This document shows positions 1-64,000 of a DNA stretch of 64,000 nt, one piece after another (the first letter of the stretch is position 1; every line of letters begins with the position of its first letter). The position numbers and the translations under genes are program-made. The notes under the pieces are model-generated. The model was not told where the DNA came from. It was given only the letters and a program-made list of their open reading frames with translations, and made no database searches. The DNA is taken from IMG/VR virus record IMGVR_UViG_3300023278_002893, positions 1 through 64,000 of that record; one strand, written 5' to 3'.

Positions 1-2
1 GA

Positions 3-224
3 GACCTGAAGATCAACGGCAACATCGCGCTGATGAATCTCGACGGGCTGAGCGGCATCACTTCTTCGCTCGGAGGAGACCTGCAGATCACGAACAACGC
101 CGTGCTGACGAATGTCGACGGGTTGGGCGGCATCACTTCGGTCGGAGGAGACCTGCGCATCAGGGATAATGGTGTCGATAAGATGGCGAAACTAAAGAAA
201 CTTATTCGAGAGGGGAAAAGATAG
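3..224 (+). CDS. C-terminal end of a receptor-L-domain/leucine-rich repeat protein (5' end outside the window)
   Basis: Frame is open from base 3: DLKINGNIALMNLDGLSGITSSLGG-DLQITNNAVLTNVDGLGGITSVGG-DLRIRDN, i.e. 24-25-aa repeats. Confidence 0.7.
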   Translation, partial: DLKINGNIALMNLDGLSGITSSLGGDLQITNNAVLTNVDGLGGITSVGGDLRIRDNGVDKMAKLKKLIREGKR

Positions 225-227
225 ACG

Positions 228-473
228 ATGAATAAGAAAGAACCTTGGTGCTCGAAGCACGGCGCAACCCTTTGTGATTGTCCGGAACCGTCTCTAATCC
301 TGGGACAGCGGTGGAGCCAAGAAGAGTTGCGCAAGCACTGTAAAGAAGCTTTCGGTATGACCGATGAACAGATAGGTGACGATGAAATCCCACAAGGTGT
401 AATCAATCTCACTTTAGGAGAGGTGACGGAAGAGGACATGGAATGGGCGTGGGAACTTACTCCGACCATTTAG
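228..473 (+). CDS. hypothetical protein
   Basis: 81-aa ORF, tightly packed between neighbours. Confidence 0.55.
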   Translation: MNKKEPWCSKHGATLCDCPEPSLILGQRWSQEELRKHCKEAFGMTDEQIGDDEIPQGVINLTLGEVTEEDMEWAWELTPTI

Positions 474-489
474 GATGAGGAGAACCATC

Positions 490-1125
490 ATGAGTGACAG
501 AATCAAGTATCCTCGCACTCCTCATCTCCCTTGGAGCGAAAGCGTCACTGACGACGATCGAACTCTCAAGAATGTTGATCATCTGTTGGGAAAGAAAATA
601 GTCATCACCGAGAAGATGGATGGGGAAAATACCACCCTCTATCCAGATCATATCCATGCTCGTTCTTTGGATAGTAAAGATCATTGGAGTAGGCATTGGG
701 TGAAGGGTGCTTGGTCTTCTATCCGGCGGGATATTCCAGATGGATGGAGAATCTGCGGCGAGAACATGTACGCTACTCATTCCATTTCCTACGAAGATCT
801 CCCCTCCTATTTTCTCGCATTCTCTATTTGGAATAGTGAGGACGTGTGCCTTAGCTGGAGTGAGACAGAAGACAGCTGTGAAATGCTGGGTATCCCTACC
901 GTACCGGTTCTCTGGAAAGGAGAGTTCCAGGAGAGTATGTTCCCTGAGTTTTGGAACGACTTTGATCCTGAGACGACGGAAGGTTACGTAGTCAGGGTGG
1001 AAGATTCTTTTCGGCGCGAAGATTTTTCACAAAACATAGCCAAGTTTGTAAGAGAAGGTCATGTACAGACCAATGACCACTGGATGCACAGCGGTGCCAG
1101 AAAGAAGAATAGTTTGGGCGTGTAG
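490..1125 (+). CDS. RNA ligase family nucleotidyltransferase (Rnl2-like phage ligase)
   Basis: KYPRTPHLPWS, motif I EKMDGEN, RICGEN, EGYVVR, KFVR..HVQT..HW. Confidence 0.85.
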   Translation: MSDRIKYPRTPHLPWSESVTDDDRTLKNVDHLLGKKIVITEKMDGENTTLYPDHIHARSLDSKDHWSRHWVKGAWSSIRRDIPDGWRICGENMYATHSISYEDLPSYFLAFSIWNSEDVCLSWSETEDSCEMLGIPTVPVLWKGEFQESMFPEFWNDFDPETTEGYVVRVEDSFRREDFSQNIAKFVREGHVQTNDHWMHSGARKKNSLGV

Positions 1126-1192
1126 CTCAACGGTAGAGCAGCGGGCTTTCAATCCCGACCGGTTCGGGGTTCAAATCCCCGTACGCCCTCCA
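1116..1192 (+). tRNA. atypical tRNA with an 8-nt anticodon loop (readable as Glu-TTC or TCA)
   Basis: Acceptor GGGCGTG/TACGCCC, D-stem GCTC/GAGC, T-arm CGGGG-TTCAAAT-CCCCG, U73, encoded CCA; anticodon stem CGGG/CCCG closes the loop CTTTCAAT. Confidence 0.75.
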
Positions 1193-1311
1193 ATAGAAAG
1201 GAGACCAACCATGAAGTACGGAGGATTCGTCTGAATGTGGTTCTCGTAGTCCTCCTTAGTTAGTTTGAGAAGACAGACTCAACTTAAACTAACCTAAAAG
1301 GAGAACATATC

Positions 1312-1689
1312 ATGCGAGATCATAGAGTCTATTTGAAGGTGAAGATAAAATCTTTGGCCGCCGAATCAAAAATCATTCGGGCCGAGGAAAGAAAGAACAA
1401 GAGAGCAAGATCTGGACTAGCCGAACATCGGCGAGGAATCGTCCGAGCTGCGGCGAGACATACTCTTTTGGCCTATGGATTTATCCGCGGTCGAAAATAC
1501 AGCGACATGGAATCCAAATGCGGGCACGGCCCCAATTGGAATAACATCTGGCGCATGGTAGAGAAGTATGGAGTTCAGTGGGACGACGGAGAAGATCATT
1601 CGTCCTACAAAGAACGAAAATCGGAACAAGAAACTAAATTCCAGTATTGGAAAGATGAGGGACATCTCATCGTCGCGCAGAATGGGTAG
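1312..1689 (+). CDS. conserved phage hypothetical protein
   Basis: LKVKIKSLAAESKIIR...HRRGIVR..ARHTLLAYGFIRG pattern; AGGAG RBS. Confidence 0.7.
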   Translation: MRDHRVYLKVKIKSLAAESKIIRAEERKNKRARSGLAEHRRGIVRAAARHTLLAYGFIRGRKYSDMESKCGHGPNWNNIWRMVEKYGVQWDDGEDHSSYKERKSEQETKFQYWKDEGHLIVAQNG

Positions 1690-1794
1690 GCTAGCACGAG
1701 CCTAGGTACCAGCCTGTCTGCTCCCTCGGCCTCCCGGGGACTTACCAGCGCCGTCTGATTAAGGAAAAACGGGGGAGGCGCAAGGAGAAGAACC

Positions 1795-2109
1795 ATGAAT
1801 TTCGAACTCGAAACAATGCGGAAGCACATGTGGTGTAGTTGGTGGCACGCAAGGGTTGAAATCATCCCCGATTGGATGCCAAATTTTCCCCGGGATAATA
1901 CCAAACCAAAACTCGTCGTTCGTTACGGTGAATCCTATCTCCGGCACAGCGCGGGCCCCAAACAAGGATTCTTTTGGGATATCTATCCCGATGCCCTGCA
2001 CTCAGAAGAGCTGGCGATTATCGCCGTCTCTGAATGTCCCACCCCATCACTCCGCAACCTCATGCTGGTTGAGGGAGTCAATCCAAAGGATCCAAAACAT
2101 GGACGTTGA
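1795..2109 (+). CDS. hypothetical protein
   Basis: AGGAG RBS, 104 aa. Confidence 0.6.
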   Translation: MNFELETMRKHMWCSWWHARVEIIPDWMPNFPRDNTKPKLVVRYGESYLRHSAGPKQGFFWDIYPDALHSEELAIIAVSECPTPSLRNLMLVEGVNPKDPKHGR

Positions 2110-2410
2110 ACAAGCCAGGAAGGTGATAGACCAATATCGCACCCATCTAATTGATGAGTGCCCTGCGAACGGGCCCACAGACTGGTCCCCTTCGGAACAA
2201 GAACAACGCAATCACCTCTCCTATATGTTGGATAAAATGGGAGAGATGCTAGACGAAGTGGATGATTTGGACGCGCGAGCACAGGACTTCTTCGAGCCCT
2301 GGGAGAAATTCAATCGTTGGTTGGGCTTCATGCAAGGCGTCTTCTGGTCTGCGGGCGATTTTACCCTCGGTGCGATGAAAGATCACAACAGACCTGAAGA
2401 AACGGCTTGA
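2099..2410 (+). CDS. hypothetical phage protein
   Basis: ATG at 2099 (MDVEQARK); KFNRWLGFMQG motif. Confidence 0.65.
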   Translation: MDVEQARKVIDQYRTHLIDECPANGPTDWSPSEQEQRNHLSYMLDKMGEMLDEVDDLDARAQDFFEPWEKFNRWLGFMQGVFWSAGDFTLGAMKDHNRPEETA

Positions 2411-2435
2411 CAAAGGGGAAAGTATCCCGTATCAT
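2407..2435 (+). promoter_or_regulatory. sigma70-type promoter
   Basis: TTGACA-N17-TATCAT. Confidence 0.7.
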
Positions 2436-2520
2436 TGTATTCAGGAGTCCAGAGAAGGACTCATAGGAGTTAGTTATGAGTAAATCAGCAGTTATACATG
2501 TAGTCTCTTCATTCCATGCA

Positions 2521-2529
2521 TGCTATAAT
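2521..2529 (+). promoter_or_regulatory. extended -10 promoter element
   Basis: TG-C-TATAAT. Confidence 0.45.
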
Positions 2530-2655
2530 TGGGCCCCGATTCCAGGTCCCATCGGCTGATTCTCTAACTCACGAAAAACATTGAAGTTTTCAGAGTAGCG
2601 GAGGATCCTGAAGAGGGTCGCTCCGTTTTCGTGTTTCTGGGGAGGGATACAATTT

Positions 2656-3111
2656 TTGCGTAAACTGACTCGCAGTTGGACTAGAAAAGATGGGACTCTA
2701 GTCACCAAGACGTATACATATCGTCGAGGCACAGCTAAGCCTGCGAACAAGGATTACAAAGCTCGCTTCTTCAGGAACATAGACAGGGACGAAACCACAG
2801 GATGTTGGAACTGGAACAAGGGAACCAACGAGAGGGGGTACGGAAGGTTCAAAGTCGGTGGCAAGGACGAATTGGCACACAAATGGGGATATCAGTTCCT
2901 CGTGGGGGAAATAGAAGAGAGCGTACATCTCCACCATTCATGTCTTAACCATCGATGCGTAAATCCTTCCCACTTGGTACCTCTCGAACCCACCCGACAT
3001 GTGGCCCAACATTTAGGACACAATGTAAAACTGGATTTTTGGTCCCGAGAAGAACTAAGGAAATTCTCTCCTCCTGACCTAAAGGACGTGTTGGTCAAGC
3101 GGGAGCTGTAA
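2656..3111 (+). CDS. HNH endonuclease (HNH_3 type)
   Basis: GCWNW...GYGRF...AHKWGY...HHSCLNHRCVNPSHL. Confidence 0.9.
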   Translation: MRKLTRSWTRKDGTLVTKTYTYRRGTAKPANKDYKARFFRNIDRDETTGCWNWNKGTNERGYGRFKVGGKDELAHKWGYQFLVGEIEESVHLHHSCLNHRCVNPSHLVPLEPTRHVAQHLGHNVKLDFWSREELRKFSPPDLKDVLVKREL

Positions 3112-3275
3112 TGCCATACATCACCAAAAACTGCACTCGATGCGGAAACTGGATCAAGAGAAGCCGGAGGAAAAGAAACAGTCTCTGCCTCCGCTGCATT
3201 GAGAAGCTAAATGATGCCTGGTACAAGGTACGGACTGTGAAAGAAAAAGGAAACCGCGATGGCAAAGCAGAATAA
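3111..3275 (+). CDS. small Cys-motif (zinc-finger-like) protein, 54 aa
   Basis: TAATG coupling to the HNH gene; MPYITKNCTRCG...LCLRC. Confidence 0.55.
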   Translation: MPYITKNCTRCGNWIKRSRRKRNSLCLRCIEKLNDAWYKVRTVKEKGNRDGKAE

Positions 3276-3396
3276 GCTCAGAGAAAAGCTGTGGAAAGTG
3301 AATGTCATCCGGGGTAACAACGGGCAGCTCAAGAAGATCACCAGCAGACGTAGACGCGCGTTAGACAAGAAGAAATGCACGGAGGGAACTTCATGA
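3259..3396 (+). CDS. small basic hypothetical protein, 45 aa
   Basis: MAKQNKLREK...; ATGA overlap with the next ORF. Confidence 0.45.
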   Translation: MAKQNKLREKLWKVNVIRGNNGQLKKITSRRRRALDKKKCTEGTS

Positions 3397-3566
3397 GAAC
3401 AACTCACGTAAATGGATTCGAAGTGGCCGGGAATAAATTTCTGGCCATCGCGCTCAATGACGCAGATCCTACAGACGCCCATTGGTTCCTTCCAGGCGAC
3501 CCGGATCAGGACGAGATCGAAGACGCATTCTTGAAGGCAGTGACCTGGACGTCACCAGGAGATTAA
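3393..3566 (+). CDS. hypothetical protein
   Basis: GGAGG RBS and ATGA coupling. Confidence 0.55.
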   Translation: MRTTHVNGFEVAGNKFLAIALNDADPTDAHWFLPGDPDQDEIEDAFLKAVTWTSPGD

Positions 3567-3569
3567 TAT

Positions 3570-3646
3570 ACACCTGTAGCTCAGCCGGTTAGAGCGTTTG
3601 CCTGATACGTAGAAGGTCGCTGGTTCAAATCCAGCCAGGTGTACCA
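3570..3646 (+). tRNA. trnI: tRNA-Ile(GAT)
   Basis: Canonical cloverleaf ACACCTG/CAGGTGT, loop CT-GAT-AC, CCA encoded. Confidence 0.95.
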
Positions 3647-3661
3647 CAGAGGAGAGGAATT

Positions 3662-3928
3662 ATGCCAGGACATCAGATCGTAATAGAAGACACCTCTGAC
3701 CTGGGCAAGATGAAGATGTGGTTGCGGAACGAATACAGAATGAAGGACGGGACAGACTACGCAATAGTTAGGAGATTCGGTGAGACCCATGTGCTAACTA
3801 GGGAAATGTGGGTCGATTATATCAGAGGCGCTGCTGACAGATTTGATATAGACATCACCTCCGTAAGTCTCTACATCGCGAAGATGAAACCCACTACGTA
3901 TCCCACAGAGGAGAATGAGTGTGGCTAA
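3662..3928 (+). CDS. hypothetical protein
   Basis: GAGG RBS, 88 aa. Confidence 0.6.
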   Translation: MPGHQIVIEDTSDLGKMKMWLRNEYRMKDGTDYAIVRRFGETHVLTREMWVDYIRGAADRFDIDITSVSLYIAKMKPTTYPTEENECG

Positions 3929-4121
3929 GAAGACCAGACCTTTCCAAGTGAATGATCACGTTCGCACCCTGGCCAATCCAGAGGACAGTCCCGACGGCTA
4001 TGGTAGGATCAACTTTATCATCGAGAACGGTGAAAAGAGATTCCACGTGGTCAACATGAACATGCCCTATTCAGGCACCGTCAGCGCGTGGTTCAGTGCC
4101 AGTGAGCTGGCCCGAGGCTGA
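3915..4121 (+). CDS. hypothetical protein
   Basis: GGAG RBS, 68 aa. Confidence 0.55.
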   Translation: MSVAKKTRPFQVNDHVRTLANPEDSPDGYGRINFIIENGEKRFHVVNMNMPYSGTVSAWFSASELARG

Positions 4122-4129
4122 CCAGGTGT

Positions 4130-4318
4130 ATGAAAACCAGAAAGCATCACAATAATAAAGGCAATCGACAGATAAGCAGGGGACGTACTGAGTCTCAGGT
4201 CAGAGCGATTGCTAGAAAGATTGGCATCCCCTACAGAGTAGAGAGGACGCCAATTGATAAAGAATTCGACCCAGGAGAGTTTCCCGGGAAGATAGAAAAA
4301 GAAAGAATAAAGGAGTAA
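4130..4318 (+). CDS. hypothetical protein
   Basis: 62-aa basic ORF packed before csp. Confidence 0.5.
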   Translation: MKTRKHHNNKGNRQISRGRTESQVRAIARKIGIPYRVERTPIDKEFDPGEFPGKIEKERIKE

Positions 4319-4324
4319 GTGAAC

Positions 4325-4528
4325 ATGGCAAGTGGTACAGTAAAGTGGTTCAGTGAGCAGAAGGGGTATGGATTTATTACCCCGGAAGACGGCAGCAAGG
4401 ATCTTTTCGTACATTTCTCCAGCATCGAAGGTGAGGGGTTCAAGAACCTCTCCGACGGCCAGTCCGTCGAGTTCGTCGCGGGCGAAGGTCAGAAGGGCCC
4501 CGAAGCGCAACAGGTAAAGGGTCTCTAG
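4325..4528 (+). CDS. csp: cold-shock domain protein (CspA family)
   Basis: [31 protein letters not shown] (RNP1/RNP2 motifs). Confidence 0.97.
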
Positions 4529-4549
4529 ACCTAGCAGCTGTTCGGTGAG

Positions 4550-4864
4550 TTGAATGAGCCCCTTGTCCTCCGTAAGGAGGGCGAGGCGGCACAAGGTAAA
4601 GGAGACCCCGTGTCCGATAGGGTCTATAAAGGGCGGCTCCAGGTACAGAAATCTGAAGCGTTTGATGAGTCTGCGACTGATTTTGACGTCCAGCATAAGG
4701 GAGGATTGAATCCTTTCGATTTGCTTCGGGACGTACTTTATGCTCTTGCATACAGAGAGGTGTCGGGGGCTCGAATCGGCTCGACGGACGATAGTGTGCA
4801 GGTGAGCGACAACGGAGTATCTATCATCATCTCGCGAGACGGCGTGATTGAGATAGTAACCTAG
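4550..4864 (+). CDS. hypothetical protein
   Basis: 104-aa ORF, TTG start. Confidence 0.5.
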   Translation: MNEPLVLRKEGEAAQGKGDPVSDRVYKGRLQVQKSEAFDESATDFDVQHKGGLNPFDLLRDVLYALAYREVSGARIGSTDDSVQVSDNGVSIIISRDGVIEIVT

Positions 4865-4877
4865 CAGGAGTATTGTC

Positions 4878-5291
4878 ATGGCAGGACCATGTGAAGAGTA
4901 TGGATTCGAAGAGGTAGGTGAGGGGTGGCATTTTCTTCTCAAGTCCCTCGATATAATGATGGGGTTCGCCGTAGAAAGGGCTGTTCAACACGCCACTGTC
5001 GTCAAAGAACAGTATCGTGATAAGGAGTGTAAAGCAGATGCGAAGGTCATTATTCTTCAGATCAAGGAGAAGTTCGGAGGTCTTCGTGTATATTGGAGCA
5101 GTGAGGGTCTAGGAACCCGTCGCGAGTCCGAACTGATAGGCGCGACGGAGATTACAGAGCTGATGTCCCTCAAGACCTGCGAGACTTGCGGTTCCACAAA
5201 GGAAGTCGAGAGCAGAGCGCGGCAGAACCAACGCATGGGGTGGATCAAAACCTTTTGCGCCGAGTGTCACTCGAAAAATGACGAAAAATAA
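4878..5291 (+). CDS. conserved phage protein with C-terminal zinc ribbon
   Basis: QIKEKFGGLRVY; CETCG...CAEC. Confidence 0.75.
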   Translation: MAGPCEEYGFEEVGEGWHFLLKSLDIMMGFAVERAVQHATVVKEQYRDKECKADAKVIILQIKEKFGGLRVYWSSEGLGTRRESELIGATEITELMSLKTCETCGSTKEVESRARQNQRMGWIKTFCAECHSKNDEK

Positions 5292-5364
5292 GGGGCCATA
5301 GCTCAGCTGGGAGAGCACCGCGTTTGCAACGCGAAGGTCCGGGGTTCGATCCCCCGTGGCTCCA
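5292..5364 (+). tRNA. trnA: tRNA-Ala(TGC)
   Basis: GGGGCCA/TGGCTCC with G3.U70, loop TT-TGC-AA; followed by CAA (no CCA). Confidence 0.95.
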
Positions 5365-5377
5365 CAAAGGAGTGCCT

Positions 5378-5599
5378 ATGAAACTAACTTACAAAGCACT
5401 GTTGGAACAATTTCCGGATGATGCTGATTGTAGTTTTTGCGGCGAGAAAAATGACTGGGATCAGGACGGTTTCTTCTACCTCTGTCCCGAGGAGTGGATG
5501 GAGTTAGCTGATTCTGAGCCCGCATGTAAGAGCTGCCGAGAGGGGGCTCCAGGCAAAGCCCATGAGGAATTACACGGTAAAGGAAATGAGGGGAGGTAA
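5378..5599 (+). CDS. small Cys4 zinc-finger-like protein (paralog of 6003..6224)
   Basis: CSFCGEKNDW..DGFFY...ACKSC..G.PGKAH. Confidence 0.65.
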   Translation: MKLTYKALLEQFPDDADCSFCGEKNDWDQDGFFYLCPEEWMELADSEPACKSCREGAPGKAHEELHGKGNEGR

Positions 5600-5859
5600 T
5601 GAATCTAATGGATTCTGATGTCCTAACCGCACGGATGACCTTAGCCCCTTGGGGAGTCATGCCGGAAGACGTAGAGATTGGGCGGCACAAAGGGGAGATG
5701 TCTCTCCTGGTCACTGTTGATGCCGCTGAATACTCCGACGAGGACGATTGGGATGCAGTAGAACAGATGCTCATCCACGCAATCATGACACAGACTACCA
5801 TCTGCCTTCCAATGGTGGTCAAGAAAGATTTTCATTTCAACTTCAAAGGGGTCTCTTAA
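5599..5859 (+). CDS. hypothetical protein
   Basis: TAATG coupling; stop lies inside tRNA-Phe. Confidence 0.55.
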   Translation: MNLMDSDVLTARMTLAPWGVMPEDVEIGRHKGEMSLLVTVDAAEYSDEDDWDAVEQMLIHAIMTQTTICLPMVVKKDFHFNFKGVS

Positions 5860-5922
5860 CTCAATTGGTAGAGTGTCTGCTTGAAGCGCAGAAAGTTCCT
5901 GGTTCAAGTCCAGGGGAGACCG
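5850..5922 (+). tRNA. trnF: tRNA-Phe(GAA)
   Basis: GGTCTCT/GGAGACC, loop TT-GAA-GC, G73, followed by CAA. Confidence 0.9.
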
Positions 5923-6002
5923 CAAGGAAGATCCTACGCCTGCCTGTTGGCCCGAGGGTTGGGGAAGAAGGATGAAATAATCGGGCCCCTTGGAGATGAG
6001 GT

Positions 6003-6224
6003 ATGAGTACAGCGCTGGAACACAAACTTCCACGTCCTACCGACGAACCTGATGGTGAAACATGCAGATTTTGCGGAAAGAAAAATGATTTCTGGGACGA
6101 TTGTGGGTTCTTCTATATCAATCCTGACCCGAAAATAAAAGAACAACGAGCAGTGTGTGAGGAGTGTTACTTCGGGAGACCCGGTAGGGCACACGTAGCC
6201 CGCTTCGGCCTCGGCGAAAGATAA
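6003..6224 (+). CDS. small Cys4 zinc-finger-like protein (paralog of 5378..5599)
   Basis: CRFCGKKNDFWDDCGFFY...VCEEC..G.PGRAH. Confidence 0.65.
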   Translation: MSTALEHKLPRPTDEPDGETCRFCGKKNDFWDDCGFFYINPDPKIKEQRAVCEECYFGRPGRAHVARFGLGER

Positions 6225-6312
6225 GGAGGTGAGGTAACTGTCGGTTAGTTGCAGCAGACTGTAAATCTGCCGTCTTAGGGCTTCGCAGGTTCGACTCCTG
6301 CCACCTCCACCA
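6225..6312 (+). tRNA. trnY: tRNA-Tyr(GTA)
   Basis: GGAGGTG/CACCTCC, loop CT-GTA-AA, long variable arm, CCA. Confidence 0.92.
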
Positions 6313-6339
6313 TGTTTATATTTATCACTGGAGAAGCAA

Positions 6340-6540
6340 ATGAAGGTAGAAATTCTTGTCGCACGTGAAGATGGGATGTGGGATACGAAGATCGAAGACG
6401 TCCCGGAGTACATTCTTATGTCCCCGGGGATTGATTTCAGCGCGTGGTGCTCGGTAAATCTACCACACGAGCAGTACGGTGACGCGATATTATTCTCTAT
6501 CTACAACGACGCCCCCGAAGACGAGGGCGAGGGGAGATAG
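6340..6540 (+). CDS. hypothetical protein
   Basis: GGAG RBS, 66 aa. Confidence 0.55.
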   Translation: MKVEILVAREDGMWDTKIEDVPEYILMSPGIDFSAWCSVNLPHEQYGDAILFSIYNDAPEDEGEGR

Positions 6541-6573
6541 TAGAAAAATAAACTATATAGGAGAATTATCTTT

Positions 6574-7077
6574 ATGAAGAACACACTACGTGTACTGATG
6601 TTCGTCTTTACTATCATGGGCGTAATTACATCACCCGCCTTCGCGGAAGCACCCCTATGTAATGCTGAAACGGAGAGGATCCGTATAAAGCCTGAAAAGA
6701 ACAACGAACCGATCAGTCTGAGTGTTTTCATTCGGCGATCCGTAGACGACGTGGCCAATGAAAAGAACTATGAGGCGTGCATAACTTATTACTTGCCAGT
6801 CGAAGGTAGAATAACCGAAGAGTCGCAACTCCCAGCACCCCTCTGCATGACCTTAGTAGGAGGAGCTGATAAGTCTGTGGAGTTTGAAGGCGTAACTCCA
6901 GGTCTATACTTCGATATGTTCACAAAGTATGAAGCTCAAACCGAACCGCCCGTTCGATCCAAGTGCCATATAATCACTGGCGCCGACGACATAGACGGTA
7001 ATGGTGTTGTATCTACGAACGACATCATCGAACTCTTCTTCAACACTGGGTGGGTGTATTATAAACCAATAAACTGA
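6574..7077 (+). CDS. secreted protein with a C-terminal dockerin/EF-hand-like motif
   Basis: Sec signal peptide (MKNTLRVLMFVFTIMGVITSPAFA); DIDGNGVVSTNDII. Confidence 0.65.
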   Translation: MKNTLRVLMFVFTIMGVITSPAFAEAPLCNAETERIRIKPEKNNEPISLSVFIRRSVDDVANEKNYEACITYYLPVEGRITEESQLPAPLCMTLVGGADKSVEFEGVTPGLYFDMFTKYEAQTEPPVRSKCHIITGADDIDGNGVVSTNDIIELFFNTGWVYYKPIN

Positions 7078-7095
7078 GGGTGATTGGAGATAATT

Positions 7096-7344
7096 ATGAA
7101 TTTACTAGATGCTCTGGCAATAGTCAGGGACCTTGCTAACGAAAATATATTGGAAGATTTCTATTGTGACGACGAAGGTATGCGGGAGATAAGACGTAAG
7201 CACCTGAAAGCCGTCAAGGTTGTCGATGCTCATCTAGAATCCCTTAGAGGGGAAGGTCTCGAATATCCTTGCGGCCATCTTCGAGTGCCCGGTGATGATA
7301 TCTGTGGGAGTATGAACTGCAACGATGATTTGTTGTACTCATGA
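7096..7344 (+). CDS. hypothetical protein
   Basis: GGAG RBS, ATG at 7096. Confidence 0.55.
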   Translation: MNLLDALAIVRDLANENILEDFYCDDEGMREIRRKHLKAVKVVDAHLESLRGEGLEYPCGHLRVPGDDICGSMNCNDDLLYS

Positions 7345-7988
7345 TCTTCAAAAAGATTCTACCCCATATCTATCACCTCCATATGGAAGATTGCTACGAC
7401 CTGTGCATGCACTTCGTAAGATACCAAGAACATTGCGAGGGTCTTCAATGGAAGGATCAAATCTTCACCCTGTTGGAGTTGATGGAGTGCTACGCTAAGA
7501 CCTACGGTGATGGGGCATTCACTTACCCCAACGATTGGGCAGGGTTTAATGTTCCAAGCTCCACCCTCATCACCTTAGCAGAAGCAAATCTTCCAGACCT
7601 CAACAAGTATGACATCGCAATGAGGGCCCTCATAAAGACGGCCCGAGAAGAAGAAAAAGATGACAAGTTCTACTTCATTGGTACTTGCGATGGCGACGAC
7701 TTTCTAGAAGAAACCCTTGACCACGAGGTAGCTCACGGCCTTTACTTCACCACCCCAGAGTATCGTTCAGCAATGGATGAACTTCTGGATGCAATGCCGC
7801 ACAAGAATTACGACAAGGCTTGGTCAGCATTACAAGCCATGAAATATCACCCTGCAGTGTGTAGAGATGAGATACATGCCTACGCCTGCACGGGACCAGA
7901 CGTCGCGCTCAAAGCCGCTCTGTCCCCTGCAATATGTAAGCCTTTCATCAAGGCATACAAGGAACAACGAAAGATCCATAAGATTTAG
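7341..7988 (+). CDS. hypothetical protein with HExxH (possible zinc metallopeptidase)
   Basis: TLDHEVAHGLY. Confidence 0.6.
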   Translation: MIFKKILPHIYHLHMEDCYDLCMHFVRYQEHCEGLQWKDQIFTLLELMECYAKTYGDGAFTYPNDWAGFNVPSSTLITLAEANLPDLNKYDIAMRALIKTAREEEKDDKFYFIGTCDGDDFLEETLDHEVAHGLYFTTPEYRSAMDELLDAMPHKNYDKAWSALQAMKYHPAVCRDEIHAYACTGPDVALKAALSPAICKPFIKAYKEQRKIHKI

Positions 7989-7999
7989 CGGAGAAGAAC

Positions 8000-8242
8000 A
8001 TGAGCATTACAAGAGTCGTCACCACACGCGTAACCACAGGCATTGTCCCAGAAGTTGGAGACCGTGTTGAGTGTGACCTGGGACAACAGGGACCTTCGCA
8101 CTTGAAGATCACCCTCATGGGAAGAAAAAAGGTCAAGCTTAGGTATTCCACCGGCAAAGAGATAGAGATGCCTCGCGCATGGCTCGACGATCAAAGAGAT
8201 AAAAGCGACTGGCGCAAAAGGCAAGACAAAAGACGAGGGTAG
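8000..8242 (+). CDS. hypothetical protein
   Basis: GGAG RBS; stop lies inside tRNA-Ser. Confidence 0.55.
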   Translation: MSITRVVTTRVTTGIVPEVGDRVECDLGQQGPSHLKITLMGRKKVKLRYSTGKEIEMPRAWLDDQRDKSDWRKRQDKRRG

Positions 8243-8321
8243 GTGGCTGAGCGGCTTAAAGCACTCGCTTGGAAAGCGAACGTACTGAGAGGTACCGCAG
8301 GTTCAAATCCTGCCCTATCCG
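8237..8321 (+). tRNA. trnS: tRNA-Ser(GGA)
   Basis: GGGTAGG/CCTATCC, loop TT-GGA-AA, long variable arm, G73, followed by CAA. Confidence 0.93.
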
Positions 8322-8336
8322 CAAAAGAAGAGGACG

Positions 8337-8513
8337 ATGAAGAAGAACCCCTGCGTGAGGAGATGTGCTGATGTCGATCGCGCAAGGAATATCTGTAAGG
8401 GTTGTGGATTATATCTCAGCGAGCGCGGCCGTTGGTCTCTATTTTCTGAAGAAGATAGGCGGAGAATTCTGGGCCGCATTGTCCTAGAGAAAAGAGCAAG
8501 AAGATCAGAGTAG
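8337..8513 (+). CDS. DUF1289-like small Cys-rich protein, 58 aa
   Basis: PCVRRC...ICKGCGL...E...W.....E.R..IL; not in the ORF track (<60 aa). Confidence 0.7.
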   Translation: MKKNPCVRRCADVDRARNICKGCGLYLSERGRWSLFSEEDRRRILGRIVLEKRARRSE

Positions 8514-8514
8514 A

Positions 8515-8600
8515 GGAGGGGATCCGGCTGGATGAGGAGACAGTCTTGAAAACTGTTGCTCGGTAACGGGTTGGGAGTTCGAGTCTCCCTCCCTCCGCCA
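8515..8600 (+). tRNA. trnS: tRNA-Ser(TGA)
   Basis: GGAGGGG/TCCCTCC, loop CT-TGA-AA, long variable arm, G73, CCA. Confidence 0.92.
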
Positions 8601-8613
8601 AGGAGAACGAGAA

Positions 8614-8796
8614 ATGAAGTGGGTTTGTTACCACTGTAGATCAGAAGTGTTCAGGTTCGAAACGGATTTCAAAGATAAAGTAACCACCAACACCCCTTGT
8701 GGGTGTGTGGGGGCTCCGCGGGAAACCATGGTCGGGCCGCCGGAAGCGTGCCCCGATCTAAAAGACCTTGATGAGCCTCTTGTCAGGGAAGAGTAG
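8614..8796 (+). CDS. small Cys-containing hypothetical protein
   Basis: AGGAG RBS; CYHC...CGC. Confidence 0.5.
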   Translation: MKWVCYHCRSEVFRFETDFKDKVTTNTPCGCVGAPRETMVGPPEACPDLKDLDEPLVREE

Positions 8797-8835
8797 AAAT
8801 ATTTTGTTACTAACGAGTCAAGAAGGAGCAGCACT

Positions 8836-9117
8836 ATGTACCAACGACAACCCGACGATAGAATCCACGTGAAGAATCTCGGATCCTTTACTCCAGATGG
8901 AAAAGGTAAGAGGTTCGTCATCAATTTGAAGCAGGGTGTTCCGAGGAACGCTTGCATCGAAAAGGATCGCGATGGGGTTCTTCGATGCTGGGCAAGCCAC
9001 TCCTGGTTAGACGAAGAAGCGGCCGCCTACGTAAGGGAGAACGCCACATTCAATCCAGAGGGCAACTCCTTCTGCTGGAACGAAGGTGTTCGAGTACAAG
9101 AAACCAGAAAGGGCTAA
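8836..9117 (+). CDS. hypothetical protein
   Basis: AAGGAG RBS. Confidence 0.6.
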   Translation: MYQRQPDDRIHVKNLGSFTPDGKGKRFVINLKQGVPRNACIEKDRDGVLRCWASHSWLDEEAAAYVRENATFNPEGNSFCWNEGVRVQETRKG

Positions 9118-9120
9118 ACC

Positions 9121-9699
9121 GTGGATATGGCGAGTCAGCATTCAGTGATTCATAGGAAGTCGCTCGCCTATACTATGTTCGTTCGAGCGGCAAAGGCACG
9201 TGATGACTTCTTTGGATACAGCAAGGTGGGGGATTTCTCAGCAACGCAGCAGAGATACTTCACAGGTATATCCCATAAGAGATACCTCGGTCTTCTCCTG
9301 ATAGAATACCCGATCATTTGTTTGATCACTCTCGTCAGCTACGCATCGATACCTTTGTCTTTCTTTTACATGGTGCTTCGTGTAGCTCAGGCAAAGGTCG
9401 CCGGGACAATGGGGGGTTGGGAATCGCTTGGATTCATGGCGGAGTTCTTCGGGCTCACTCTATTACTCACCATGCTGGTCATGGCACTCTGGATGGCGGT
9501 TTTATCCTGGGCAAGGAGTGGTCCTAATAGAATCACAAAGATCTTGAAGAGGCATTTCACTCAGTATCATGTGGATCTCATTGAGTCGCCGGAGAAATTT
9601 CCTGGCCCGATCCAGCTGTTCAAGAAGTGGCTCCTGTCGTCTGCGGAAGCCGGACCTGCCCAGATCACATGGGACTCCGGAAGAAAGGACAGGAGTTGA
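9121..9699 (+). CDS. hypothetical membrane protein
   Basis: Two long hydrophobic segments. Confidence 0.6.
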   Translation: MDMASQHSVIHRKSLAYTMFVRAAKARDDFFGYSKVGDFSATQQRYFTGISHKRYLGLLLIEYPIICLITLVSYASIPLSFFYMVLRVAQAKVAGTMGGWESLGFMAEFFGLTLLLTMLVMALWMAVLSWARSGPNRITKILKRHFTQYHVDLIESPEKFPGPIQLFKKWLLSSAEAGPAQITWDSGRKDRS

Positions 9700-10004
9700 T
9701 GAGGATCTTGGAACTAAAGTCATCTGCGGTACTACTGATGGGAATCTTCCTGTACGTCAGCGCATTCAATTACTACTTGGGGAGTGAGGTCGCGGACATC
9801 AAGCGCGACCGAGAGATTGCCCACGAAACTGATCAACGAGAACGTGAAGCGTACATGCAACAGCAGTTGGGATACGCCCGGGAGATGGCTGAGATCCGAG
9901 CGCGCCAATATTCGACCTTGGGGTTTGCATTTCAAGCGGAAGAAACCAGCAGTCGTATGGACATGGTAGAGACCATCGTCCCCCAAGAGGTCGAGAGCCC
10001 CTAG
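9699..10004 (+). CDS. hypothetical protein with N-terminal TM segment and coiled coil
   Basis: AGGAG RBS, TGATG coupling. Confidence 0.6.
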   Translation: MRILELKSSAVLLMGIFLYVSAFNYYLGSEVADIKRDREIAHETDQREREAYMQQQLGYAREMAEIRARQYSTLGFAFQAEETSSRMDMVETIVPQEVESP

Positions 10005-10033
10005 AAAAAAAGTTAGGGTGTAGTATTTATTGA

Positions 10034-10117
10034 TGCCCGGTAGCATAATTGGCAATGCACCGCCCTGTTAAGGCGAGGGGAAACCCCATGTAGGTTCAAG
10101 TCCTACCCGGGCAGCCA
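10034..10117 (+). tRNA. trnN: tRNA-Asn(GTT) with a long variable arm
   Basis: TGCCCGG/CCGGGCA, loop CT-GTT-AA, variable region GGGG-AAA-CCCC-AT, G73, CCA. Confidence 0.9.
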
Positions 10118-10138
10118 GATAATTATAGGAGGTACGAC

Positions 10139-10534
10139 ATGACAGACGTACAGTCGGCTCTACTGTTATTCTTTCTCTTCAACCTCAAGCATCTTGTCGT
10201 AGATTTCTTCGTCCAGAATAGATTCCCTTACATGTGGATGAACAAGCACAACATATTTCATCCCGGAGGTTGGCTACACGCAGGAGGACATGGATTGGCA
10301 TCCTTCCTTTTCTTCAGCCACTTTATGAGTTGGCAAGTAGCGATGCTAGGCTGCACTGCTGAGACCATCATTCATTTCTTCATTGACTGCATCAAGATGA
10401 ACTTCGGGAAGTGGAGGGGGTGGAAATGTAACACCAGTCCCTACTTCTGGGATCTGCTGGGAGTAGATCAGTTTCTTCATCAGGCAACATATATCTGGAT
10501 GATCTATGTCTGGAGTAACGGGATAGGAGTGTAG
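10139..10534 (+). CDS. DUF3307 family membrane protein
   Basis: KHLVVDFFVQ...LHAGGHG...HFFIDCIK...FWDLLGVDQFLH. Confidence 0.8.
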   Translation: MTDVQSALLLFFLFNLKHLVVDFFVQNRFPYMWMNKHNIFHPGGWLHAGGHGLASFLFFSHFMSWQVAMLGCTAETIIHFFIDCIKMNFGKWRGWKCNTSPYFWDLLGVDQFLHQATYIWMIYVWSNGIGV

Positions 10535-10536
10535 TA

Positions 10537-10845
10537 GTGGTGTCGTTATTCGATCCTGCTAAAATGGCAGCGATGGTATTGGAACATATCAATGTCGAAG
10601 ATATCGCCAAGGAAGTGATGCGTAAGTTAGTCATGGAAAACCTTAGAATTTTCCTCATCGTGAGAAACTTTCCGGATAGCGAGTGCTACGACTTCGAAGG
10701 AATGGCTTACGACAGGGCCGCAGCCAAAAAACTCGCGGCGGAAATCAGTAAAGTTTCCAACTTCGAATGCAAAGTCTTAGAACTGGACATGGGCAAACTC
10801 GCATTTCTCGCCGAGCGCATCCGCGCAGCAGAAGAGGTAACCTAA
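10537..10845 (+). CDS. hypothetical protein
   Basis: 102 aa, TAATG coupling to the next ORF. Confidence 0.55.
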   Translation: MVSLFDPAKMAAMVLEHINVEDIAKEVMRKLVMENLRIFLIVRNFPDSECYDFEGMAYDRAAAKKLAAEISKVSNFECKVLELDMGKLAFLAERIRAAEEVT

Positions 10846-11330
10846 TGGCTAAAGTCACTCTATCCATCATGCCCACAAGTAATGCCATATTTAGCGGGGG
10901 TCAGATAGGACTCGACGTCGTGTCCGGAAAAGTGTTCAATTCTGATCATGGGAACATACCTAAATCCAAGATTATCGGGACGGCAGTATTTTCCGTCTCC
11001 GATACACAAATAGCCAAAGGTGCTACCGTAACTGTAGATCTCCTACCGAAGCACGACGAGGTTATATCACTCCCCGTTAGTGACGTTTCTCAGGGTGTGC
11101 ACCCACCATTCCCTGAGCATGACGTAAGACAACCTCCACTGGCGCTGGAATACAGGGAAGCCGGGAAGTACCACAACCACCCGAACATAACGGAAAGCGA
11201 AGAGGTCGTAGAACTTACCCCCCAAGAAATAAGTCTCATCTGTTCCTGTATAAAGACATCGATCAGCAGAAACGACATGGTCTCTCCTGCGAAGGAAATT
11301 CTTTTAGAGGTAATCGAAAAGCTTAGTTGA
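10845..11330 (+). CDS. hypothetical protein
   Basis: ATG at 10845 (MAKVTLSIMP). Confidence 0.55.
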   Translation: MAKVTLSIMPTSNAIFSGGQIGLDVVSGKVFNSDHGNIPKSKIIGTAVFSVSDTQIAKGATVTVDLLPKHDEVISLPVSDVSQGVHPPFPEHDVRQPPLALEYREAGKYHNHPNITESEEVVELTPQEISLICSCIKTSISRNDMVSPAKEILLEVIEKLS

Positions 11331-11469
11331 ACAACGAGGTGTGATAATGCCATTCAGGTGAGTCAGATCTTACCGGGCTGTAGGGTAGCGGTCACCCACT
11401 TCGTTTGGACCGAACAAGAAGATCTTGATACTTTTGATAGTCTGATAGAGAAACTGATTAACTGAGGGG

Positions 11470-11742
11470 ATGATTCCCCTTATGATTGAACTGAGGAGAA
11501 GTATTATGTCGAAAGAAAGAAACAACTATTTTGGTATGAAAGATGTACAGCCCAGCCCCCTGCCCAAGAACGTTCCCCTGGAGGTTTGCGCAACAGTCGG
11601 TCTCAAGATGAGCTTGGCACAGTTTGAGGAGTTCCTCGATGAAGCAGAGCCGTTCCTGGAGAAAGCGAAGGCGTCGGGGCACAGTGAGGTGTCGTTAACC
11701 AGCTTCCGGAAATATGGGAACCTGAACGTCACCAGTAGGTAA
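11470..11742 (+). CDS. hypothetical protein
   Basis: 90 aa; the start may be ATG 11506. Confidence 0.55.
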   Translation: MIPLMIELRRSIMSKERNNYFGMKDVQPSPLPKNVPLEVCATVGLKMSLAQFEEFLDEAEPFLEKAKASGHSEVSLTSFRKYGNLNVTSR

Positions 11743-11765
11743 CCCTTTTATTAAAGGAGAGAAAG

Positions 11766-12164
11766 ATGGACGTTACATTTGAGTCAGGAAATCTAGGAGA
11801 CATAGTCCAAGCGAAGGAGCACGAAGTTTGGCAGAATGGCACACGGAAAGGTAAAAAGCACAATGCACTTGATGTAAATGTAGGCGACTTGGTATACATC
11901 TTCCCGACCGCGAGTGCTGCAACTCTAGCAGGTCGGGAAATAGAAGATCTTTTCATCTTGACCGCCAGGCTCAAGAGAATAGATCCCCCCGGTACCCACG
12001 ACATAAAATGGGTCGGCGAAGTAGAGTACCCTGAATCCGACACCTACATCTTGGAAAATTGTGTTCTGTCTCTAATTGGAGAGGTGGATCCCGAAGCAGT
12101 GAGTGCAAAAGCCCAAGGTCGGGGATTAAAATACGTCAAGAGGGGAGCTGCGGCGGCTGAATGA
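11766..12164 (+). CDS. hypothetical protein
   Basis: AAGGAG RBS. Confidence 0.65.
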   Translation: MDVTFESGNLGDIVQAKEHEVWQNGTRKGKKHNALDVNVGDLVYIFPTASAATLAGREIEDLFILTARLKRIDPPGTHDIKWVGEVEYPESDTYILENCVLSLIGEVDPEAVSAKAQGRGLKYVKRGAAAAE

Positions 12165-12189
12165 TCCTGAAAAGGGAGCACAGATTACA

Positions 12190-12405
12190 ATGAAAGAATT
12201 CGAACAACGGTACATGGAGCAGACGGACAAGAGATTAAAGGGTGAGGGGAACCGGACGCACAGAAGCGATAACAGTAGCATAAGGAGCGATCTTGCCCTA
12301 CTCGCCATCGATCAGCCTGAGTTGGCATCCCTTCTCGAAAGAATTTTCGAGCGAGCAAACGAAGCGGACTACAGAAGCTACTTGGGAAAGGAACTGTTCG
12401 AGTAG
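12190..12405 (+). CDS. hypothetical protein
   Basis: GGGAG RBS. Confidence 0.55.
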   Translation: MKEFEQRYMEQTDKRLKGEGNRTHRSDNSSIRSDLALLAIDQPELASLLERIFERANEADYRSYLGKELFE

Positions 12406-12416
12406 GATTAGCAAAA

Positions 12417-13058
12417 ATGGTAGGAAGATACAGCAACAACCTAAAAGAAAGATTTTGGAAGAAGGTAAGGAAAACCAGAGGTTGTTGGTACTGGGAGGGC
12501 TCCGGTACTGTACGCGTATCTAGAAACCAAAAGAACAGTAGGATTACTCCAAAAAGATTGGCATATAGATTGACCAAGGGGTATGTTTCAAACAACACAT
12601 ACCTAATTGCCACCTGCAAGAATACCGATTGTGTCAATCCCGACCACCAGGTACTACAAGCTAAAAGAAGCAGGCTCAGAAAGTGTGCCCATTGTGGGAG
12701 GCCTGTAACCAAGGGACTCTCTCAGATAAGCAGAAGCGAATCCGGCAGAGTCTTCTGCAACAGATCCTGCTCCACCAGTTACAACAACAAAGGTAAGCAA
12801 CGATTTAGGATAAGGGGCTGGGAAGAAATACGAAGCCGGGGAAGCACAAAAAGAAAATGGATAAGTGAGGGTCGTTCTCTTAGGTGTGAAGAATGCGGAT
12901 TCAACGGAACGGAAAAGCCTTGGTGTGTAGAGATAGACCACATAATACCCATGCACTTAGGCGGGCAAACACTTCCAGAAAATCTACAGCCCTTGTGTTT
13001 GAATTGTCATATGGATAAGACAGTCCAAGAACACAAAACAAGGGCGAGCGGCGTGTAG
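12417..13058 (+). CDS. HNH endonuclease with two HNH-type modules and a zinc ribbon
   Basis: RFWKKV...GCWYW...CKNTDCVNPDH; CAHCG...FCNRSC; CEECG...EIDHIIPMHLGG...NLQPLCLNCH. Confidence 0.88.
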   Translation: MVGRYSNNLKERFWKKVRKTRGCWYWEGSGTVRVSRNQKNSRITPKRLAYRLTKGYVSNNTYLIATCKNTDCVNPDHQVLQAKRSRLRKCAHCGRPVTKGLSQISRSESGRVFCNRSCSTSYNNKGKQRFRIRGWEEIRSRGSTKRKWISEGRSLRCEECGFNGTEKPWCVEIDHIIPMHLGGQTLPENLQPLCLNCHMDKTVQEHKTRASGV

Positions 13059-13125
13059 CGCAGTTTGGCAGCGCACCTGGCCTGGGCCCAGGGGGTCGTA
13101 GGTTCGAATCCTACCACGCCGACCA
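13049..13125 (+). tRNA. trnP: tRNA-Pro(TGG), C at position 33
   Basis: CGGCGTG/CACGCCG, stem CCTGG/CCAGG, loop CC-TGG-GC, CCA. Confidence 0.9.
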
Positions 13126-13135
13126 GGAGATTATT

Positions 13136-13390
13136 ATGTATGAAGCAGATGAGTCACTTATTCTACAAGTAAAAGCCAAAATCAAGGGCGCGAATGAAAT
13201 TCACGGTATGAATGGTAAGATAGGTTTGTATCGCAATTACTTATTCGCAGCCAACCGATTCGGAATGAACGAGAATCGGGCAGAAGGGATTGATCTCTCG
13301 CACAGGCTCCTGCAAATCTTTGTAAGCACGGGGGAGATTGTGAATCTGGAAGAGGTTCGCAGAAGGAAAGCCGAAGTAGAGAACTTGTAG
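13136..13390 (+). CDS. hypothetical protein
   Basis: AGGAG RBS. Confidence 0.6.
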   Translation: MYEADESLILQVKAKIKGANEIHGMNGKIGLYRNYLFAANRFGMNENRAEGIDLSHRLLQIFVSTGEIVNLEEVRRRKAEVENL

Positions 13391-13400
13391 AGGAGGCCCC

Positions 13401-13691
13401 ATGTTAATTCTAAAACATTGGTTCTTATTTCTGCTTCTGCTTTGGTGCGCAGCTGCTGTGCTCGGGCCTCGGTTAGACATTATGTGTATAGAGGGTAGGT
13501 TCTCGGCGGAACAAGCAGAGGAGATGAACTCCAGCGAGTGGGGTAAGTGCCCCAAGTATCGCAACGGTAACTGTAATGCTGATGAGGGAGATCGTATCTG
13601 GGCTCGGGAGTGTAGTGAGTTCGGAAAGGCTCTGTTCCTACAAGAATACATTCCAGACATCAAGAAATGGTGGAGAGACCGACAGCAGTAG
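13401..13691 (+). CDS. hypothetical secreted or membrane-anchored protein
   Basis: GGAGG RBS, hydrophobic N-terminus. Confidence 0.55.
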   Translation: MLILKHWFLFLLLLWCAAAVLGPRLDIMCIEGRFSAEQAEEMNSSEWGKCPKYRNGNCNADEGDRIWARECSEFGKALFLQEYIPDIKKWWRDRQQ

Positions 13692-13698
13692 ATAATAT

Positions 13699-13776
13699 GT
13701 TGGCCGTAGCTTAATTGGTTAAAGTACCTGGTTGTGATCCAGGGGATTGCGAGTTCAAATCTCGTCGGCCAACCCA
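13699..13776 (+). tRNA. trnH: tRNA-His(GTG)
   Basis: Encoded G-1, TTGGCCG/CGGCCAA, C73, loop TT-GTG-AT, CCA. Confidence 0.95.
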
Positions 13777-13789
13777 AGAAGTGGGGAGC

Positions 13790-13861
13790 GTTTCGGTAGC
13801 CAAGTTGGTAAGGCTGTTGCCTGCAAAGCAATGAGCGTGAGTTCGAGTCTCACCCGGACCT
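13790..13861 (+). tRNA. trnC: tRNA-Cys(GCA)
   Basis: GTTTCGG/CCGGACC (one mismatch), loop CT-GCA-AA, U73, followed by CAA. Confidence 0.85.
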
Positions 13862-13876
13862 CAAGGAGAACGTCAC

Positions 13877-14320
13877 ATGAACGTTTATAACCTGGTCGTT
13901 ACGAACACCGACGTAAATGAAATATTATTTAGCGAGGTGTGGAGCACCAGAGCGAACGCGATTCATTCACTGGGGAATTGGGTCAAAGACGAGTGGGATT
14001 CCGAAATACTAGGCGACATTAATGATTTCGATGGGCGTGTGGAGGAGATTGTAGAATACTTCTTCGATCACGAAGAGGATTTTCTCTTCTACTTAGAAGC
14101 GGTCAAGGCGCCGAAAGAAGCAGAACACGTCAGTGATGAAGTCCTCCTTACTCCAGGTATGTGTGGAATTATTGAAACTGCCCTGAATTACGTAGGTTAC
14201 GTTGATGCGGCGGCGATCTTAGTGGAATGTAAAGAACTCCCGAGTGCGGTGCCGGCCGTCGAGTGTGTGGCCGCCGGGCGTGCTATGATTGAAAAGCTCA
14301 TAGAAGAGTTTCGGCAGTAA
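13877..14320 (+). CDS. hypothetical protein
   Basis: AAGGAG RBS, 147 aa. Confidence 0.65.
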   Translation: MNVYNLVVTNTDVNEILFSEVWSTRANAIHSLGNWVKDEWDSEILGDINDFDGRVEEIVEYFFDHEEDFLFYLEAVKAPKEAEHVSDEVLLTPGMCGIIETALNYVGYVDAAAILVECKELPSAVPAVECVAAGRAMIEKLIEEFRQ

Positions 14321-14334
14321 AAAGGAAAAGACAT

Positions 14335-14802
14335 ATGACATTTATGGGGCCGGGAATTCTTCAGTATCTACAAATGATGGGTGGGGTGCCGGCGGGAACG
14401 AATGTTCCCTCCAGCGGAACAGGTGAGTCTGCCAGCGGTTCCGGATACTTGGCCGGATGGCTTCCAGGTTCGAATCCGTATTACTCTCCCAATCCGTGCT
14501 CTCCCGAAGAGTTAGGATTACCCCCCACTCATTTTTACTTGGTACTATCTTTTCCCGCAGGAGATTATGCGGATAAGATGGATGTTCATCCTAAATATCC
14601 AATGTTAGTTCCTGCATCAGATACTACTCCTGATATACTTGGAGTCTTTTCTGGAGAAAAGGCAGCCAATAAAGAGATGGCGGCGGATAAAGATAATGTT
14701 CATCTTATGTATAATCTTAGGCTAAGAGGCTATGATAAAGTAAATAGCTTCTTAGAGTTTTGTGCGGAAAATGATATAATAGTACCTATAACAGGTAGGT
14801 GA
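14335..14802 (+). CDS. hypothetical protein
   Basis: 155 aa. Confidence 0.55.
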   Translation: MTFMGPGILQYLQMMGGVPAGTNVPSSGTGESASGSGYLAGWLPGSNPYYSPNPCSPEELGLPPTHFYLVLSFPAGDYADKMDVHPKYPMLVPASDTTPDILGVFSGEKAANKEMAADKDNVHLMYNLRLRGYDKVNSFLEFCAENDIIVPITGR

Positions 14803-14996
14803 TGGAAGATTTTGTTTCCGCCGCGAAAAAAAATAACAACCAACTCTTTGTAATGGGATTGGATCAAGAAGAATTAGGTCACCAGCAATGGATCCGGGAG
14901 ATAGAAGGATCAGGCCCCGTAGAAGTCATGCTGCTGACGTACGACCCGAACTTTGAGAACAAGAAAGGGACAAGGATTTACGTTCTGAAGGAGTAG
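14799..14996 (+). CDS. hypothetical protein
   Basis: GTGA overlap. Confidence 0.5.
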   Translation: MMEDFVSAAKKNNNQLFVMGLDQEELGHQQWIREIEGSGPVEVMLLTYDPNFENKKGTRIYVLKE

Positions 14997-14998
14997 AG

Positions 14999-15160
14999 AT
15001 GCTAGAATCTCTCACCGACGAAGAGTTAATCATCTTCCTGAAGGTAAGAATGGGACAAGAAATAACGGACGCAGAGACACGTGTGTCTCTAGCGGCCATA
15101 GAAAGGGAGTGTCCAATGTTCTTCTACGACCAAATGATGTCGGAAGGACTTATAGATTAG
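14999..15160 (+). CDS. hypothetical protein, 53 aa
   Basis: AGGAG RBS; MLESLTDEELIIFLKVR...; the last base of its stop is tRNA-Lys nt 1. Confidence 0.55.
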   Translation: MLESLTDEELIIFLKVRMGQEITDAETRVSLAAIERECPMFFYDQMMSEGLID

Positions 15161-15236
15161 GGCCGTTAGCACAACCAGGCAGTGCAAGAGACTTTTAATC
15201 TCTAGGTTCCGGGTTCGAATCCCGGGCGGCTCACCA
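15160..15236 (+). tRNA. trnK: tRNA-Lys(TTT)
   Basis: GGGCCGT/GCGGCTC, loop CT-TTT-AA, CCA. Confidence 0.93.
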
Positions 15237-15251
15237 ATAGGAGAACTACAC

Positions 15252-15617
15252 ATGTGGGATCCAAATCCAACTAACTGGAAGCTGATTACTGGCTGGCTGC
15301 TCGTCGCATTAGTGATATCCGTATGTGTGTCGGCGTGCGACGGATCTACCAAGGAAGAGCGTAGAGCGGCCCGTTATGCCATTTGTAAATTCCAAGAAGG
15401 CGAGCTGGTAAGATCCAAACTTAGCGGGGATCGGGGTCAGATAACCGATAGGATCAGATTTAGCAGCGATAATTATTGCTACTACCACGTACGTTTCGTG
15501 GGGAGACAAGAAACTACAGACTCTCGAATTCTGAGCAATGATGGGCCGATTGCAGTGACTCCCCTAACGGTGATCAAGTATATGCGTTCGTATGAACTGG
15601 AACCCTGGGGAGAGTAG
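15252..15617 (+). CDS. putative lipoprotein
   Basis: Hydrophobic leader ending in VSAC (lipobox-like). Confidence 0.6.
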   Translation: MWDPNPTNWKLITGWLLVALVISVCVSACDGSTKEERRAARYAICKFQEGELVRSKLSGDRGQITDRIRFSSDNYCYYHVRFVGRQETTDSRILSNDGPIAVTPLTVIKYMRSYELEPWGE

Positions 15618-15707
15618 AGAGATGAAACCTATTACTTTCATACTATGTGTCGGTGTTCTGGCGTTGGTAATCTCCTCACCAATCATCTTCTCGGGGTGGT
15701 AAATTTC

Positions 15708-15962
15708 ATGAGGCGGATCAAATTTTATCTCGGCAAAATAAATCTCCTAGCCCACTTCATCTGGTGGAGGAAATGGAAACTCGTTCGAGACGAGTGGAAC
15801 ATGACCTATGAAGAACTGGAAGATGCCAAGAAGCGCCTTCCTGAAATAGAGCAGGAAGCAATCGAACGCCTCCTAAATCTCTTAGAGGAAACAGAATGTG
15901 ACGAAGGAGCAACGACCAAAACGGATACGTCAATTTTCCCACCGACAGCGAAGAATTTATAA
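15708..15962 (+). CDS. hypothetical protein
   Basis: ATG at 15708 (MRRIKFY). Confidence 0.5.
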   Translation: MRRIKFYLGKINLLAHFIWWRKWKLVRDEWNMTYEELEDAKKRLPEIEQEAIERLLNLLEETECDEGATTKTDTSIFPPTAKNL

Positions 15963-15979
15963 GCTCCAGAGAGGGAGGA

Positions 15980-16288
15980 GTGTTCGTCTGCTTGGTAGTA
16001 GTGGAACCTGACGGTGAGTTCGACGACAGGTGGCCTGTCTGCTGTATCAATCCCATATTCGTTTCTTTGAGCGACGGGATAGTTGGTGACGATGTCATTC
16101 CTACTCCCCCCATGCCTGACTTTGATTCAGTGGAAAATATAACACAGATGGCCGATATGATGGCCGCGGAAAAGGCAGCCCATCCAGAAACGTTCCACTA
16201 TCCCAACGAAGGGGATGGTTGTATTCGATACCCTCAAGGTGTATCAAGTTGCTTAGGAGACTTAAATGTCACACATCAACAGACGTGA
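15980..16288 (+). CDS. hypothetical protein
   Basis: GGAGG RBS. Confidence 0.5.
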   Translation: MFVCLVVVEPDGEFDDRWPVCCINPIFVSLSDGIVGDDVIPTPPMPDFDSVENITQMADMMAAEKAAHPETFHYPNEGDGCIRYPQGVSSCLGDLNVTHQQT

Positions 16289-16481
16289 GTTCATAAAGAA
16301 TTCTGCTACCCTCGTGGGTGCTGTGGTATTAGCTCTAATAGTTCGGGTCTTTCCTGTACCCGTAACAACACCACCGCTAGAGTCTGGGACCTACGAAGCT
16401 ATTGCCGAGAGTCTCGTAACCCCAATACTACAGGAAATCGGAGAAGCATCCGTCATGCGTAAAATCGTGGCGGTAAGATAG
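16266..16481 (+). CDS. small protein with a twin-arginine (Tat)-like signal
   Basis: INRREFIK followed by a hydrophobic stretch. Confidence 0.6.
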   Translation: MSHINRREFIKNSATLVGAVVLALIVRVFPVPVTTPPLESGTYEAIAESLVTPILQEIGEASVMRKIVAVR

Positions 16482-16527
16482 GCAAAAAGGGAAATCAATC
16501 CCCAACCAGTACAGAAGGAAGAAGAAA

Positions 16528-17280
16528 TTGCAATATTGCAATTACGTAAGTCGAATCAATACCCTGTTCGTAGTTCTTTGCGTCATTTTCACTCTCAGCA
16601 TCGCAAGTTCCGTATCTGCTATCACGATTCTCGACGATTTCGAAGACGGGGACACCGTTGGATGGGAAACATCCTCCTATTTTTCGAGCCCGGGCGCAGT
16701 ATCTTTCGGTGTCACAGATGGAAGATATCACCTCACAACGAACGGCGTTTCTGGTGACGGCCCCTACAACTATATGGCGTCCATGTACACCGACTCCTTG
16801 GTACCGGGGCGTTATATTGATAGCTCCTTGTCCCTAGACGTGAATGTTTCGGCTCTCGGCGGGGTAGCGGGAGTGTTCGTGCGTAGCGCGAACGCGACTT
16901 CAGGCTACGGAATGATGTTCGATACCGAATCCAACGCCATGTTCATCAGCAGGAGCGACGGAGTTAGTACCGTTCGTCTCGAAACACTGAATCGGAGTTT
17001 TGACCAAGATACCAACTACTCACTCCGAGCAATGGCGACCGGTGACCGATTGGACTTCAGGATCTGGGAATCGAGTATGGCCGAACCTGGCGCGTGGGAC
17101 ATCACTGTCTTTGACTCTACATACGGCTCCGGTGGCTTCGGCGTGTTGGCATCCCCCGGATATGTCGCCGGCTCGATCGGCGCGTCTTTTGACAATGCGG
17201 TATTCTCTCCGGAACCTGGAACTCTTGTACTTTTGGCTGGAGGTCTTGTCGGACTCGCAGTGTTGGGTAGGCGTAGGTAA
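16528..17280 (+). CDS. PEP-CTERM sorting-domain surface protein
   Basis: N-terminal signal peptide; C-terminus SPEPGTLVLLAGGLVGLAVLGRRR. Confidence 0.88.
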   Translation: MQYCNYVSRINTLFVVLCVIFTLSIASSVSAITILDDFEDGDTVGWETSSYFSSPGAVSFGVTDGRYHLTTNGVSGDGPYNYMASMYTDSLVPGRYIDSSLSLDVNVSALGGVAGVFVRSANATSGYGMMFDTESNAMFISRSDGVSTVRLETLNRSFDQDTNYSLRAMATGDRLDFRIWESSMAEPGAWDITVFDSTYGSGGFGVLASPGYVAGSIGASFDNAVFSPEPGTLVLLAGGLVGLAVLGRRR

Positions 17281-17291
17281 CCTACTGAGAA

Positions 17292-17320
17292 GGGGGACTA
17301 TCGTCCCCCAGGAGTTTTTA
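17292..17320 (+). terminator. probable intrinsic terminator after the PEP-CTERM gene
   Basis: GGGGGAC-TATC-GTCCCCC followed by AGGAGTTTTT. Confidence 0.45.
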
Positions 17321-17348
17321 TTCCGGCCGAAAAAAAAAGGAGAGACTG

Positions 17349-17498
17349 ATGACCCGTCAGACTAAGAGAACGACAGAATGGCTTACTTGTCTATGGTGTT
17401 ACGCCGTGTTCAAGGCACGCCCCGGGTTCGTCACACCAATCCATAAGAGAGACGGACAGCGGTGTCCTGGGAGCCATAAAGAAGGAGACGGCTGTTAA
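17349..17498 (+). CDS. small Cys/His zinc-finger-like protein, 49 aa
   Basis: AAGGAG RBS; CLWC...H.....CPGS. Confidence 0.5.
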   Translation: MTRQTKRTTEWLTCLWCYAVFKARPGFVTPIHKRDGQRCPGSHKEGDGC

Positions 17499-17807
17499 AT
17501 GATCAAGAAATGGTTTATCTGCTCATGGAAACACAGAGAACATCGATGTTACCCTAGAGATCCGAATGGGTGGTGGCACTGTATGAAATGTCACCCCTGC
17601 GATGAATGGCTGAATAAGTGGTTGGAAAAAATGAGGAAAAAAGAGGAGAAAACTATGGCTGAGAAAGAAACGAAAAAACCTAAACCCGATGTCACCGTGA
17701 GACCAATCGAAGGTTTGATGCTCGCCGAGGCACAGATCAGAAAGAAGAGTGATCTTCAGAAAAACATCGTCAAGGATACGGCGAATCAAGAGAACGAAGA
17801 GATATAA
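17499..17807 (+). CDS. hypothetical protein
   Basis: AAGGAG RBS; may really be two short ORFs. Confidence 0.5.
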   Translation: MIKKWFICSWKHREHRCYPRDPNGWWHCMKCHPCDEWLNKWLEKMRKKEEKTMAEKETKKPKPDVTVRPIEGLMLAEAQIRKKSDLQKNIVKDTANQENEEI

Positions 17808-17833
17808 ACCTACAGAGAATCCGAGGGTATTAC

Positions 17834-17910
17834 ACCCCGGTAGCTCAGTGGGTTAGAGCATCAGGCTTATATCCTGACGGTCGTAGGTTCAAGTCCTACC
17901 CGGGGTACCA
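17834..17910 (+). tRNA. trnI: tRNA-Ile(TAT)
   Basis: ACCCCGG/CCGGGGT, stem TCAGG/CCTGA, loop CT-TAT-AT, A73, CCA. Confidence 0.93.
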
Positions 17911-18026
17911 GTGTATTTTTCAGAGTAGAGGAGTTTTGTTGTATGTATATGATTTTGTGGGCGCTGACAACTTACGCCCGCGCTGAGTAAATATGATACG
18001 CAAGAAGTGCGGTAGGAGGTAAGACA

Positions 18027-18302
18027 ATGCCTGAAATACCCGAAAGAGACTTTAGGATAGGCCCCCCTATATGGTGGATTATCCATTTTGATAAATTCGG
18101 AAACATATCGAACATAGAAGAACACGAAAAAGAAAAGAAAATAAGCGTAACTAAGTCTCCTGACAAAACCTGGCGGGAGTTCCTCACTACGCGAGTAAGT
18201 AACGGACATTCGGGCACCGCAGTACAGAAAACTGCCCGCGCACAGGCGTTCCTGCGCAGAATGGGGATACTAGAAGAAGAGAGAGGCGTAAGAGCAAACT
18301 AA
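18027..18302 (+). CDS. hypothetical protein
   Basis: AGGAGG RBS. Confidence 0.6.
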   Translation: MPEIPERDFRIGPPIWWIIHFDKFGNISNIEEHEKEKKISVTKSPDKTWREFLTTRVSNGHSGTAVQKTARAQAFLRRMGILEEERGVRAN

Positions 18303-18403
18303 GGGGCACACAGCGTGCCCCAAAACAAAAGGCGAGGTACGTGAAAGCGTATACTCACATCCAGTGAAAGCTGTGATGACGTCATAAAGGACGGTGAATA
18401 AAA

Positions 18404-19264
18404 ATGAGTAACATAAGGATCCTAAAGCAGGTGAGGGATGGTGGTATCATCCTTCAAGAACAATTCAAAGGGATGTTCTTCTCCGGAGGAGAACCCCACG
18501 TGGTAATCGAAGCTCCCGACAAGTTGGCGGGGGCTTCTGTCATTTTGGATGCTCGGGTAGGTTCCCCGGCAGATATGATGATGCTTCTCGCGGTAACCAA
18601 TGCCGTGAAGGAGTGTGATGCTAAAGAGATTTCTCTTCTTCTGCCCTACTTCCCGGGAGCGCGGCAAGACAGATCCGAATCTGGATTTGCTGTCACCTCC
18701 AAAATGTTCGCAGCAATTATCAATCTCCAAGGATACAAGGTTGTGGGGGTAGTAGATCCCCATTCTGTTGCAGCGATCGAAGACCTGGAACGATGTGTTC
18801 CGTTGTCTCCGATCCCACTGATCAAACAGTTCCTCCCCGAGGGGCTGGTTGGTTTGATTTGCCCCGACGAGGGGGCCATTCCGAGGACTGAGGCGCTTGC
18901 CAAAGAACTCGGAGGTGTGCATGTGGTGTATGCCCATAAGAAACGAGATCCAAGGACGGGTAAGCTTACCGGTTTCACCTTGGATCCTCTCCCCGAAGAA
19001 GGTAACTGGCTTCTCGCAGATGATATCTGTGATGCAGGCGGAACCTTCATGGGAACGGCAGGTCAGTACCTGGAAGATCCCAAAGGTACCGGGCCTCTCC
19101 ATCTATGGACAACGCACGGCATCTATTCCAGAGGACTGGAAGAACTCGCCGGTTATTTCGCAACGATAGGGTGCTCTGATTCTTTCCCGAGCGCCGTCAA
19201 TCCCCACCCACAACTCCAGGTGGTTTCCATTCTGGACAACCTTGATCTCCTAGGAGGTATCTAA
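18404..19264 (+). CDS. prs: PRPP-synthetase-like protein (probable Adps of NARP1)
   Basis: FSGGEPHV, LPYFPGARQDR, VDPHS, ICPDEGA, KKRD, LADDICDAGGTF. Confidence 0.92.
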   Translation: MSNIRILKQVRDGGIILQEQFKGMFFSGGEPHVVIEAPDKLAGASVILDARVGSPADMMMLLAVTNAVKECDAKEISLLLPYFPGARQDRSESGFAVTSKMFAAIINLQGYKVVGVVDPHSVAAIEDLERCVPLSPIPLIKQFLPEGLVGLICPDEGAIPRTEALAKELGGVHVVYAHKKRDPRTGKLTGFTLDPLPEEGNWLLADDICDAGGTFMGTAGQYLEDPKGTGPLHLWTTHGIYSRGLEELAGYFATIGCSDSFPSAVNPHPQLQVVSILDNLDLLGGI

Positions 19265-19266
19265 TC

Positions 19267-20754
19267 ATGTTCCAATACGCACCCGAATCGGCGTTCGACG
19301 GATACAAAGGCGACCATCGTCGTCAATACCCCGACATGACACAATATGTCAATTCCAACTGGACTGCCCGCGGGTCCAGAGTCCAAGGGCAAAGGGAGGT
19401 TGTTTCGTTCTCCCTTCAAGCATTCCTTCAGGAACGTATGATGGACGACTTTCAACGGCTGTTCTTCGATGTACCGCTGGAAAAGGTACTGAAGAGGCAC
19501 GCTCGTCGGATGAACGGTTATCTCGGTCCCAACGACATGGGGGTTCAGCACATCGCCGACCTCCACGATCTGGGCTACGTACCTCTCCAGTTTTCTGGAT
19601 TGGAGGAGGGCACCCTGTGTCCGCTGCGCGTACCCCAATTCACTGTGCAGAACACACTTCCAGAGTTCTTCTGGATGACCAATGCATATGAAACCTTGAC
19701 CTCTACCTCGGTTTGGCAGCCCTCGACCTCGGCAACCACTGCCTATCGGTTTCGGAAGCTGCTGAATCAGTATGGGGCATTCACGGGGACAGCCCCCGAA
19801 GGTATTGGCTACCAAGGCCACGACTTCAGTTTCCGGGGACTACCCGGCCTGGAGGCGGCGGCCGCATCTGCTGCTGGTCACCTCCTGTCCTTCATCGGAA
19901 CGGATACTGTCCCGGCACTGGATTGGATCGAGCAGTACTACTGGGGCGACGAGCCGGACGATTATGTCATCGGCCAGTCAGTTTTCGCGACGGAGCACTC
20001 TGTCATGTGCGCCGGCGGAAAAGTTGGAGAACTTCAGACTTTCGAACGTCTGCTGGGTCTCTACCCCACCGGCATCTTCTCGGTAGTGTCCGACACCTGG
20101 AACCTGTGGCACGTCCTCACGGACATCCTTCCCAAACTCAAAGACCAGATCATGGAGCGCGAGGGCAAGATGGTCATTCGCCCCGACTCGGGTAACCCTG
20201 CAGACATTCTCTGCGGTGATCCCGAGGCAGTACGAGGAACTCCCGAGAGCAAGGGCGTTGTTCAACTGCTGTGGGAGGTCTTTGGCGGAACGAAGAACAA
20301 GTACGGTTACAAGGAGCTGGATTCCCACATCGGTTGCATCTACGGGGACGCCATCACCTTCGAGCGTGCTACAGAGATCATGCAGAGGCTGGCAGCATCG
20401 GGATTTGCTTCCGGCAACGTGGTCTTCGGGGTCGGTTCCTACAGCTATCAGCACGTCACCCGGGACACCTATGGACATGCCATGAAGGCTACTTGGGCGC
20501 AGGTTGATGGTGAAGGTCGAGACCTGTTCAAGAAACCGATCACCGATGGTGGTGAGAAGTTCTCCGCGACCGGACGGCTGGCAGTTCATGCCTACGACGA
20601 CGGTGAGCTGTATGTAATCGAGAAGGCCACTCCGGAGGAAGAAGCGGCATCGCTTCTGGTGCCTCGGTGGAAAGACGGTGAGTTCCTGAGCCGTACCTCC
20701 ATCTCTCAGGTACGAGCCAAGCTCTGGAGCGGTCAGCACGAGACCTCACTGTAG
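19267..20754 (+). CDS. nadV: nicotinamide phosphoribosyltransferase-like protein (probable Namat of NARP1)
   Basis: DGYKGDH..QYP, HDFSFRG, ATEHSVMC, SVVSDTWN, VIRPDSG, IYGDAIT, FGVGSYSYQ. Confidence 0.95.
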   Translation: MFQYAPESAFDGYKGDHRRQYPDMTQYVNSNWTARGSRVQGQREVVSFSLQAFLQERMMDDFQRLFFDVPLEKVLKRHARRMNGYLGPNDMGVQHIADLHDLGYVPLQFSGLEEGTLCPLRVPQFTVQNTLPEFFWMTNAYETLTSTSVWQPSTSATTAYRFRKLLNQYGAFTGTAPEGIGYQGHDFSFRGLPGLEAAAASAAGHLLSFIGTDTVPALDWIEQYYWGDEPDDYVIGQSVFATEHSVMCAGGKVGELQTFERLLGLYPTGIFSVVSDTWNLWHVLTDILPKLKDQIMEREGKMVIRPDSGNPADILCGDPEAVRGTPESKGVVQLLWEVFGGTKNKYGYKELDSHIGCIYGDAITFERATEIMQRLAASGFASGNVVFGVGSYSYQHVTRDTYGHAMKATWAQVDGEGRDLFKKPITDGGEKFSATGRLAVHAYDDGELYVIEKATPEEEAASLLVPRWKDGEFLSRTSISQVRAKLWSGQHETSL

Positions 20755-20787
20755 GGGAAAACAGGGATCGTAACACTCTGTCGAAGC

Positions 20788-20831
20788 GTGCATTTGAGGC
20801 GGCCTTTCCTAGAAGGGTCGCCTCTTTGCAC
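20788..20831 (+). terminator. long hairpin after nadV (terminator or RNA-stabilising stem)
   Basis: GTGCA..GAGGCGGCCTTTC-CTA-GAAGGGTCGCCTC..TGCAC with G.U pairs on the + strand. Confidence 0.4.
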
Positions 20832-20881
20832 TTACTGCCATCGGGCGTGCGAGGTGAGAGAACTCTTGGAGGTACCTGACT

Positions 20882-21076
20882 GTGGATGAAGACAGTGTAG
20901 TGGATCATGCCAAGCAACAAGATCTCCTGACCATGTACCAGAGCGTTGAACGGATGAATGGGCATATCTTGTCTGGCAACAACGACGGTGTGATATTTGA
21001 GCAACATCTACAGATGAATCTGCGCAGTAACTTTCGAGAACTACAAAGAAGGCAAGGCGTAGACTCTGAACTCTAA
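20882..21076 (+). CDS. hypothetical protein
   Basis: GGAGG RBS, GTG start. Confidence 0.5.
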   Translation: MDEDSVVDHAKQQDLLTMYQSVERMNGHILSGNNDGVIFEQHLQMNLRSNFRELQRRQGVDSEL

Positions 21077-21094
21077 GAGTGAAGGAGTTAGAAC

Positions 21095-22165
21095 ATGGGT
21101 CGTCACCCATTGGAACAAGAACCGGAGTGGTTTTTCGAGCAAAGGACTGTACAAGTCCACGCTCCTATCTATCGAGTAGTGAACGATTTCAACAAGGGTC
21201 CCCTTAAGAACCGGAAGATGGTGATCGCCGGTCAAGATGTGTGTCGTGAGGGTGTAATCCACGGCGTCCGTCGTAAGTTGGGAGAAGCTCTTGGGTTCGT
21301 GAGAAACGATGAGCACTGCTTCTGGAGGAAGTCATTTGTCCTTCATTCCTCCCCCGACATGAACCATGAGTCTCTTAAGCAACCTGGTTTGTCTTGGGTA
21401 GCAGTGAAGGGGACTCACATTTCCGGATATAGGATGGGACCAAACCCACACTATGGCAAAAGGCCGAAGTGGGAATACGGAAGCGACTCACATCATGTCC
21501 GTAAGCCCTTTGTTCGTAGCGAGGGGGCGACGGTTCTGTCCGATGAGGATGTCGATAACTACCTTCGGTTGTGTGACGCAGTGGTGGGGCCGATTACCGT
21601 GCTGTTAAATCCTGATCGCTACACAGGCAATTGGTGGCGAACAGAGGTTGGGGACTCAATGCAGAGAGATGGGTTCCTCAGATGGTATGGAATAGACAAC
21701 ACGGCCTTATGGCACCCCGCACTGGTCTCCCTGTACACAGGGCTGGTGAGACAGTGCGCATTCATGGCCCGGACTGGGGTGGTAGATCAGGTCCTATCAG
21801 ATGTAGAGGGGTTGGGCCTGGAAGAGTGCCTCACGGAGTCAGATGAGTCATTGGCCTTAGAGATCATGAAGAAGATGGAGAAGTGGATCGCAGTGCCCCG
21901 ACCAAAGAGCGGAGGTGTTGAGAACATTCCTATTCCCCGAGGGACTTTGAACAAGATCACATCTCTACACAAGGCGCTCTACAATCATGGCTTCTCCAAA
22001 ACTTTCGGGAGGAGCATGCTGGCCGGATGGAATGTGGCAAACCCCTATGGGAACGAAGGACAACGTAAGAATCCAAACTACAGAGGTATCCACTCCTTTA
22101 TGGGCAGATCAGGGACCTCAGGGAGGGGTAAGGCTATCAAGAAACTATCTTTGGTATCAGGGTAG
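21095..22165 (+). CDS. divergent COOH-NH2 ligase type 2 (phiEco32-like) paralog
   Basis: CREG, GTHISG, LCDAVVGPITVLL, LRWYGIDN..LWHPAL align with ligase motifs; no GxDPE. Confidence 0.6.
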   Translation: MGRHPLEQEPEWFFEQRTVQVHAPIYRVVNDFNKGPLKNRKMVIAGQDVCREGVIHGVRRKLGEALGFVRNDEHCFWRKSFVLHSSPDMNHESLKQPGLSWVAVKGTHISGYRMGPNPHYGKRPKWEYGSDSHHVRKPFVRSEGATVLSDEDVDNYLRLCDAVVGPITVLLNPDRYTGNWWRTEVGDSMQRDGFLRWYGIDNTALWHPALVSLYTGLVRQCAFMARTGVVDQVLSDVEGLGLEECLTESDESLALEIMKKMEKWIAVPRPKSGGVENIPIPRGTLNKITSLHKALYNHGFSKTFGRSMLAGWNVANPYGNEGQRKNPNYRGIHSFMGRSGTSGRGKAIKKLSLVSG

Positions 22166-22181
22166 TGGGTATGAGTAATGC

Positions 22182-22268
22182 GGGCGTGTGGCGGAACTGG
22201 TAGACGCAGAGGACTTAAAATCCTCGGGTCGCAAGACCGTGTGGGTTCGATTCCCATCTCGCCTACCA
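22182..22268 (+). tRNA. trnL: tRNA-Leu(TAA)
   Basis: Stem GAGGA/TCCTC, loop CT-TAA-AA, long variable arm, A73, CCA. Confidence 0.92.
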
Positions 22269-22301
22269 GAAGATGGACAACCTTAAAAGATCGAGGAAAG
22301 T

Positions 22302-23276
22302 ATGACGCACCCTCTTACGGGTAACGTGCAGTGGAAGTTTTGGCAGCCCTATCTACAAGCGAAGGTTACATTCCTGGTGATGGGGATGAAGGGAGACAAG
22401 GCGACCACAAGCTCCGCGGTGCCAGAAAGTACTTGCCGAGAGGGTATCCTGGAAAACATGAGGACCCATCTACACGACAAGGTGCTGGAGCACCGGAGTT
22501 CGTGGAGAGACGACGGTACTCACCGCCGTATAGCACGGATTCGCCTGTTCGATGAGCGCCTTCAGGAAACTATGGCTGGAGGGAACCAGCTACGAGTTTC
22601 CGAGAACGGTCTCAAAAGACTGGGCGAACACGACGCTAAGCTCTCGAAGGATTCGATTGCCAAATTCCTTATGGTGGCCGATGCGGTCGTGGGTATCCCC
22701 AGTATTCTGCTGTCCCACATGCGTCCAGAAGGGGAGTGGTGGAGATCAGATCCCGACAAATGCATCCGAGCCAACTACGTCTGTTGGAACGGTACCGATA
22801 ACTGGTTCCTAAGGCACCCCGCCCTGCTCTCAGTGGCGACGGGGCTATACCGACAAGCGGGGATGCTCCACGGGCATGGGTTCAGTGATCAGATACTGGA
22901 GTGTGTGTCCAGGGAGGACGTAGAGGAGGCTTTGACCACAGGTGACACGGATCTCGCAGAAAGGCTCGCCAAGAAGTTGCGACCGTGGATCGAAGTACCC
23001 GTTGGTATAGAGGGGAGCCCGTGTAATTATCCATTCCCGATCGGGCAATGGAAGAGATTTGATTATCTCCAGCGTGCCCAAAGACGCCACAACTACAAGA
23101 AGGTATTCGGTGGGAGCTTTTACGACAGTTGGGGACTGGAGGAGATCGGCAACGGTGAGGAGTGGTTAGGAACATTGGATTATTGGGGACGTCCTGGGAA
23201 GGAGAACCCCCCGTACGACACCCCCGTAAGACTGGGGACTGTGAAAAGGAGGACACGGAGTGCCTCTAAGTCTTAA
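22302..23276 (+). CDS. divergent COOH-NH2 ligase type 2 paralog
   Basis: CREG, VADAVVGIPSILL, CWNGTDNWFLRHPALLSVATGLYRQA; clear paralog of 21095..22165. Confidence 0.6.
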   Translation: MTHPLTGNVQWKFWQPYLQAKVTFLVMGMKGDKATTSSAVPESTCREGILENMRTHLHDKVLEHRSSWRDDGTHRRIARIRLFDERLQETMAGGNQLRVSENGLKRLGEHDAKLSKDSIAKFLMVADAVVGIPSILLSHMRPEGEWWRSDPDKCIRANYVCWNGTDNWFLRHPALLSVATGLYRQAGMLHGHGFSDQILECVSREDVEEALTTGDTDLAERLAKKLRPWIEVPVGIEGSPCNYPFPIGQWKRFDYLQRAQRRHNYKKVFGGSFYDSWGLEEIGNGEEWLGTLDYWGRPGKENPPYDTPVRLGTVKRRTRSASKS

Positions 23277-23745
23277 GAGGAAACTCGAACGATCTGCAAC
23301 GGTTGATACCGTGAAATTCATAGTACCTTATATATTTCTACCCCCTCGCTTCAAGGATATTTCTAAAAACCGTAACATGATTCTATTCGTTGATCTTGAT
23401 CTCGTAACACACGTTCAATGGGAAGGATCTTTGCTGGACGGTGATCTCCCTCTGAAAACAAAAGCGGTGAAGAGATTGGTCAAGGAATGCTTCAGAAACA
23501 TGAAGAAGTATCAGATCGATCTAAAAACCTTCTCAAAATTCGTCGGGGAGTGGGGTGAGAATCCTTTTTGGGGTCGACGGACAGAAAATTTAGGTACAGA
23601 CCATAAACCAAAGTCTGCAGAAAAAAGAGATGAAACTGAAGTACCTGCTGTCGTAGGGGGAAAACTGGAGACAGTACAAATATCGGATTTTTTGGAGGGG
23701 ATGGGAGGTGAGAGTCCAATGCCCTCAGGTCCCCTAGATTGGTGA
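23260..23745 (+). CDS. hypothetical protein
   Basis: 161 aa, GGAG RBS. Confidence 0.55.
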   Translation: MPLSLKRKLERSATVDTVKFIVPYIFLPPRFKDISKNRNMILFVDLDLVTHVQWEGSLLDGDLPLKTKAVKRLVKECFRNMKKYQIDLKTFSKFVGEWGENPFWGRRTENLGTDHKPKSAEKRDETEVPAVVGGKLETVQISDFLEGMGGESPMPSGPLDW

Positions 23746-23751
23746 GGTACT

Positions 23752-24420
23752 ATGAGCAAAGGTTTAATCTACGTCATGGACATGGAGTCCTCTCTGAGTG
23801 ACGCGCTTGCACGGAGAGTGGTTGATATGGATCAGCACATGATTTACCGTAAATGGGACATGGCGATCGATCCCACACAGGAGGTGAGCGCTTACAAAGA
23901 TGTGCTCAAAGGAATTATCATCTCCGGGTCTGTAAAGAACATCAACAGTAAGAAAGTAGACCCACCACAACTTCCCGCTATCTTCTTCGAGTTGGGAGTT
24001 CCCATTCTGGGGATCTGCTACGGTCATCAGCTGCTGGGACATTTAGCCGGGCAAAAGATAATACGTTGCTGGGACGAATCCGATCTCGAGAAAAGGACTC
24101 CCGCCAATCGCAAGAAGGACAAGGGGGAACAGGGCCCGACCATGCTCACACTTACGGAAGATGGTCAGAAATCCAAGTTATTCGAAGGTTTGGCTAAATC
24201 TTTTCCCGTCTGGATGAAGCATAACTGGATGGTAGAGGCTCTTCCCACCCCCAACTGGAAACTAACTGCGTCTACAGGGAAGTGTGGAGTTGCTGCTATG
24301 GAAGTGGGTAACATCTATTCCGTTCAGTTCCATCCAGAACCTTTTAACTCCCTGTTTGGAAAGATTATTTTACATAACTTCATGCAGAACATTTGTGGAG
24401 TAGAGACTCCTTACTTCTAA
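23752..24420 (+). CDS. stand-alone class I glutamine amidotransferase (GMP-synthase GATase-like)
   Basis: GIIISG, PILGICYGHQ, SVQFHPE (Cys-His-Glu triad intact). Confidence 0.9.
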   Translation: MSKGLIYVMDMESSLSDALARRVVDMDQHMIYRKWDMAIDPTQEVSAYKDVLKGIIISGSVKNINSKKVDPPQLPAIFFELGVPILGICYGHQLLGHLAGQKIIRCWDESDLEKRTPANRKKDKGEQGPTMLTLTEDGQKSKLFEGLAKSFPVWMKHNWMVEALPTPNWKLTASTGKCGVAAMEVGNIYSVQFHPEPFNSLFGKIILHNFMQNICGVETPYF

Positions 24421-24436
24421 GGAATAAGGAACTATT

Positions 24437-25873
24437 ATGAAGCGCTATGTCAGTGTAGAGGGACAGCTACATGAGATTCCCCGCTACTCGAAGTCGTCGA
24501 TAGTTACAGCGGTGACGGCCTACGGCGCAGAGCGCGGCGTTCAGTTCAAGAAATACACCTTCCACCCCGAACCCAACAGTTATGTCAACTGCAAGACACG
24601 CCGCTACGATGAAATGGAATGGTCAGAAATGGCCACGGAGCCTCTGAGTAAATTCACTCCGAAGAAAATTGATCTCAAGAAAAAACAAAAAGAGATGGGT
24701 AATAAGGAGGAATGGAAAAATGCATGGAAAGCGGGGTGGGATCAGGGCCCCGCACAACAAAAATCTACTATTGAGGGGGGTACAAAAGACATGGGAATCC
24801 TGATGCCTAAAATGAAAAAACAACCCCGAAGCGGGAGTATTACCGGATCGCGGGTAATAATAAACCCCTCATCAACTAACGGCGGGTACACCGGCACAGT
24901 AGTCGGGTATGTTCCTGAGATGGAAGAAGACAGATATAACTCACAAACCGACGTCTTAGTGTGCCTGGATGAATACAACCGTCACCACACCTCATACCCC
25001 CAATACACCGGAGCAGGACACGGGTGTGCGATCGGTCGAAGTAATCTTACCAAACTCAGAAACCCCAAATGGGGGCAAGTGCCGGAGGGAGTTGGGGTGT
25101 ATGTTCCTTCTTCCTTTGAACATGATGGGGTAACATTCCGAGCGGGTGAGAAGGGGCGCATAGTTGAGTTCAACGATACACCTAAGAAGAAGATCGGTAT
25201 TAACTGGAATAAATCCAGGGGGTGTTTCGGCATAAGGAAAGACAGCCAAGGCGTAAGGTGGACGAATATATGGTTTGTGCCGCGGTCGGCGGTAAAGATA
25301 GGATTCTGTGAGTCTGGAGATCTCACTCAGAATATGGTGATCTGGCCCGAGGACGCTGGAGGGATCCACGAACACAAGTTCAACATCGGTGACCTTGTCA
25401 CAGTCCCAGCAAATAGTGTAAGGAAGCAGCGGCGGTCAGCTTTTACCAGTGTGAGGGATTCAAATGACGATGAACGTTCCGTGCTGCCCGGCGGCACGGT
25501 ATTGGAAATCATATCACCTTCGGATGCGTCAGGAGTTTGGAGGTGCCAAATACTTGGAGCATGTGACACCAGACTTATCGAAACGAACACCGACGTCTAT
25601 CAATCAGAACTCACACCCCTAAGCCACCCCGAAAGATTCTTCCGGGTCGGGCAAACGGTAGAGATTACCGCAGAGATAGACTTTCGAGTTACCGCCACGT
25701 CCAAAATAATAACGCTACAAGGGAAGAAAGGCACCGTAGTACTCCCTACCGACGGGGACGGGGATGTAGGGATAGAGTTTCCGGAAGAAATAGGAGCGGG
25801 ATCTCTGGATGGAGCAGGGGCAGAGGGGAGATGTCTTTACGTGGGGGCATCAGGAGTTAAGTTTTCAGAATAG
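24437..25873 (+). CDS. hypothetical protein with several SH3/KOW-like beta modules
   Basis: GSRVII..GYTGTVVG, FRAGEKGRIVEF, FNIGDLVTV, FRVGQTVEI..GKKGTVV. Confidence 0.65.
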   Translation: MKRYVSVEGQLHEIPRYSKSSIVTAVTAYGAERGVQFKKYTFHPEPNSYVNCKTRRYDEMEWSEMATEPLSKFTPKKIDLKKKQKEMGNKEEWKNAWKAGWDQGPAQQKSTIEGGTKDMGILMPKMKKQPRSGSITGSRVIINPSSTNGGYTGTVVGYVPEMEEDRYNSQTDVLVCLDEYNRHHTSYPQYTGAGHGCAIGRSNLTKLRNPKWGQVPEGVGVYVPSSFEHDGVTFRAGEKGRIVEFNDTPKKKIGINWNKSRGCFGIRKDSQGVRWTNIWFVPRSAVKIGFCESGDLTQNMVIWPEDAGGIHEHKFNIGDLVTVPANSVRKQRRSAFTSVRDSNDDERSVLPGGTVLEIISPSDASGVWRCQILGACDTRLIETNTDVYQSELTPLSHPERFFRVGQTVEITAEIDFRVTATSKIITLQGKKGTVVLPTDGDGDVGIEFPEEIGAGSLDGAGAEGRCLYVGASGVKFSE

Positions 25874-25895
25874 AGGGGTGTAGTTTCTGCGTCTT

Positions 25896-26642
25896 TTGAG
25901 TGTGAGGAGAAGTGATAAATTGAAGCCTGTAATTCAGAGAGTCCGTGTGGGCGACGTCCTTCGGGGAACACGGAATTTACGAAACTATCTGAGAGTTTGC
26001 TCCCATCTACGTTGCGTCAAGGCTATGAGCGTCAATTATCCACCATCTGAAGCTAAATCTTTCTTGTACACTCCAAGCAAATTAGACGAGTTTATTGTCG
26101 CAGCAAACACCCACGAGAGGTTTGCTGTCTGGAGTAGGAACAAGAATGTATGCCTAGTTTTCGTCAAGGGGGCGGGGGGTTCTTCCCATTCAACACAGAT
26201 GTCGCCTGAGATCTTCGCACGCTGGTTCATACGAACTGAAAATAGGCGGCCGGATATCTCAAGTTGGCCCAATTATGCATACTGCCTGTGGGCAACGCTT
26301 CAGATGAACACATGGAGGAATCCCCACACCCCGATTAGCTTCTACGGCGGAACGGGTAGTAGGGAAAACCGTCCCTTCGCTGCAGACACGGCTATATCTT
26401 CAGTCACCGTCCGGGAAGCTGTTACGGAATCAGTTCATCAGGGCGTGTTCAGGAACCTCACTCGTACAAAGAACAACAAAACTCCACAGCCAAAGTACTT
26501 CACGTCAATGGGAGCGCCCGGGCCTGATTTGAAAGACATACCTATTCTACGTAAAGAACTGGAAATATTCTATAGAGACCCTCGAATAGTGTCCAAAGCT
26601 AAGACTGCTGGCCTCGTATTCGAACCTAACGAATACTTTTGA
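25896..26642 (+). CDS. hypothetical protein
   Basis: 248-aa ORF; start uncertain. Confidence 0.6.
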   Translation: MSVRRSDKLKPVIQRVRVGDVLRGTRNLRNYLRVCSHLRCVKAMSVNYPPSEAKSFLYTPSKLDEFIVAANTHERFAVWSRNKNVCLVFVKGAGGSSHSTQMSPEIFARWFIRTENRRPDISSWPNYAYCLWATLQMNTWRNPHTPISFYGGTGSRENRPFAADTAISSVTVREAVTESVHQGVFRNLTRTKNNKTPQPKYFTSMGAPGPDLKDIPILRKELEIFYRDPRIVSKAKTAGLVFEPNEYF

Positions 26643-26733
26643 AAGTAGTTCACAGACAATAACACCAAGAACTAACTAAAACCACCATCAGCTGATTCAA
26701 ACCGCAAAAACAATCATCCACTAGGAGAAAACG

Positions 26734-29700
26734 TTGAAGAATTTCGCTACGATCTTGAAGGCCATTACTCAAGATCAACTTCACCGGTTCAACAACCGCA
26801 TGCGCGCAAGTGGAAATACTCTTAATTTGAACGTAGAAATACGCGAAGAGAGTTTGAACATCTGTGTGGATTTCCGCACGCAAGACGAAGTAGGTACTCT
26901 GATCATTCCGCAACTTCGAAAGAACGAGTTTGGCAATTATGTCATAGGAGATCGAGTCGATCGAGCGATGTGCCCTTTCATGGTGGTCATGGACGGCAAC
27001 CCGCAACACATCAGCTACGAGAAGATGATTCTCGCAATGCTGAGCATGAACATGGAGGATCTCTTCCCCGAGCAGGGAAAGAGGAACCAAATTGGCAAGA
27101 TCCTTTGGGCGTTCTATCAAAAGAGAGGACGTCTCACGCTGGGTCAGTGCCAGAAGTTCCTCAACCAACGACTGTTCAATGCTCTGCCCCTGAGTGGAAC
27201 CTCCATGCAGGACTGGGCGATGAACCACCGCGTAATGATCTTCGATCCAATCTTCGACACTCTGAATCCCCCGGAGAAATTGGCATACCAGAGGCGCAAG
27301 AATGAATTGCTCCACCCCTGGTCCTCCATCGGAATATCCGAGGGTGCCGCCGCTACGCGGAACTACATACTCCAGAAGGATCTGAGAAACATCACTGCGT
27401 TTGGTAACAGGCACCATAACCCAATCCGAAATCTGTATTCTACCCTAGGAATGAAGGGCCCAGAAGCACCCTTGGTGATCTCCGAGGCTGCCGCGCGGTT
27501 GGAAGATCAAGGAATCGTGCGGGGTGGTTGGAACTGGATGACCGTGTTCCTGGATCTTCCCGAGACCTTCGAGGATCAAATCCTTGTTTCTGGTCGGCAT
27601 GCAGGTAAGACGGTGACCTACGAGAGAACCTTCACCGTGTTCGGTGAAGAGTCAGTAAATGTTGGAGATAACATCCTCAAGGGGAGAGTAATCGGAACCA
27701 ACGAGGACGAGAGCTCCATATATTTCGACATTGATTGCGAGCGTGCGGAAGTAATCGAGTGTAAGAACGGTAATGTGCCCTTCGACGGCCAGGATCAGCC
27801 AGTACGTATTGTTGTTCTCCGAGTCGTGTATACTTTCAAAGAGGGTTTCAAGATTACAAATCAGCACGGGAACAAGGGTATCGTAAAGGTCCTGCCTGAC
27901 CTCGGCACCGTTCAAGATCCAGTTCGTGGTGAAGTACCGATCGACGTGATCGTATCTGCCAAGTCCGTACAGAAGCGCAAGAACTTCGGTCAGATTCTCG
28001 AAGCGCTTGCCACTCGGGTCACCGGGCCGAAGAAGCGAATGGCTGTTCCCGACGATCTTCGTATCGAAGTAGCGCAGATCGAAAAGAAACTGGTCTCTGC
28101 TGGGTACCAAAAAGAAGGTACCTGCAAGGTCATCACGCCTTGGGGAGAATTCGATTCAATCTGTGGTTGGGTTCACTGGGGAGTCACCAAGACTCCTGAG
28201 GAACAACTCTGGCAGGGAAGGGATGTAAAGGCGACCAACCAACGGGGTCTTCGCATCCGAGGCAACAAGGTATCTCCCATCGAATTGAAAGCAATGACCA
28301 CCCTCTTCGGGCCCCGCTCGCAAGTGGTAAAGGAAGTGCTCTCACATCGACAAGGCCAGGACGAGGTCAGGGAGCTTCTGGACATCGTACGGGGAATGTC
28401 AGGTCTTTACCGAGACAACCTTCCCACGATCGATCCGGCCACTTTCGTATACAAACCGTCGGGTATGGGAACCTTCCATGACCAGGAAGCTCTCGTAGGA
28501 ACGGTGGCGGACGAAGAAATGTTCCCGGTCGGATGCTATATCCAACTCCCCTTCCGACTTCTGGTATCCATTCCGGATGACAGGAGTAAGGGGATACAAG
28601 AAGGTATCGCAGGTGAGAATGCCTACGAGCGATTGGGTACGGGGACTCGATACTTTGAGTTCGATCGCCTGATGGTTCCTTCTGCTGCTCTGCGACAACC
28701 GTGGAGGCACGCAACGGGAAAGCTCGGTCTGGCAGACATCGCCACACAGTTGAATCAGATACTGGAAGGTATTGATCGACTGGCACTTGGTGAGATTAAG
28801 GAGGCACAGCTCTCCACTCTAATCTTCCGCTACCTGCACCACATCGGACGTTCCCTCTCCACGAAGAACGGTAAGATCAGCACCTATGCAATGTCAACTC
28901 GCTACCCCTGGTCTTCTAAAGCCACTGCAATTCTCGGCTGCGGCCTGGAGACAAACTGGGTGGAGATCCACAAGGACATGGCACGAGACCTCAAGGTCGA
29001 GACCGGTGATTATGTCATGGTAGAACGTTTCCCGTGTTTGGGATTCATGTCAACGCGTATCCAGCGAGTGAAGGTGACCGACGATCCAGAGGCAAAGTAT
29101 GTCATCCGGGTCAGCGGCAATAGCCTGGGTTCAATGAACCTGGACTTCGATGGCGATGTTATTTATCTGATGAGCTTCCACACAGAGGGTGCCAAAGCGG
29201 AGTTGGAGCACAACTTCCACAACCCACACCCGAAGGTCAAGGAAGTCATCGACCGTCTGAACAACAAGAAGCAGCCAATGACCCGGACCATGACCCTCCA
29301 GGAAATGGAGATCATGTCCTTCGATCCAATGAGCCCAGAAGAGCACGCCGAGTTGAACGCCACATCCCTTGCTGTAAAACTCTGGACAGGGCCGACGATC
29401 GCACTTTGCTACAGCATGATGCGAATCGTGGAGGGAAATATCCCCTACGAAGACCGTGAAGCGCACATCAACATCGAGGTCTTCCTTGATAAGGTGGGTA
29501 ACTCTGTCTTCTCCCAGAAGCACGGAACGAAGAGCCTCAGAGAAGAGTGTGTGGAAGCGGTGTGTCTTGCCAAGCCGGAGGCACTGGTAGAATTGGGCTT
29601 CCCTGTAAGGGAGAGCGCCCAGCTCTGCAACATCATCCGTTCCTATGCCTCGAAGTTGGGTGTTCGAACCGACGAGGAACTTCTGGCACATTATAAACGC

Positions 29701-29898
29701 CACGTGGAAGAAGGAAAAGCAACCATCGTTAGTGCTATTGTGCGGCGCTTCCACAAGACCTACTTTGCAACCCGATCCAATCTCCACCCGCTTGATCTTT
29801 TGGAGCACCTGGAGCAAGAACCACGAGATCTCGTATCCTACCTGGTACAACAAACACTGGAGGGAGGAGATCGCGATAAGGAACTTAAGGTCGTATAG
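26734..29898 (+). CDS. single-chain beta-beta' fusion two-barrel DNA-directed RNA polymerase
   Basis: Beta-like motifs FGNYVIGDRVDRA, TFEDQILVS, KITNQHGNKG, IDVIV...RKNFGQILEA; beta'-like motifs PSAALRQP, ERFPCL, NLDFDGD; TTG start with AGGAG RBS. Confidence 0.9.
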   Translation: MKNFATILKAITQDQLHRFNNRMRASGNTLNLNVEIREESLNICVDFRTQDEVGTLIIPQLRKNEFGNYVIGDRVDRAMCPFMVVMDGNPQHISYEKMILAMLSMNMEDLFPEQGKRNQIGKILWAFYQKRGRLTLGQCQKFLNQRLFNALPLSGTSMQDWAMNHRVMIFDPIFDTLNPPEKLAYQRRKNELLHPWSSIGISEGAAATRNYILQKDLRNITAFGNRHHNPIRNLYSTLGMKGPEAPLVISEAAARLEDQGIVRGGWNWMTVFLDLPETFEDQILVSGRHAGKTVTYERTFTVFGEESVNVGDNILKGRVIGTNEDESSIYFDIDCERAEVIECKNGNVPFDGQDQPVRIVVLRVVYTFKEGFKITNQHGNKGIVKVLPDLGTVQDPVRGEVPIDVIVSAKSVQKRKNFGQILEALATRVTGPKKRMAVPDDLRIEVAQIEKKLVSAGYQKEGTCKVITPWGEFDSICGWVHWGVTKTPEEQLWQGRDVKATNQRGLRIRGNKVSPIELKAMTTLFGPRSQVVKEVLSHRQGQDEVRELLDIVRGMSGLYRDNLPTIDPATFVYKPSGMGTFHDQEALVGTVADEEMFPVGCYIQLPFRLLVSIPDDRSKGIQEGIAGENAYERLGTGTRYFEFDRLMVPSAALRQPWRHATGKLGLADIATQLNQILEGIDRLALGEIKEAQLSTLIFRYLHHIGRSLSTKNGKISTYAMSTRYPWSSKATAILGCGLETNWVEIHKDMARDLKVETGDYVMVERFPCLGFMSTRIQRVKVTDDPEAKYVIRVSGNSLGSMNLDFDGDVIYLMSFHTEGAKAELEHNFHNPHPKVKEVIDRLNNKKQPMTRTMTLQEMEIMSFDPMSPEEHAELNATSLAVKLWTGPTIALCYSMMRIVEGNIPYEDREAHINIEVFLDKVGNSVFSQKHGTKSLREECVEAVCLAKPEALVELGFPVRESAQLCNIIRSYASKLGVRTDEELLAHYKRHVEEGKATIVSAIVRRFHKTYFATRSNLHPLDLLEHLEQEPRDLVSYLVQQTLEGGDRDKELKVV

Positions 29899-29964
29899 AT
29901 AACGGCCTGTATTTGAGAAGGGGGAGGGGCAATACCTCTCCCCCCTCCTCTTGGAGTAATCATA

Positions 29965-30510
29965 ATGATCCCGGGAAATATCCTAGCGAACAGAAGCACG
30001 TGCGAAGATGCGATCGCGCGCACAGCGAAAGTTGGCGGAGAAACAATGAAGGCTCTTTTGAAAACCTTCTCCCTCAAGGAACTGAAGGTAATCAAAAAGT
30101 ATCCGGAGCTGGTAAGTAGGATCGCAGAAATTGCTAAATACACTAAAATTCAGTTGAAAACCCACCTTGCGGAAAAATATAATATCAATTCCGTCCAGTC
30201 AACGGGGGATGTCTGGATAGAAGCAGAGGGACTGGAAGACTTGGAACCGGAATGGTTAGTAGGCGGTAAGGATTGTAGATACAAAGGTATACTCCCCATG
30301 AGTGGGTGGTATCTTTCTTACTCCGAACCCGAAAATGCATTCGAACCGTGGGCTCGGAACCTTTTGCTGCAAGAAGTTCGTGAGAATCTGTGGTTCAGGT
30401 GGATGGAACACAAAACGAAATCCACGTCGAGCAGTAAGAAATCCAAATCGAGCGAGGAACTGGCAGAAGACTGGGAATATTATGTTGGGTCTGGTGGCCA
30501 ATTCCTCTAA
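29965..30510 (+). CDS. hypothetical protein
   Basis: 181 aa. Confidence 0.55.
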   Translation: MIPGNILANRSTCEDAIARTAKVGGETMKALLKTFSLKELKVIKKYPELVSRIAEIAKYTKIQLKTHLAEKYNINSVQSTGDVWIEAEGLEDLEPEWLVGGKDCRYKGILPMSGWYLSYSEPENAFEPWARNLLLQEVRENLWFRWMEHKTKSTSSSKKSKSSEELAEDWEYYVGSGGQFL

Positions 30511-30519
30511 GAGGTAACA

Positions 30520-30894
30520 ATGCATTACCTAAACAGTGTAAACATTGCGGGGTATCTGACGCGAGATCCAACGGGTAATTCTACCAACAAAGGTATTCCA
30601 AGAGTTAAATTCAGTGTGACTTTGAATCATCCCGTGAAGAAAATCCCATACCATATGAAATGCGTGGCTTGGGGAGAAAGAGCAGCGCAGATCCTAAGAT
30701 ACGCAGCGAGGGGTCAAGAAATTATTGTCTCCGGCGAGTTTGAAAACTCCACATGGAAAGATAAACACGGAACGAGTCACACTACTACAGAAATCGTGGT
30801 AGATACCTTCAACCTGGGTACAAAATCCAAGCGGGAAGAGGGAGTAGGTGATGCCAATCTCCGTAGGCCATCACCAATTGTTATACCAGAGTAG
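30520..30894 (+). CDS. ssb: single-stranded DNA-binding protein
   Basis: LNSVNIAGYLTRDP...CVAWGERA....Y..RGQEIIVSGEF...WKDK.G. Confidence 0.92.
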   Translation: MHYLNSVNIAGYLTRDPTGNSTNKGIPRVKFSVTLNHPVKKIPYHMKCVAWGERAAQILRYAARGQEIIVSGEFENSTWKDKHGTSHTTTEIVVDTFNLGTKSKREEGVGDANLRRPSPIVIPE

Positions 30895-30955
30895 TGAAAA
30901 TTTAATCCACATTATTATAAAGAGATCCAATGAAGTAGTATTTTAATAAGACTTT

Positions 30956-31510
30956 ATGTCTAATAAGGAAACCTATATTATGCCATATACCAATCGTGAT
31001 TTTCCAGGTCGGAAATTCTCAAATACCAAAGAGCAAGAAGATGCGCAAGAAAAAAGAAACTCGATAGAACAAGAAATCTCCGAAAGACAAACCAGAGATA
31101 ACACGATCACTTGTGTCACAGCGACTATAATTCCTGCCCCACAAAGCGTATTAGAGCGTCGGTTATTAGAAGCAGAACGTCGAATCGATGAACTAAATCG
31201 TATAATTGAGAAGGGGCCCCCAAAAACATCCACCCTGAACAAGGATAATCTACCAATAGGAATGATTCTCCAAGGACAAAGTAAGGGTAAAGATTACACC
31301 CTAGAAATATTGGAAGAGGATTACCTATGCAGTACGGGTGATATCGTACCTTCGCTATCGGCCGCGGCTGGTCGCGTATCTGGAGTCAGAAGAAGCGGTT
31401 GGGAATTCTGGACAGATAGGAAAGGTACCCCTATAGGGACAATAACTGGAAGGTTCAATAAAGATGAGTGTTCAGACCCATTCGGAGCCATTGCAATGCC
31501 CGGAGTGTGA
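30956..31510 (+). CDS. coiled-coil protein with a C-terminal RAMA (DUF4357-like) domain
   Basis: SLSAAAGRVSGVRRSGWEFW. Confidence 0.65.
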   Translation: MSNKETYIMPYTNRDFPGRKFSNTKEQEDAQEKRNSIEQEISERQTRDNTITCVTATIIPAPQSVLERRLLEAERRIDELNRIIEKGPPKTSTLNKDNLPIGMILQGQSKGKDYTLEILEEDYLCSTGDIVPSLSAAAGRVSGVRRSGWEFWTDRKGTPIGTITGRFNKDECSDPFGAIAMPGV

Positions 31511-32168
31511 TTCCATCAATGCCTCCAAAGACGCTGCTGTAGGCGACGGACTTGTAGTGTGTTATGATTGCGGTGTCGTGTTTCCAGACGGTTCAGATAA
31601 AGTTTATCCGGAAATAACAGCATCCATTCTACGGTGCCCCCACTGCAAAGAAGTGGGTGTTATCAAAATATTCGAGGGTCGTGAAGAATGTCAGGAGTGT
31701 AGGTTAGATCCTAACGATCCGGACATACCTACCCACCATTTAGCGCATCTCTGGAAGTCCAGAACCAATGACACACCAGAGGATGATAAAACAATACGGG
31801 AGATAATGGAGATACCGAAGGAAGACGGCACTCCAAAACTACCCGCAGGCACATCGGTAGGTGAGTTTCTCCGAACAGAATGCGGGCCTCATTGCGCGCG
31901 CGGCATCAAATGTAACCAAACCACTGGAGATTTTACCCAGTGCTATAGAATGTACCGCGAAGCCAGGGGCACGGATATGTCAAAAAAGCGGAATAAAAAA
32001 GGAAAGCAGCGACGCTCTCCTGAAGAAAAAGCTGCTAAGCGAAACAAAAGAGCCAAATATATTAGATTACATTCCAGGGCGTGGCTCTTCTCACCCCCTA
32101 AGGGATGGTTTGTGAGTGAGAAAAACTATGAATCCGAAACTATTTATAAGGAACAGTCTGAGTCTTGA
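31464..32168 (+). CDS. multi-zinc-ribbon protein
   Basis: CPEC, CYDC, CPHC, CQEC and further Cys; basic C-terminus. Confidence 0.6.
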   Translation: MSVQTHSEPLQCPECDSINASKDAAVGDGLVVCYDCGVVFPDGSDKVYPEITASILRCPHCKEVGVIKIFEGREECQECRLDPNDPDIPTHHLAHLWKSRTNDTPEDDKTIREIMEIPKEDGTPKLPAGTSVGEFLRTECGPHCARGIKCNQTTGDFTQCYRMYREARGTDMSKKRNKKGKQRRSPEEKAAKRNKRAKYIRLHSRAWLFSPPKGWFVSEKNYESETIYKEQSES

Positions 32169-33576
32169 AGGAATCAATAGCGAAATAAAGGATCACCTCA
32201 AAGAATTGCTCACCATTCCAAATCCAGAATGGATAACCGCTAAGAATTTCGGGCGCTATACTGGAGATATTCCTAAGACCATAGAACAATTCTCGGAAGA
32301 ATTTGAAAGGCTAGTCGTCCCCAGAGGCATTCTAGAGTATGTCACTGAGAATCTGGGGCAGGAGTGGGACGTTGTAGATGAGCGAGTCGCTCCCGAATCC
32401 GAAAAAATTTGGCCGGAAGGTAAAGTAGTCCTCCGATACAACGACCAAGAACCTGCAGTGAGAGAGGTTCTCAATTCCGATAATGGTTTTCTGGTAGCTC
32501 CGGCGGGCTCTGGTAAAACTGTTATGGGGATAGAGATATGCCGACGATTGGGCTTGAAGGCACTCTTCCTCGTACATCGGAATGAGCTAAAAGACCAGGC
32601 AATAGAAACAGCAGAAGATCTGTTCGAGATTCCACGTAAGAAAATAGGTATACTTCACGGACCTAAGTGGAAGATGGGAGAACAGCTCACAGTCGGAATG
32701 ATCCCCACGCTTCGTAAGAGGAACTTAGAAGACATCAAGAACGAATTCGGCGTGGTGATGGTAGATGAGGCTCACCACACTCCAAGCTCTACCTTCCTAA
32801 ACGTGGTCAATAGGTTCAACGCCAAACATGTTTATGGCCTGACTGCCACTGCGTATAGAAGAGACGAACTTGATCCTGTGATGTTCAATGCTATTGGCCC
32901 CAAGCTATCAGAGATAGAGCATTTCGAACTGATCAAAGACGAACACCTGATTATCCCCACCATCCACAGAATCAATACCGGATGGAATCCACGTGATGCG
33001 GACGACTTAGACTACCACGGCTTCATGGACGCGATGGTGACGGACGAACACCGGAACCAACTGATAGTAGATAAGATCGTTCAGGAATGCCAAGACCCCA
33101 AGAACACAGCGGCAGTTCTGGTAAATAGAACTAAGCACTGTGAAAACTTGACCAAGATGTTGAAAGATCGGGGTATAAAGTGTGAGTTTATAGCATCCTC
33201 CGTGGATGTAGAACCAGATAGGGGGTCGGGGAAGAAGAAACAAAAGAAAAAGAAGAAGATGATCCCCAAGAAAATCAGGGAGGGGATCGTAAGTGACTTC
33301 AAGGAAGGCAAGATCCAAGTTCTTATTGCCACATACGACCTGTTAGCCGAAGGATTCAACTACCGACCCCTAAACTTGCTGTTCTTAGCCACTCCTATTC
33401 GTTGGAAAGGGCTGGTAGTCCAGTCAGTGGGACGTGTTCAAAGAACTTTCGAAGGCAAGACCGGATCTACTGTATTTGATTATGTCGATGGCGACATAGC
33501 TATGTTTTCTATTCAAGCGGACTCACGATTATCCGAAGTTTACAGAGTAATGGGGATGCCTGTAATAGATCATTAG
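32116..33576 (+). CDS. SF2 DExH helicase (XPB/UvsW-like)
   Basis: APAGSGKT, VDEAHH, GLTAT, QSVGRVQR. Confidence 0.93.
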   Translation: MRKTMNPKLFIRNSLSLEGINSEIKDHLKELLTIPNPEWITAKNFGRYTGDIPKTIEQFSEEFERLVVPRGILEYVTENLGQEWDVVDERVAPESEKIWPEGKVVLRYNDQEPAVREVLNSDNGFLVAPAGSGKTVMGIEICRRLGLKALFLVHRNELKDQAIETAEDLFEIPRKKIGILHGPKWKMGEQLTVGMIPTLRKRNLEDIKNEFGVVMVDEAHHTPSSTFLNVVNRFNAKHVYGLTATAYRRDELDPVMFNAIGPKLSEIEHFELIKDEHLIIPTIHRINTGWNPRDADDLDYHGFMDAMVTDEHRNQLIVDKIVQECQDPKNTAAVLVNRTKHCENLTKMLKDRGIKCEFIASSVDVEPDRGSGKKKQKKKKKMIPKKIREGIVSDFKEGKIQVLIATYDLLAEGFNYRPLNLLFLATPIRWKGLVVQSVGRVQRTFEGKTGSTVFDYVDGDIAMFSIQADSRLSEVYRVMGMPVIDH

Positions 33577-33584
33577 GAGAAGGT

Positions 33585-34697
33585 ATGAACTTTGATATCA
33601 ATCCCCACCCCAAGCTGATCAACGACCACCAGACGATCCGACTCCCTAGAAAGTTGAGAAAAGAAATAGGAGTGTTGGTGGGTCAGTTCATGCAGATCAG
33701 CGGTAAGGAAACCTTAGTCTTGGAAATCGGGAAGGACCTCGATGATTTCGAGACCAGTGCTTATGTCAGTGAGTCTAACTTTAGGAAGATTGAGGGACAA
33801 CAGTTAGAGTTCAAGATACTTGACGTAACATTAGGCTGTGATCCGGAGTTTTTCATTATGTGGGGGAAGCGTCTGATATCTGCGACTACTTATCTCCCAT
33901 TCAATGGTGCAATCGGTGCTGATGGTAATTTAGGAGAGCTTAGGCCTATGTATGCCCGTCACGAAAATGACGTGGTAGCTAACCTCCAAACGCTAATCAC
34001 CCAAGTACCAACTCGTATGAAAAGAGGCTACGGTGTGTCCGAAGGGTATCCCAAAGACGGTTCCCTCTTCGACCTTCAAGCCCACTCCTATTACTATGGA
34101 CTCGCAGCTGGGTTCCATGTGCATATGGGAATACCTCCCGAAATTCTAAACACCCGTAAATCTTTCAACCGGATAGCAATGAACCATCTGGTGAAATGCT
34201 TCGATTGGTTCGTATCTGTACCTTTAGTTCCTCTCGACGAAACTCCAGGCAGAAGACTGGGAGAGACTACCTACGGACAAGCGGGAGATTACCGCACAAC
34301 CAATTCGACCCTAGAATATAGAACTCCGGGAGGATTCTATCTCAGAACACCCACACTAGCTCGGGGTATGATGGGGTTATGTCTCATGGTAGCGGAGAAT
34401 GTAGTTAGTAGGATGAAGATCGCCAGTAGGAACTTCACAAGTCTGGACAAACTAACTCCTAATGACATGCAAGAGATCATGCCTGTTCCAAAAGTAAGTA
34501 AGGTTAAAGGAACCCTGGGAGCGCGAAGCCCGCTCGCAGCGGAGGGTTGCCTGGATGAAATACAGGAAAGCTTGAAGAAATTCCCCAACTACGATAAACA
34601 TCGGCGTTCAGTAGATGATTTTTTCAGCGTAGTGAGGTCAGGTCAAATACCAGTTTCCGACTTAATCCCTAATTGGAAGGTTAATGATGCCCAATAG
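33585..34697 (+). CDS. COOH-NH2 ligase type 2 (phiEco32-like) with an extra N-terminal domain
   Basis: LGCDPEF, GADG..ELRP, GFHVHMG, RR....YGQAGDYR, LEYRTPG. Confidence 0.85.
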   Translation: MNFDINPHPKLINDHQTIRLPRKLRKEIGVLVGQFMQISGKETLVLEIGKDLDDFETSAYVSESNFRKIEGQQLEFKILDVTLGCDPEFFIMWGKRLISATTYLPFNGAIGADGNLGELRPMYARHENDVVANLQTLITQVPTRMKRGYGVSEGYPKDGSLFDLQAHSYYYGLAAGFHVHMGIPPEILNTRKSFNRIAMNHLVKCFDWFVSVPLVPLDETPGRRLGETTYGQAGDYRTTNSTLEYRTPGGFYLRTPTLARGMMGLCLMVAENVVSRMKIASRNFTSLDKLTPNDMQEIMPVPKVSKVKGTLGARSPLAAEGCLDEIQESLKKFPNYDKHRRSVDDFFSVVRSGQIPVSDLIPNWKVNDAQ

Positions 34698-36384
34698 CAC
34701 CGGACAGCGCTCGATCAGCTTTCAACAGAGGTCGAATAGACCTCCGCTGACAAGCGAAGAGTGCAGCTATCTTCTCGAACTTCTGCCGAAGATTTTGAAA
34801 GTCGGGACAGAATTCGAAACTAATCTTCCAGAAGCAGGCGCCGCGCTCGAGGTGAAAAGTGGCATAAGGTGCGTACATTCAGTTTCGCCAAGAAACTGCG
34901 TGGAGGATTGTACCAACGTAGAAAGCTGTTTGGTGGAAAGGCACCCTACATTTTGTAAGACCCGCAGTTCGGGACAATTCCTAGGTGAAAAAACCACGTG
35001 TCCGGCAGGAAACGCCGATGACATCGACGCTTGTAGAGCATGCGACAAGTGGTTACTGGATTGTCGTAAACAGAAGTGTGCCTCTTACACCCCCTTCTGC
35101 TCAGTCTGCCCGAACTTTTCAGTAGCAGGAGCTTCCGTCGTCGACGCAGACATTCGACAAGATGCGGAAAGTATTCGTCAAGAAGTAAAGAAATTACTCA
35201 GGCCGACCGAACACGTAGGAATCGTTGGTAAGTCTGGAGCACTGAGTGTGATCAAGGACGGTTCCCTACTCGGTGGCGGGATCGAAGTACCCACCGTAGG
35301 TAGAAGGGTACATTGGCAGAGCTTTTACAAGATGTGTGAGGGAATTCTTGAACCCATCATAAAACGTGGTGGATTTGTCGATGAAAGAACAGGTCAGCAT
35401 TTCCATGTACTGTCCGGTTACTTCGATAAAGGCACAACCCACGCGATCAATGATTTGGAAGTGCCCCTACCAGAGATCGTTTTGGCCAACCTTCACCAGC
35501 TACATCGAAGATACGAAGCCGCGATGTTCTGGATGATGAGTTGTGGAAATAGGATGGAACACCTCACAAGGTGGTCAAGGTTCCGGCAATCCATATACCA
35601 ATACAGCGCACTGCGCAGTCGAATGAGTACCGTGCAACAGGAATTGGCAGAAAAGATAGTATGTATGGGCGGTACCAACCAAAATGGTAAGTACGCTTCT
35701 GTTGCATATCACTTCTGCCGATTTGACGTCGCGGGGGACGTTAGTACTCTGCACTTCGAGAATCGTATTGCGGATGGATGTCTTTCCCCAGCGGTAATCA
35801 CTGCGTGGGCAATGATGTGCTATGCTCTTGTCCTCAAGGCGGTTCGACTTTCCCAATACGGAATCATGGAAGTTGGAGATAGTGAATACAACGCGGCAGC
35901 GAAAGAAGCCTCCTCCCACCTAATCGATGGAGAAAGACGAAGTTGGGACGGCAGCCGACACGCCGATACTTCAGGCATTGGACCATCGATTCCCTTCCTC
36001 CAAAGATCTTCAAGAGAGCTAATCCAACTTCTCAAACCGGAGATACACAACTTAGGGCCGGCGTTCCATATCCTAATGGAGCTGGCAGAGAAGCCCTGCT
36101 CGATCCGTCTTGCCAACGGAGACTCTTGGGACGAGATTGAATCCGAACTTTACGGACCTTATAAGCATGAAGAATCTCCATTTACCGGAAACAACGTGGA
36201 TGAGGTGCGGGAACTCATCGACCTGGCAACGATCATAGAGTGTGAGGATGTTAACGCGTGGATAGGAGAGGTCGCTGGCCATCTAGGTCAAGAGACCGAA
36301 GTCACCGAAGAAACGGTACAAAGTCTACTCGCTTCTGGGCGATATAGATGGAGCCCGGCGATCGGCTCGCTCATTACTGTTTAG
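34684..36384 (+). CDS. amidoligase (glutamate-cysteine-ligase/GS-fold, Amidoligase_2-like) with a Cys-rich insert
   Basis: VGTEFE, IKDGSL..GGIEVPT, TGQHFHV, TLHFENR. Confidence 0.75.
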   Translation: MMPNSTGQRSISFQQRSNRPPLTSEECSYLLELLPKILKVGTEFETNLPEAGAALEVKSGIRCVHSVSPRNCVEDCTNVESCLVERHPTFCKTRSSGQFLGEKTTCPAGNADDIDACRACDKWLLDCRKQKCASYTPFCSVCPNFSVAGASVVDADIRQDAESIRQEVKKLLRPTEHVGIVGKSGALSVIKDGSLLGGGIEVPTVGRRVHWQSFYKMCEGILEPIIKRGGFVDERTGQHFHVLSGYFDKGTTHAINDLEVPLPEIVLANLHQLHRRYEAAMFWMMSCGNRMEHLTRWSRFRQSIYQYSALRSRMSTVQQELAEKIVCMGGTNQNGKYASVAYHFCRFDVAGDVSTLHFENRIADGCLSPAVITAWAMMCYALVLKAVRLSQYGIMEVGDSEYNAAAKEASSHLIDGERRSWDGSRHADTSGIGPSIPFLQRSSRELIQLLKPEIHNLGPAFHILMELAEKPCSIRLANGDSWDEIESELYGPYKHEESPFTGNNVDEVRELIDLATIIECEDVNAWIGEVAGHLGQETEVTEETVQSLLASGRYRWSPAIGSLITV

Positions 36385-36404
36385 ATAGGAGGTCGTAGGT
36401 TAGA

Positions 36405-37229
36405 ATGTGTGGAATTGCAACAATCTCTATTGGGCGAGGCAGGCGCGGGAGAATTCCCTATAATAAGCTCCAAGGCCTTACCCAAAAGATCCTGGTTGAA
36501 CTGTCCGATCGAGGACAAGATGCATCAGGAATAGCGGTAGTCGGTGACGACCACTGCTTCGTATTCAAGAAACCGCTGAGGCCGGATAGATTGGTGGTTA
36601 GACCAAGATTTAGGGAAATCCTGGAAAAAATCGGGCCGGAAACAAATTTCATTATGTTGCACTCACGGGCAGCATCGGTAGGAGGTAACGAAGACAACTT
36701 CAACAATCACCCCATCGTAGCAGACCCGGTCATTGGTATCCACAACGGTACTCTCTACAACACTGAGAAACTACGCAAAAAGTTCAGTGATAGATTTTCG
36801 ACGGCGGGGAATGTAGATTCCGAGATCCTCTTCCGGATGTTCAACATGTATCTAGAAGAAGGACTAACTCCCAAACAAGCCCTGTGCAAGGTCACCGAAC
36901 AACTGTCGGGTGCTTTTACTGGGGCAGCGTTGGATCTTCGACACACCCATCGAATGTTGATGTTCAAGTTCCAACGTGATTTGGCGGTATTGCAGCTTAG
37001 TCACTACGACATACTCGTCGCGGTATCAAAACCGTATCACTACGATCGGGCGAGGGATACGATGGGACTGTCCGTGAAGGACAAGCTTTCGTATCCTAAG
37101 GAAGCAACTGCATTTTCGATTGATCTAAATGACGGGCCGGTCACAGAGCAATCAGACACTTTCCCCATTCCAGTAAAGAAAGAAGAATACTGGAAAGATG
37201 AATATAAACAGTGGGCATACTTCGGATAA
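36405..37229 (+). CDS. class II glutamine amidotransferase
   Basis: N-terminal MCG, RGQDASG, HSRAA..G....NNHP, GIHNG, NVDSE. Confidence 0.92.
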   Translation: MCGIATISIGRGRRGRIPYNKLQGLTQKILVELSDRGQDASGIAVVGDDHCFVFKKPLRPDRLVVRPRFREILEKIGPETNFIMLHSRAASVGGNEDNFNNHPIVADPVIGIHNGTLYNTEKLRKKFSDRFSTAGNVDSEILFRMFNMYLEEGLTPKQALCKVTEQLSGAFTGAALDLRHTHRMLMFKFQRDLAVLQLSHYDILVAVSKPYHYDRARDTMGLSVKDKLSYPKEATAFSIDLNDGPVTEQSDTFPIPVKKEEYWKDEYKQWAYFG

Positions 37230-37248
37230 GACAGGAGAGAAGTAAAAA

Positions 37249-38919
37249 ATGTGCGGAATAGTTGGTGTAATTCAGTATGAAAGTGCGGTAGATCGAGCCC
37301 TTCGCCAGAAGGTGCTGAAAATTCTTTTCTCCGAAACAATGATGCAGACTGAATCCCGAGGTAAAGACGCCACAGGTGTGTACCAAGTCCACAAAAACGG
37401 TGACTGGCTCATGACTAAAAAGGGAGTCAGAGTCACCGATTGGATACCTGCAATGCGGTCGGACTCCGGAAACGAAGATCCAATCGACTTCGAAGATATC
37501 GTGGGGAGCTGGCTCGAACATCCCAAAGATTTAGCCGCTGTCGTAGGACACTGCCGCGCGGCTACTGTGGGATCCAGAGGAAAAGACAACAACGACAATC
37601 ACCCCTTCGCGGTTCAGTTGGACGAGGATAACGCCATTTTAGGTATCCATAACGGTACCTTGACCAACCACGAGATCATCTTCGATCGCCTACCTGATCT
37701 TCTTCCTCGACATGGGAAGGTGGATAGCGAGTCTCTATTCCATTTCCTATACCATCTAACTAATGGGGGAACCGAACCGATCGACGGTGACATGTTGAAA
37801 TACATGGGAGAACGTGTAGAGGGCGCCTATGCGGTTATTACGATGAACACCCGATTTCCAGAACAGGTGGTAACGTTCCGTAAAGATCGGCCGATGGAAT
37901 TCTTCATGGTCGCGCCGCTTAATTGCCTCGTCATTACTTCTGAGAAAAAGTTCTTCGAAGCGGCATTGGAAAAGTACAACTTCATCCGCCAAATGCTGCC
38001 AGAGTATAAAGAACTTCCCGCCCTGAGAAGTTGCCACAGGGGACTCATGGACCGAGAGTTTCGAATCTTCGATACAAGTCTTCCTTGGCCCGAAGGACAT
38101 CACCCCACTCATGGAGATTTCGATAAGATCTCAGACGGAAAGGGGGATATGACAAAAATCAGCTCTCCCATTATAGACGACTGGAAGAGCCCGGGAAAAA
38201 CTTCCAAGATAACCCCATCCAACACGCGGAAAATAACGCCCGCGTCCAACACTTCCGTGAAAACTACTAAAGCGAATCCAGTAGTCACTTCCGCAACTAA
38301 CGCCCGGCAGGCCTCGGAGCAAGTGGACACGGTTATAGTAGAGGCGATAATTAAAGTGCCCATCGGTATGGATGACGCCGCTGCGAAGGGGATCGAGCAC
38401 GTAAAAGGACTGGGGCTCCTAGTTCAGTACGATACCATGAACGAACTGGCGAAGTCAATTGGTATAAAGGAAAAGGAACTTGAGCAGCTGAGCGGGCTGG
38501 AACTGGCCAACAAACTGGCATCCATTCACTTTAGCATCGGGCACGCAGCCGCACGACTGTCTGCTCAAAAAGAAGTTAGTGACATACGTTCCAAAGCAAG
38601 TGATAACACCAAACTTCTGGGAAGAGTTGCGGAAAAGCAAAGGAAGGCGGAAATCCATATCTGGGAACATCGCCAGCTGGTGACCATCCTTCTTGCGTTG
38701 GCGCAGGGTAATTTCAAGCTGGACGCCAGTAATGTAAAGATTTCGTTAGCCGCGTTTCCCCAACTGGCGGACGAAAAGAAACAATCCATCCTGAAATCAG
38801 CAAAGAATATATTGGAATGTCAGGAAACCAAACTACTTATCAAAAAGCTTCTGCAGCGCTTCAATGATGTCGCACAGGCTAATGCTAAGAAAATCCAGGA
38901 GTCTAAGGGGACTCCCTAG
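37249..38919 (+). CDS. class II glutamine amidotransferase with a long C-terminal helical extension
   Basis: MCG, RGKDATG, GHCRAAT.G....DNHPF, GIHNG, KVDSE. Confidence 0.92.
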   Translation: MCGIVGVIQYESAVDRALRQKVLKILFSETMMQTESRGKDATGVYQVHKNGDWLMTKKGVRVTDWIPAMRSDSGNEDPIDFEDIVGSWLEHPKDLAAVVGHCRAATVGSRGKDNNDNHPFAVQLDEDNAILGIHNGTLTNHEIIFDRLPDLLPRHGKVDSESLFHFLYHLTNGGTEPIDGDMLKYMGERVEGAYAVITMNTRFPEQVVTFRKDRPMEFFMVAPLNCLVITSEKKFFEAALEKYNFIRQMLPEYKELPALRSCHRGLMDREFRIFDTSLPWPEGHHPTHGDFDKISDGKGDMTKISSPIIDDWKSPGKTSKITPSNTRKITPASNTSVKTTKANPVVTSATNARQASEQVDTVIVEAIIKVPIGMDDAAAKGIEHVKGLGLLVQYDTMNELAKSIGIKEKELEQLSGLELANKLASIHFSIGHAAARLSAQKEVSDIRSKASDNTKLLGRVAEKQRKAEIHIWEHRQLVTILLALAQGNFKLDASNVKISLAAFPQLADEKKQSILKSAKNILECQETKLLIKKLLQRFNDVAQANAKKIQESKGTP

Positions 38920-38937
38920 GGTCGAGGAAACCAAGCA

Positions 38938-40206
38938 ATGTCCAATAAAGTGCAGCTTCGACTCATGTCCTCCTCGAAGATGTCAAATGCGGGAGAAGGG
39001 GACATTATCAGATTCCCCAAGGCGGCGAGGCAGAATTTTGGCTTCTCCAACAGCAGGGTAATGATAGGTAAAGGCCCCTACGAGATAGCTCTCAAAGTAA
39101 AGAAAGCCTACTCGGAAGATGTACGCCGGCTCGCTGTCATGATCAAAAATGTGAAGATCTCCGAAGTGGATGCCCAGTGTGTAGGGTTCGTGCACAGCAA
39201 CGTACGGAAGAGAATCGTCGCGAAGCGGGGCGGTCAAGAGGATATCTGGATTACTGAGGGGATCGGCGACATTACCGTCGGCGCAGATCCCGAGTTTGGA
39301 TTGATTGACAGCGGTGGAATGTTGGTGCGCGGTAACAATATCGTATCAAAGGTAGGTAAATTCGGAAGTGATGGTCCGAGCGTAGAAGTTCGGCCCACTC
39401 CCAGTACTAACCACCTGGAAGTGGTGGGAAGCATCTCGGACATCATGGAAAATCCGCCTGGGCGAGCCGATGATTACAAATGGACGGGGGGTGCTACTTT
39501 CAGAGACACCGATAGGGTCTATTGGTTCGGCGGACATGTTCATCTCGGGAGACCCACTCAAATTGATGCGAATGAGGCGTATCCTATCTACAAAAGAATC
39601 GCAACCGCACTTGATGGGTTATTAGCCCTGCCAATGGTGCGCTTCGATACCCCCAATCCCTGGGAACGACGAAACGGATGCAAATACGATTACGGTAAAG
39701 CCGGGGACATACGGGCAGACTATCCAGAACAAAATCGATTCGAGTACCGGGTACTTAGCGGACTGTGGGTAGTACATCCCACATTAGCTACTATAGCAAT
39801 CGGTGCCGCCAAGTGTATTGTGGAAACCGCATACGGAAGGATTGCGGAAAAAGGATTTGATCCAATATGGGCGTCACAACCTATCTCTCGGGGAGGTATG
39901 TTGAAAAGCTTTGGACTGAAGGGAGTTCGGGAGATTCAAGCGGTAGTAAATCATGCGGATCCAAGGAGAATCACCCAAGACCATTTAGACACTTGGGAAA
40001 GAAACATTCGTAATTTGGACCGGTTCAATAAGTACAGGGCGGAGATCGAGGCGATGGTTGAACTGTCAAAGGAAAACCCAGAAAACATCGTCAGCGGGAT
40101 GGACCTAAACGTTAAAAGAAATTGGCAAGAGAGACGCACGTTGCTCCCTCGGGCCAGCAAGAAACTCAGAAAGGCGCTTGACGTCGTCGAGGAGAAAAGA
40201 AAATGA
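38938..40206 (+). CDS. COOH-NH2 ligase type 2 with an extra N-terminal domain
   Basis: VGADPEF, GSDG..VEVRP, GGHVHLG, RR....YGKAGDIR, FEYRVLS. Confidence 0.87.
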   Translation: MSNKVQLRLMSSSKMSNAGEGDIIRFPKAARQNFGFSNSRVMIGKGPYEIALKVKKAYSEDVRRLAVMIKNVKISEVDAQCVGFVHSNVRKRIVAKRGGQEDIWITEGIGDITVGADPEFGLIDSGGMLVRGNNIVSKVGKFGSDGPSVEVRPTPSTNHLEVVGSISDIMENPPGRADDYKWTGGATFRDTDRVYWFGGHVHLGRPTQIDANEAYPIYKRIATALDGLLALPMVRFDTPNPWERRNGCKYDYGKAGDIRADYPEQNRFEYRVLSGLWVVHPTLATIAIGAAKCIVETAYGRIAEKGFDPIWASQPISRGGMLKSFGLKGVREIQAVVNHADPRRITQDHLDTWERNIRNLDRFNKYRAEIEAMVELSKENPENIVSGMDLNVKRNWQERRTLLPRASKKLRKALDVVEEKRK

Positions 40207-41327
40207 ACAAGGGCTACGTGTGGTACTCCACAGGATCCTCCGAAACCGGAGAGAAGTTAGCAGCAGCGTTGGGATTCGACCACGGAAAGAAGACTCCCAA
40301 CCTACCCAAGTTCCCCATACTTTTTGGGTGGGGCTGCAAAGCAGAATCCCGTGAAAAGTACGATCCCGCCAAGGTCGATGCTGCGATCGAGAACGGAAGC
40401 CTTCGAGTCCTCAACCATCCCAAGGCGCTCTCCAGCGCCCGGAACAAGTTGGGACTTCTCACACGTCTCCGGGAAGCTGGACACCACGTTCCCGGCTTCG
40501 TGAGTATCAAGGGGGTCTCAGCAATGAAGCTAGTCGCGGAGATGAAATCCGCCGTTGACGATGGTGTCATTACATTTCCATGTGTGGGCTTCAACGAAAC
40601 CCACCGAGGGAAACCGATGTTCTGCTGGACAATGGAAGATCTGAATCAAATTTTGACGGCCAACAAGAACAGAGCACGCAGTGCTATCAAGATCGACTAC
40701 GTCCGAAGCCTCGTCCAAGGTACCGAGTATCGAATTCACGTGTTCCGTGACGAAGGACTCTGCGCGGAAGTAAAGGTTCTGGCCAACGATCCAACCGCTG
40801 CAACGGCAGCAAGTCTACTCACCAAACTCAAGAAGCGCCAGGAAAAGACGGAAGTGCCGCTAAACGCCACCCAGGACGAACTTCAATTCGTGGTAAGCCA
40901 GTTGGCGTCGGACCTCGTCCGAGGACCCAGCCACATGCTGCGAAGTGTCCAACACGGTTGGGAGATGAAGCCTATTGCCGTTGGGGAAGTTCCAGCAGAG
41001 GTAGTCGTAGCAGCAATCAACGCTCTCGATACCGCAGGACTCGATGTGGGCGCAGTCAGTGTCGAGTTTATTGAGGGGAGTGCTGTGATCAGCAATGTGG
41101 TCTCCGCCCCCGGCCTCAGTGAGGAACAAGTCGGTCTGTATGTAGCAGCCATCAAATCGTTCTCCAAGGCAGGTGGATCCAAGAAAGTAAAGCCCGGAGC
41201 AAATAAGGCAGTCAATGCGGGGGAGGGAAAAGCAACGCGCGAGATCATCGGCAAAATTACCCGCAAAGTGCGGCTAGGAGATGTTTCTCAGAAGCAGGCG
41301 GAGGCTATTCTGGAAAGCTTGGGGTAA
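40203..41327 (+). CDS. ATP-grasp (YheC/D-like) protein with degenerate catalytic motifs
   Basis: WGC, VLNHP..L..A.NK, EYRIHVF; GAVS and SNVVSAP where active enzymes have GAVD and EVN. Confidence 0.7.
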   Translation: MNKGYVWYSTGSSETGEKLAAALGFDHGKKTPNLPKFPILFGWGCKAESREKYDPAKVDAAIENGSLRVLNHPKALSSARNKLGLLTRLREAGHHVPGFVSIKGVSAMKLVAEMKSAVDDGVITFPCVGFNETHRGKPMFCWTMEDLNQILTANKNRARSAIKIDYVRSLVQGTEYRIHVFRDEGLCAEVKVLANDPTAATAASLLTKLKKRQEKTEVPLNATQDELQFVVSQLASDLVRGPSHMLRSVQHGWEMKPIAVGEVPAEVVVAAINALDTAGLDVGAVSVEFIEGSAVISNVVSAPGLSEEQVGLYVAAIKSFSKAGGSKKVKPGANKAVNAGEGKATREIIGKITRKVRLGDVSQKQAEAILESLG

Positions 41328-41332
41328 AGAAC

Positions 41333-41803
41333 ATGCTCTATTTTCCCATATCGCACCTTGAAATCGCCGGGCAGATCGCGGAGCTAATCAATAACTTAAG
41401 CGACCTGTCTAAGCAAAGAACAGCTGACGATATCCTTAAAGGAAAAACCCACTATGTCGTGGAGACTCACGGTAAGTTCGTGATCGGGGCGGTGGGTATC
41501 CACAAGGTCAGCTATGAACTTTCGGAACTAAAGCACCTAGTGGTTCATCCCGATTGGAGAGGCAGAAGTTTGGGCCACTTCATAAGTAAGAGAGCATTGT
41601 CAGTGTGTGGTACCCCGTCAATCTATGCCACTGTAAGAACCTCGAATCTTGCCAGCCTCAAATCTCTAACCAGATCGGGATTCGTAAAATCCCACGAAAG
41701 AATCGCAGGCGAGCATAGACTTGCTGTACTGATAAGGGCGGCTCCTAAATGCCAAGTTATAACATCTGCGTCGAGGCAGACCTTGTCCTCAGAACAAGGT
41801 TAG
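41333..41803 (+). CDS. GNAT family acetyltransferase
   Basis: ELKHLVVHPDWRGRSLG; N..S...L...GF. Confidence 0.88.
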   Translation: MLYFPISHLEIAGQIAELINNLSDLSKQRTADDILKGKTHYVVETHGKFVIGAVGIHKVSYELSELKHLVVHPDWRGRSLGHFISKRALSVCGTPSIYATVRTSNLASLKSLTRSGFVKSHERIAGEHRLAVLIRAAPKCQVITSASRQTLSSEQG

Positions 41804-42957
41804 AGTGCCTCGAAGCGAAGTTCTCTGGTCAAATACACAGGGCTGAAAATTCCAGCGGGAATAAGCGTGTTACTGTCGAAACCAGGGGACTTACCGAACT
41901 AGGGAACTCCGGTACGATATCATCTTTGAATCTGAAAAACTACTACATAACGAACATCTGGTGGAGGTACGACGGGGAGGCCACCACCGACACGATGGTA
42001 TTCTCCCACGGAGAAGAAGAACAGAACGAGGCATTCGAAACTATCCTGGAACTTCTAGGAGACGAATTCGAGGAAGAAGAAATTGGGAGCGGAGAGGAAA
42101 TGATAGCAATAAATGGGCAGCCTCGACGAATCGAAGTACTGCTCACAATGATTAGTTCTCCCACAGTAGGGCGAAAGGTACTCGTTCTGGATGTTATGAA
42201 CACATTCGGTCCCCGAAACCTAAAAACATTGTCAGGAAGAACTTGGAAACCAGACGGAACGCTGGAGAAGTTCAAGTCCAGCGGCATGAACGATGCTGTA
42301 TGGTGTATTAAAGAGCTCAGACGATTTAAGGCGGAACAAAGTAGACCAGTAATCACCCATATAGGCTTCGCAGATACTAGCAGACAGATTAAAGCATGGG
42401 AAGACCTCGTCGCATTCACAAGATCACTCAACTCCTTCGAAAGGTCCGTTCTGGAAAACTGGATGCCGGCGGATGACGATGATGGCGACGAAGGTTCTCT
42501 CTACGGCCAAGGAACACATTGGACAAAAAGGTATCCCCAGCATGACGAGAACCCAAACATCACCACCACAAAGCCCCAACCTGCGATGTTCAGGGTAAGT
42601 GGAGATAATCTGGGGAAAATAATTCACCTAAGCACCGCCGAAAAAGAGGTGAGCAGGCCTACCGATGAGAGACAGCTCCCATTAAAGGAGTACCTGGAAA
42701 AAAAGGCCGAAGCCGGATCGGCAACCTCCGAAGTGGGTGTTGAAGTTTCGGCTACAGTTGGGGTGGGTGTGGTGGAGAATGGGGTGGATAAAGTGGATAC
42801 CCCCGGCACTGATACTGGCACTTCTGATGCCGGTGATAATAATGTTAGCCCTCTCTCTCGTTGTGATTGCGGGTCTCCTATATGCACCGTATGCTTTGCT
42901 GAATCTAGTGCCGTGGACGCGCTACTTCCGGGGCACAAACCGCCAACGCTTCCCTGA
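41749..42957 (+). CDS. hypothetical protein with an acidic low-complexity tail and terminal CDC..IC..C motif
   Basis: 402-aa ORF. Confidence 0.6.
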   Translation: MPSYNICVEADLVLRTRLECLEAKFSGQIHRAENSSGNKRVTVETRGLTELGNSGTISSLNLKNYYITNIWWRYDGEATTDTMVFSHGEEEQNEAFETILELLGDEFEEEEIGSGEEMIAINGQPRRIEVLLTMISSPTVGRKVLVLDVMNTFGPRNLKTLSGRTWKPDGTLEKFKSSGMNDAVWCIKELRRFKAEQSRPVITHIGFADTSRQIKAWEDLVAFTRSLNSFERSVLENWMPADDDDGDEGSLYGQGTHWTKRYPQHDENPNITTTKPQPAMFRVSGDNLGKIIHLSTAEKEVSRPTDERQLPLKEYLEKKAEAGSATSEVGVEVSATVGVGVVENGVDKVDTPGTDTGTSDAGDNNVSPLSRCDCGSPICTVCFAESSAVDALLPGHKPPTLP

Positions 42958-42961
42958 CCTC

Positions 42962-42990
42962 TTGACTTGGAGGTACAGGTGACGTATTAT
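42962..42990 (+). promoter_or_regulatory. sigma70-type promoter upstream of ruvB
   Basis: TTGACT-N17-TATTAT. Confidence 0.6.
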
Positions 42991-43044
42991 TATACTTGAA
43001 TATCCATGAGAACTTATTATCTTATTTTAATCTGAGGTATTTTT

Positions 43045-44076
43045 ATGATTACGCTCGACACTTTTATCGGGAACACCGAACTAATTCAGCTCCTGAAAAT
43101 AGAAGTAATGGCAGCAAGAATGCGCAACAAAGAAATGCCCCACGTTTTACTAAAAGGCCCGGCTGGGTGCGGAAAGACTACCCTCGGAGAGGTACTCGCA
43201 CGCGAATTTGGAGGGGAGCTGACAACGCTCACCCCCAATACCGCAAAGAACGCGGACGACTTAAGAAAGTTCTTCCTGGAGATGCCGGATCAGGGGTACG
43301 ATGAGGAAGGCAAAATAGTTGGTAAAATAGATCCTCAAATCGTATTCATCGACGAGGTTCACCAACTGTCTCTGCTAGCCCAGGAGCTGTTGGGAATCGC
43401 AATGCATGACTGGAGACTTCCTGTCAGGGTAGGGGGCAAGGATGAGTTCGAATGGGTACCTAGATTTACATTAGTGGGTGCAACTACCGTACCTGGAAAA
43501 CTATCTAAACCCTTCCGAGACAGATTCAAGGTACAAGCCCTGTTCGAAACCTATTCCCACAGAGAATCTCTAGAGATAGTAGATGTTCACGCCAGGAATG
43601 AAGGTCTCCAGCTGGGTGAGGGTGTCTCAGATTCGATAGCAAAGAGATCCAGAGGAGTGGGACGTCTCTTGGTAAGGTATTTAGACAGACTTGCATCAGC
43701 GGCAGTGGTGGCATCTCAGGTCAGACCGGAGGGAAGTAATGTTATTACTTTACCTCTTGCAAATAAAATGTTTGCAGATTTCCTAAAAGTGGACGATCGG
43801 GGGCTGACGAAAACGGACATAAAGATCTTAAAGCAGCTCCACCTTCTGGAAGATCCAGTAGGATTAGATACCCTAGCTGCGATAACCAACGAAGAAAAAT
43901 CTACCATAGAACAAGAAATTGAACCATATTTAGTGCAGGAGGGGCTACTAGCCCGAACTAAACGTGGTCGAGTTATAACAGACGAAGGCAGACGATATTT
44001 ACACACCGCCGGCTACATCAAACTGGCGCCTACCTCGGCGAGAGGGGGCCGCATTATGGGAGCATCGGAGAAATGA
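43045..44076 (+). CDS. ruvB: Holliday junction branch-migration AAA+ ATPase RuvB
   Basis: HVLLKGPAGCGKTTL, FIDEVH, FTLVGATT, PFRDRF, EPYLVQEG...RTKRGR. Confidence 0.92.
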   Translation: MITLDTFIGNTELIQLLKIEVMAARMRNKEMPHVLLKGPAGCGKTTLGEVLAREFGGELTTLTPNTAKNADDLRKFFLEMPDQGYDEEGKIVGKIDPQIVFIDEVHQLSLLAQELLGIAMHDWRLPVRVGGKDEFEWVPRFTLVGATTVPGKLSKPFRDRFKVQALFETYSHRESLEIVDVHARNEGLQLGEGVSDSIAKRSRGVGRLLVRYLDRLASAAVVASQVRPEGSNVITLPLANKMFADFLKVDDRGLTKTDIKILKQLHLLEDPVGLDTLAAITNEEKSTIEQEIEPYLVQEGLLARTKRGRVITDEGRRYLHTAGYIKLAPTSARGGRIMGASEK

Positions 44077-44909
44077 GTCGAGGAAGCGTAGAGTATCTGA
44101 AGAAAAAACTTAAGGGTCCCATCCTAGAAGAAATCATCGACCCCGCGGACTACTCGCGCGACGACATCATGAAGTCATACTTCCGAGAAATCTTATTCCT
44201 AGCGTCTCGTTTTACTCGCCCCTACGTAGATTACGAAGACCTGGTAGATGAGGGAATCATAGGATTGCTTGACGCGATCAAAAGATTCGACATCAAAAAG
44301 GCCAATAACAATCCCAAGGCATTCCACAACCTCGCTATCGTCCGTATAAAGAGCCATATGTTCGAATTCTTCCTAGCGAACAATACTCAATATACGATTC
44401 CGAACTACATGGCACGGGCAATGGAATTGCTCGGACAAATTCGAGCCACTATCAGCAACTCCAACTACCGAGGGAACAAACAGGAAGCTCTTCGACACCT
44501 CGTATGTGAAGACTTCGAGAACACCGCGGCTCCCGAGGCTGTCAAGAAACTAGGGGTAGTGAAAGGCAAGATGCAACGACTTGCTATCAGCTCCGCTAAG
44601 AGCTATGAAGATATGGTACTTACAGTATTGAAGGTCGAAAGGGACATCGAAAGCTACGAAACGCCCGGCAGTGAGGTAGAACCCACACCAGAAGAAATCA
44701 CTGCGGACAGGGAATATATAGAGAAATTCCTGGACAACCTAAATCCCGACGCAAAGGCTGTCATCACCATGGTCTTAGAGGGCAAGTCCCTGAAGGAAGC
44801 TGGTAGAGAGCGTGGATTCTCTCGTGAACGGGCGCGGCAAATCAAAGAGGCTACGATGAAATACTTCAGGGCCACGCCTATGTACAAAGAATCCGTAGAA
44901 AAAGAATAA
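44073..44909 (+). CDS. sigma-70 family RNA polymerase sigma factor
   Basis: Region 2: EDLVDEGIIGLLDAIKRFD; region 4: SLKEAGRERGFSRERARQI. Confidence 0.88.
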   Translation: MSRGSVEYLKKKLKGPILEEIIDPADYSRDDIMKSYFREILFLASRFTRPYVDYEDLVDEGIIGLLDAIKRFDIKKANNNPKAFHNLAIVRIKSHMFEFFLANNTQYTIPNYMARAMELLGQIRATISNSNYRGNKQEALRHLVCEDFENTAAPEAVKKLGVVKGKMQRLAISSAKSYEDMVLTVLKVERDIESYETPGSEVEPTPEEITADREYIEKFLDNLNPDAKAVITMVLEGKSLKEAGRERGFSRERARQIKEATMKYFRATPMYKESVEKE

Positions 44910-44944
44910 TAGCGTTCCCTGAGGGGGAACGTTAGGAGGTCCTA

Positions 44945-46426
44945 ATGAAGCGACTAAGAGCACTGCGGGAGCTTCGAAAAGAGTTAGGGGCAGAAGTTTT
45001 CTTGGTTGGAGGAACGGTCAGAGACCTGATCCGACGAAGAGAACCCAACGACCTGGACGTTATGGTACGAGGAATCGCCCCCGCTGAATTCGAAACTTTC
45101 CTACGTAAAAGGGGTGCCCTAGAACTTGTAGGTGCATCCTTCGGAGTATATCTTTTCAGACCCACCGAAGAGGGAGGGCAGATCGAGATCGCATTCCCCA
45201 GAACTGAAATTAGCACGGGCGACAAGCACGGTGAGAGTGGTTGGAATGCCGTTCCGGACACCGATCTATCCGTGGAAGAAGATTCAAAAAGACGAGATTT
45301 CACTATCAATGCGATGTATCTCAGCATTGATGATGTGACAGAGAGCGGAGAGTTTAAGCGCGAGCGCGTGATTGATTTTCATAACGGGTTGGATCACATA
45401 AAGAAACGCCTTATCGTAGCAGTGGGAGATCCCGAAGAGAGGATTGAAGAAGATCCACTACGTATGATGAGGGCAATGGTTCTAATAGCCCGAACCGGTT
45501 ATCGTTTGGAGGGCAACACCTTCGGCGCGATCAAAAGAAACGTTGGAAAGGTACAATCAGTGTCCGCTGAACGTATCCGAGATGAGTTCATAAAGATCAT
45601 GGAGGCGGAGAAACCTTCTCGCGGATTCAAAGCCATGTCCAGAACTGAACTTCTAGGAATAATCTTTCCAGAACTACACGCATGTACAGGCTGCGGTCAA
45701 AACCCCAAGTACCACTCGTACCCAGTCTTCGAACACAGCATCACAGCGGCAGACGCAGCTTGCTCCCTGACTGACAGGTTAGATGTTAGGTTCGCAGCAC
45801 TTTGCCACGATTTGGGAAAGGTTCCTACGCGGGAAGTGCGCCCGGGAGGTGATGGCCCAAACGACGTCTCGTTCCATAACCACGAGATGGCATCCTGTAA
45901 GCTGACTTACGCTTTCATGTGCCGATTGAAGTTCCCAAAGAAGTTCACCGACGCGGTGATTGCGTTAGTACGAATGCATCAATATAAATACGATCGAGAG
46001 TGGACCGATAAGGCTGTGCGAAGGTTCATTCGGAACATCGGACTCACCCGGGCAGACCTGGACGATCTCGAAAACCACCCCCAGTTCCTACTCAGGATGG
46101 CGGATCGAATGGGAAACCAACTGAAAGTACACCTCCCCGTAACCATCAAACAGAGAGACTTTCAGGGGCGACTTCGAGAAGTGTATGAAAGCTCAGGAGC
46201 CCACAGCCTTCGGGACTTGAAGATCAATGGTCGAGATCTCATAGAACGATTCGTGATCGCTACGGGTCCTGTAGTGGGTAAGGTAATTGCCCACCTGTTT
46301 GACGCGGTGGAGGAAGCTCCGGAACTAAACAACAGGGACGACCTTTTCCGTCTTGCCGGATTGTTCCTAGAGGAGGAAGAAAATGGAAGTGATCAAACTA
46401 ACCGAGTCAGCTCAAGTACAAGCTAA
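44945..46426 (+). CDS. cca: CCA tRNA nucleotidyltransferase with HD domain
   Basis: LVGGTVRD...DLD, RRDFTINA, EDPLRMMRA, ERIRDEF, HS...LCHDLGK. Confidence 0.93.
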   Translation: MKRLRALRELRKELGAEVFLVGGTVRDLIRRREPNDLDVMVRGIAPAEFETFLRKRGALELVGASFGVYLFRPTEEGGQIEIAFPRTEISTGDKHGESGWNAVPDTDLSVEEDSKRRDFTINAMYLSIDDVTESGEFKRERVIDFHNGLDHIKKRLIVAVGDPEERIEEDPLRMMRAMVLIARTGYRLEGNTFGAIKRNVGKVQSVSAERIRDEFIKIMEAEKPSRGFKAMSRTELLGIIFPELHACTGCGQNPKYHSYPVFEHSITAADAACSLTDRLDVRFAALCHDLGKVPTREVRPGGDGPNDVSFHNHEMASCKLTYAFMCRLKFPKKFTDAVIALVRMHQYKYDREWTDKAVRRFIRNIGLTRADLDDLENHPQFLLRMADRMGNQLKVHLPVTIKQRDFQGRLREVYESSGAHSLRDLKINGRDLIERFVIATGPVVGKVIAHLFDAVEEAPELNNRDDLFRLAGLFLEEEENGSDQTNRVSSSTS

Positions 46427-46718
46427 GGAACTGCTGGCAAGAGAATCAGAAGCACCTGCGGGTCTGAGAGTGGAGGCAGTAGCGGGGAGCTGTAATAACT
46501 TGCAGTATAGAATAGGATGGGACAATCCCAAGGAAGGGGATGAGGTTTTTACTTATCCAAATGGAATGGTTGTCATGGTAGACCAGAAATCCTCTGCGAT
46601 GCTGAAGGGCAGCGTCCTAGAATTTCACAACACAAGCGAAGGATCTGGCTTCGAGGTCATCAATCCTCGTTCCACAGGATGTTCCGGTTGTGAGTGCGGT
46701 AATGGTTCTAATGTCTAA
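46383..46718 (+). CDS. iscA: HesB/IscA family Fe-S cluster assembly carrier
   Basis: LRV...GSCN..QY, VDQKS...LKGS.LEF, NP.....CECG. Confidence 0.85.
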   Translation: MEVIKLTESAQVQAKELLARESEAPAGLRVEAVAGSCNNLQYRIGWDNPKEGDEVFTYPNGMVVMVDQKSSAMLKGSVLEFHNTSEGSGFEVINPRSTGCSGCECGNGSNV

Positions 46719-46777
46719 ACGGTGTTAAGTAGCACGTAAGTGGCGGGGCACTGACCTAAACCCGCGCCGTTTAGTAG

Positions 46778-46812
46778 AAAAGCCCACACTAATAGCACAG
46801 TGTGGGCTTTTT
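46778..46812 (+). terminator. intrinsic terminator after iscA
   Basis: 13-bp stem AAAAGCCCACACT/AGTGTGGGCTTTT, 8-nt loop, U-tract. Confidence 0.85.
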
Positions 46813-48600
46813 GCGTTCGGCTCCCGTCCTGACGGAGGCGAACGTCGGGGTCAAATTCGATCCTGGTTGTCACATAGGAGATCCTCTCTCTGTGAGTAAA
46901 ATAGGGCTGAGTTTAGATACCAAAAGATGGGAAAGGCAGCAGGCAAGTAGCCACATAACCTGCCCTACTGGTGCTTTTGGAATTCATCTATTCTCTTGCT
47001 CCGACTTTTGATGTCAAGATTCCTCGACAACCTTACTCCCCAGGCCCAATATCCAAAGTAGGGGCGCCAACGCCTCGAAAGCGGTGCGGGCCTCCCCGAC
47101 CTGTCTCGCAGTAGTTACCCTGAAGGGAAGCTGGATGGGAAGAACGCTGCGAACTCAGAACCCGGGCTCAATCGTATTTGACCTTAAGTCGGAAGACATC
47201 GTTGGATCACGGTTCGGAGATCTTTTCTGAACTATCTAACGGCTCCTGTCTTTCTATAGTACTGTGGGGTAGTTTATACCTGGATTAAAACGGTACGTGT
47301 GTTGACCTTGGATCTTGGGAAAAAGTGAAAGTTTTCCCCCGGGGTTCAGATAAGAGTTCATGTGGCCAGATCACATTTCCTCCCCGAATCTGAATTCATT
47401 ATCCAATACTTCATCACTTCTTACAGACATACAAGAACGAACCCGGTGTTCCTCGGCCAGAAACATTTCGCCAAGGTGACCTACGGCCGTTCTCTATGCA
47501 TTAAGCCCTGATGTATGGGGCTGAAGCGCGCGTGTCTGTAAGAAGCGTATTTAGCAACGTTCGAATCGTTGCCCCCACTCCAGTATCTTTTGCGGAGGAG
47601 TGTTACCTCTTCCGTTTTAGCACCTACACTAACTCCAGTAGGTGCCCGTTAATCTAAATAACAATTCCAGACAGCGTGCTACCCTATATTAGAGTGGGTA
47701 CGTTCAATCGGATCTGTTTATAAGATTACGGTGAGCCACTGAGAACTACTAATTCCCAGTAGGAGTGTAATTCTATTGATGTACTAGTTAAAGTAAAAAA
47801 CCTGGTTGACGGGGGAATCGGTCTGAAGGAAAGTCTTGGAAACACTTGCGGAACTATTGAACTGAAGCCGGATTAGTGAGTATAGCAACCACCAACCCAA
47901 AGCGAATGCTTGACTTGCGTTCAAGAGGGTGTGGTGTGGGAGCTGAAAGCGGAGGTGGATGTGACCTAGCAACAAAAGTACGGAAGAGACTGGAATGATG
48001 ACGGATTTCTGGTTTTCTACTTCTGCGAAGAATGGCTAATGTGCGACCTTGTGGGGATCAATGTAACCCAGTCTTGAACTGGGAAGCTTCCTGCCGGGAC
48101 TTCAGAACCATACTTCTTTCCTACCACGCAAATTTGGTTCGCCAACATCACTGCCTGGCGGGGAAGAGGGTACTCTCGGGTCGGGGGAGTAGTGTCCTCC
48201 GACAATATTTTTTTTACGAGATAGAACTGGTTTAGTCCGTATACTACCCTCGGATGTGCCATAGTTAGGGAAGGTAATCTCCCATCATAGCGAAGAAGCT
48301 TAGACTGATGGGACTGAACTAACTGTGAAGCTGCCTTGTTTATGGAAAAGACGGACCTCCGTGTTAAGTGAAAACCAATTAACTCTGTCAACTTAAGAGA
48401 CAGAAAAGAGCGGTGGAAACTTAAGGCGGGTGGAGTATCTTAGCGTTGGGGTTTTCGATAAAGGCTTTGTGGCCCATACCCTTGGAAGCAATTAGTCAAA
48501 GTAAGTGCGGAAGGTAAGAGATTAGATCTCTCGGCAATCAACAAGGACCTACCCCAGAGTAGGGGATACTTGGAAATGTTCCTTAGAAACGGAGTTCAAC
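46813..48600 (+). ncRNA. about 1.8-kb structured non-coding region (one or several RNAs, family unknown)
   Basis: No credible ORF in an otherwise gene-dense genome; many helices whose G.U pairs are valid only on the + strand. Confidence 0.55.
47264..47582 (+). ncRNA. tRNA-like cloverleaf with a 248-nt insert in place of the anticodon loop
   Basis: Acceptor GTGGGG/CCCCAC + T + CCA; D-stem GTTT/AAAC; stem GTACG/CGTAT; T-arm GCAACG-TTCGAAT-CGTTGC. Confidence 0.65.
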
Positions 48601-48601
48601 A

Positions 48602-49453
48602 ATGATATATGTATTATATAAGGGCTCAGGCTGTCATTCCGGACGTTCACTTCGGAAACAACTTGCAGAACTACACGACGGTCAAGTAGCGGGGGGTTAC
48701 CCCGGACGACTGAAGAAACTGGTGGCGAGGTCGGGAGAACCCGAGTTCGTAGTCAATTTAGGAACCACAGACGAGTTTACTTTAAGTTCTACTTTTTTGA
48801 ACAATAGGGATATGGTCAAAGCTGCGTCTAATAAGAAAGCCGCACGGAAGATATTTGAAGAACAGGGCGTAGCTGCCCCCAAACTTTACCTCAAGGCCGC
48901 CGACATTCCAGAATCAGGATTCCCGGTGGTAGGAAGGACAAGCTACCACTCCAAGGGTAATGGATTTTGGTATTGCAAGAACATGCGGGACGTAAACCAG
49001 GCTGTCAGGAACGGGGCAACCCACTTCATGCAATTCATTCCAAGGACTCGGGAGTATCGTGTTCATACATTCGTCAAAGCGAAGCACATGGGGAAAGAGG
49101 GTCGCGAGGTTGCTGACTTCGTGTCGGTAAAGATCTCCGAAAAGGTATGGACAGGAGAGGGTAAGCCAAACCCCAATGAGCCGCAGAAAAATCACAACTT
49201 TGGTTGGACTTTTCTCGGCCCCCAAAACCGGCGGGAAGAAGAACTAAACGTGGTAAGAAGAGCAGCCAAGGAGTCTATCGCAGCATTGAAAATGGATTTC
49301 GGTGCCGTGGATGTGATGTACCACGTTAGGAGTAAGAGTCCCCACGTATTAGAAGTGAACTCCACTCCCAGCCTGGCAGACGATAACTCAGACACATGTA
49401 GGCGTTATGCCGACCGGATCCTCAGGACTTTGGGGAAACTAAAGGAAAACTAG
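48602..49453 (+). CDS. ATP-grasp ligase (phiEco32/YheC-D-like)
   Basis: AASNKK..R..F, PVVGR..YH..G, EYRVH, DFGAVD, VLEVNSTPSL. Confidence 0.9.
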   Translation: MIYVLYKGSGCHSGRSLRKQLAELHDGQVAGGYPGRLKKLVARSGEPEFVVNLGTTDEFTLSSTFLNNRDMVKAASNKKAARKIFEEQGVAAPKLYLKAADIPESGFPVVGRTSYHSKGNGFWYCKNMRDVNQAVRNGATHFMQFIPRTREYRVHTFVKAKHMGKEGREVADFVSVKISEKVWTGEGKPNPNEPQKNHNFGWTFLGPQNRREEELNVVRRAAKESIAALKMDFGAVDVMYHVRSKSPHVLEVNSTPSLADDNSDTCRRYADRILRTLGKLKEN

Positions 49454-49454
49454 T

Positions 49455-50339
49455 ATGCCCTTTAGCCCCATAGACGCTAATTGGAGTGGATTCCCCGCGG
49501 AGATCATAGAACCAACAAAACTAAAAACGACGGGCGAATGGTTACGTGTACTTCGAAAGATAAAACTGGTATATTACCCCCGCAAACACAACATGATGGG
49601 TGATTACAATAGTGAAGAGATAGGCGACATAGGTGGCTGCACTTTCCACAACGTAAAAGAACTACTGGCAAGATTCTTCGTAACCATCCACGCCAAGAGG
49701 GGTAAGATTACCAATTGGCGAAACTTCTGCATCGGCATCACCAGTCAAATTCAGCGGGGCGGTGAAACAGTCCATCTCCCAATGTTCGACTTCGACGGTC
49801 AGCACATAAAGACCCGGGTAAAAAAGGATATCAAACTCCTACAAAAAAAGTTCAGACTAAGCGACGCCACCATCTACGAAACAAAAGGAGGTCTCCACGT
49901 CTACTTCTTCACAGACGCCGTCAGTAAAAATGACTACATGTCCATGCTGAATACTGTACAAGTCTGTAAGGGATTTCGTTCCGCGGCAAAAAGAAGAGGA
50001 TACGCAGTCCTCCGGCTGAGTGCTAAATATACAACCTTCGACATCATTCCCTACAAAGTGATGACCTCTCCTAATCGCGGGGGAAAACGAGAAGGGGTAA
50101 AAGCAGCGATCATCAAAGAACTGCTTAGACAAGGACAAGAATGTGGCACCCACTTCGCATCTATGTACCCACAATGGGCATGCTACACGGAAGACGAAGT
50201 TCCCTGGAAACCTCCGACCAGGACTAAGAAGGGCAAGCTTATTCGGAAAATGAAGAAGATGCCGGTGGCAGAACCAGGGTATGTGTTAGCCGAAACCGCC
50301 GGGGCAGCGCTGCTCGAGGAACACCTCTACGAATTATAA
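49455..50339 (+). CDS. archaeo-eukaryotic primase (AEP)-superfamily-like protein
   Basis: PMFDFD (DxD), ETKGGLHVYF (TxxGxH), VLRL. Confidence 0.6.
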   Translation: MPFSPIDANWSGFPAEIIEPTKLKTTGEWLRVLRKIKLVYYPRKHNMMGDYNSEEIGDIGGCTFHNVKELLARFFVTIHAKRGKITNWRNFCIGITSQIQRGGETVHLPMFDFDGQHIKTRVKKDIKLLQKKFRLSDATIYETKGGLHVYFFTDAVSKNDYMSMLNTVQVCKGFRSAAKRRGYAVLRLSAKYTTFDIIPYKVMTSPNRGGKREGVKAAIIKELLRQGQECGTHFASMYPQWACYTEDEVPWKPPTRTKKGKLIRKMKKMPVAEPGYVLAETAGAALLEEHLYEL

Positions 50340-50367
50340 TGAGGAAACATACTACATAAAAGAAATT

Positions 50368-50396
50368 TTGACAACTAGGGGATAATAACGTATATT
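50368..50396 (+). promoter_or_regulatory. sigma70-type promoter
   Basis: TTGACA-N17-TATATT. Confidence 0.65.
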
Positions 50397-50444
50397 TATA
50401 CTGAGCCTAAAATGTAGGCACAGCCATTGAAAAGGAGCAACAAA

Positions 50445-50795
50445 ATGAATGAAAGAAATTCTGTGAGTAATTATCTTAAGGTAGCCAAAGCAATTCTTGG
50501 TGAGCTTGGAAGTCCCCTCGCATCCCGAATCCTATACGAGGCCGCAATAGAACGCGACCTCCTCGTAGCGGGAAAGTGGACGTACAATCATTTTCTCCGG
50601 GCAGTTAGAGATGCCGACCAGTTCGACACTTCCAAGCGGGGCTATGTAGGGCTCGCAGATGATGACGTCTCTGGGGTGGTGGAAGAAGACCCGACTAATC
50701 CTGGTCCAATCTTGGAAGAAGTTCCCGCAGCAGGTGCGGAGAGCTTGGAGATGGAAGAGGGCGAAGAGCTTCCTCTTACATCTTCGGTATCCTAA
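50445..50795 (+). CDS. HARE-HTH protein with acidic tail (RNAP delta-subunit-like architecture)
   Basis: YLKVAKAILGELGSPLASRILYEAAIERDLL...F....RGYVGL followed by a D/E-rich C-terminus; AAGGAG RBS. Confidence 0.55.
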   Translation: MNERNSVSNYLKVAKAILGELGSPLASRILYEAAIERDLLVAGKWTYNHFLRAVRDADQFDTSKRGYVGLADDDVSGVVEEDPTNPGPILEEVPAAGAESLEMEEGEELPLTSSVS

Positions 50796-50850
50796 AAGAT
50801 AGGAGCCCCTGGGGGGAGAAACTACTTCCCCCGAGGCTCCGGGATGAACT

Positions 50851-51372
50851 ATGTATGAACTACTTGTAGGGGCATTCTCTCAAGAGATGGACCTATTACT
50901 ACAACACAATGCTTTCATCCGACTCTCAGTATCTCTCTTCTGCGGAGCACTCATCGGATTAGAAAGAGAACATGCGTCGAAGCCAGCGGGATTGAGGACT
51001 AACATCTTCATCTGCTCAGGCTCCGCACTATTCACCCTCGCATCAATCCTGTCCTGGCATTTAGCCGGGGCACCCGCCACAATGGACCCCAGTAGAATAG
51101 CAGCCCAGGTAGTCAATGGGGTGGGATTTCTAGGAGGTGGGGTCATCCTCAAATCAGGACTAAATGTAGTAGGCAGCACCACCGCCGCCACAATATGGTT
51201 CGTGGCCGCAATCGGAATGATTATAGGCTTAGGCTTCCCCCTATTCGGGTTAGTCATAGCCATAGGGGCAACCCTTACGCTCTTCATCTTAGGTCGTATC
51301 GAGAGGTTCTTCTTTCAGGGAACTTTCAGTAAGCACAAAAAAAGCGTATCTTCAGAGAAGATACGCCCATGA
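50851..51372 (+). CDS. mgtC: MgtC/SapB family membrane protein
   Basis: GALIGLERE...KPAGLRT, DPSRIAAQVVNGVGFLGGGVI, TTAATIW..AAIG. Confidence 0.92.
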   Translation: MYELLVGAFSQEMDLLLQHNAFIRLSVSLFCGALIGLEREHASKPAGLRTNIFICSGSALFTLASILSWHLAGAPATMDPSRIAAQVVNGVGFLGGGVILKSGLNVVGSTTAATIWFVAAIGMIIGLGFPLFGLVIAIGATLTLFILGRIERFFFQGTFSKHKKSVSSEKIRP

Positions 51373-51432
51373 GACGATCTTAGATCTTAGATCCTGGAAC
51401 TTCTTATTCTTCCAAGATATATATATATAGAT

Positions 51433-51467
51433 AAAAAAAAGGAGCCCTTGGGGGCTCCTTTTTTTTT
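51433..51467. terminator. bidirectional intrinsic terminator at the strand switch
   Basis: A8-GGAGCCC-TTG-GGGGCTCC-T9 between convergent gene blocks. Confidence 0.9.
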
Positions 51468-51516
51468 GGGGTGCGCGCGCGCTATTGCCGCGATTTCAAT
51501 TCGTTAGTGACTTTTT

Positions 51517-51855
51517 TTATTCCTGACGCGCTACCTCTATCTTACGAAACAACTCATTGACAGTGGTGCATGTCTTACATGCATTTTCTGGATCATTCAG
51601 AGCTACAATCCAATATTCTTTCCAAGACTCTGCGTGTAATTCATTAGGGAAATCTGGAACTATGGCAACCGGACGGTCATCGAAAACAGATTCCTCTATG
51701 AAATGTGCGCCATAAACATCCGAGAACGCCCTAAGAACTTCAACATCAGCCATAATCACCACGTCCCAGACAGACTCGTCTACTTTTACCAGTACAAAAC
51801 TGGCCTTAACTGGTTCCGTTATCGCCATTATCGTCATCCTTTTTGGGAGGCGCAT
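51517..51855 (-). CDS. hypothetical protein
   Basis: 112 aa; true start probably a few codons downstream. Confidence 0.5.
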   Translation of the reverse strand: MRLPKRMTIMAITEPVKASFVLVKVDESVWDVVIMADVEVLRAFSDVYGAHFIEESVFDDRPVAIVPDFPNELHAESWKEYWIVALNDPENACKTCTTVNELFRKIEVARQE

Positions 51856-52423
51856 CCCCCTTGATTCTGTAGAGTGTGAAAGCTACCTTACCGGCTTGTA
51901 TTAGGTCTCGAATCTGTCTCTGCTTTTTACTAAGCTGGGACTTACCAGATTTGACCTCAACAAAGGTTATTAGGTCCCCATCGAAATGAACAAAATCAAT
52001 AGGGGCACCAATGAATCGTGCGGTTGCGGGGTCACATGGGTAACCCGACAGAAAAGGAGCCATCTGCTCCGCCACCAATCCCGTACGCACCTCTGAGGAT
52101 ATCTTTTGCCCTAGCAATTTATTATATTGATCTTCGGCGAAGCGTAACTTCTCATCCAATGCAGTAATAGTACCATTACGGTCGATAAGCTGCTCACCTG
52201 CTGCTGTTAGTGCGTGTGTCGCACGATCAACAGTTAGATCTTTTTCGCTGGCGGACCGGAGGAGCTCCTGAATCTTATCCTGAGACTTCTTGTACTCCGA
52301 GTCGCCCATCTCAAACAACACTTTGAACTCACGCCTCTGTGCGCGGGTAATCTGCAGCTCGCGTATTGCCCAGAGAAAACCCGCGAGCAATACCACAGCC
52401 AATATACTTAGTGCGATATCCAC
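51806..52423 (-). CDS. Holliday-junction-resolvase-like PD-(D/E)xK endonuclease with N-terminal TM and coiled coil
   Basis: G...EQMAPF, RFIGAPIDFVHF, FVEVKSGKSQLSKKQRQIRD. Confidence 0.8.
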   Translation of the reverse strand: MDIALSILAVVLLAGFLWAIRELQITRAQRREFKVLFEMGDSEYKKSQDKIQELLRSASEKDLTVDRATHALTAAGEQLIDRNGTITALDEKLRFAEDQYNKLLGQKISSEVRTGLVAEQMAPFLSGYPCDPATARFIGAPIDFVHFDGDLITFVEVKSGKSQLSKKQRQIRDLIQAGKVAFTLYRIKGDAPPKKDDDNGDNGTS

Positions 52424-52425
52424 AA

Positions 52426-52680
52426 TTACTCCCCTCGAATATTCTTATTGACTCGTCCGTAATAAGCCTTCCTGCGGGTGTCTTCATCTCTTTTGCCTAC
52501 CTTGCCTGTCTCCCTCAGACGCTCGACTCGACGGGCAAGACTCTTGACTGAACGCTGGCACCACATCATGTCCTCGCGCAAGTCCTCGTGAATCTCAAAG
52601 AGCTCACGGGCAGTCTTATTTTCAGCATTGCTGGCGATAAAATCATCTTCGGAAGGTGTAAATGTTACGCCTCTTACCAT
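52426..52680 (-). CDS. hypothetical protein
   Basis: AGGAG RBS before ATG at 52680 (MVRGVTF). Confidence 0.55.
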   Translation of the reverse strand: MVRGVTFTPSEDDFIASNAENKTARELFEIHEDLREDMMWCQRSVKSLARRVERLRETGKVGKRDEDTRRKAYYGRVNKNIRGE

Positions 52681-52690
52681 ATAATAACTC

Positions 52691-52945
52691 CTAGGGTCGG
52701 AACAATTCAAGTGCTGCTGAAGATACCTTGACATTCTCAACGGTTTTACCATCGTCTAATCTAATATCTACGGTACTCGCTGTAGGATCAACAGATCCCT
52801 GATTGAGGTCTGTTACTACGCCGAACTTACCTTGATATAGAATCTTGGTACCTACGACATAGACTCGTCCCTGAGCTACTGCTTGAAGTCGCTCCGACGC
52901 ACGCTCTAGGCGTGCATCAAATTCGTCTAGTTCTTTTTCTTTCAT
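52691..52945 (-). CDS. hypothetical protein (SH3-like)
   Basis: GGAGG RBS; VGTKILYQGKFGVV. Confidence 0.55.
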   Translation of the reverse strand: MKEKELDEFDARLERASERLQAVAQGRVYVVGTKILYQGKFGVVTDLNQGSVDPTASTVDIRLDDGKTVENVKVSSAALELFRP

Positions 52946-53004
52946 TGAATAGTACCTCCGGAATGCCAGCTAATCTTCTGGTATCTAGCCGACATAAATC
53001 CTTT

Positions 53005-53553
53005 CTAGGTAATCCATAAATCTCTAATTGATTTCTGATCTTCTTCTGGTGCATTCTCGTCGATCCAAAAAACCATCTTCCCTTCAGACTTCAGAAGCAA
53101 CTTCAATCTAACCGCAAGTTCTTCCAAGTCAAGGATGGTCTCCTCGTCCTCCAGGGTGTAGTGATCTACAAAAATGAAGTCATAGATACCCCCAACATCT
53201 ACTAGATGCTCGACCCATTTATAAATATCCATATGAAGAATGGTATGGCCACGAAGAGGGCGTCCGAATGCCTCAATCACCGCATCATTGGCTTCAATGG
53301 TAAGAAGGTGAGAGGCTTCTTTACGCGCCAGGATGGCCTTAGACGCGACACCCAGTCCCAGGCCAATTTCTAAACACCTGCCAATGGCGTACGGCATTAC
53401 ATGCTTGACGTACCAAGAACGCTCGGTGGTACTTGCGTACATAGTCTGATCAATGAATAGATATTTCTGGCCATCCATATCATAAATACGTACGTCGTCA
53501 TTCTGATATTCCAGGAACGCGTTCTCGTCCCAAAAGTCAAAAGCCCCTTTCAT
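53005..53553 (-). CDS. SAM-dependent methyltransferase (spermidine-synthase-like fold)
   Basis: LEIGLGLG, TIE, YDFIFVD. Confidence 0.75.
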   Translation of the reverse strand: MKGAFDFWDENAFLEYQNDDVRIYDMDGQKYLFIDQTMYASTTERSWYVKHVMPYAIGRCLEIGLGLGVASKAILARKEASHLLTIEANDAVIEAFGRPLRGHTILHMDIYKWVEHLVDVGGIYDFIFVDHYTLEDEETILDLEELAVRLKLLLKSEGKMVFWIDENAPEEDQKSIRDLWIT

Positions 53554-53720
53554 TTACACATATCCTTAGGATAAAAATAAGATCTCAGGTCAAATTTATC
53601 AACCTCATCACAGTGCTGTCCCCAATGTTTATCACAAACTTCCACGACCCTGCTGCGGTTGGGGCCAAATGCTGCGTACTGGATCACTGGAGGTTGTTTG
53701 CAGCGTCCGATATCACACAT
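53550..53720 (-). CDS. small Cys-containing protein, 56 aa
   Basis: AGGAG RBS; MCDIGRC...CDKH; ATGA coupling to the downstream methyltransferase. Confidence 0.5.
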   Translation of the reverse strand: MCDIGRCKQPPVIQYAAFGPNRSRVVEVCDKHWGQHCDEVDKFDLRSYFYPKDMCK

Positions 53721-53958
53721 TATCTAACCACTCCTGACATTCGTCTGAAACAAAGCAATGGCAGTAGGCGCACCATGCTTTATCGTGACCCCGGTACGTA
53801 TAGATGATGGGATTGAATCCGATAATAAGCTTGTCCCCATAAGGACTCTTACATCCCCGGTGCATAGGGCCAAAAGGACCCACCTGATGTTCCTCTGGGG
53901 TCAGGACATAAATCTCATCCTGCTCGATCAGGTGCGTACTCCCCCTCTCAAACATCAT
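53713..53958 (-). CDS. hypothetical protein
   Basis: ATG at 53958 (MMFERGS); CAYC motif. Confidence 0.5.
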   Translation of the reverse strand: MMFERGSTHLIEQDEIYVLTPEEHQVGPFGPMHRGCKSPYGDKLIIGFNPIIYTYRGHDKAWCAYCHCFVSDECQEWLDNV

Positions 53959-54154
53959 ACACCTCCCCGCACTCTGGACACGGTTGATACCACTTATACC
54001 CACAACCATAGCACCACCTTTGGTTAGGATTATGATCGTGAGGAGGATCCATCTTGAAATAACCCCTTGTTTGCTCCTCGATCACATTACTACCGCACTC
54101 AGGACAAATAGGAAATTCGGATTCTTTCTGCTTCGCACGTTCCCCATCACTCAT
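53948..54154 (-). CDS. small zinc-ribbon protein
   Basis: CPECG...CYGCG...CPECG. Confidence 0.6.
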   Translation of the reverse strand: MSDGERAKQKESEFPICPECGSNVIEEQTRGYFKMDPPHDHNPNQRWCYGCGYKWYQPCPECGEVYDV

Positions 54155-54201
54155 GTGGATTACTCCATTTCTGTCTCGCCATATCATAGGCTACCTTCCT
54201 T

Positions 54202-54696
54202 TTAGAAAGACATTTTTTCGAAATCCTTTATAAGATCCACGACCATGCCACATTCCTGAAACATAAGCAAAGTTCTATCTGTGGATTCCTTCCAACGTGC
54301 CGCTCTTTCCGGATCAACTTCGAACATATTACCCTGATCCCAAACACATCTGATAATGCCAGACTGGATGAGCGATCGAGCACAATCACAACAGGGGCAC
54401 CCCGTGATGTACGCTGTGGCACCCTTCAACGCAGTGCCAACTCGGGCTGCATTGTATATTGCATTTCTCTCCCCGTGCTCATACCAGGAGTACTTCTCAG
54501 GACGCTCATTTCGCTCTGGGAGGTCATCATTTACACCTCTAGGTAGTCCGTTATACCCTGTGGTTAAAATCTCCTTGTCAGCTCCTACAATGACCGTACC
54601 GCACTGGGTGCTGGGGTCTTTAGATTTCTGCGCCACAAAATAGGCCATGGTCAAAAAGTAAGTGTCCCATCTAGCCTGGCTCTCCGTAATACTCAT
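54202..54696 (-). CDS. dCMP deaminase
   Basis: SKDPSTQCG, TGYNG, HGERNAI, PCCDCA. Confidence 0.93.
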   Translation of the reverse strand: MSITESQARWDTYFLTMAYFVAQKSKDPSTQCGTVIVGADKEILTTGYNGLPRGVNDDLPERNERPEKYSWYEHGERNAIYNAARVGTALKGATAYITGCPCCDCARSLIQSGIIRCVWDQGNMFEVDPERAARWKESTDRTLLMFQECGMVVDLIKDFEKMSF

Positions 54697-54709
54697 GTCT
54701 TTCTCCTAT

Positions 54710-55486
54710 TTATGGTACAATGCTGGTCCCGGAAAAGGTAATTCCAAGTCCGGGGAATGGAAATGTAGAACCCACCGCCTGATCTATCAGAGATCCGTTA
54801 GGAGCTGTGTCCGACGGATCATCCATACTAAACCAAAGCTGTAGTTTATGGGCGTCGGGAAGGTTCTTGAAATCCACACCGCCGCGAACACCCCCATTGT
54901 ATATGCCTGAAATTGTTGTAGGGGTAATCACAGTACGCCAAATAGCAATGTCATCCAGATCTCCTTCGAAGAAATCTGTAAGGGTACCGGAGAGAAGAGG
55001 ACGTGCGCCAATAACCACATCGTGCTCTGCGGGGGTAAAGACATCAGTGATTCCATCTTCCCACTGAACGCCTGAGTTATCCTCACCGTCCAGGTAGATC
55101 TTAGCATCAGCAAAATTACGAACCCGATCTCTGCCCTCATCCTGCCTTAGATACCGCGCACCTCCCTCATAAGTAAATACAAGGTGGTGCCATTCCCCAT
55201 CAAGAATGCCGGACGACGTCTCGCGATAGGAAGACTTACTGAAGAGCTGAACCTTACCTCCGCGACTCAATCTAATACGATTCTGATAGCCGTCCTCTGC
55301 TTCTGGGGTAAAACCATCACCCCAATACATAATAGAACTGGCGATACCACTCTGAGTAGAACGAACCCAGAAAGCCATGGAGCGGGGTTCGTACCCGTCA
55401 GCACTTCTACCCACACCTGAGACGCCTTTGTAGCCAGAAGCCACCACGTACGCACCTGCGTCCCCATCAAGATGTAGGTAGCTCAT
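54710..55486 (-). CDS. LamG/concanavalin-A-like domain protein
   Basis: SMAFWV, DGEWHHLVFTY, IYLDG, FEGDLDDIAIW. Confidence 0.82.
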   Translation of the reverse strand: MSYLHLDGDAGAYVVASGYKGVSGVGRSADGYEPRSMAFWVRSTQSGIASSIMYWGDGFTPEAEDGYQNRIRLSRGGKVQLFSKSSYRETSSGILDGEWHHLVFTYEGGARYLRQDEGRDRVRNFADAKIYLDGEDNSGVQWEDGITDVFTPAEHDVVIGARPLLSGTLTDFFEGDLDDIAIWRTVITPTTISGIYNGGVRGGVDFKNLPDAHKLQLWFSMDDPSDTAPNGSLIDQAVGSTFPFPGLGITFSGTSIVP

Positions 55487-55496
55487 TGATTATAAC

Positions 55497-55757
55497 CTAT
55501 TCGAAAAGTTTATTTTGTGCGTCGAGCATTTCTTTCCACTCAGCCGCCACATATAGGGACTTGCCTGGTTTATTAGTGGTGATGGATATCTTATCCGCGC
55601 CCTCGATCACCATCTCCCTATCTACCAACTCCTTGATAGCCGGCCCTGATACATTGTTCTGAAGCTTCAGTGCATCCCTCACCTCAGTTCGACACGAACC
55701 GGGGTTACTTTGGATGTAGAAAAATATCTGATCGCGCAACGAAGTATTCAATGACAT
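55497..55757 (-). CDS. winged-helix (MarR-like) DNA-binding protein
   Basis: I..YIQSNPG.CR.EV...L.L....SG.AIKELVD. Confidence 0.6.
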   Translation of the reverse strand: MSLNTSLRDQIFFYIQSNPGSCRTEVRDALKLQNNVSGPAIKELVDREMVIEGADKISITTNKPGKSLYVAAEWKEMLDAQNKLFE

Positions 55758-57268
55758 ATAGTTTGGCTTTCCTTCCCGTGTTTGAGAATAAAATCAGGCA
55801 AACCCTGACCCATTGAGTGCTCGTATCTAAGTGCGGGAGCACCTGGGTTGAAAGGAATGTTGAGTTTATTCCGGACATCGTCCTCTACCCAATCTCTTAG
55901 CTTGACGATCTCCTTAGAACTCAAGTAATCTGTAAAGACAAATGATTTATAACCTCCCTCAGGATCACCTTTGTAATAATCAGCAGTTACCGTGTAGTCT
56001 ATATCCCAAGAGTGAAGTCTATCACCTGTTTGGGGCTGCGTATATGTAAAAATTACCCCACCATCGGCCGCCTTGTCTGAGGGAACTGCCTCATCATAGT
56101 AGGGAGTGCCGGGATAGGTTGTGATGACGGTACAATCAAAATCCTCAGGCTGCACCTCCAAAAGCCAATCATGTACTGCGGTTATGGACTCCTCGCTTTC
56201 TCCAGGATGTCCCACAGACATAAGCGCCTTGACCTTCAGGTTGTTATCCTTAGCCACCTCAACACAGCGGGTGTTGTCTTCCAACGTGGCCCTCTTCTTG
56301 ATGTTCTTCAAGATCCTAGGAGATGCACCCTCATACCCACACAGGAGCCATCTAAATCCCGCTCTATACAGAGCTACCGCTTGCTCCGCATTGAAAAGTT
56401 CTGATTTTACAAAACCTCTGAGTCTGAAATCTACACCCCGTCGATCCTGAAGATCTGAGATACTATTCATCAACTCAATCATGTTCGGATTAACATTCAA
56501 CTCGTCATCATAGAACATGAAACCGGTGTATCCGTAAGTGTCGTGTAGGAATTCTATCTCCTTGACAACAGACTCTGTGGTTCTTGTTCTAATCACACGA
56601 AGGGCCTTGCTGTTTCTTCCTCCACAGAATCCGCAGGTGAAAGGACACCCCAACTGGGCGATCAGACTGGTAGCGCTGTGGTCTTCGATAGTATAATTGT
56701 AAGAAGACATACTGACCAGCTCCCTCGCGGGATAAGGAGTGCTGTCGTATTGTTTATTGCTCATAAACAACCCAGTCTTAGGATCATCTCCATCCACAAT
56801 AGTAGGGGAATCATCCTCGATTGCACGGAGAACAGAAAACTCTCCATCTCCGGGACACAAAACATCAACCATGCTCTCTAATTTCTCCTTAGCGTGGAAA
56901 GCACGACCTCCTATGATCTTCTTTCTCTGTTCCAATTTGAATGCAGCTAGGGCCAGCGTCACGTGCGGCCCGCCCAGTATGATCTTCACGTCCGGGCGGA
57001 ACTTTCTAATCGTGGCAACCATGTCAATTGCTGCGGGTAGTTGTGGAGTAGTAGCAGTCACCCCCACTATAGTAGATTCACTTGTGGGTAAGTAGCCCTT
57101 CAAAGACTCAATGTAATTACTTACCCCTGAAAGATCTAGGAAACTCACAAAATGGCCTGCCTCCTTCAAGACAGCGGCCACTTTCAAAATACCCAGACTA
57201 ACAAAGACCCTCTCATCTAGAAGGAACGGGGAGGGCGGAGTTATAAGTGTTATAGATTTGCTTTGCAT
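55748..57268 (-). CDS. B12-binding-domain radical SAM enzyme
   Basis: VGVTATTPQ, ILGGPHVT, GCPFTCGFC (CxxxCxxC), FYDDE, GYEG. Confidence 0.92.
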   Translation of the reverse strand: MQSKSITLITPPSPFLLDERVFVSLGILKVAAVLKEAGHFVSFLDLSGVSNYIESLKGYLPTSESTIVGVTATTPQLPAAIDMVATIRKFRPDVKIILGGPHVTLALAAFKLEQRKKIIGGRAFHAKEKLESMVDVLCPGDGEFSVLRAIEDDSPTIVDGDDPKTGLFMSNKQYDSTPYPARELVSMSSYNYTIEDHSATSLIAQLGCPFTCGFCGGRNSKALRVIRTRTTESVVKEIEFLHDTYGYTGFMFYDDELNVNPNMIELMNSISDLQDRRGVDFRLRGFVKSELFNAEQAVALYRAGFRWLLCGYEGASPRILKNIKKRATLEDNTRCVEVAKDNNLKVKALMSVGHPGESEESITAVHDWLLEVQPEDFDCTVITTYPGTPYYDEAVPSDKAADGGVIFTYTQPQTGDRLHSWDIDYTVTADYYKGDPEGGYKSFVFTDYLSSKEIVKLRDWVEDDVRNKLNIPFNPGAPALRYEHSMGQGLPDFILKHGKESQTICH

Positions 57269-57278
57269 GCATCAAGCC

Positions 57279-57890
57279 CTATACGTAAAGTAGTCCGATG
57301 CCACGCCCGCCCTTTGGGACAGGAAGCATCTTCTTATTTCCCTCTAATTCTTCCCAGAAACGGCCTACATCATTAGGACAGAATACGACATCATCAAAAG
57401 CGATTATTCCTCCCGGACGAACCAAGGGACTGTACATCTCGTAATCTCTTTTAACAGGCAGGTAGCCGTGGTCACCGTCGATGAATAGAAAATCTATGGG
57501 CCCGCCGAATAATTCTTTGACCTTATCCAGAGTTTCCGGGTAACCGGAATTACTAAGCAATAGAGTAAGATTTGATACAGACCGGGCCAAGTAATTGCCA
57601 TAGTTCTCATCCAGCATAGAAACAGGGTGGTGGTTGGCTACCAACTCAGGTGTATCTAAAGTAACAACCTGCCCTCCGGGGCCTGCAACATTGTCCCAAA
57701 AGACAGCACTCCCACCGTGATTGGCCCCTATTTCTAGAATTTTATCAGGATCTAGAACCTGAAGCTCACTAATAAGAGTAAAAAATTCCTCTTTGTGCGT
57801 CAGTAGCCAATGACCACACCACTGCTGCCTCCTATCGTAGCTGTTACGTGCGGGAGAATTATATATAGCGTCAAACTCTTCTCGATTCAT
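57279..57890 (-). CDS. class I SAM methyltransferase (Methyltransf_24-like)
   Basis: ILEIGANHGGS, IDFLFIDGDH.Y..VKRDY..Y..LVRPGG. Confidence 0.9.
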   Translation of the reverse strand: MNREEFDAIYNSPARNSYDRRQQWCGHWLLTHKEEFFTLISELQVLDPDKILEIGANHGGSAVFWDNVAGPGGQVVTLDTPELVANHHPVSMLDENYGNYLARSVSNLTLLLSNSGYPETLDKVKELFGGPIDFLFIDGDHGYLPVKRDYEMYSPLVRPGGIIAFDDVVFCPNDVGRFWEELEGNKKMLPVPKGGRGIGLLYV

Positions 57891-57891
57891 T

Positions 57892-58893
57892 TTATTGTAA
57901 AACCTCCATTTGTTCCAGGATCTTCTCAAAGGCCTTGATTGCCTGAGGTTCCCTGTGTCCGAAGAAACGATCTTGGTATCTATCCCACGCCTGGTTGTAA
58001 AAATCTCTGTCCAGCCAAAATCTCTCCATCAACTCTACTACCTGATCTTCTGTGGTAACTCCCGGATCCGGCAAACACATATCCGTACCCGCAACGCAGT
58101 AAGCCAACCCCATAGATGAGTGCGCGAGGGGGAGGGCTCTACAAAAAAGAGCATCAACCGTGCTAGCCACTGCGCCGGCAACGCCTAATGATAGCTTAGA
58201 GGAGGACATCACATCTAGTATTCCTGAAAATCTAGGTGCTTTGACTTCTCTGACCGAACTTATACGACTAAATATTTCCTGAGCCTGCTGGGGAGCCTTT
58301 TTTATCTGACAGCCGCGCTCCGAAGGCTGGACCAGGTTGAAAGTAAAATCAGCTTTCTTATCTAAAGCCTCTATTGCCTTCAAAAAGTACATGCCGATTC
58401 TAGGAACACGCTCACACCGGGCTCCTAGCTCAGGGCACCAGATCTCTTTAGCCGCCCAAGTTATCTCTGTTCTGTCGAAGGGCACATCAGTGAGGTCTTT
58501 GTCAATCATATCGTCACTAAAGGGAATGGACATAGGCACTCCCAAATACCCAACCTCCTCACCCATATCACGCAATCTTTCGTAATAATCATAGTACATT
58601 GAAGCAATTACACAATTATTATTCTGGTAACAAGGGAAGGGAGCTATGGTTTCCTTAGAAGGAATACCACAATACATATGTATGTGTTTTACCTCCGGAT
58701 CACACTCGTTCTGGTTGAGACCGCACAGTAGGTGCAGGTCATGGTCAGAGCGCATGTAGTGTCCGGACACATTCTCACTTTCGTATCCATTTTTTCTAAG
58801 GATGTGGTTCCAATGCAACCCCCATCTAGTTTCGCCTCGGCCTGGGGCATCCAAACCGCCCCCGTGTCCTCCCGCATGAACTGCTATTTTCAT
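57892..58893 (-). CDS. GT-B-fold-like protein, paralog of 61107..62111
   Basis: MKIAV start; shared E.R...W, F.RTEI.W and ER.W.D..FY motifs. Confidence 0.55.
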   Translation of the reverse strand: MKIAVHAGGHGGGLDAPGRGETRWGLHWNHILRKNGYESENVSGHYMRSDHDLHLLCGLNQNECDPEVKHIHMYCGIPSKETIAPFPCYQNNNCVIASMYYDYYERLRDMGEEVGYLGVPMSIPFSDDMIDKDLTDVPFDRTEITWAAKEIWCPELGARCERVPRIGMYFLKAIEALDKKADFTFNLVQPSERGCQIKKAPQQAQEIFSRISSVREVKAPRFSGILDVMSSSKLSLGVAGAVASTVDALFCRALPLAHSSMGLAYCVAGTDMCLPDPGVTTEDQVVELMERFWLDRDFYNQAWDRYQDRFFGHREPQAIKAFEKILEQMEVLQ

Positions 58894-59585
58894 ACTAAGC
58901 CCTTCCTTTTTATTATTTCTTCAGCGTCAAGTACATATCCCGCTGGTTTATTCCACAGAGCCATGCCCTGCCTGTAGGGAACACTGCACCCCATCTTAGG
59001 CTCAGGTAATTCTCGGTAAAGCTCCTGACACCCACAGTTCTCGTTGTCCATAGTATAAACATCAGCAACGCATAGAAGACCCCCGTCACGAAAATAGTGC
59101 TGGAAGTTACCGTAGTCTCTTACGGGAGTAGGCCCATAGTGTTGTCCGTCATGAAAAATGAAATCTATTTGGCGGCCATTCAAAATACCTTCCACAACAC
59201 TCTTAGTTTCTAAAGAACAACTATCCCCAAGCACTAGATAAATGTCCCTGTCACTTACCATCTTGACAACATTACCTTTCTGGAACTCCACCTCCCAATC
59301 TGAATACCATCCCTTGGAATCAGCCTGAAGCTGATGTGTTGGAATATTACCAGTCAAGCGACCAACGGTCTTAGGTGAATCATCCAAAGCAATAACCAAT
59401 CCGCCCACAGGAACTGACTTCTCCCACAACCTGAGGCTTCCTCCGAACCCAACACCTACCTCAAGAATGACATTCAAGGGACTCAAAGCATTCACATGGG
59501 ACATCAACCCCACTATCTCATCCATAAAATTACCAATGGGCATTGTATTCCAAATCTGATCCAAGTCTTCCCGGGTTACACTCAT
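58890..59585 (-). CDS. class I SAM methyltransferase (Methyltransf_24-like)
   Basis: ILEVGVGFGGSL, IDFIFHDGQH. Confidence 0.85.
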   Translation of the reverse strand: MSVTREDLDQIWNTMPIGNFMDEIVGLMSHVNALSPLNVILEVGVGFGGSLRLWEKSVPVGGLVIALDDSPKTVGRLTGNIPTHQLQADSKGWYSDWEVEFQKGNVVKMVSDRDIYLVLGDSCSLETKSVVEGILNGRQIDFIFHDGQHYGPTPVRDYGNFQHYFRDGGLLCVADVYTMDNENCGCQELYRELPEPKMGCSVPYRQGMALWNKPAGYVLDAEEIIKRKGLV

Positions 59586-60157
59586 TTATAAACCACCCCT
59601 ATGCCGTGAGTTAGTTCTATCGAGTCTTTTGGCTCTTCGATTTCCAAAAAGAACCTGCGAACCTGAATCTCAGTCTCATAGACTACATCATGAAACGCGA
59701 CCAGACCTCCCGGCCTTACCAGAGGGCCATATGTTTCATAATCCTGCTTGGCCCCCTCGTAGGTATGATCTCCGTCGATAAATAGAAAATCAATACTACC
59801 CTCCATTCTATCTGAGATCATTTTGAATATCTCAGGATCGTGAGAGTCTCCCTTCAACATTAAAACTTCTGACACACTATTCGAGAAGTCTAAAGTAATA
59901 CCATGGTGTTCCCACATATCAACGCTCAAGGTAGTACCCCCCTCGCCCACGACCTGATCCCAAAAGAACAAAGTTCCTCCATGGGCTGAGCCAATCTCCA
60001 CAACCTTCTTTGGCTTGATCGCTACCAGCTTCTCCAATATCCACCACAACTCTCTCTCATCTTGCTGGGCCCACCATCCATAAGTTTCCTTACCGTTACC
60101 GTCCCAGTCGTTGCGCGCTACTGTATTACACAATAAATCAAATCTTCTCTTATCCAT
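59582..60157 (-). CDS. class I SAM methyltransferase (Methyltransf_24-like)
   Basis: VVEIGSAHGGTL, IDFLFIDGDHTYEG...DY...GPLVRPGG..AFHD. Confidence 0.92.
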   Translation of the reverse strand: MDKRRFDLLCNTVARNDWDGNGKETYGWWAQQDERELWWILEKLVAIKPKKVVEIGSAHGGTLFFWDQVVGEGGTTLSVDMWEHHGITLDFSNSVSEVLMLKGDSHDPEIFKMISDRMEGSIDFLFIDGDHTYEGAKQDYETYGPLVRPGGLVAFHDVVYETEIQVRRFFLEIEEPKDSIELTHGIGVVYK

Positions 60158-61104
60158 TACGAATTACCCCTGTATGCATCAATGTGTTTATCCACCAGGT
60201 CTCGCCAGATGGACTGACCAAAAACTTCTAACTTAGACCAATCATACCCACCATCCCCAAGCTTAGCGGCGTCGAAATACTTATTCCAAGAACCTATGTT
60301 GTGGATACCGTGCTCTTCCAGATACTGATCGTGGGAAAGAGGGTATCTTCTATTCTTACGTTCTATAGACGCTACCTTATATGCGTCGTCGGGTACTCCG
60401 AATATATGAGGATAAGACTGGTCGTAAGGACTGGCCTGTCCTGTAGAATTGACGAAGTTCTCCTCCCTATCAATGTTTCTTATAGCATCGGGCCCGTCTT
60501 GGAAAAAAGTGGCACTAAAATAACCCCGCTGAAGAAGACTGTAAATAAATGAGATGTCCCCGCCATTATTATATACCTGGGGGAAACCATCATTCTCCAA
60601 CCACCTTTCTTTGCGGAAAGAAAAATAACCCGGGGCTTGAGGATTAGATCCCAATCCCAGGACATGGTCACCCGCCTTAACCAACAATACATTTTCCGAC
60701 AAAGCTTCGGTGCGTTGCATGCCGGCCGTAGCCGTTCCAACATAGGGGATGTCCAAAACTTCTTTAATCTGTTTAAAACACGGTCTCGTAATTAATGTAT
60801 CATTGTTTAAGAATAGAATGTAGTCACTATTGGCCAGTGAAACCGCCTTGTTAGCAGAAGCCGAGAACCCCATGTTAATACCTGTGTTAAAAATACAAGT
60901 ACTGGTCATCTCATGCATCTGATAAATCTGATTTCTCAACTCTCTCGGACTTGCGTCCTCATTAACAATAATTTCGAAGGGCATGTCTGCATATTGGTGA
61001 ATAGATTCTAATAGATTTCTAGTATGGTCGGGTCTCATGTACGACAACACAACGATACTGATGAACTGATCGGTTGCCAAAGGTTTATCAAAATCTAAAA
61101 ACAT
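60157..61104 (-). CDS. family 2 glycosyltransferase
   Basis: ISIVVLSY, EIIVNEDAS, N.GFSASAN, YILFLNND. Confidence 0.88.
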   Translation of the reverse strand: MFLDFDKPLATDQFISIVVLSYMRPDHTRNLLESIHQYADMPFEIIVNEDASPRELRNQIYQMHEMTSTCIFNTGINMGFSASANKAVSLANSDYILFLNNDTLITRPCFKQIKEVLDIPYVGTATAGMQRTEALSENVLLVKAGDHVLGLGSNPQAPGYFSFRKERWLENDGFPQVYNNGGDISFIYSLLQRGYFSATFFQDGPDAIRNIDREENFVNSTGQASPYDQSYPHIFGVPDDAYKVASIERKNRRYPLSHDQYLEEHGIHNIGSWNKYFDAAKLGDGGYDWSKLEVFGQSIWRDLVDKHIDAYRGNS

Positions 61105-61106
61105 AT

Positions 61107-62111
61107 CTACTCCAGTTCTAATTGCTGAACTAAACTATTCCAGGCTTTACGGACGCCCGCCGTCCTGTGATCTCTAAAATGATCCTGAAACGCATCATAT
61201 ACCTGTACGTAAAACCCCTCATCGAACCACAACCTCTCGTAGATGTCATATATCTCTTCGGCGGTGGCTTCCTTTGCGTGGGGAATCAACCCCACCGTGT
61301 CCATATGGACAAAGTTTGTTGGGGTAACCGGCACAGAGTGAGTAAAAATCGCCTCATTTACGGAAGAAGTTAGACCCCCAGCATGGGTGTTCAGCTTACA
61401 TCGAGAAAGTAATTTTACCACCTCAGTCCAGGGTAATATTTCCAAACGATCTACATTCTTGAGCTGTCCGATCAATTCCTCTATCTGCCAGCTATGATCC
61501 TTCCTTGCGCTTCTAATCAGAGAGTCCAGTACAAAGGTTACTTTGAAGTCAGCTTTCTGATTTAGCTTTACTAAGGCCTTCAGTGTGTTAATACCATTGT
61601 ATACAAAATGAGGGTTGCAATCCACACCGAATTCGGGATTGAAGTTTCCCTTGTTAGTCCAGGAGATTTCTGTACGATTGAATCCGCTTTCCATGGGAGG
61701 GAGCCAGGAGTCTAGATAGGGTATGGGCATAAACGCCGGGATGTGCTTGTACCCCCCAGAAGAAGCCATAGTAAGACTCTTCAAGTAATCTACTCGATAA
61801 GGACTACCATAAATAAAATCACCCGCCTGGTAACAATCACTAGACTGCACAACATCCGCACCCAGTGAGGTAGTACTAAAACTGGTGTGAATATGCTTAC
61901 GCGCTTTGACATTATCACAGCGCTCCATCATACAATCGATGGCCAAGTCGAATCTCTCATCAACCCCTACACCATGAGGATCAAAGAAATAAACCTCGTG
62001 ACCCTCTCCTGCTAAAAACTGAGCCCAATTCACGGCAAAACGCACCTCCAAACCCCCATAGGCATTTATATGGTGCTGCTCAGGCCCATAACTACAAACG
62101 GCTATCTTCAT
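61107..62111 (-). CDS. GT-B-fold-like protein, paralog of 57892..58893
   Basis: MKIAV...GGLEVR....AQFLAGEGHEV. Confidence 0.55.
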   Translation of the reverse strand: MKIAVCSYGPEQHHINAYGGLEVRFAVNWAQFLAGEGHEVYFFDPHGVGVDERFDLAIDCMMERCDNVKARKHIHTSFSTTSLGADVVQSSDCYQAGDFIYGSPYRVDYLKSLTMASSGGYKHIPAFMPIPYLDSWLPPMESGFNRTEISWTNKGNFNPEFGVDCNPHFVYNGINTLKALVKLNQKADFKVTFVLDSLIRSARKDHSWQIEELIGQLKNVDRLEILPWTEVVKLLSRCKLNTHAGGLTSSVNEAIFTHSVPVTPTNFVHMDTVGLIPHAKEATAEEIYDIYERLWFDEGFYVQVYDAFQDHFRDHRTAGVRKAWNSLVQQLELE

Positions 62112-62827
62112 ACTAATAAATCCTCATCTAATCCGGTTATCAAATTTTGCGTTTTCTTCAGTACCGTCAACCCGTGCACACTTGCCTCTGGCCCAAACCC
62201 TCTGGTGCCGTGATGAGTAGTAAATCCTTTACCTTGTCGGGTAGACACGATCTCATTCAGCAGATCGGCACCGATAGCGGCGGGGGCGGTATCTTCAATT
62301 ATGTAAAACCCACCATCTTTCACAAACGGCCAAAAATCTTCAAAACTAAACTGGCAAGCATCCGCATCGTGGTTACCATCATCTATAACGATATCGAAAG
62401 GCCCGTGCTTCTTCGCAATAGCTTTCATAGCAGGTCGATCCCTCTGATCTGCTATTTCATAGATAACTTTGGAAAGGGCTGCTGGATCAAAATCGGACTG
62501 TCCTTCATATCTATTATGATCTACACCAATAATCTTGGTGTCTGAATGGGTAAAAAAGTCTTGGAAATATTCCATGGACGCACCATAATATACCCCAAGT
62601 TCTAAAACTTTAATAGGTTCGTGTTTGAACGGATCAAACAGCACTTCGTATACATCTATAATAGAAGCATCCCATTTACTTGTCGAATATTTGAAGTAAG
62701 GTCGCGTGACATAATGGCCCTTATCAAACCTAACCCAACGCGTACTGTAAGGCACGTCTGGATTATCTTTATGTGGATGTGGTGAGTCGGGAGGCATTCG
62801 TCCCCACTCTTTAAAATCAACACTCAT
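62108..62827 (-). CDS. class I SAM methyltransferase (sugar O-methyltransferase-like)
   Basis: VLELGVYYGAS, IIGVD, PFDIVIDDG.H, GGFYIIED. Confidence 0.88.
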   Translation of the reverse strand: MSVDFKEWGRMPPDSPHPHKDNPDVPYSTRWVRFDKGHYVTRPYFKYSTSKWDASIIDVYEVLFDPFKHEPIKVLELGVYYGASMEYFQDFFTHSDTKIIGVDHNRYEGQSDFDPAALSKVIYEIADQRDRPAMKAIAKKHGPFDIVIDDGNHDADACQFSFEDFWPFVKDGGFYIIEDTAPAAIGADLLNEIVSTRQGKGFTTHHGTRGFGPEASVHGLTVLKKTQNLITGLDEDLLV

Positions 62828-62846
62828 GGTGTAATAACCCCCTTCA

Positions 62847-63542
62847 TTATGATAAAATAACCTGGCCGAGCGTACCTCTAGCTCTTAGCATTTGGGAAGC
62901 ACACGCGTGAGAGTCGCACGGATAGCGCACTACCTCCACTCCAGGGCACGAGGCTATATGATTTGCATGATTCAAATCCTGCTGGCAGTCCTCCCCGATG
63001 TGAACTTTATACACTGTCTTCCCATTATAGTCCTTTATGACCTCCTTCAGATCACGAAAATCATTTTCAGGTGCTATGGTTGCGGTGTGCAGCTGTTTAC
63101 ATTTGTAAATTGTGGGATCATCGTGCTCTCTCCCCCAGTCTTCGTACAAAATAACCTGGGGACCAAAAGCATGCACGGAATCGACCTTCAACCAGTGCCC
63201 AAATAGTATTGACCCGTAGCCTCCTGCAGAAACCCCCACACAAGTTATACGCGAAGGGCGCATCGTGGTGATTAACTCTCTTAGGCACGCAAGAAGGTCG
63301 TGTGCATTAAGAATATTAGCATCTATCCCTAAATGATAATACGCCATATAGGGATCCCGTATAAAGATCTTTGAATGTGCGGACCCACTAGTAGCCTTAA
63401 CGAATTCAAAGTTTGCCAACTCATTTAACCCACGGGCATGTCCGGTAAATGCTATAACCAAAGGCGCCCCCACACTAGTCTCCCACATTATATGGGGGGT
63501 AACTAGTGCCTCTGTGTCTACCAAGGTATTACCTACCATCAT
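62847..63542 (-). CDS. alpha/beta-hydrolase-fold protein
   Basis: CVGVSAGGY (GxSxG nucleophile elbow). Confidence 0.75.
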   Translation of the reverse strand: MMVGNTLVDTEALVTPHIMWETSVGAPLVIAFTGHARGLNELANFEFVKATSGSAHSKIFIRDPYMAYYHLGIDANILNAHDLLACLRELITTMRPSRITCVGVSAGGYGSILFGHWLKVDSVHAFGPQVILYEDWGREHDDPTIYKCKQLHTATIAPENDFRDLKEVIKDYNGKTVYKVHIGEDCQQDLNHANHIASCPGVEVVRYPCDSHACASQMLRARGTLGQVILS

Positions 63543-64000
63543 ACCAATCCTTTACCGCCTGTTTTCAAAAACACCGAGGCCGCCCACTTCATCGGGAGAG
63601 ACGGATTATTGGGATCCATCATCTCCTTACCGGTGTAGGGATTTAATCCGTAACTATAAAAGTCAAGGATATCTCCACCGGCCCAAGACCCCATGGTGTT
63701 GTAAGCGTCCATATGGCCGGGGCTGTCTGTGTTATCCATAAAGATCGCATACTTAGCTTTGGCGTAACACTCCTCCATACACTCTCTACGAAAGTGTCCG
63801 TCTACGAAAACGAGATCAAATTGACCCTCATATTCATGAATCAGTTTGGAGTAGCCTGCAATGTCAAATTTTCCACCAATGTCTGCTTTCAGCACGTACT
63901 CTACGTTTTTAATGTCGTGTTCTGCCAACTCTCTAGCACATGCTTCGTAACAATGCGGCATTCTATCGACTGCCACCACTTCTCCCGCATTCTTCCCGAA
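63539..64000 (-). CDS. SAM methyltransferase, 5' end outside the window
   Basis: Frame is open to the window edge (FGKNAGEVVAVD); FDLVFVDGH.R..C. Confidence 0.75.
   Translation of the reverse strand, partial: FGKNAGEVVAVDRMPHCYEACARELAEHDIKNVEYVLKADIGGKFDIAGYSKLIHEYEGQFDLVFVDGHFRRECMEECYAKAKYAIFMDNTDSPGHMDAYNTMGSWAGGDILDFYSYGLNPYTGKEMMDPNNPSLPMKWAASVFLKTGGKGLV

Follow-up and report, generated by a model that had tools for sequence, protein, structure and literature searches.

The jumbo phage G000 encodes a 250-aa protein (P0001) that joins a predicted signal peptide and a lectin-like body to a C-terminal PEP-CTERM tail. To our knowledge, such a tail is an address label processed solely by bacterial exosortase. 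The explanation that we favour, and consider reasonably probable, is that a probably lytic jumbo phage carries this lectin and PEP-CTERM gene as an accessory gene ('moron'), whose product would be sorted by the host exosortase, bind glycans and remodel the cell surface. Export, exosortase processing, ligand, benefit and host are the parts of this explanation that we infer.

The gene occupies positions 16528-17280 (+) of the window, which is the first 64 kb (64,000 nucleotides) of the G000 record; coordinates refer to the window unless G000 or another contig is named. The frame is open over 250 codons, and TTG is its first start codon. The following features of the gene were identified:

16516..16519 (+), Shine-Dalgarno-like AGGA, 8 nt 5' of the TTG start, found by reading the sequence
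16528..16620 (+), TTG start and predicted Sec-type signal peptide, residues 1-31, from inspection, the AF2 helix and the homologue alignment
16621..17205 (+), CBM66-like concanavalin-type beta-sandwich, putative carbohydrate-binding module, residues 32-226, from AF2 and from structure and profile matches
17209..17277 (+), PEP-CTERM sorting tail, residues 228-250, from TIGR02595 and PF07589 scores
17292..17319 (+), intrinsic-terminator-like hairpin and T-run, 12 nt 3' of the stop codon

An earlier note on this DNA had proposed a signal peptide, and this reading was borne out. By inspection, residues 1-31 comprise a basic n-region followed by a hydrophobic core and a V-S-A site, and the AF2 model places a helix at residues 3-28, within the signal peptide. 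An equivalent hydrophobic N-terminus was present in all members of the family alignment (41/41 rows). The terminator that had also been ascribed to the gene was recovered as a 7-bp hairpin at 17292-17309 with six G-C pairs, followed by the T-run; the 45-nt stretch has a folding energy of -19.5 kcal/mol (z -2.9). A search for sigma-70-type promoters 5' of the gene found none; the phage has an RNA polymerase-like protein of its own, so that other promoter types may apply. Reading the phage genes required no alternative genetic code.

The tail corresponds closely to the PEP-TM-RRR arrangement described in the earlier note. Residues 228-250, the C-terminal extremity of P0001, consist of PEP, 17 hydrophobic or small residues and RRR, with the stop codon following immediately. 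The PEP-CTERM HMM, which had been named as a check, scored above its cut-off: P0001 reached 18.4 bits with TIGR02595 against a curated cut-off of 16, although the Pfam model PF07589 gave 20.1 bits (E 6.9e-4), narrowly below its gathering score of 20.7. When all six frames of the complete phage were scanned with TIGR02595, the match fell exactly at 17209-17277 (23.5 bits, E 4.6e-5), and the same model found no match at E ≤ 0.1 in 14 control genomes. PF07589 matched 27 of the 41 aligned homologues (E ≤ 0.01), and the P-E-P motif was present in 37-41 of the 41 family members and in each of the three proteins of the phage clade described below. Judged from its sequence, P0001 is a genuine PEP-CTERM protein by the NCBIfam criterion.

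No exosortase was detected with TIGR02602 or PF09721, either in the window, as the earlier note had stated, or in the entire 297,725-bp phage record.

The body of the protein had been described as Ser/Thr/Gly-rich and beta-sandwich-like. Serine (13.2% vs 7.4% genome-wide) and glycine (11.6% vs 7.7%) are indeed enriched and a beta-sandwich was modelled, but threonine is ordinary (7.2% vs 6.4%), and that part of the description did not stand. In the AF2 model, residues 32-226 form an all-beta sandwich with a mean pLDDT of 91.2. The body superposed on the CBM66 of the Bacillus subtilis levanase with a Z-score of 22.0 and an rmsd of 1.8 Å over 159 of 165 residues, and the Foldseek search suggested in the earlier note recovered the same module (E 1e-9). 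By sequence, the profile of the P0001 family matched the levanase CBM66 chains with an E-value of 4.4e-7. In the Atlas, the structural match to the body was a PF06439 cluster (TM 0.70/0.75). PF06439 itself was not matched by the P0001 sequence; the only Pfam match to the body was CBM_4_9 (E 0.1, under its cut-off), and neither Pfam nor NCBIfam assigns a name to the body of this family. By structure and profile, the modelled body is a CBM66-like carbohydrate-binding module and a putative lectin.

An exhaustive protein search with P0001 yielded 408 relatives at E ≤ 1e-3. Many of them are about 250 aa long and combine a signal peptide, the same domain and PEP-CTERM, while in others the body is joined to dockerin-like tails or repeated within giant proteins. 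Carrier genomes were sought with a 10-row sub-alignment. The named ones belong mostly to Planctomycetota and Verrucomicrobiota, with a few Gammaproteobacteria and one Armatimonadota, and the Atlas results were concordant. Exosortase matches above cut-off were found in all five bacterial carrier genomes tested (5/5). P0001 is about 27-33% identical to its best bacterial homologues.

G000 itself is represented by an IMG/VR virus record rated 100% complete. Its large terminase gene (G000 194455-196299, minus strand) gave a Terminase_6C match of 27 bits, above cut-off, and its product shares 29-31% identity with annotated terminases from phages of Bacillus and Microcystis. The genome also encodes a family-A DNA polymerase, a DnaB helicase and a Lon-like protease, and its giant ORFs, of up to 4,554 aa, share a minus-strand block with the terminase. 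A terminase search retrieved 41 related viral contigs from IMG/VR at 47-100% identity; the helicase as query retrieved no close viral relatives. PHROGs recognised none of seven large minus-strand ORFs as structural (0/7), and no tyrosine integrase was found in G000. We regard G000 as a real tailed jumbo phage, which is probably lytic.

A second record of the same phage, G006 (IMGVR_UViG_3300023278_003531, 196,567 bp), has a terminase 100% identical to that of G000 and is labelled 'provirus'. Two shared landmarks with the same offset indicate that it corresponds to about 101.1-297.7 kb of G000. The missing third is the part rich in tRNA and metabolic genes, which may have been trimmed as 'host', and the provirus label may be an artefact. 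LRR-repeat genes devoid of a PEP-CTERM tail occur at window 3-224 (+) and at G000 251161-251769 (+); the former is cut by the contig end, suggesting an assembly break in a repeat, and the 'linear' ends may thus not be physical.

Several other genes of the window are of note in their own right. The tRNA island at 1116-22268 holds 14 tRNA genes among small ORFs and an HNH endonuclease gene (12417-13058); for the tRNA at 1116-1192, the call gave an anticodon of four bases (ttca). An NAD-salvage pair, consisting of a ribose-phosphate pyrophosphokinase-like gene and a nicotinamide phosphoribosyltransferase gene, is located at 18404-20754 (+), and these are the most G+C-rich genes in the vicinity (GC3 at the 76th and 99th percentiles). 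A 1,054-aa protein encoded at 26734-29898 (+) matches RNA polymerase Rpb2 domain 6 and Rpb1 domain 2 and resembles a single-chain fused beta/beta' phage RNA polymerase. Amide-bond-forming enzymes are encoded at 33585-41327 (+), namely two COOH-NH2 ligase-like proteins, a glutamine amidotransferase/asparagine-synthase-like protein and a RimK-like glutaminyl transferase; together with a class-I GATase at 23752-24420, they may form a peptide or small-molecule modification pathway.

The surroundings of the PEP-CTERM gene were compared with those in G007, a complete relative of G000 (295,848 bp) with direct terminal repeats, whose tRNA island is collinear with window 10-26 kb. Two conserved anchor genes enclose a variable slot, which measures 1.5 kb in G000 vs 0.3 kb in G007. 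Besides the PEP-CTERM gene, the following features define the slot and its flanks:

15160..15236 (+), tRNA-Lys, by tRNA call, in the tRNA island around the slot
15645..15962 (+), conserved anchor gene bounding the slot on the left, 61% identical in amino acids to L096 7482-7691 of G007
16266..16481 (+), 71-aa ORF with a predicted twin-arginine (Tat) signal, part of the same inserted cassette, TIGR01409 23.9 bits vs a cut-off of 16.7
17349..17498 (+), 49-aa Cys-rich ORF, final gene of the slot, with no family match and no counterpart found in G007
17499..17807 (+), conserved anchor gene bounding the slot on the right, 45% identical in amino acids to L096 8056-8187 of G007
17834..17910 (+), tRNA-Ile (anticodon tat), by tRNA call, in the tRNA island, matching the collinear tRNA position of G007

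In G000, the slot contains a 102-aa ORF, the 71-aa ORF, the PEP-CTERM gene with its terminator and the 49-aa ORF. In G007, the family profile found no member of the lectin family and TIGR02595 found no PEP-CTERM match. The GC-content of the PEP-CTERM gene is 52.7%, the 90th percentile of the phage's genes, and in GC, GC3 and codon usage alike the gene falls inside the range of the phage itself. Given the flanks collinear with G007 and the phage-like composition, the PEP-CTERM gene is best described as a dispensable cassette embedded in phage DNA, and not as a misassembly. The PEP-CTERM function is likewise dispensable, since a complete relative has no PEP-CTERM gene at all. The earlier note had called the protein phage-encoded, with a chimeric contig as the finding that would overturn this; the contig carries a terminase and both flanks of the gene are collinear with a complete related phage, so the claim holds. 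The 71-aa Tat-signal ORF lies directly 5' of the PEP-CTERM gene, and both may be co-transcribed. In the collinear tRNA island of G007, upstream of the slot, a 61-aa ORF (L096 5626-5811) bears a lipoprotein-like signal (…LAVSGC…); its product would be a further small exported protein of this island.

The nearest homologues of P0001 are P0002, at 48% identity, and P0003, a fragment with 62-65% identity. In the family tree, the three proteins group in a clade of their own, which has 100% support and a long stem. All 14 positions conserved in the family, among them the PEP motif, are intact in P0001 and P0002, and P0003 keeps those that fall within its fragment. P0003 is located on contig L001, where three other genes match G000 263-266 kb at 33-53% aa identity. 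As read from these sequences, a related phage carries the predicted lectin and PEP-CTERM gene in a different neighbourhood. The separate clade, the intact conserved residues and PEP motif, the scores above the TIGR02595 cut-off and the copy on L001 together indicate that the lectin gene is retained by selection. Additional family members were not found in IMG/VR contigs (queries P0001 and sub-alignment A2), in 50,697 GenBank phage records (tblastn of P0001) or in 14 related viral records (family profile), each of these searches being of limited sensitivity.

The lectin is not the only tagged protein of the phage. P0156, a second PEP-CTERM protein of 79 aa, is encoded in the 263-266 kb module at G000 264770-265009 (+), equivalent to L031 1348-1584. 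It consists of a signal peptide, about 30 residues and a VPEPS/hydrophobic/Lys-rich tail, and scored 21.1 bits with TIGR02595. Its homologue P0157 (48%) keeps both ends and differs in the middle. P0157 is encoded on L102, a 1,075-bp contig (Logan ERR14940455), directly downstream of an LRR protein fragment (L102 3-533) that has a PEP-CTERM tail of 17.9 bits. L102 is 72-80% identical at the nucleotide level to two separate loci of G000 (251.3 kb and 264.8 kb), and no PEP-CTERM tail was found on G000's own LRR copies; L102 probably derives from a related phage whose LRR protein gained such a tail. The PEP-CTERM tag is thus found on three unrelated cargos in the lineage, and all tagged ORFs (6/6) score above the TIGR02595 cut-off. 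A conserved module adjoins PEP-CTERM genes in both G000 (263184-265971) and L001 (333-2215); its products are a protein of 189 aa whose C-terminal part has membrane helices, one of 284 aa that matched no family, and a macro-domain protein (PF01661, 24.5 bits).

A host exosortase is probably what the phage uses to place P0001 on or around infected cells, a reading of the earlier note that the analysis supports in part. This dependence is strengthened by the second PEP-CTERM gene in the same phage, by the conserved residues and PEP motif kept across a phage-specific clade, and by the exosortases in each of the five family-carrying bacterial genomes tested. An exosortase-positive diderm host, as the earlier note had suggested, is reasonable but unproven. 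Our best guess is a bacterium of the PVC group (Planctomycetota-Verrucomicrobiota-Chlamydiota); the host may alternatively belong to exosortase-bearing Cyanobacteria or Proteobacteria. When a 20-kb phage segment was searched against 401 Planctomycetota genomes for spacer-like or prophage matches, thymidylate synthase alone matched. The identity of ThyA by phylum gives no host signal, with best values of 66% for Planctomycetota vs 65% for Verrucomicrobiota. The phage encodes a thymidylate synthase and dihydrofolate reductase pair at G000 201654-202984 (-). The distribution of the P0001 family was considered as a host pointer and dropped, since the family is rare and patchy in sampled PVC genomes (4/151 and 3/151 Planctomycetota/Verrucomicrobiota genomes at E ≤ 1e-15, seed genomes counted). 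The IMG sample of G007 (3300022719) is among the Namib salt-pan mat metagenomes, in which Planctomycetota account for 3.4-11.8% (bioRxiv 10.1101/2022.02.18.481119). The largest viral cluster of these mats was linked to Planctomycetes (bioRxiv 10.1101/2022.02.18.481119); no connection between that cluster and the G000 clade was found.

Under the favoured explanation, P0001 would be exported through Sec by means of its signal peptide, and the C-terminal PEP-CTERM helix would hold it in the cytoplasmic membrane. An exosortase would then cleave it at the PEP motif; that of the host is invoked because the phage has none. The enzyme would deliver the protein to the cell surface or the exopolysaccharide matrix, where the CBM66-like module would bind a glycan. 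The benefit to the phage is the weakest step of this mechanism. We favour masking or remodelling of the surface polysaccharide of the infected cell, which could cause superinfection exclusion or keep progeny off infected cells and debris; altered aggregation or an altered matrix would be an alternative benefit. The position of the gene in a plus-strand block of tRNA, NAD-salvage and RNA polymerase genes, away from the terminase block, fits a role during infection and not in the virion.

Alternatively, the tail might act as a C-terminal membrane anchor alone. The lectin would then stay tethered on the periplasmic side, uncleaved by any exosortase, and might bind cell-wall precursors or polysaccharide as it is being made. 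The lack of an exosortase in the phage and the PF07589 score marginally under threshold agree with such an anchor, and a hydrophobic helix with RRR is a stop-transfer anchor by itself. However, P-E-P, needless for a mere anchor, is kept in 3/3 phage-clade proteins and 37-41/41 family members, and the same tripartite tail occurs on three unrelated cargos of the lineage, all passing TIGR02595; we consider the simple anchor unlikely. That the gene is a passenger acquired from the host, with no role for the phage, seems to us distinctly unlikely. Its place in a variable slot of the tRNA island, its absence from the complete relative G007 and its GC-content of 52.7% (90th percentile of the phage genes) are what a passenger might display, but its nearest bacterial homologues are only about 27-33% identical, compared with 48-65% for those of the phage lineage, which form their own clade on a long stem. 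Moreover, codon usage is unremarkable, the conserved residues are all intact, and the gene is retained on the related contig L001 despite a different neighbourhood.

A virion component, in which the carbohydrate-binding module would serve adsorption in the manner of the lectin-fold domains of tail proteins, is very improbable, even though the fold of P0001 is frequent in phage tail and receptor-binding proteins. P0001 has a predicted cleavable signal peptide and a membrane-anchoring sorting tail, is 250 aa long with no tail-attachment domain, and has its sequence matches among bacterial PEP-CTERM proteins and in no GenBank phage; its gene, in the plus-strand tRNA and metabolic region, is far from the minus-strand block of terminase and giant ORFs. 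The collinearity of both flanks with an independent complete relative bearing terminal repeats, the phage terminase and replication genes on the contig, the gene composition fitting the phage, and the homologue P0003 adjoining phage genes on another assembly (L001) leave scarcely any room for an artefact, be it a chimeric contig or a bacterial contig taken for a virus; the 'provirus' label of G006 is the observation in its favour. Sorting of P0001 by the host exosortase remains the explanation that we prefer.

A broader proposal can be put forward tentatively, with a likelihood that we rate a little short of even: this jumbo-phage lineage may systematically exploit the host exosortase, having placed the tail on no fewer than three unrelated cargos (the CBM66-like lectin, the mini-protein of about 80 aa and the LRR protein), and may thereby rebuild the surface or matrix of the infected cell. 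If true, viral use of exosortase sorting would be without precedent, and the cargos would offer a natural minimal set for studying exosortase function. The evidence for exosortase sorting comes almost entirely from comparative genomics, and little is known of its chemistry or destination. With cargo but no enzyme of its own, a virus has to use that of the host, and the 79-aa P0156, which is close to a signal peptide and a tail only, would provide compact natural substrates for tests of cleavage and targeting. The borrowing of host sorting by phages, seen with lipoproteins and sortase substrates, would be extended to a third pathway. The proposal further hints that exopolysaccharide or aggregation is manipulated in the communities of mats or flocs. 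It also offers a clue to the host, a diderm with an exosortase, for this clade of ~300-kb phages, to which at least 41 IMG/VR contigs are related.

PEP-CTERM/exosortase (EpsH, Xrt) sorting was reportedly described by Haft et al. in 2006 and 2012 in exopolysaccharide-producing Gram-negative bacteria. The floc protein PepA of Zoogloea is an example of a PEP-CTERM system (Gao et al. 2018, as cited in PMC12642866). P0001 resembles the substrates of the bacterial system in its predicted signal peptide, its succession of PEP, hydrophobic helix and Arg cluster, and its score above the TIGR02595 cut-off, and its sequence relatives are bacterial PEP-CTERM proteins from exosortase-bearing genomes. In contrast to classic PEP-CTERM genes, which are chromosomal and co-occur with the sorting enzyme, its gene resides in a virus with no exosortase.

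The body of P0001 covers nearly the whole of the CBM66 module of the B. subtilis levanase SacC (PDB 4azz, 4b1l, 4b1m), which has the DUF1080/PF06439 fold. Unlike the SacC module, with which it shares only 19% identity, it stands alone, followed by a sorting tail, and is not an appendage of a glycoside hydrolase. CBM66 is specific for fructan, a specificity that is not transferable to P0001.

Phage morons that alter the host surface include Llp of T5 and Bor and Lom of lambda, and SasX is a prophage-borne LPXTG protein anchored by the host sortase. The P0001 gene resembles these: it is small and accessory, occupies a variable slot and has a terminator of its own, and its product is predicted to be exported and to need host sorting. 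It differs in that its pathway would be exosortase, and not lipoprotein sorting or sortase A, and in that its carrier is a probably lytic jumbo phage and not a temperate one. A PEP-CTERM domain on a mobile or viral element is also annotated in HOG10 of the virus-like IME1 elements of Dehalococcoides (bioRxiv 10.64898/2026.09.15.751708), the sole mention of such a domain on a virus-like element found in the literature searched. IME1 is another type of element in another host, and the paper on it describes no lectin body and never mentions exosortase (bioRxiv 10.64898/2026.09.15.751708). A search for exosortase together with phage-encoded returned no paper. By analogy, the nearest functional precedent would be SasX or a similar sortase substrate encoded by a prophage. 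Neither the label nor the fold is unusual in itself; what is new is the carriage by a virus of PEP-CTERM cargo in the absence of the enzyme, and on several cargos.

What the first reader, a model, noticed from the sequence alone, without database searches (positions are those of the whole stretch)
26734..29898. Miniature single-chain beta-beta' RNA polymerase: a near-complete bacterial-type catalytic core in 1054 aa
Seen: one uninterrupted ORF carries, in order, matches to beta motifs and then beta' motifs. Beta-like: FGNYVIGDRVDRA (cf. GTFIINGTERV); TFED at 27565-27576 (cf. NFED, E813/D814 in E. coli); KITNQHGNKG from 27850 (the two conserved lysines of GRHGNKG); RKNFGQILEA (cf. RMNIGQILE). 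Beta'-like: PSAALRQP...DIATQLNQIL (clamp helices); TKNGKISTYAMSTRYPWS (cf. [18 protein letters not shown]); ERFPCL (cf. NRAPTL); NLDFDGD at 29137-29157 (cf. NADFDGD). Known: bacterial beta plus beta' is about 2700 aa and needs alpha2; phiKZ/AR9 enzymes are split into several subunits; YonO and crAss-type enzymes are single-chain but highly diverged. Inference: this is a fused, stripped-down core less than half the normal size that keeps both double-psi barrels. LAVKLWTGPTIALCYSMMR and FLDKVGNSVFSQKHG may be bridge-helix and trigger-loop equivalents. No alpha homolog is visible in the window.
Basis: partly seen in the sequence, partly recalled or inferred. Interest (0 to 1): 0.88.

Follow-up and report, generated by a model that had tools for sequence, protein, structure and literature searches.

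The report
Single-chain mini RNA polymerase, jumbo phage
An uncultured giant phage encodes one 1054-residue protein that joins cut-down versions of the two catalytic subunits of cellular RNA polymerase; it founds a conserved, undescribed family of compact transcription enzymes.

Summary
Window 26734-29898 (+) is one uninterrupted 1054-aa ORF with a TTG start behind an AGGAG ribosome-binding site, and every quoted motif sits at the stated coordinates. Pfam places RNA_pol_Rpb2_6 (beta) at aa 357-467 and RNA_pol_Rpb1_2 (beta') at aa 752-826, both above gathering score. The eight residues universal to two-barrel RNA polymerases, plus the extra glutamate typical of DNA-dependent enzymes, are kept in 145-151 of 152 full-length relatives. 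An AlphaFold model (pLDDT 87.7, pTM 0.83) matches beta/Rpb2 chains with its N-terminal half and beta'/Rpb1 chains with its C-terminal half.

The gene lies on a 297,725-bp IMG/VR contig. Relatives occur only on uncultured contigs of up to 315 kb. None was found in 50,697 deposited phage genomes. It shows no profile similarity to YonO and is not split like the phiKZ/AR9 enzymes. The nearest described architecture is the yeast killer-plasmid ORF6 fusion.

The nearest relative by sequence is an undescribed bacterial family of about 1040 aa whose gene directly follows an ECF sigma gene. The phage also carries a co-conserved sigma-70-family gene, 14 kb away.

The bridge-helix and trigger-loop assignments rest on the model alone. 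I rate it a new variant of a known kind, interest 0.68.

The parts
26734..29898 (+). Gene for the single-chain beta-beta' RNA polymerase (1054 aa; TTG start, AGGAG ribosome-binding site upstream)
26734..27453 (+). Reduced beta N-terminal module (aa 1-240). It includes GNYVIGDRVDRA (aa 67-78), which profile-aligns with the G-F-I-x-G-x-x-RVVVP motif of the sister family.
   Evidence: hhalign A1 vs A3 starts at aa ~31; secondary structure
27400..27459 (+). FGNRHHNPIRNLYSTLGMKG (aa 223-242), a degenerate counterpart of the canonical beta IPFLEHDDxNR-LMG-NM motif in the fork/hybrid-binding region
   Evidence: aligned to that motif of the sister family; H228, P230, R232, N233, L234 invariant
27526..27588 (+). 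First half of the beta double-psi barrel, carrying the invariant E280-D281 (TFED, nt 27565-27576)
   Evidence: aligned to FEDA of the sister family
27589..27813 (+). All-beta insert (aa 286-360) inside the beta barrel, at the position of the canonical flap (sandwich-barrel hybrid motif) domain. It is absent from the sister family.
   Evidence: DSSP strands 293-367; gap in the A3 alignment; aligns with the longer insert of Arash gp206
27814..28134 (+). Second half of the beta barrel with K373 and K381 (KITNQHGNKG) and RKNFGQILEA; this is the Pfam Rpb2_6 match, aa 357-467
28135..28671 (+). Beta C-terminal region plus connector to the beta' part (aa 468-646), including the beta-sheet at aa 601-648
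   Evidence: model secondary structure; collinear alignment with the sister family
28672..28857 (+). Beta' lid-like segment and helical hairpin (aa 647-708; helices 668-684 and 690-708), the candidate clamp helices
   Evidence: DSSP; weak hhalign to E. coli beta' 243-361 (E 0.062); aligned to the equivalent region of the sister family
28858..28929 (+). Switch-2-like segment STKNGKISTYAMSTRYPWSSKATA (aa 709-732)
   Evidence: K711, G713, R723, Y724, P725, A732 invariant; aligned with E. coli [21 protein letters not shown] (weak)
28930..29172 (+). Beta' double-psi barrel with ERFPCLGF (R765, P767) and the metal-binding NLDFDGD (D804, D806, D808; nt 29137-29157). The Pfam Rpb1_2 match (aa 752-826, nt 28987-29211) extends slightly beyond this span.
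29335..29439 (+). Candidate bridge helix (aa 868-902, a 35-residue helix; K882, T885, G886, Y893, R897, E900 invariant in the 33-sequence alignment)
   Evidence: DSSP; conservation; no profile support
29455..29565 (+). Candidate trigger-loop hairpin (aa 908-944) with conserved N923, F926, K929, H930
   Evidence: DSSP; conservation; assignment inferred only
29566..29895 (+). C-terminal helical domain (aa 945-1054), family-specific
   Evidence: no match to beta' or to the sister family
44073..44909 (+). Sigma-70-family factor (278 aa; regions 2 and 4). It co-occurs with the polymerase on at least 13 contigs. It is a candidate specificity factor for the host or for the phage polymerase.
   Evidence: contig-length match
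32116..33576 (+). SF2 (DEAD/ResIII) helicase, found 0.7-6 kb downstream of the polymerase gene in 13 of 13 related loci; any functional link is unproven

Best explanation
The ORF encodes a catalytically competent, single-polypeptide DNA-dependent RNA polymerase of the two-double-psi-beta-barrel class, on the branch of the cellular multisubunit enzymes. It belongs to an uncultured jumbo phage whose contig is about 298 kb.

Shown: the N-terminal half is a cut-down beta. It keeps a degenerate fork/hybrid-binding motif. Its barrel supplies E280/D281 and K373/K381 and carries a short all-beta insert at the flap position. The C-terminal half is a cut-down beta'. It has a lid-like segment, a helical hairpin at the clamp-helix position, a switch-2-like segment, and a barrel with R765/P767 and D804/D806/D808.

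Inferred: the three aspartates bind the catalytic Mg2+. The long helix at aa 868-902 acts as the bridge helix, and the hairpin with K929/H930 acts as the trigger loop. The covalent beta-to-beta' link replaces assembly on an alpha dimer. The enzyme transcribes part of the phage genome, which frees those genes from the host polymerase.

The means of promoter recognition is unknown. The co-conserved phage sigma factor is one candidate partner. It may instead redirect the host enzyme.
For: - Pfam Rpb2_6 and Rpb1_2 are both above gathering score and in beta-then-beta' order.
- The best PDB sequence and profile hits are bacterial beta chains.
- The eight universal two-barrel residues plus the fifth carboxylate (listed in PMC2919709) are invariant in 33 sequences and kept in 145-151 of 152.
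- The full-length model has pLDDT 87.7 and pTM 0.83.
- Foldseek matches the full model to beta/Rpb2 chains (E 1e-12 to 3e-10). It matches the C-terminal half to beta'/Rpb1 chains, including AR9 nvRNAP (E 5e-9).
- There are 254 relatives, full length on contigs up to 315 kb, and 53 representative clusters below 1e-30.
- Synteny is conserved in 13 of 13 IMG/VR loci.
- Phage-like context: 14 tRNAs, SSB, helicase, clamp loader, NadV and a CCA-adding enzyme.
- The window contains no alpha homologue and no second RNAP gene.
Against: - No biochemistry exists and the phage is uncultured.
- Only 64 kb of the 298-kb contig was visible, so further subunits or a second polymerase elsewhere cannot be excluded.
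- The last 246 residues have no detectable profile similarity to beta' or to the sister family, so bridge helix and trigger loop are model-based guesses.
- No conserved promoter motif was found.
- No capsid or terminase gene was seen among the window ORFs I scanned. The phage label therefore rests on IMG/VR membership and on gene content.
Confidence: 0.78

Rival explanations
1. The polypeptide is only the catalytic core of a larger enzyme. It needs the phage sigma-70-family protein (44073-44909) to start at promoters, so it would be a sigma-dependent single-chain polymerase. This refines the best explanation and does not replace it.
For: In the closest related family, an ECF sigma gene overlaps the start of the polymerase gene in 4 of 5 contexts, and one protein has sigma region 2 fused to its N-terminus. 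That family aligns collinearly with this one over 618 columns (E 5e-25). The helical hairpin at the clamp-helix position, which is the main sigma-binding site in bacteria (established knowledge), is retained. The phage sigma co-occurs with the polymerase on at least 13 contigs.
Against: The phage sigma gene lies 14 kb from the polymerase gene. No sigma gene occurs within the flanks held (up to 10 kb) of 19 related loci. The phage sigma is group 1-3-like and not ECF-like, with no similarity to the sister-family sigmas. The insert at the flap position has no predicted helix that could serve as a flap-tip helix. Many jumbo phages without any polymerase of their own encode sigma factors for the host enzyme (PMC7824862).
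Confidence: 0.3
2. It is an RNA-dependent RNA polymerase, or an RNA-processing polymerase, of the QDE-1/YonO-like branch and not a transcriptase.
For: Other single-chain two-barrel phage enzymes belong to that branch (PMC10770324, PMC2919709). The best full-length viral structural matches are uncharacterised or tail-annotated phage proteins.
Against: It has the fifth carboxylate (E280) that PMC2919709 reports missing in YonO-like and RNA-dependent enzymes. It also has an insert at the flap position, where PMC7824862 reports no insert domain in those enzymes. hhalign to YonO gives E 0.74. The Foldseek top 50 are all canonical beta/Rpb2 chains. YonO itself is DNA-dependent (PMC5467207).
Confidence: 0.05
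3. It works in replication: as a primer-making polymerase, or as a PolD-like two-barrel DNA polymerase.
For: The gene sits among SSB, SF2 helicase and clamp-loader genes. Linkage to the helicase is conserved in 13 of 13 loci. PolD shows that a two-barrel core can polymerise DNA (PMC7708050).
Against: All sequence and fold matches listed are to RNA polymerases. No PolD chain appears in the top 50 of either fold search. Replication-type neighbourhoods are common for early and middle phage genes.
Confidence: 0.05
4. It is a decayed or non-catalytic relic of a captured rpoB-rpoC pair.
For: Pfam scores are low (27-28 bits) and most peripheral domains are lost.
Against: Catalytic residues are kept in 145-151 of 152 relatives that diverge down to about 35% identity. 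Length and synteny are conserved across at least 13 long contigs. The fold is predicted with confidence.
Confidence: 0.02

Closest known systems
Yeast cytoplasmic linear-plasmid (pGKL2 virus-like element) RNA polymerase, ORF6 (about 975-982 aa) plus ORF7 (132 aa)
   Same: Both are a beta-then-beta' fusion of about 1000 aa on the multisubunit-polymerase branch. Spacing between conserved beta regions is shortened, most of the beta' clamp and the rim helices are lost, and there is no alpha subunit (PMC2919709, PMC6211774). Both are linked to an SF2 helicase gene.
   Different: The yeast enzyme is eukaryote/NCLDV-like and has its beta' C-terminal regions on a separate small subunit. Here 246 residues follow DFDGD in the same chain, and no ORF7-like partner was seen. 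The hosts differ (fungal cytoplasm versus bacteriophage).
Undescribed bacterial ECF-sigma-linked compact beta-beta' fusion (P0201, P0202, P0206, P0208, P0244; 988-1071 aa)
   Same: This is the closest relative by sequence: hhalign probability 99.6%, E 5e-25, collinear over 618 columns from the beta N-terminus through DFDGD. The fusion order and the size are the same.
   Different: The sister family scores far higher against Pfam (Rpb2_6 72-137 bits, plus Rpb2_3). It lacks the aa 286-360 insert. Its region after DFDGD is unrelated. It sits in bacterial chromosomal or MAG contexts directly behind an ECF sigma gene. I found no publication on it.
YonO (SPbeta) and related RdRP-like single-chain enzymes
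   Same: Single-chain two-barrel phage RNA polymerase of 800-1000 aa that needs no alpha subunit (PMC5467207).
   Different: There is no profile similarity (E 0.74). PMC2919709 reports that YonO-type enzymes lack the fifth carboxylate, and PMC7824862 reports that they lack the barrel insert; this protein has E280 and an insert at that position. YonO relatives in the phage collection are nearly all from phages of Firmicutes.
phiKZ/AR9 jumbo-phage multisubunit polymerases
   Same: Jumbo-phage-encoded homologues of beta and beta' without alpha or omega. The AR9 beta'-N chain is among the fold matches, and a phiKZ beta-like chain is a weak profile hit (E 0.008).
   Different: Those enzymes are split into 4-5 polypeptides and come as virion and non-virion sets (PMC7598289). 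This one is a single chain, and its sequence is nearer to bacterial beta than to the phiKZ subunit (6e-8 versus 8e-3).
Fused beta-beta'N proteins of cultured phages (Vibrio phage D181, 1006 aa; Salmonella phage Arash gp206, 1525 aa)
   Same: Beta and the beta' N-terminal part lie in one ORF of a large phage. hhalign to this family gives E 6e-11 and 2e-8 over the beta barrel.
   Different: They are far more canonical (Rpb2_6 about 190-200 bits). They stop about 70 aa after the DFDGD region, so their beta' C-terminal part must be separate. tblastn with this protein gives only marginal hits to them, at E 2e-3 or worse.
crAss-like gp66 and P23-45 gp64/gp96 single-chain two-barrel polymerases
   Same: Single polypeptides with both barrels and proven activity (PMC10770324). 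A tail-annotated Siphoviridae protein is the best global structural match among viral models (TM 0.51).
   Different: None of them appears among the listed PDB sequence, profile or fold hits. The authors place them in the other major clade of two-barrel enzymes (PMC10770324).

Membership tests
Two-barrel RNA polymerases, multisubunit-type branch | The eight universally invariant residues: three Asp of DxDGD, the Asp of the beta 'ED', two beta Lys spaced by 8, and the Arg and Pro of the beta' R-x-P motif (PMC2919709) | tested here: met
   D804/D806/D808, D281, K373/K381, R765/P767 are invariant in 33 sequences and kept in 145-151 of 152.
Two-barrel RNA polymerases, multisubunit-type branch | Fifth carboxylate next to the beta Asp (Rpb2 E836), present in DNA-dependent enzymes and absent in RdRP/YonO types (PMC2919709) | tested here: met
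   E280 is invariant in 33 sequences and kept in 149 of 152.
Two-barrel RNA polymerases, multisubunit-type branch | Matches to curated beta and beta' barrel models above threshold | tested here: met
   PF00562 scores 28.4 bits against 23.4; PF00623 scores 27.4 against 25.3.
Two-barrel RNA polymerases, multisubunit-type branch | Fold similarity of the two halves to beta/Rpb2 and beta'/Rpb1 | tested here: met
   Foldseek gives E 1e-12 to beta chains and E 5e-9 to beta'/Rpb1 chains. Models have pLDDT 87.7 and 78.5.
Two-barrel RNA polymerases, multisubunit-type branch | Sandwich-barrel (flap) domain inserted in the beta barrel (PMC7824862) | tested here: inconclusive
   A 75-aa all-beta insert occupies the right position. 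Its fold was not compared on its own, and it has no predicted helix.
Two-barrel RNA polymerases, multisubunit-type branch | Bridge helix and trigger loop after the beta' barrel | tested here: inconclusive
   The model has a 35-residue helix at aa 868-902 and a hairpin at aa 908-944 with conserved residues. There is no profile match (E 0.6-0.8).
Two-barrel RNA polymerases, multisubunit-type branch | The two barrels face each other to form one active site | not testable with these tools
   Model coordinates are not exposed to scripts. Only pTM 0.83 for the whole chain speaks for a defined arrangement.
Two-barrel RNA polymerases, multisubunit-type branch | Templated, Mg2+-dependent RNA synthesis | not testable with these tools
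   This needs purified protein.
YonO / RdRP-like single-chain polymerases | Detectable sequence-profile similarity to YonO | tested here: not met
   hhalign of the family profile against SPbeta YonO gives probability 0.06%, E 0.74.
YonO / RdRP-like single-chain polymerases | Lacks the fifth carboxylate and the barrel insert (PMC2919709, PMC7824862) | tested here: not met
   The protein has E280 and the aa 286-360 insert.
phiKZ/AR9-type jumbo-phage polymerases | Beta and beta' each split into two or more polypeptides; paired virion and non-virion sets (PMC7598289) | tested here: not met
   It is a single ORF. No other RNAP-like ORF lies in the 64-kb window. The remaining 234 kb of the contig was not visible.
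crAss gp66 / P23-45 gp64-gp96 clade | Sequence or fold closer to these solved structures than to cellular subunits | tested here: not met
   None is listed among the PDB sequence or profile hits shown or in the Foldseek top 50, which are all beta/Rpb2 chains.
Yeast linear-plasmid ORF6/ORF7 polymerase | Beta-then-beta' fusion of about 1000 aa | tested here: met
   Domain order and size match. This is a resemblance of architecture only.
Yeast linear-plasmid ORF6/ORF7 polymerase | Direct sequence relationship to ORF6, and a separate ORF7-like small subunit carrying beta' C-terminal regions | not tested
   The yeast sequences are not in the collections these tools can fetch. No small ORF is conserved next to the gene across the 13 loci.
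ECF-sigma-linked compact beta-beta' fusions of bacteria (undescribed) | Collinear homology across the fusion junction | tested here: met
   hhalign E 5e-25 over 618 columns, query 39-831 against template 47-755.
ECF-sigma-linked compact beta-beta' fusions of bacteria (undescribed) | ECF sigma gene immediately upstream, overlapping the polymerase gene | tested here: not met
   There is no sigma gene within the flanks held (up to 10 kb) of 19 related phage loci. The window's sigma gene is 14 kb away and is not ECF-like.

The most novel reading that the evidence does not exclude
This phage enzyme and its bacterial sister family may together form an unrecognised lineage of compact single-chain polymerases, about 1000 aa long and of the cellular type, that still use sigma factors. 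If so, holoenzyme-style promoter recognition can work on a core less than 40% of normal size, without alpha or omega. Some bacteria would then carry a private second transcription system (an ECF sigma plus a mini core), and a clade of jumbo phages would carry its viral counterpart.
Probability: 0.3. Interest if true: 0.88.

Novelty: new variant of a known kind. Interest (0 to 1): 0.68.

Why it matters
**A smaller cellular-type polymerase.** If active, this would be among the smallest enzymes that keep the sequence signature of the cellular multisubunit RNA polymerase, and not that of the YonO/QDE-1 branch. It packs both barrels and a candidate bridge helix and trigger loop into 1054 residues.

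**What it makes testable.** It offers a simple system for asking which parts of beta and beta' are needed for templated RNA synthesis. It also bears on whether covalent fusion can replace assembly on the alpha dimer, and on whether a sigma factor can work with such a core.

**Evolution.** The finding adds a prokaryotic-virus counterpart to the yeast killer-plasmid fusion, which its authors called unique in 2018 (PMC6211774). It is relevant to the debate on whether viral two-barrel enzymes are reduced captures or ancient relics (PMC10770324, PMC7824862).

**Phage biology.** It marks out a widespread uncultured jumbo-phage clade with its own transcription enzyme, with no relative found in 50,697 deposited phage genomes.

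**Practical use.** A compact single-chain polymerase, possibly sigma-programmable, could become a tool for in vitro or orthogonal transcription.

Tried and rejected
**Relatives among deposited phages.**
- tblastn of the protein and megablast of 20 kb of flanking DNA against 50,697 phage records found nothing at 1e-5.
- At E<=10 the only hits were marginal ones to beta segments of other phage or host-derived genes.
- The co-conserved 566-aa neighbour also has no phage match.

**Promoters.**
- K-mer enrichment in intergenic DNA gave only CAGAGTAG, which looks like stop-plus-RBS or tRNA-flank sequence.
- Sigma-70-like promoters and intrinsic terminators are not enriched (14 found against 18.9 expected; 24 against 19.7).
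- The regions upstream of the gene in the three closest contigs share no motif.

**Bridge helix and trigger loop.** hhalign of the last 246 residues against E. coli beta' 465-1407 and against the sister-family C-terminus was not significant.

**Sigma linkage.**
- The window sigma has no similarity to the sister-family ECF sigmas.
- No sigma gene lies near the polymerase gene in 19 related loci.
- A single-sequence scan of IMG/VR for the sigma recovered only the window's own contig.

**Host.** The genome-collection scan found the gene only on 16-43-kb contigs of MAGs from six unrelated phyla. This is the pattern expected of mis-binned phage contigs, so no host can be named.

**Literature.** Eight searches and several papers turned up no description of this family or its sister family. 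Two Iyer/Aravind papers (2003 and 2012) are not held and could not be checked.

**Rejected readings.**
- YonO membership.
- A split phiKZ-type enzyme.
- A decayed relic.

**Other.** An Rfam scan of the window found only tRNAs.

Full report
**1. The observation**

Window 26734-29898 (+) is an uninterrupted ORF of 1054 codons. Its TTG start lies 6-7 nt after AGGAG. Relatives start at the equivalent alignment position.

Pfam finds RNA_pol_Rpb2_6 at aa 357-467 (E 1.2e-6, 28.4 bits, cut-off 23.4). It finds RNA_pol_Rpb1_2 at aa 752-826 (E 4.7e-6, 27.4 bits, cut-off 25.3). PHROGs gives two 'RNA polymerase beta subunit' families for the same two stretches. The best sequence matches in the PDB are bacterial beta chains, at 1e-5 for the single sequence and 6e-8 for a 33-sequence profile. 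The phiKZ beta-like chain scores only 8e-3.

**2. Catalytic residues**

PMC2919709 lists eight residues shared by all two-barrel polymerases. It also lists a fifth carboxylate found in DNA-dependent enzymes and missing in the YonO/RdRP group.

Here these are D804/D806/D808, D281, K373/K381 (spaced by 8, as in Rpb2 K979/K987), R765/P767, and E280. All are invariant in an alignment of 33 relatives with 37-80% identity to the query. They are kept in 145-151 of 152 full-length relatives. A relic would not keep this pattern.

**3. Structure**

AlphaFold2 on the 33-sequence alignment gives mean pLDDT 87.7 and pTM 0.83. Foldseek against the PDB returns beta/Rpb2 chains for all top 50 hits, with E from 1e-12 to 3e-10.

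Chain-wise search hides the second half, so I modelled aa 560-1054 separately from a 13-sequence alignment (pLDDT 78.5). That model hits beta'/Rpb1 chains of bacteria, archaea and eukaryotes, and the AR9 non-virion enzyme (E 5e-9 and up). About 250-275 columns superpose at 5-6 A. Longer alignments of 520-610 columns have rmsd of 21-25 A.

The beta' barrel and its N-terminal neighbourhood are therefore well supported. The part after the barrel is not. It contains a 35-residue helix (aa 868-902) with invariant K882, T885, G886, Y893, R897 and E900. A helical hairpin follows (aa 908-944) with conserved N923, F926, K929 and H930. These fit a bridge helix and a trigger loop. However, hhalign of the last 246 residues against E. 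coli beta' and against the sister family is not significant (E 0.6-0.8).

**4. What is kept and what is lost**

Kept, according to the profile alignment with the sister family and weak alignments to E. coli:
- an N-terminal G-x-x-V-I-G-x-x-V-x-R motif;
- a degenerate fork/hybrid-binding motif (aa 223-242);
- both halves of the beta barrel, with an all-beta 75-aa insert at the flap position;
- RKNFGQILEA;
- a beta' lid-like segment and a two-helix hairpin at the clamp-helix position (aa 668-708);
- a switch-2-like segment;
- the beta' barrel.

Lost or unrecognisable:
- most of the beta lobes;
- any predicted helix in the insert at the flap position;
- the beta' zinc-binding N-terminus;
- the rim helices; only about 60 residues separate DFDGD from the long helix, whereas in E. 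coli (numbering from established knowledge) the gap is about 300.

The protein is 38% of the length of E. coli beta plus beta' (1342 + 1407 aa, from the gene coordinates). The window holds no alpha homologue and no second RNAP-like ORF.

**5. The genome**

The window is the first 64 kb of a 297,725-bp contig, JGI 3300023278 = IMGVR_UViG_3300023278_002893. It carries:
- 14 tRNAs;
- NadV and a PRPP-synthetase-like gene, SSB and an SF2 helicase;
- a clamp loader, a CCA-adding enzyme and a sigma-70-family gene;
- a block of amidoligase and glutamine-amidotransferase genes.

No structural gene turned up among the ORFs I scanned. 'Phage' therefore rests on IMG/VR membership and on gene content.

**6. 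Relatives**

The word-indexed search found 254 relatives. They are mostly 1030-1180 aa long, lie on contigs up to 315 kb, and are all unnamed or 'hypothetical'. The exhaustive search of 1.84 billion representative proteins found 53 clusters below 1e-30. Scores then fall off gradually through shorter sequences. Other polymerases, matched only over a barrel segment, start at about 1e-9.

IMG/VR holds 13 loci. In all 13 the polymerase gene is followed, within 0.7-6 kb, by the SF2 helicase, a COOH-NH2 ligase, a 566-aa protein and amidotransferases.

None of 50,697 deposited phage genomes has a relative at 1e-5. In the species-genome collection the gene appears only on short contigs of MAGs from six unrelated phyla. 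This looks like mis-binning and gives no host.

**7. Comparison with known single-chain or phage polymerases**

- **YonO.** hhalign probability is 0.06% and E is 0.74. PMC2919709 reports that YonO-type enzymes lack the fifth carboxylate, and PMC7824862 reports that they lack the barrel insert. This protein is not a member.
- **phiKZ/AR9.** Those enzymes are split into 4-5 polypeptides (PMC7598289). This one is a single chain and is nearer to bacterial beta by profile score.
- **crAss gp66 and P23-45 gp64/gp96.** They are absent from the listed sequence and fold hits. Their authors place them in the other major clade of two-barrel enzymes. [quoted passage not shown] This protein belongs with those derivatives.
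- **pGKL2 ORF6.** This is the closest described architecture, a beta::beta' fusion of about 980 aa with a separate 132-aa ORF7. Its authors said in 2018 that the fusion was not known in any other polymerase (PMC6211774). I could not compare the sequences directly.
- **Cultured phages.** Vibrio phage D181 (1006 aa, 'hypothetical') and Salmonella phage Arash gp206 (1525 aa) also fuse beta to the beta' N-terminal part. They are much more canonical and end about 70 aa after the DFDGD region.

**8. The sister family and the sigma question**

Among the weak hits are proteins of 988-1071 aa with strong Rpb2_3, Rpb2_6 and Rpb1_2 matches in the same order. Their profile aligns collinearly with this family over 618 columns, across the fusion junction (probability 99.6%, E 5e-25). 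They lack the aa 286-360 insert.

In 4 of 5 contexts their gene starts inside the stop of an ECF-type sigma gene. One of these contexts is an 8.08-Mb circular bacterial contig, and another is an Armatimonadota MAG. One further protein has sigma region 2 fused in front. I found no paper on this.

The window has its own sigma-70-family gene at 44073-44909, with regions 2 and 4 above Pfam thresholds. Its orthologues sit on at least 13 contigs whose lengths are identical to those carrying the polymerase orthologues.

Against a direct partnership:
- the gene is 14 kb away;
- no sigma gene lies within the flanks held (up to 10 kb) of 19 related loci;
- the sigma resembles group 1-3 factors and not the ECF sigmas;
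- jumbo phages without their own polymerase also encode sigma factors for the host enzyme (PMC7824862).

I put the sigma-dependent reading at about 0.3.

**9. Mechanism**

Shown: the fused architecture, the conserved catalytic residues, a confident fold with beta-like and beta'-like halves, and family-wide conservation and synteny.

Inferred:
- two-metal catalysis by D804/D806/D808 together with E280/D281;
- NTP and RNA 3'-end contacts by K373/K381 and R765;
- a bridge helix and a trigger loop in the C-terminal helices;
- the covalent link replacing alpha-dimer assembly (established knowledge: beta and beta' are naturally fused in some bacteria, as also noted in the supplement of PMC10770324);
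- a role in transcribing part of the phage genome.

Unknown: promoter recognition, which gene class it transcribes, and whether it is packaged in the virion.

**10. Verdict**

The family is not one of the characterised single-chain families. Single-chain two-barrel polymerases, including beta::beta' fusions of the cellular type, are however an established kind. I rate it a new variant of a known kind, with interest 0.68. The rating would rise if the link to sigma factors proves functional.

Noticed in passing
L019:9444-13216, L020:9399-13129, L021:9399-13114, L030:4423-7967; protein P0239: An apparently undescribed two-gene cassette in bacterial chromosomes and MAGs. An ECF-type sigma gene overlaps the start of a 988-1071-aa fused beta-beta' polymerase gene in 4 of 5 contexts. 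One protein has sigma region 2 fused in front. Transposase and toxin-antitoxin genes are frequent neighbours.
   Followed up: partly
window 44073-44909: The phage sigma-70-family gene (regions 2 and 4) lies next to a clamp-loader gene and a CCA-adding enzyme gene. It is found on the same contigs as the polymerase in at least 13 cases but never beside it.
   Followed up: partly
window 33585-41327 and 48602-49453: A block of two COOH-NH2 ligases, three glutamine amidotransferases, a 566-aa protein with no family match and RimK-like ATP-grasp enzymes. The ligase, 566-aa and amidotransferase core lies downstream of the polymerase in 13 of 13 related loci. It suggests a peptide-like or amidated small-molecule or protein-modification pathway.
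   Followed up: partly
window 1116-1192: ARAGORN calls a tRNA with a four-base anticodon (ttca) and no assigned amino acid. Rfam confirms it as a tRNA (53.7 bits). It could be a frameshift-suppressor-like or otherwise unusual tRNA.
   Followed up: no
window 54710-63542 (- strand): A minus-strand block of a B12-binding radical SAM enzyme, a family-2 glycosyltransferase, four class I methyltransferases (CmcI-like) and a ConA-like lectin-domain protein. It looks like a glycan-modification module. GC skew changes sign at about 51 kb, where the coding strand switches.
   Followed up: no
L003:5236-8256 (Vibrio phage D181) and L004:3679-8256 (Salmonella phage Arash gp206): Cultured large phages carry one ORF that fuses a canonical-looking beta to the beta' N-terminal part, ending about 70 aa after the DFDGD region. 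The records annotate these ORFs only as 'hypothetical protein' or 'subunit beta'. Arash gp206 lies next to the portal gene.
   Followed up: partly
BFVD hits A0A172Q0S6 and A0A8S5SD80_1: The best viral structural matches to the full model are an uncharacterised 798-aa protein of Acinetobacter jumbo phage vB_AbaM_ME3 and a 'minor tail protein' of an uncultured siphovirus (TM 0.51 over 1241 columns). The second may be a tape-measure-fused polymerase of the P23-45 gp96 type. No Acinetobacter phage, and hence not ME3, appears among the phages found by tblastn with YonO.
   Followed up: partly
window 31464-32168 and 30956-31510: Two small proteins lie between the polymerase and helicase genes. One is a Zn-ribbon protein with sub-threshold TFIIB Zn-ribbon hits, conserved in the two closest contigs. 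The other is a DUF2924-like 184-aa protein, conserved in 8 of 13 loci. Either could be a transcription factor.
   Followed up: no
window 47012-48601 and 4122-5291: Stretches of 1.6 kb and 1.2 kb have no convincing same-strand ORF. Rfam finds no known RNA family there.
   Followed up: no
window 18404-20754: A NAD-salvage pair, a PRPP-synthetase-like gene and a nicotinamide phosphoribosyltransferase (NadV), lies upstream of the polymerase region.
   Followed up: no

Follow-up and report, generated by a model that had tools for sequence, protein, structure and literature searches.

Genes for putative amide-forming enzymes cluster in several unrelated podoviruses. In GAP52, RIO-1 and LUZ24-like phages the same families lie together beside replication genes, and gene order within the cassette differs between these lineages. 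For RIO-1-like phages the literature, following Iyer 2009 and Hardies 2013, speaks of a 'peptidoglycan modification cassette'. The label is purely hypothetical. We found no experimental paper on any member of the cassette, in line with the preliminary description of the DNA studied here, which knew of no established substrate.

A seven-gene block in a jumbo phage

The window (the whole 64-kb stretch that was analysed) comes from an uncultured jumbo phage with a genome of 298 kb. Seven plus-strand genes, A to G, are packed at 33585-41803. ORF calling on the window returned exactly the coordinates given in the preliminary description, and the operon-like packing proposed there is confirmed by short or overlapping junctions (from A to G, -14, +20, +19, +18, -4 and +5 nt). 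Most of the starts have a Shine-Dalgarno-like motif, and a search for a plus-strand terminator inside the block found none that was convincing. We conclude that A-G form one predicted co-directional transcription unit. Gene H (41749..42957, plus strand, 402 aa) is probably also part of it. H overlaps G by 55 nt and is the last gene ahead of a promoter-like site at 42962-42990. Its product is acidic (pI 4.9), fast-evolving, confined to the near subclade and probably disordered (Atlas model pLDDT 0.30), and it has no family match in Pfam or PHROG. The upstream helicase is possibly in the same predicted unit. A helicase, an SSB and a RuvB-like gene are neighbors of the block and a CCA-adding enzyme is close by. 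Replication and transcription genes, not lysis genes, surround it. The window also contains 14 tRNA genes and NAD-salvage genes. Neither a transmembrane-like segment nor an obvious signal peptide is present in the A-G proteins.

The order and content of A-G are kept in eight other related jumbo-phage loci from two subclades, at identities down to 25-35%, and conservation of the block extends over a contig family with more than 100 metagenomic jumbo-phage members. The gene-for-gene agreement with the eight other loci excludes chance. Loss of synteny in relatives had been named beforehand as a finding that would refute the proposed pathway, and synteny is what we found. Part of the synteny within the lineage is simple genome collinearity, since the genes on either side of the block keep their order equally well. 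The proposed link to the phiEco32-type cluster also holds, as unrelated small phages have these families in clusters too. It is very likely that A-G are an expanded, rebuilt and lineage-specific variant of the phiEco32/LUZ24/RIO-1 'amidoligase' cassette.

Ligases and amidohydrolases with complete catalytic residues

A, B and E are three glutamine-synthetase-fold carboxylate-amine ligases, and C and D are two Ntn glutamine (gamma-glutamyl-amide) hydrolases. All five have complete catalytic residues, which are invariant among orthologs even at 25-35% identity. A (33585..34697, plus strand, 370 aa) and E (38938..40206, plus strand, 422 aa) are COOH-NH2 ligases of PF14395 (E = 6.7e-17 and 2.5e-19, respectively). 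The invariant residues of A in a 17-sequence alignment are D86-P-E88, E118, R120, H178/H180 and E244/R246. The catalytic residues of E are likewise invariant among its orthologs, and its 133 homologs are all of equal length.

A new feature is an N-terminal Cdc48/VAT-N-type double-psi beta-barrel (DPBB) on both A and E. The barrel of A spans residues ~1-82 (33585-33830) and matched DPBB proteins at 2.5e-7. In E, the barrel comprises residues 1 to ~108 (38938-39273). Its domain model has the topology beta-beta-alpha-beta x2, and Foldseek ranked the DPBB domains of VCP-like ATPases, VAT-N, p97-N and PEX1-N highest. In sequence and in structure alike, the closest type to the A/E barrel is that of AAA+ N-domains rather than that of RlpA or barwin.

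B (34684..36384, plus strand, 566 aa) represents an unnamed family, with 112 homologs on viral contigs and no match in Pfam or PHROG. E43/E45, D192/S194/E201, R207/R208, H239/H241 and E359/R361 are invariant in 51 sequences. The structural model is confident (pLDDT 84) and matches the folds of YbdK/GCS2, GS, PafA/Dop and AFDB 'amidoligase' clusters. Alignment to the Amidoligase_2 proteins of RIO-1 and GAP52 is weak, with the motifs correct. The identities given to all seven genes in the preliminary description stand, with the qualification that B is a predicted amidoligase by fold only, not by Pfam model. A second new feature is a conserved Cys-rich insert in B (residues ~55-150, 34846-35133), and 7 Cys of B are invariant among the 51 sequences. 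Amidoligase clusters elsewhere contain fusions to SWIM, RanBP-Zn, LIM and BTB modules. One Atlas cluster, with the automatic name 'antirestriction', joins Amidoligase_2 with 'GNAT-phage-like' and 'DAM-like' domains.

C (36405..37229, plus strand, 274 aa; GATase_6 E = 3.5e-13) is a stand-alone Ntn (class II) glutamine amidohydrolase with invariant Cys1 (MCGI), R36, R88, N114-G115 and D138. D (37249..38919, plus strand, 556 aa; GATase_6 E = 1.4e-9) belongs to the same class and shares these residues. D consists of a glutaminase domain (residues 1 to ~250), a low-complexity linker and a helical C-terminal half. Its alignment with the long GAT-II of GAP52 and RIO-1 is limited to the glutaminase domain, and no lead emerged for the unassigned C-terminal half. 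G (41333..41803, plus strand, 156 aa) is a GNAT acyltransferase (PF00583, 1.7e-7, plus three other GNAT models). The R-x-x-G-x-G/A loop is kept in its orthologs, and the window copy has Ser at the first Gly.

ATP-grasp copies, satellites and a companion cluster

F (40203..41327, plus strand, 374 aa), which begins within the last 4 nt of E, is a RimK/R2K-type ATP-grasp homolog (phrog_2599, RimK-like, 1e-14). Its orthologs exceed the PF08443 cut-off (41 and 28.6 bits), and PF18299 is also matched. In an alignment, the ATP-grasp motifs GAVD and ExN are GAVS and SNV in the F of the window and four near relatives, as had been flagged. With its Mg-ligand residues lost, F is probably a pseudoenzyme that is catalytically dead in the window subclade. 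A satellite RimK-like ATP-grasp (48602..49453, plus strand, 283 aa; phrog_2599, 7.8e-24) is intact and retains ExN and GAVD. It resembles the copy in phiEco32, RIO-1 and LUZ24-type cassettes, its tblastn matches in 84 phage records adjoin 'amidoligase' genes, and it is also found in G001 and G002. The ATP-grasp copies gave weak matches to D-Ala-D-Ala ligase.

The preliminary description listed three further satellites. One is a class-I glutamine amidotransferase/Peptidase_C26-like protein (23752..24420, plus strand, 222 aa; PF00117, 2.1e-29; PF07722, 1.2e-8), and this assignment and that of the intact ATP-grasp hold. The other two, called ligase paralogs, are the tandem genes g21095 (356 aa) and g22302 (324 aa), at 21095..23276 on the plus strand with tRNA-Leu(taa) between them. 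The products are 38% identical to each other and have no match in Pfam or PHROG. Against the A/E profile, hhalign gave a probability of 87% (E = 3.8e-6) over 112 columns in the C-terminal half only, and no DPE, HxH or ExR motif is among their invariant columns. Judged from these alignments, the pair are degenerate, partial relatives of PF14395 ligases, without the catalytic motifs. G001 and G003 have the tandem pair as well, and it was not found in G002.

No gamma-glutamylcyclotransferase had been seen in the window. That is correct, as the window has no PF06094 match, but the phage genome has a PF06094 gamma-glutamyl cyclotransferase at ~283.3 kb, outside the 64-kb window. Next to it are a canonical PF14395 ligase, the third ligase of this family, and a Peptidase_C26 of the gamma-glutamyl-hydrolase type, and this companion grouping is also conserved in relatives.

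Possible acceptors of the amide chemistry

We consider it likely that A-G function in amide-bond or gamma-glutamyl chemistry. The preliminary description proposed amidation or peptidylation of a protein, nucleotide or cell-wall precursor, a range so wide that it could hardly be wrong. Tentatively, we favor a reading in which a macromolecular acceptor, probably a protein, is modified by gamma-glutamyl-type amide chemistry. A protein target is suggested because both PF14395 ligases acquired the N-terminal Cdc48/VAT-N-type barrel, because B has the conserved Cys-rich, Zn-finger-like insert, and because PafA/Dop, which are protein ligases, are among the nearest characterized relatives by fold and the ATP-grasp is of the RimK/R2K type. 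In AAA+ unfoldases, the Cdc48/VAT-N-type barrel is a partner- or substrate-binding module. We hold the choice of a protein as acceptor with considerable doubt.

Several observations count against this reading. The acceptor is deduced from accessory domains only, and there is no small tag-like ORF in the block. DPBB domains also occur in proteins that bind glycans or peptidoglycan (RlpA, MltA and expansins), and AbrB-type cradle-loop barrels bind DNA. The contribution of genome collinearity to the synteny and the lack of experiments on any cassette member, both noted above, weigh on the same side.

Remodeling of cell-wall precursors is an unlikely alternative. Here, the A-G enzymes would act on the cytoplasmic UDP-MurNAc-peptide or the lipid II stem peptide, amidating D-iGlu or mDAP or adding or removing gamma-linked residues, for a post-infection change of the wall such as superinfection exclusion or lysis tuning. 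Stem peptides suit gamma-glutamyl and amidation chemistry, and MurT/GatD is a precedent for their amidation. The literature reading of the small-phage cassette, the weak D-Ala-D-Ala-ligase matches of the ATP-grasp copies, and the presence of a DPBB in the glycan-strand-binding proteins RlpA, MltA and expansins are all consistent with this view. However, the literature reading is purely hypothetical, a Mur-ligase-fold protein is absent, the A/E barrels are not of the RlpA/barwin type, and the block is not among lysis genes.

A role in small-molecule metabolism is also improbable. The ligases and hydrolases would make and break conjugates in which a gamma-glutamyl group is attached to a free amine (such as a polyamine, an amino acid or a glutathione-like thiol), re-routing host nitrogen or redox pools or building a small effector or secondary metabolite. 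Peptidase_C26 (PuuD type), GGACT and Ntn amidohydrolases (EgtC type) have free gamma-glutamyl substrates in characterized pathways. The closest fold to B is YbdK/gamma-glutamyl-cysteine ligase 2, C and D retain the Arg and Asp by which the glutamyl moiety is held at its free alpha-carboxylate and alpha-amino group, and the NAD-salvage genes indicate metabolic investment. Yet three to four different ligases with a pseudo-ATP-grasp, and accessory domains of macromolecule type (two DPBBs and a Cys-rich insert), would be unusual for a simple metabolite pathway, and the block lacks a transporter, a PLP enzyme and any other tailoring enzyme.

We regard nucleic-acid hypermodification, in which an amino-acid-derived group would be appended or amidated on bases of the phage DNA or on the numerous phage tRNAs as a protection against restriction or other defenses of the host, as very unlikely. 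DNA binding by AbrB-type barrels, the helicase, SSB and RuvB-like flanks, the CCA-adding enzyme and the tRNA genes are compatible with it, as is the 'antirestriction' Atlas cluster. In viral metagenomes, amidoligase and amidotransferase genes have been observed beside thymidine-hypermodification genes (PMC8989533). However, the hallmark genes of 5-hmdU hypermodification, PF18724 (amino acid:DNA transferase) and PF18748 (5-hmdU DNA kinase), are absent from three complete lineage genomes, the thymidylate synthase is canonical (405 bits), and in the literature found no hypermodified base is reported for LUZ24 or phiEco32, which carry the classical cassette. Least credible of all is that the genes are independent or decaying neighbors with no joint function, as the collinear flanks and the degeneration of F and the 21095/22302 pair might suggest, since unrelated phage lineages cluster the same families in other gene orders, spacing is tight or overlapping, and catalytic residues stay invariant at 25-35% identity.

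Under the favored reading of a macromolecular, probably protein, acceptor, we postulate that A-G would work together in the cytoplasm as a multi-enzyme machine whose amide-bond chemistry depends on ATP. The ligases would convert a carboxylate to an acyl-phosphate, which would react with an amine to form a gamma-glutamyl-type isopeptide or peptide bond or, alternatively, be amidated with ammonia freed from glutamine by C or D. A free amine could then be capped by the GNAT, and the cyclotransferase and the C26 hydrolase, perhaps together with C or D, could trim or remove gamma-glutamyl groups. The ligases, the GNAT and the removing enzymes may thus constitute a writer/eraser set that acts in early-to-middle infection on a macromolecule, with a protein of the host or the phage as the most likely target.

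Organization and conservation of the operon

The region from 33585 to 41803 is a new, expanded variant of a known phage amidoligase cassette. It lies in a 297,725 bp IMG/VR record that is rated complete by CheckV and represents a jumbo phage. Seven plus strand ORFs fill the interval: a PF14395 ligase (A), a protein with the predicted fold of an amidoligase (B), two class-II glutaminases (GAT-II; C and D), a second PF14395 ligase (E), an ATP-grasp protein (F) and a GNAT protein (G). The preliminary description of seven contiguous, partly overlapping genes was exact in its coordinates and its ORFs. The junctions from A to G measure -14, +20, +19, +18, -4 and +5 nt, with the start of F overlapping the stop of E (ATGA), and AGGAG- or GAGG-type motifs precede most starts in the block. 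No convincing plus strand terminator was found within the block, and no transmembrane-like segment in any of its ORFs. The first good promoter-like site 3' of the block (42962-42990) lies beyond H, the next ORF, which overlaps G by 55 nt. At the other end, only 8 nt separate the helicase gene from the start of A, so transcription of the unit may start before A.

H (41749-42957, plus strand) encodes an acidic (pI 4.9), fast-evolving protein with predicted disorder and a C-terminal cysteine cluster. It is confined to the near subclade (the window and its four closest relatives). An Atlas search gave no meaningful match and the structural model is disordered. We regard H as a candidate adaptor or substrate.

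As in the phiEco32-type cassette, the operon is located among early or replication-transcription genes on the same strand. Upstream are genes for an RNA polymerase beta-like protein, SSB and the helicase; downstream are genes for a RuvB-like ATPase, a sigma factor and a CCA-adding enzyme. These belong to a run of plus strand genes (approximately 0.5 to 51.4 kb) that also includes 14 tRNA genes and a PRPP-synthetase-like/NAMPT pair. The flanking 1054 aa RNA polymerase beta-like protein (26734-29898; weak similarity to Rpb2_6) and sigma-70-like factor (44073-44909) are kept in all relatives, and the phage probably encodes a divergent transcription apparatus. Megablast and tblastn searches of GenBank phages with the block, B, E and the RNA polymerase-like neighbor found no match, and the lineage has no cultured relative in the phage collection searched.

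The window has several other features. The 14 tRNA genes form a plus strand array (1116-22268). The first (1116-1192), which ARAGORN calls as a tRNA of undetermined type, has an 8-nt loop and a four-base anticodon, 'ttca'. Read as tca, it would decode UGA; suppression and frameshifting are conceivable roles for it, as is a miscall by the program. The PRPP-synthetase-like gene lies directly 5' of a gene for nicotinamide phosphoribosyltransferase (18404-20754; phrog_448, E = 1e-174), a gene pair of the NAD-salvage type, proposed to counter NAD-depleting host defences. A 250 aa ORF (16528-17280) has a weak C-terminal PEP-CTERM match just below the cut-off (E = 7e-4); if real, this would be a hint that the host is Gram-negative and has an exosortase. 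The coding strand switches at about 51.5 kb, and the minus strand block that follows (51800-64000) has, among others, genes for a radical SAM enzyme that binds B12 (55748-57268) and for a glycosyltransferase of family 2 (60157-61104), and may be a separate modification or surface-glycan module.

Synteny in relatives had been named beforehand as a refutation test for the operon, and the gene order is indeed kept. Eight related loci have the order helicase, A, B, C, D, E, F, GNAT, RuvB-like, sigma, four of them with 38-72% identity to the window and four (the distant subclade) with 25-35%. The flanks are equally collinear, and thus synteny alone is no proof of linkage. Independent support for linkage comes from unrelated podoviruses in which the same families cluster in other arrangements. 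Loci of the distant subclade have another ORF where H stands and one extra ORF between C and D (L005:12411-13505, L010:12513-13316 and L011:12457-13449). The extra ORF encodes a poorly conserved protein of 267-364 aa for which no relationship to Pfam families or to members of the cluster could be detected.

The founding paper on the phiEco32-like 'amidoligase' cassette is reportedly that of Iyer et al. from 2009. Carriers include phiEco32, 7-11 and GAP52; LUZ24, PaP3, tf and UFV-P2; and RIO-1 and HP1. The order in GAP52 is ligase, x, amidoligase, GAT-II ... ATP-grasp ... cyclotransferase, and that in RIO-1 is cyclotransferase, GAT-II, ligase, x, x, amidoligase, ATP-grasp; the LUZ24-like phage UFV-P2 has a similar cluster. 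What these cassettes share with the jumbo phage is the combination, on one strand and among early or replication genes, of a PF14395 ligase, an amidoligase (assigned in the jumbo phage by modeled GS fold and position), an Ntn GAT-II, a RimK-like ATP-grasp protein and an AIG2/GGACT cyclotransferase. The relation to the smaller cluster drawn in the preliminary description is borne out, in that the same families recur and the order ligase, amidoligase, GAT-II ... ATP-grasp is retained in the window as A-B-C ... F.

The differences are nevertheless extensive. The known carriers are small podoviruses, whereas this genome is 298 kb. The window has an additional GAT-II and PF14395 pair, and by gene order D and E are a RIO-1-like GAT-II plus ligase pair inserted into the canonical arrangement. 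Both operon ligases are divergent and have an N-terminal double-psi beta-barrel (DPBB), B lies outside Pfam Amidoligase_2 and has a cysteine-rich insert, and the ATP-grasp protein of the operon is degenerate, the intact site being found in the satellite g48602 instead. A GNAT occupies the usual place of the cyclotransferase, which is found elsewhere with a canonical ligase and a Peptidase_C26 protein. The jumbo-phage form is the richest version of the cassette seen so far.

Enzymes of the operon and its satellites

A and E are PF14395 COOH-NH2 ligases, scoring 62 and 70 bits against a gathering cut-off of 25. The D-P-E motif, E118, R120, H178/H180 and E244/R246 are invariant in 17 sequences. 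A third PF14395 copy, at 284.6-285.6 kb of the genome, scores 241 bits against phrog_3815, as compared to about 36 bits for A and E; this copy is of the canonical type, and A and E are divergent. An N-terminal domain is present in A, E and all their orthologs (the 133 homologs of E are all of the same length) but absent from the canonical third copy; it was also not detected in RIO-1. A profile of this domain matches the DPBB entries 7dvf, 7dvc and 7dg7 (E from 2.5e-7 to 7.6e-3), which derive from VCP-like ATPases (2.5e-7). A model of the domain alone (pLDDT 77) has a duplicated beta-beta-alpha-beta topology and resembles the DPBB of VAT-N, p97-N, PEX1-N and NSF-N, with 7dbo, 1cz4, 1wlf and 3qq7 among its Foldseek matches and target-normalised TM values up to 0.72. 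The N-termini of A and E are thus predicted to be double-psi beta-barrels of the Cdc48/VAT-N type. In VAT-N, p97-N, PEX1-N and NSF-N, this barrel binds substrates or adaptors.

B is without a Pfam or PHROG match, and membership in PF12224 (Amidoligase_2) by HMM can be ruled out, there being no match even at E <= 1. Its 112 homologs are all on viral-type contigs, and B carries an invariant GS-like motif set. The model of B (pLDDT 84) best matches YbdK/gamma-glutamyl-cysteine ligase 2, glutamine synthetase, Dop/PafA and AlphaFold DB 'amidoligase' clusters. B also aligns motif for motif with the RIO-1 and GAP52 amidoligases (E = 0.003) and has the same position in the gene order. Modeled fold and position together indicate that B is an amidoligase, of a family not yet described. 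Comparison with the PF14395 families by hhalign found no relation, and B and the PF14395 ligases are distinct branches of the GS-like fold. The insert in B, with 7-12 conserved cysteines, resembles a zinc-ribbon arrangement, and a search with it obtained no significant match; other amidoligase clusters carry fused SWIM, RanBP-type Zn, LIM and BTB modules. A gene for Fe-S assembly of the IscA/SufA type (46383-46718) lies 4.6 kb 3' of the operon and is syntenic in relatives; sufA is also listed, in a paper on OM43 phages, for phages with amidoligase and GATase genes. The IscA/SufA-like gene may be relevant to the cysteine cluster of B.

C and D are Ntn class-II amidohydrolases in which M1-C2 (Cys1 being the nucleophile), R36, R88, N114-G115 and D138 are invariant in 16 sequences. 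This Cys1/Arg/Asn-Gly/Asp set grips a glutamyl moiety with free alpha groups, that is, glutamine or a gamma-glutamyl-X compound. The glutaminase domain of D aligns with the GAT-II proteins of GAP52 and RIO-1 with near certainty. The C-terminal half of D yielded no lead in the Atlas, and it is not homologous to the tails found in classical GAT-II proteins. G is a GNAT matched by four GNAT Pfam models. Its acyl-CoA-binding motif R/Q-x-x-G-x-G/A is found in all orthologs, with Ser for the first Gly in the window copy.

F is an ATP-grasp protein of the RimK/R2K type. Its orthologs and g48602, an ATP-grasp gene 7.3 kb 3' of the operon, match PF08443 (RimK), PF18299 (R2K_2) and PF14243 (R2K_3), and only weak or faint scores separate a RimK from an R2K assignment. 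The earlier flag that the ATP-grasp motifs of the operon are not intact was justified: in the window and the four near-subclade orthologs, S/N and [STG]-N-[VI] replace the Mg-ligand D of 'GAVD' and 'ExN' (GAVS ... S-N-V in the window), whereas F of the far subclade and g48602 retain D and E-[VI]-N. F is conserved despite this loss of metal ligands, and thus is probably a pseudoenzyme or scaffold, judging from its sequence. g48602, which is intact, is the copy that resembles the ATP-grasp proteins of phiEco32-, RIO-1- and LUZ24-type phages. The idea that g48602 arose to compensate for a dead F is unsupported, because the far subclade has an intact F and the satellite together.

The other satellites fared differently. 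g23752 is a class-I GATase/C26-like protein, as proposed. However, g21095 and g22302, initially taken for two more ligase paralogs, are paralogous to each other and align, fairly confidently, to the C-terminal half of PF14395 ligases only; neither contains catalytic ligase motifs, and we consider them degenerate and not functional ligases. A tRNA-Leu(taa) gene (22182-22268) sits between them.

A companion cluster outside the window

The cyclotransferase missing from the operon is encoded elsewhere. The preliminary description reported no such gene in the window, and this holds for the AIG2/GGACT type within those limits but not for the genome, whose sole PF06094 gamma-glutamyl cyclotransferase (283333-283758) lies beside the third ligase. 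It is the first gene of a plus strand companion cluster (genome G000 283333-288010; L022:7334-12010) that continues with a 267 aa protein, the canonical PF14395 ligase (336 aa), a 300 aa protein, a Peptidase_C26/class-I GATase (234 aa) and another 300 aa protein. The last of these is a paralog of the 267 aa protein. Membership of the two in the g21095 family was ruled out by a negligible match probability; they are paralogs of each other only. The arrangement is the same in G001 and G002, one complete relative per subclade: the cyclotransferase is outside the operon and within 2-3 kb of the third PF14395 ligase. In the phage itself, assuming a circularly permuted record, the cyclotransferase is about 48 kb from the operon.

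From the contents of the operon and the companion cluster, the phage has the full classical enzyme set, split in two. One part is the operon, in which ligases abound; the other is the companion cluster, enriched in enzymes that cleave gamma-glutamyl groups. Overall, the earlier interpretation largely stands, but needs correcting on three points: the 'paralogs' are degenerate, the ATP-grasp of the operon is probably dead, and a cyclotransferase lies elsewhere in the genome.

Possible chemistry and targets

The inventory is dominated by proteins that make gamma-glutamyl-type amides, namely the GS-fold ligases and ATP-grasp, or that break such amides, namely Ntn GAT-II, class-I/C26 and GGACT, together with a GNAT. 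Its membership and integrity are documented, and from it we infer the chemistry and the target. On the simplest account, the enzymes would carry out ATP-dependent conjugation or amidation of carboxylates, and gamma-glutamyl groups would be trimmed and recycled. The enzymes would work in the cytoplasm, in parallel with replication and transcription.

The accessory modules taken together (the barrels, the cysteine-rich insert and the fused modules elsewhere) suggest a macromolecular acceptor. A protein is the acceptor that we favour, although we would stop short of calling it probable; this view draws on the accessory domains and on two precedents. In the pupylation of actinobacteria, the Pup ligase PafA and the depupylase Dop form and remove a gamma-glutamyl isopeptide on protein, Dop being the deamidase or eraser. 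They are GS-fold carboxylate-amine ligases, and 7oyh (Dop) and 4bjr (PafA) are among the top 25 PDB matches of the B model. The operon might, by analogy, combine gamma-glutamyl isopeptide and eraser chemistry. In contrast, PafA/Dop and B have no sequence-level relation (the best PDB fold matches of B are YbdK and GS, with low TM of 0.25-0.48), no link to a proteasome was seen, and no gene for a Pup-like tag, nor any small ORF, was found within the block. PafA/Dop can serve as a working analogy only, not as a family to which the operon belongs. The second precedent is the RimK/R2K ligases (the polyglutamylase of ribosomal protein S6, and CDC123 relatives), whose models F orthologs and g48602 match. 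R2K.2 members occur in phages, often beside GNAT or COOH-NH2 ligases, and are predicted protein modifiers (PMC4431377). However, F is without the acidic metal ligands and no S6-like target is known.

We speculate, with little confidence in the detail, that the operon carries out a pupylation-like tagging of proteins. DPBB-guided PF14395 ligases and the amidoligase with its putative Zn insert would mark particular proteins of the host or the phage with gamma-glutamyl groups or short peptides early in infection. Deamidation, erasure and recycling would fall to GAT-II, C26 and the cyclotransferase, and the tag would be capped by the GNAT.

Other acceptors could account for the same enzymes. Remodeling of a cell-wall precursor is the reading of the literature, in which the cassette of RIO-1-like phages is named a 'peptidoglycan modification cassette' (PMC5498523). 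That label is itself conjecture, and we think the reading unlikely. Small-molecule gamma-glutamyl metabolism would make the phage resemble gamma-glutamyl addition and removal pathways, all of whose enzyme types occur in it. In PuuA/PuuD, EgtA/EgtC and BtrJ/BtrG, a gamma-glutamyl ligase that is GS-like or of the ATP-grasp type works with one of three kinds of enzyme: a class-I C26 hydrolase, a hydrolase of the Ntn GAT-II type or a gamma-glutamyl cyclotransferase. The substrates there are small molecules or intermediates bound to a carrier, and each pathway has a single ligase, whereas the phage has four or more ligases with macromolecule-type accessory domains, and we doubt that it uses such a pathway.

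Lastly, hypermodification of nucleic acid would resemble the thymidine hypermodification of phages M6, ViI and PaMx11, which is phage-encoded, post-replicative and amino-acid-derived, and some metagenomic clusters of this kind contain amidoligase and amidotransferase genes (PMC8989533), but it is very unlikely here because the kinase and transferase are absent and thymidylate synthase (ThyA) is canonical. Searches for the 5-hmdU DNA kinase (PF18748) and the amino acid:DNA transferase (PF18724) in three complete lineage genomes (G000, that of the phage itself, and G001 and G002) gave nothing at E <= 1; both accessions were verified on gp51 and gp54 of phage M6. These absences and the canonical ThyA rule out the known 5-hmdU route.

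Since 2009 many phages have been annotated with the cassette, among them LUZ24-group phages of Pseudomonas that are relevant to therapy. The jumbo-phage form offers clues beyond those in the small versions: barrels on two ligases, a cysteine-rich insert, a conserved pseudoenzyme ATP-grasp, and a 'writer' operon set apart from a cyclotransferase/hydrolase 'eraser' cluster. These extra features are concrete handles for target finding, and follow-up is worthwhile mainly because the extra domains give a route to the long-missing substrate. If the target is the cell wall or nucleic acid, the system would represent a new host-takeover or anti-defence chemistry; if it is a protein, a new viral post-translational modification system. 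Pupylation-like tagging, if true, would add a new class to the machineries by which viruses modify proteins after translation, and would also explain the cassette of the small phages.
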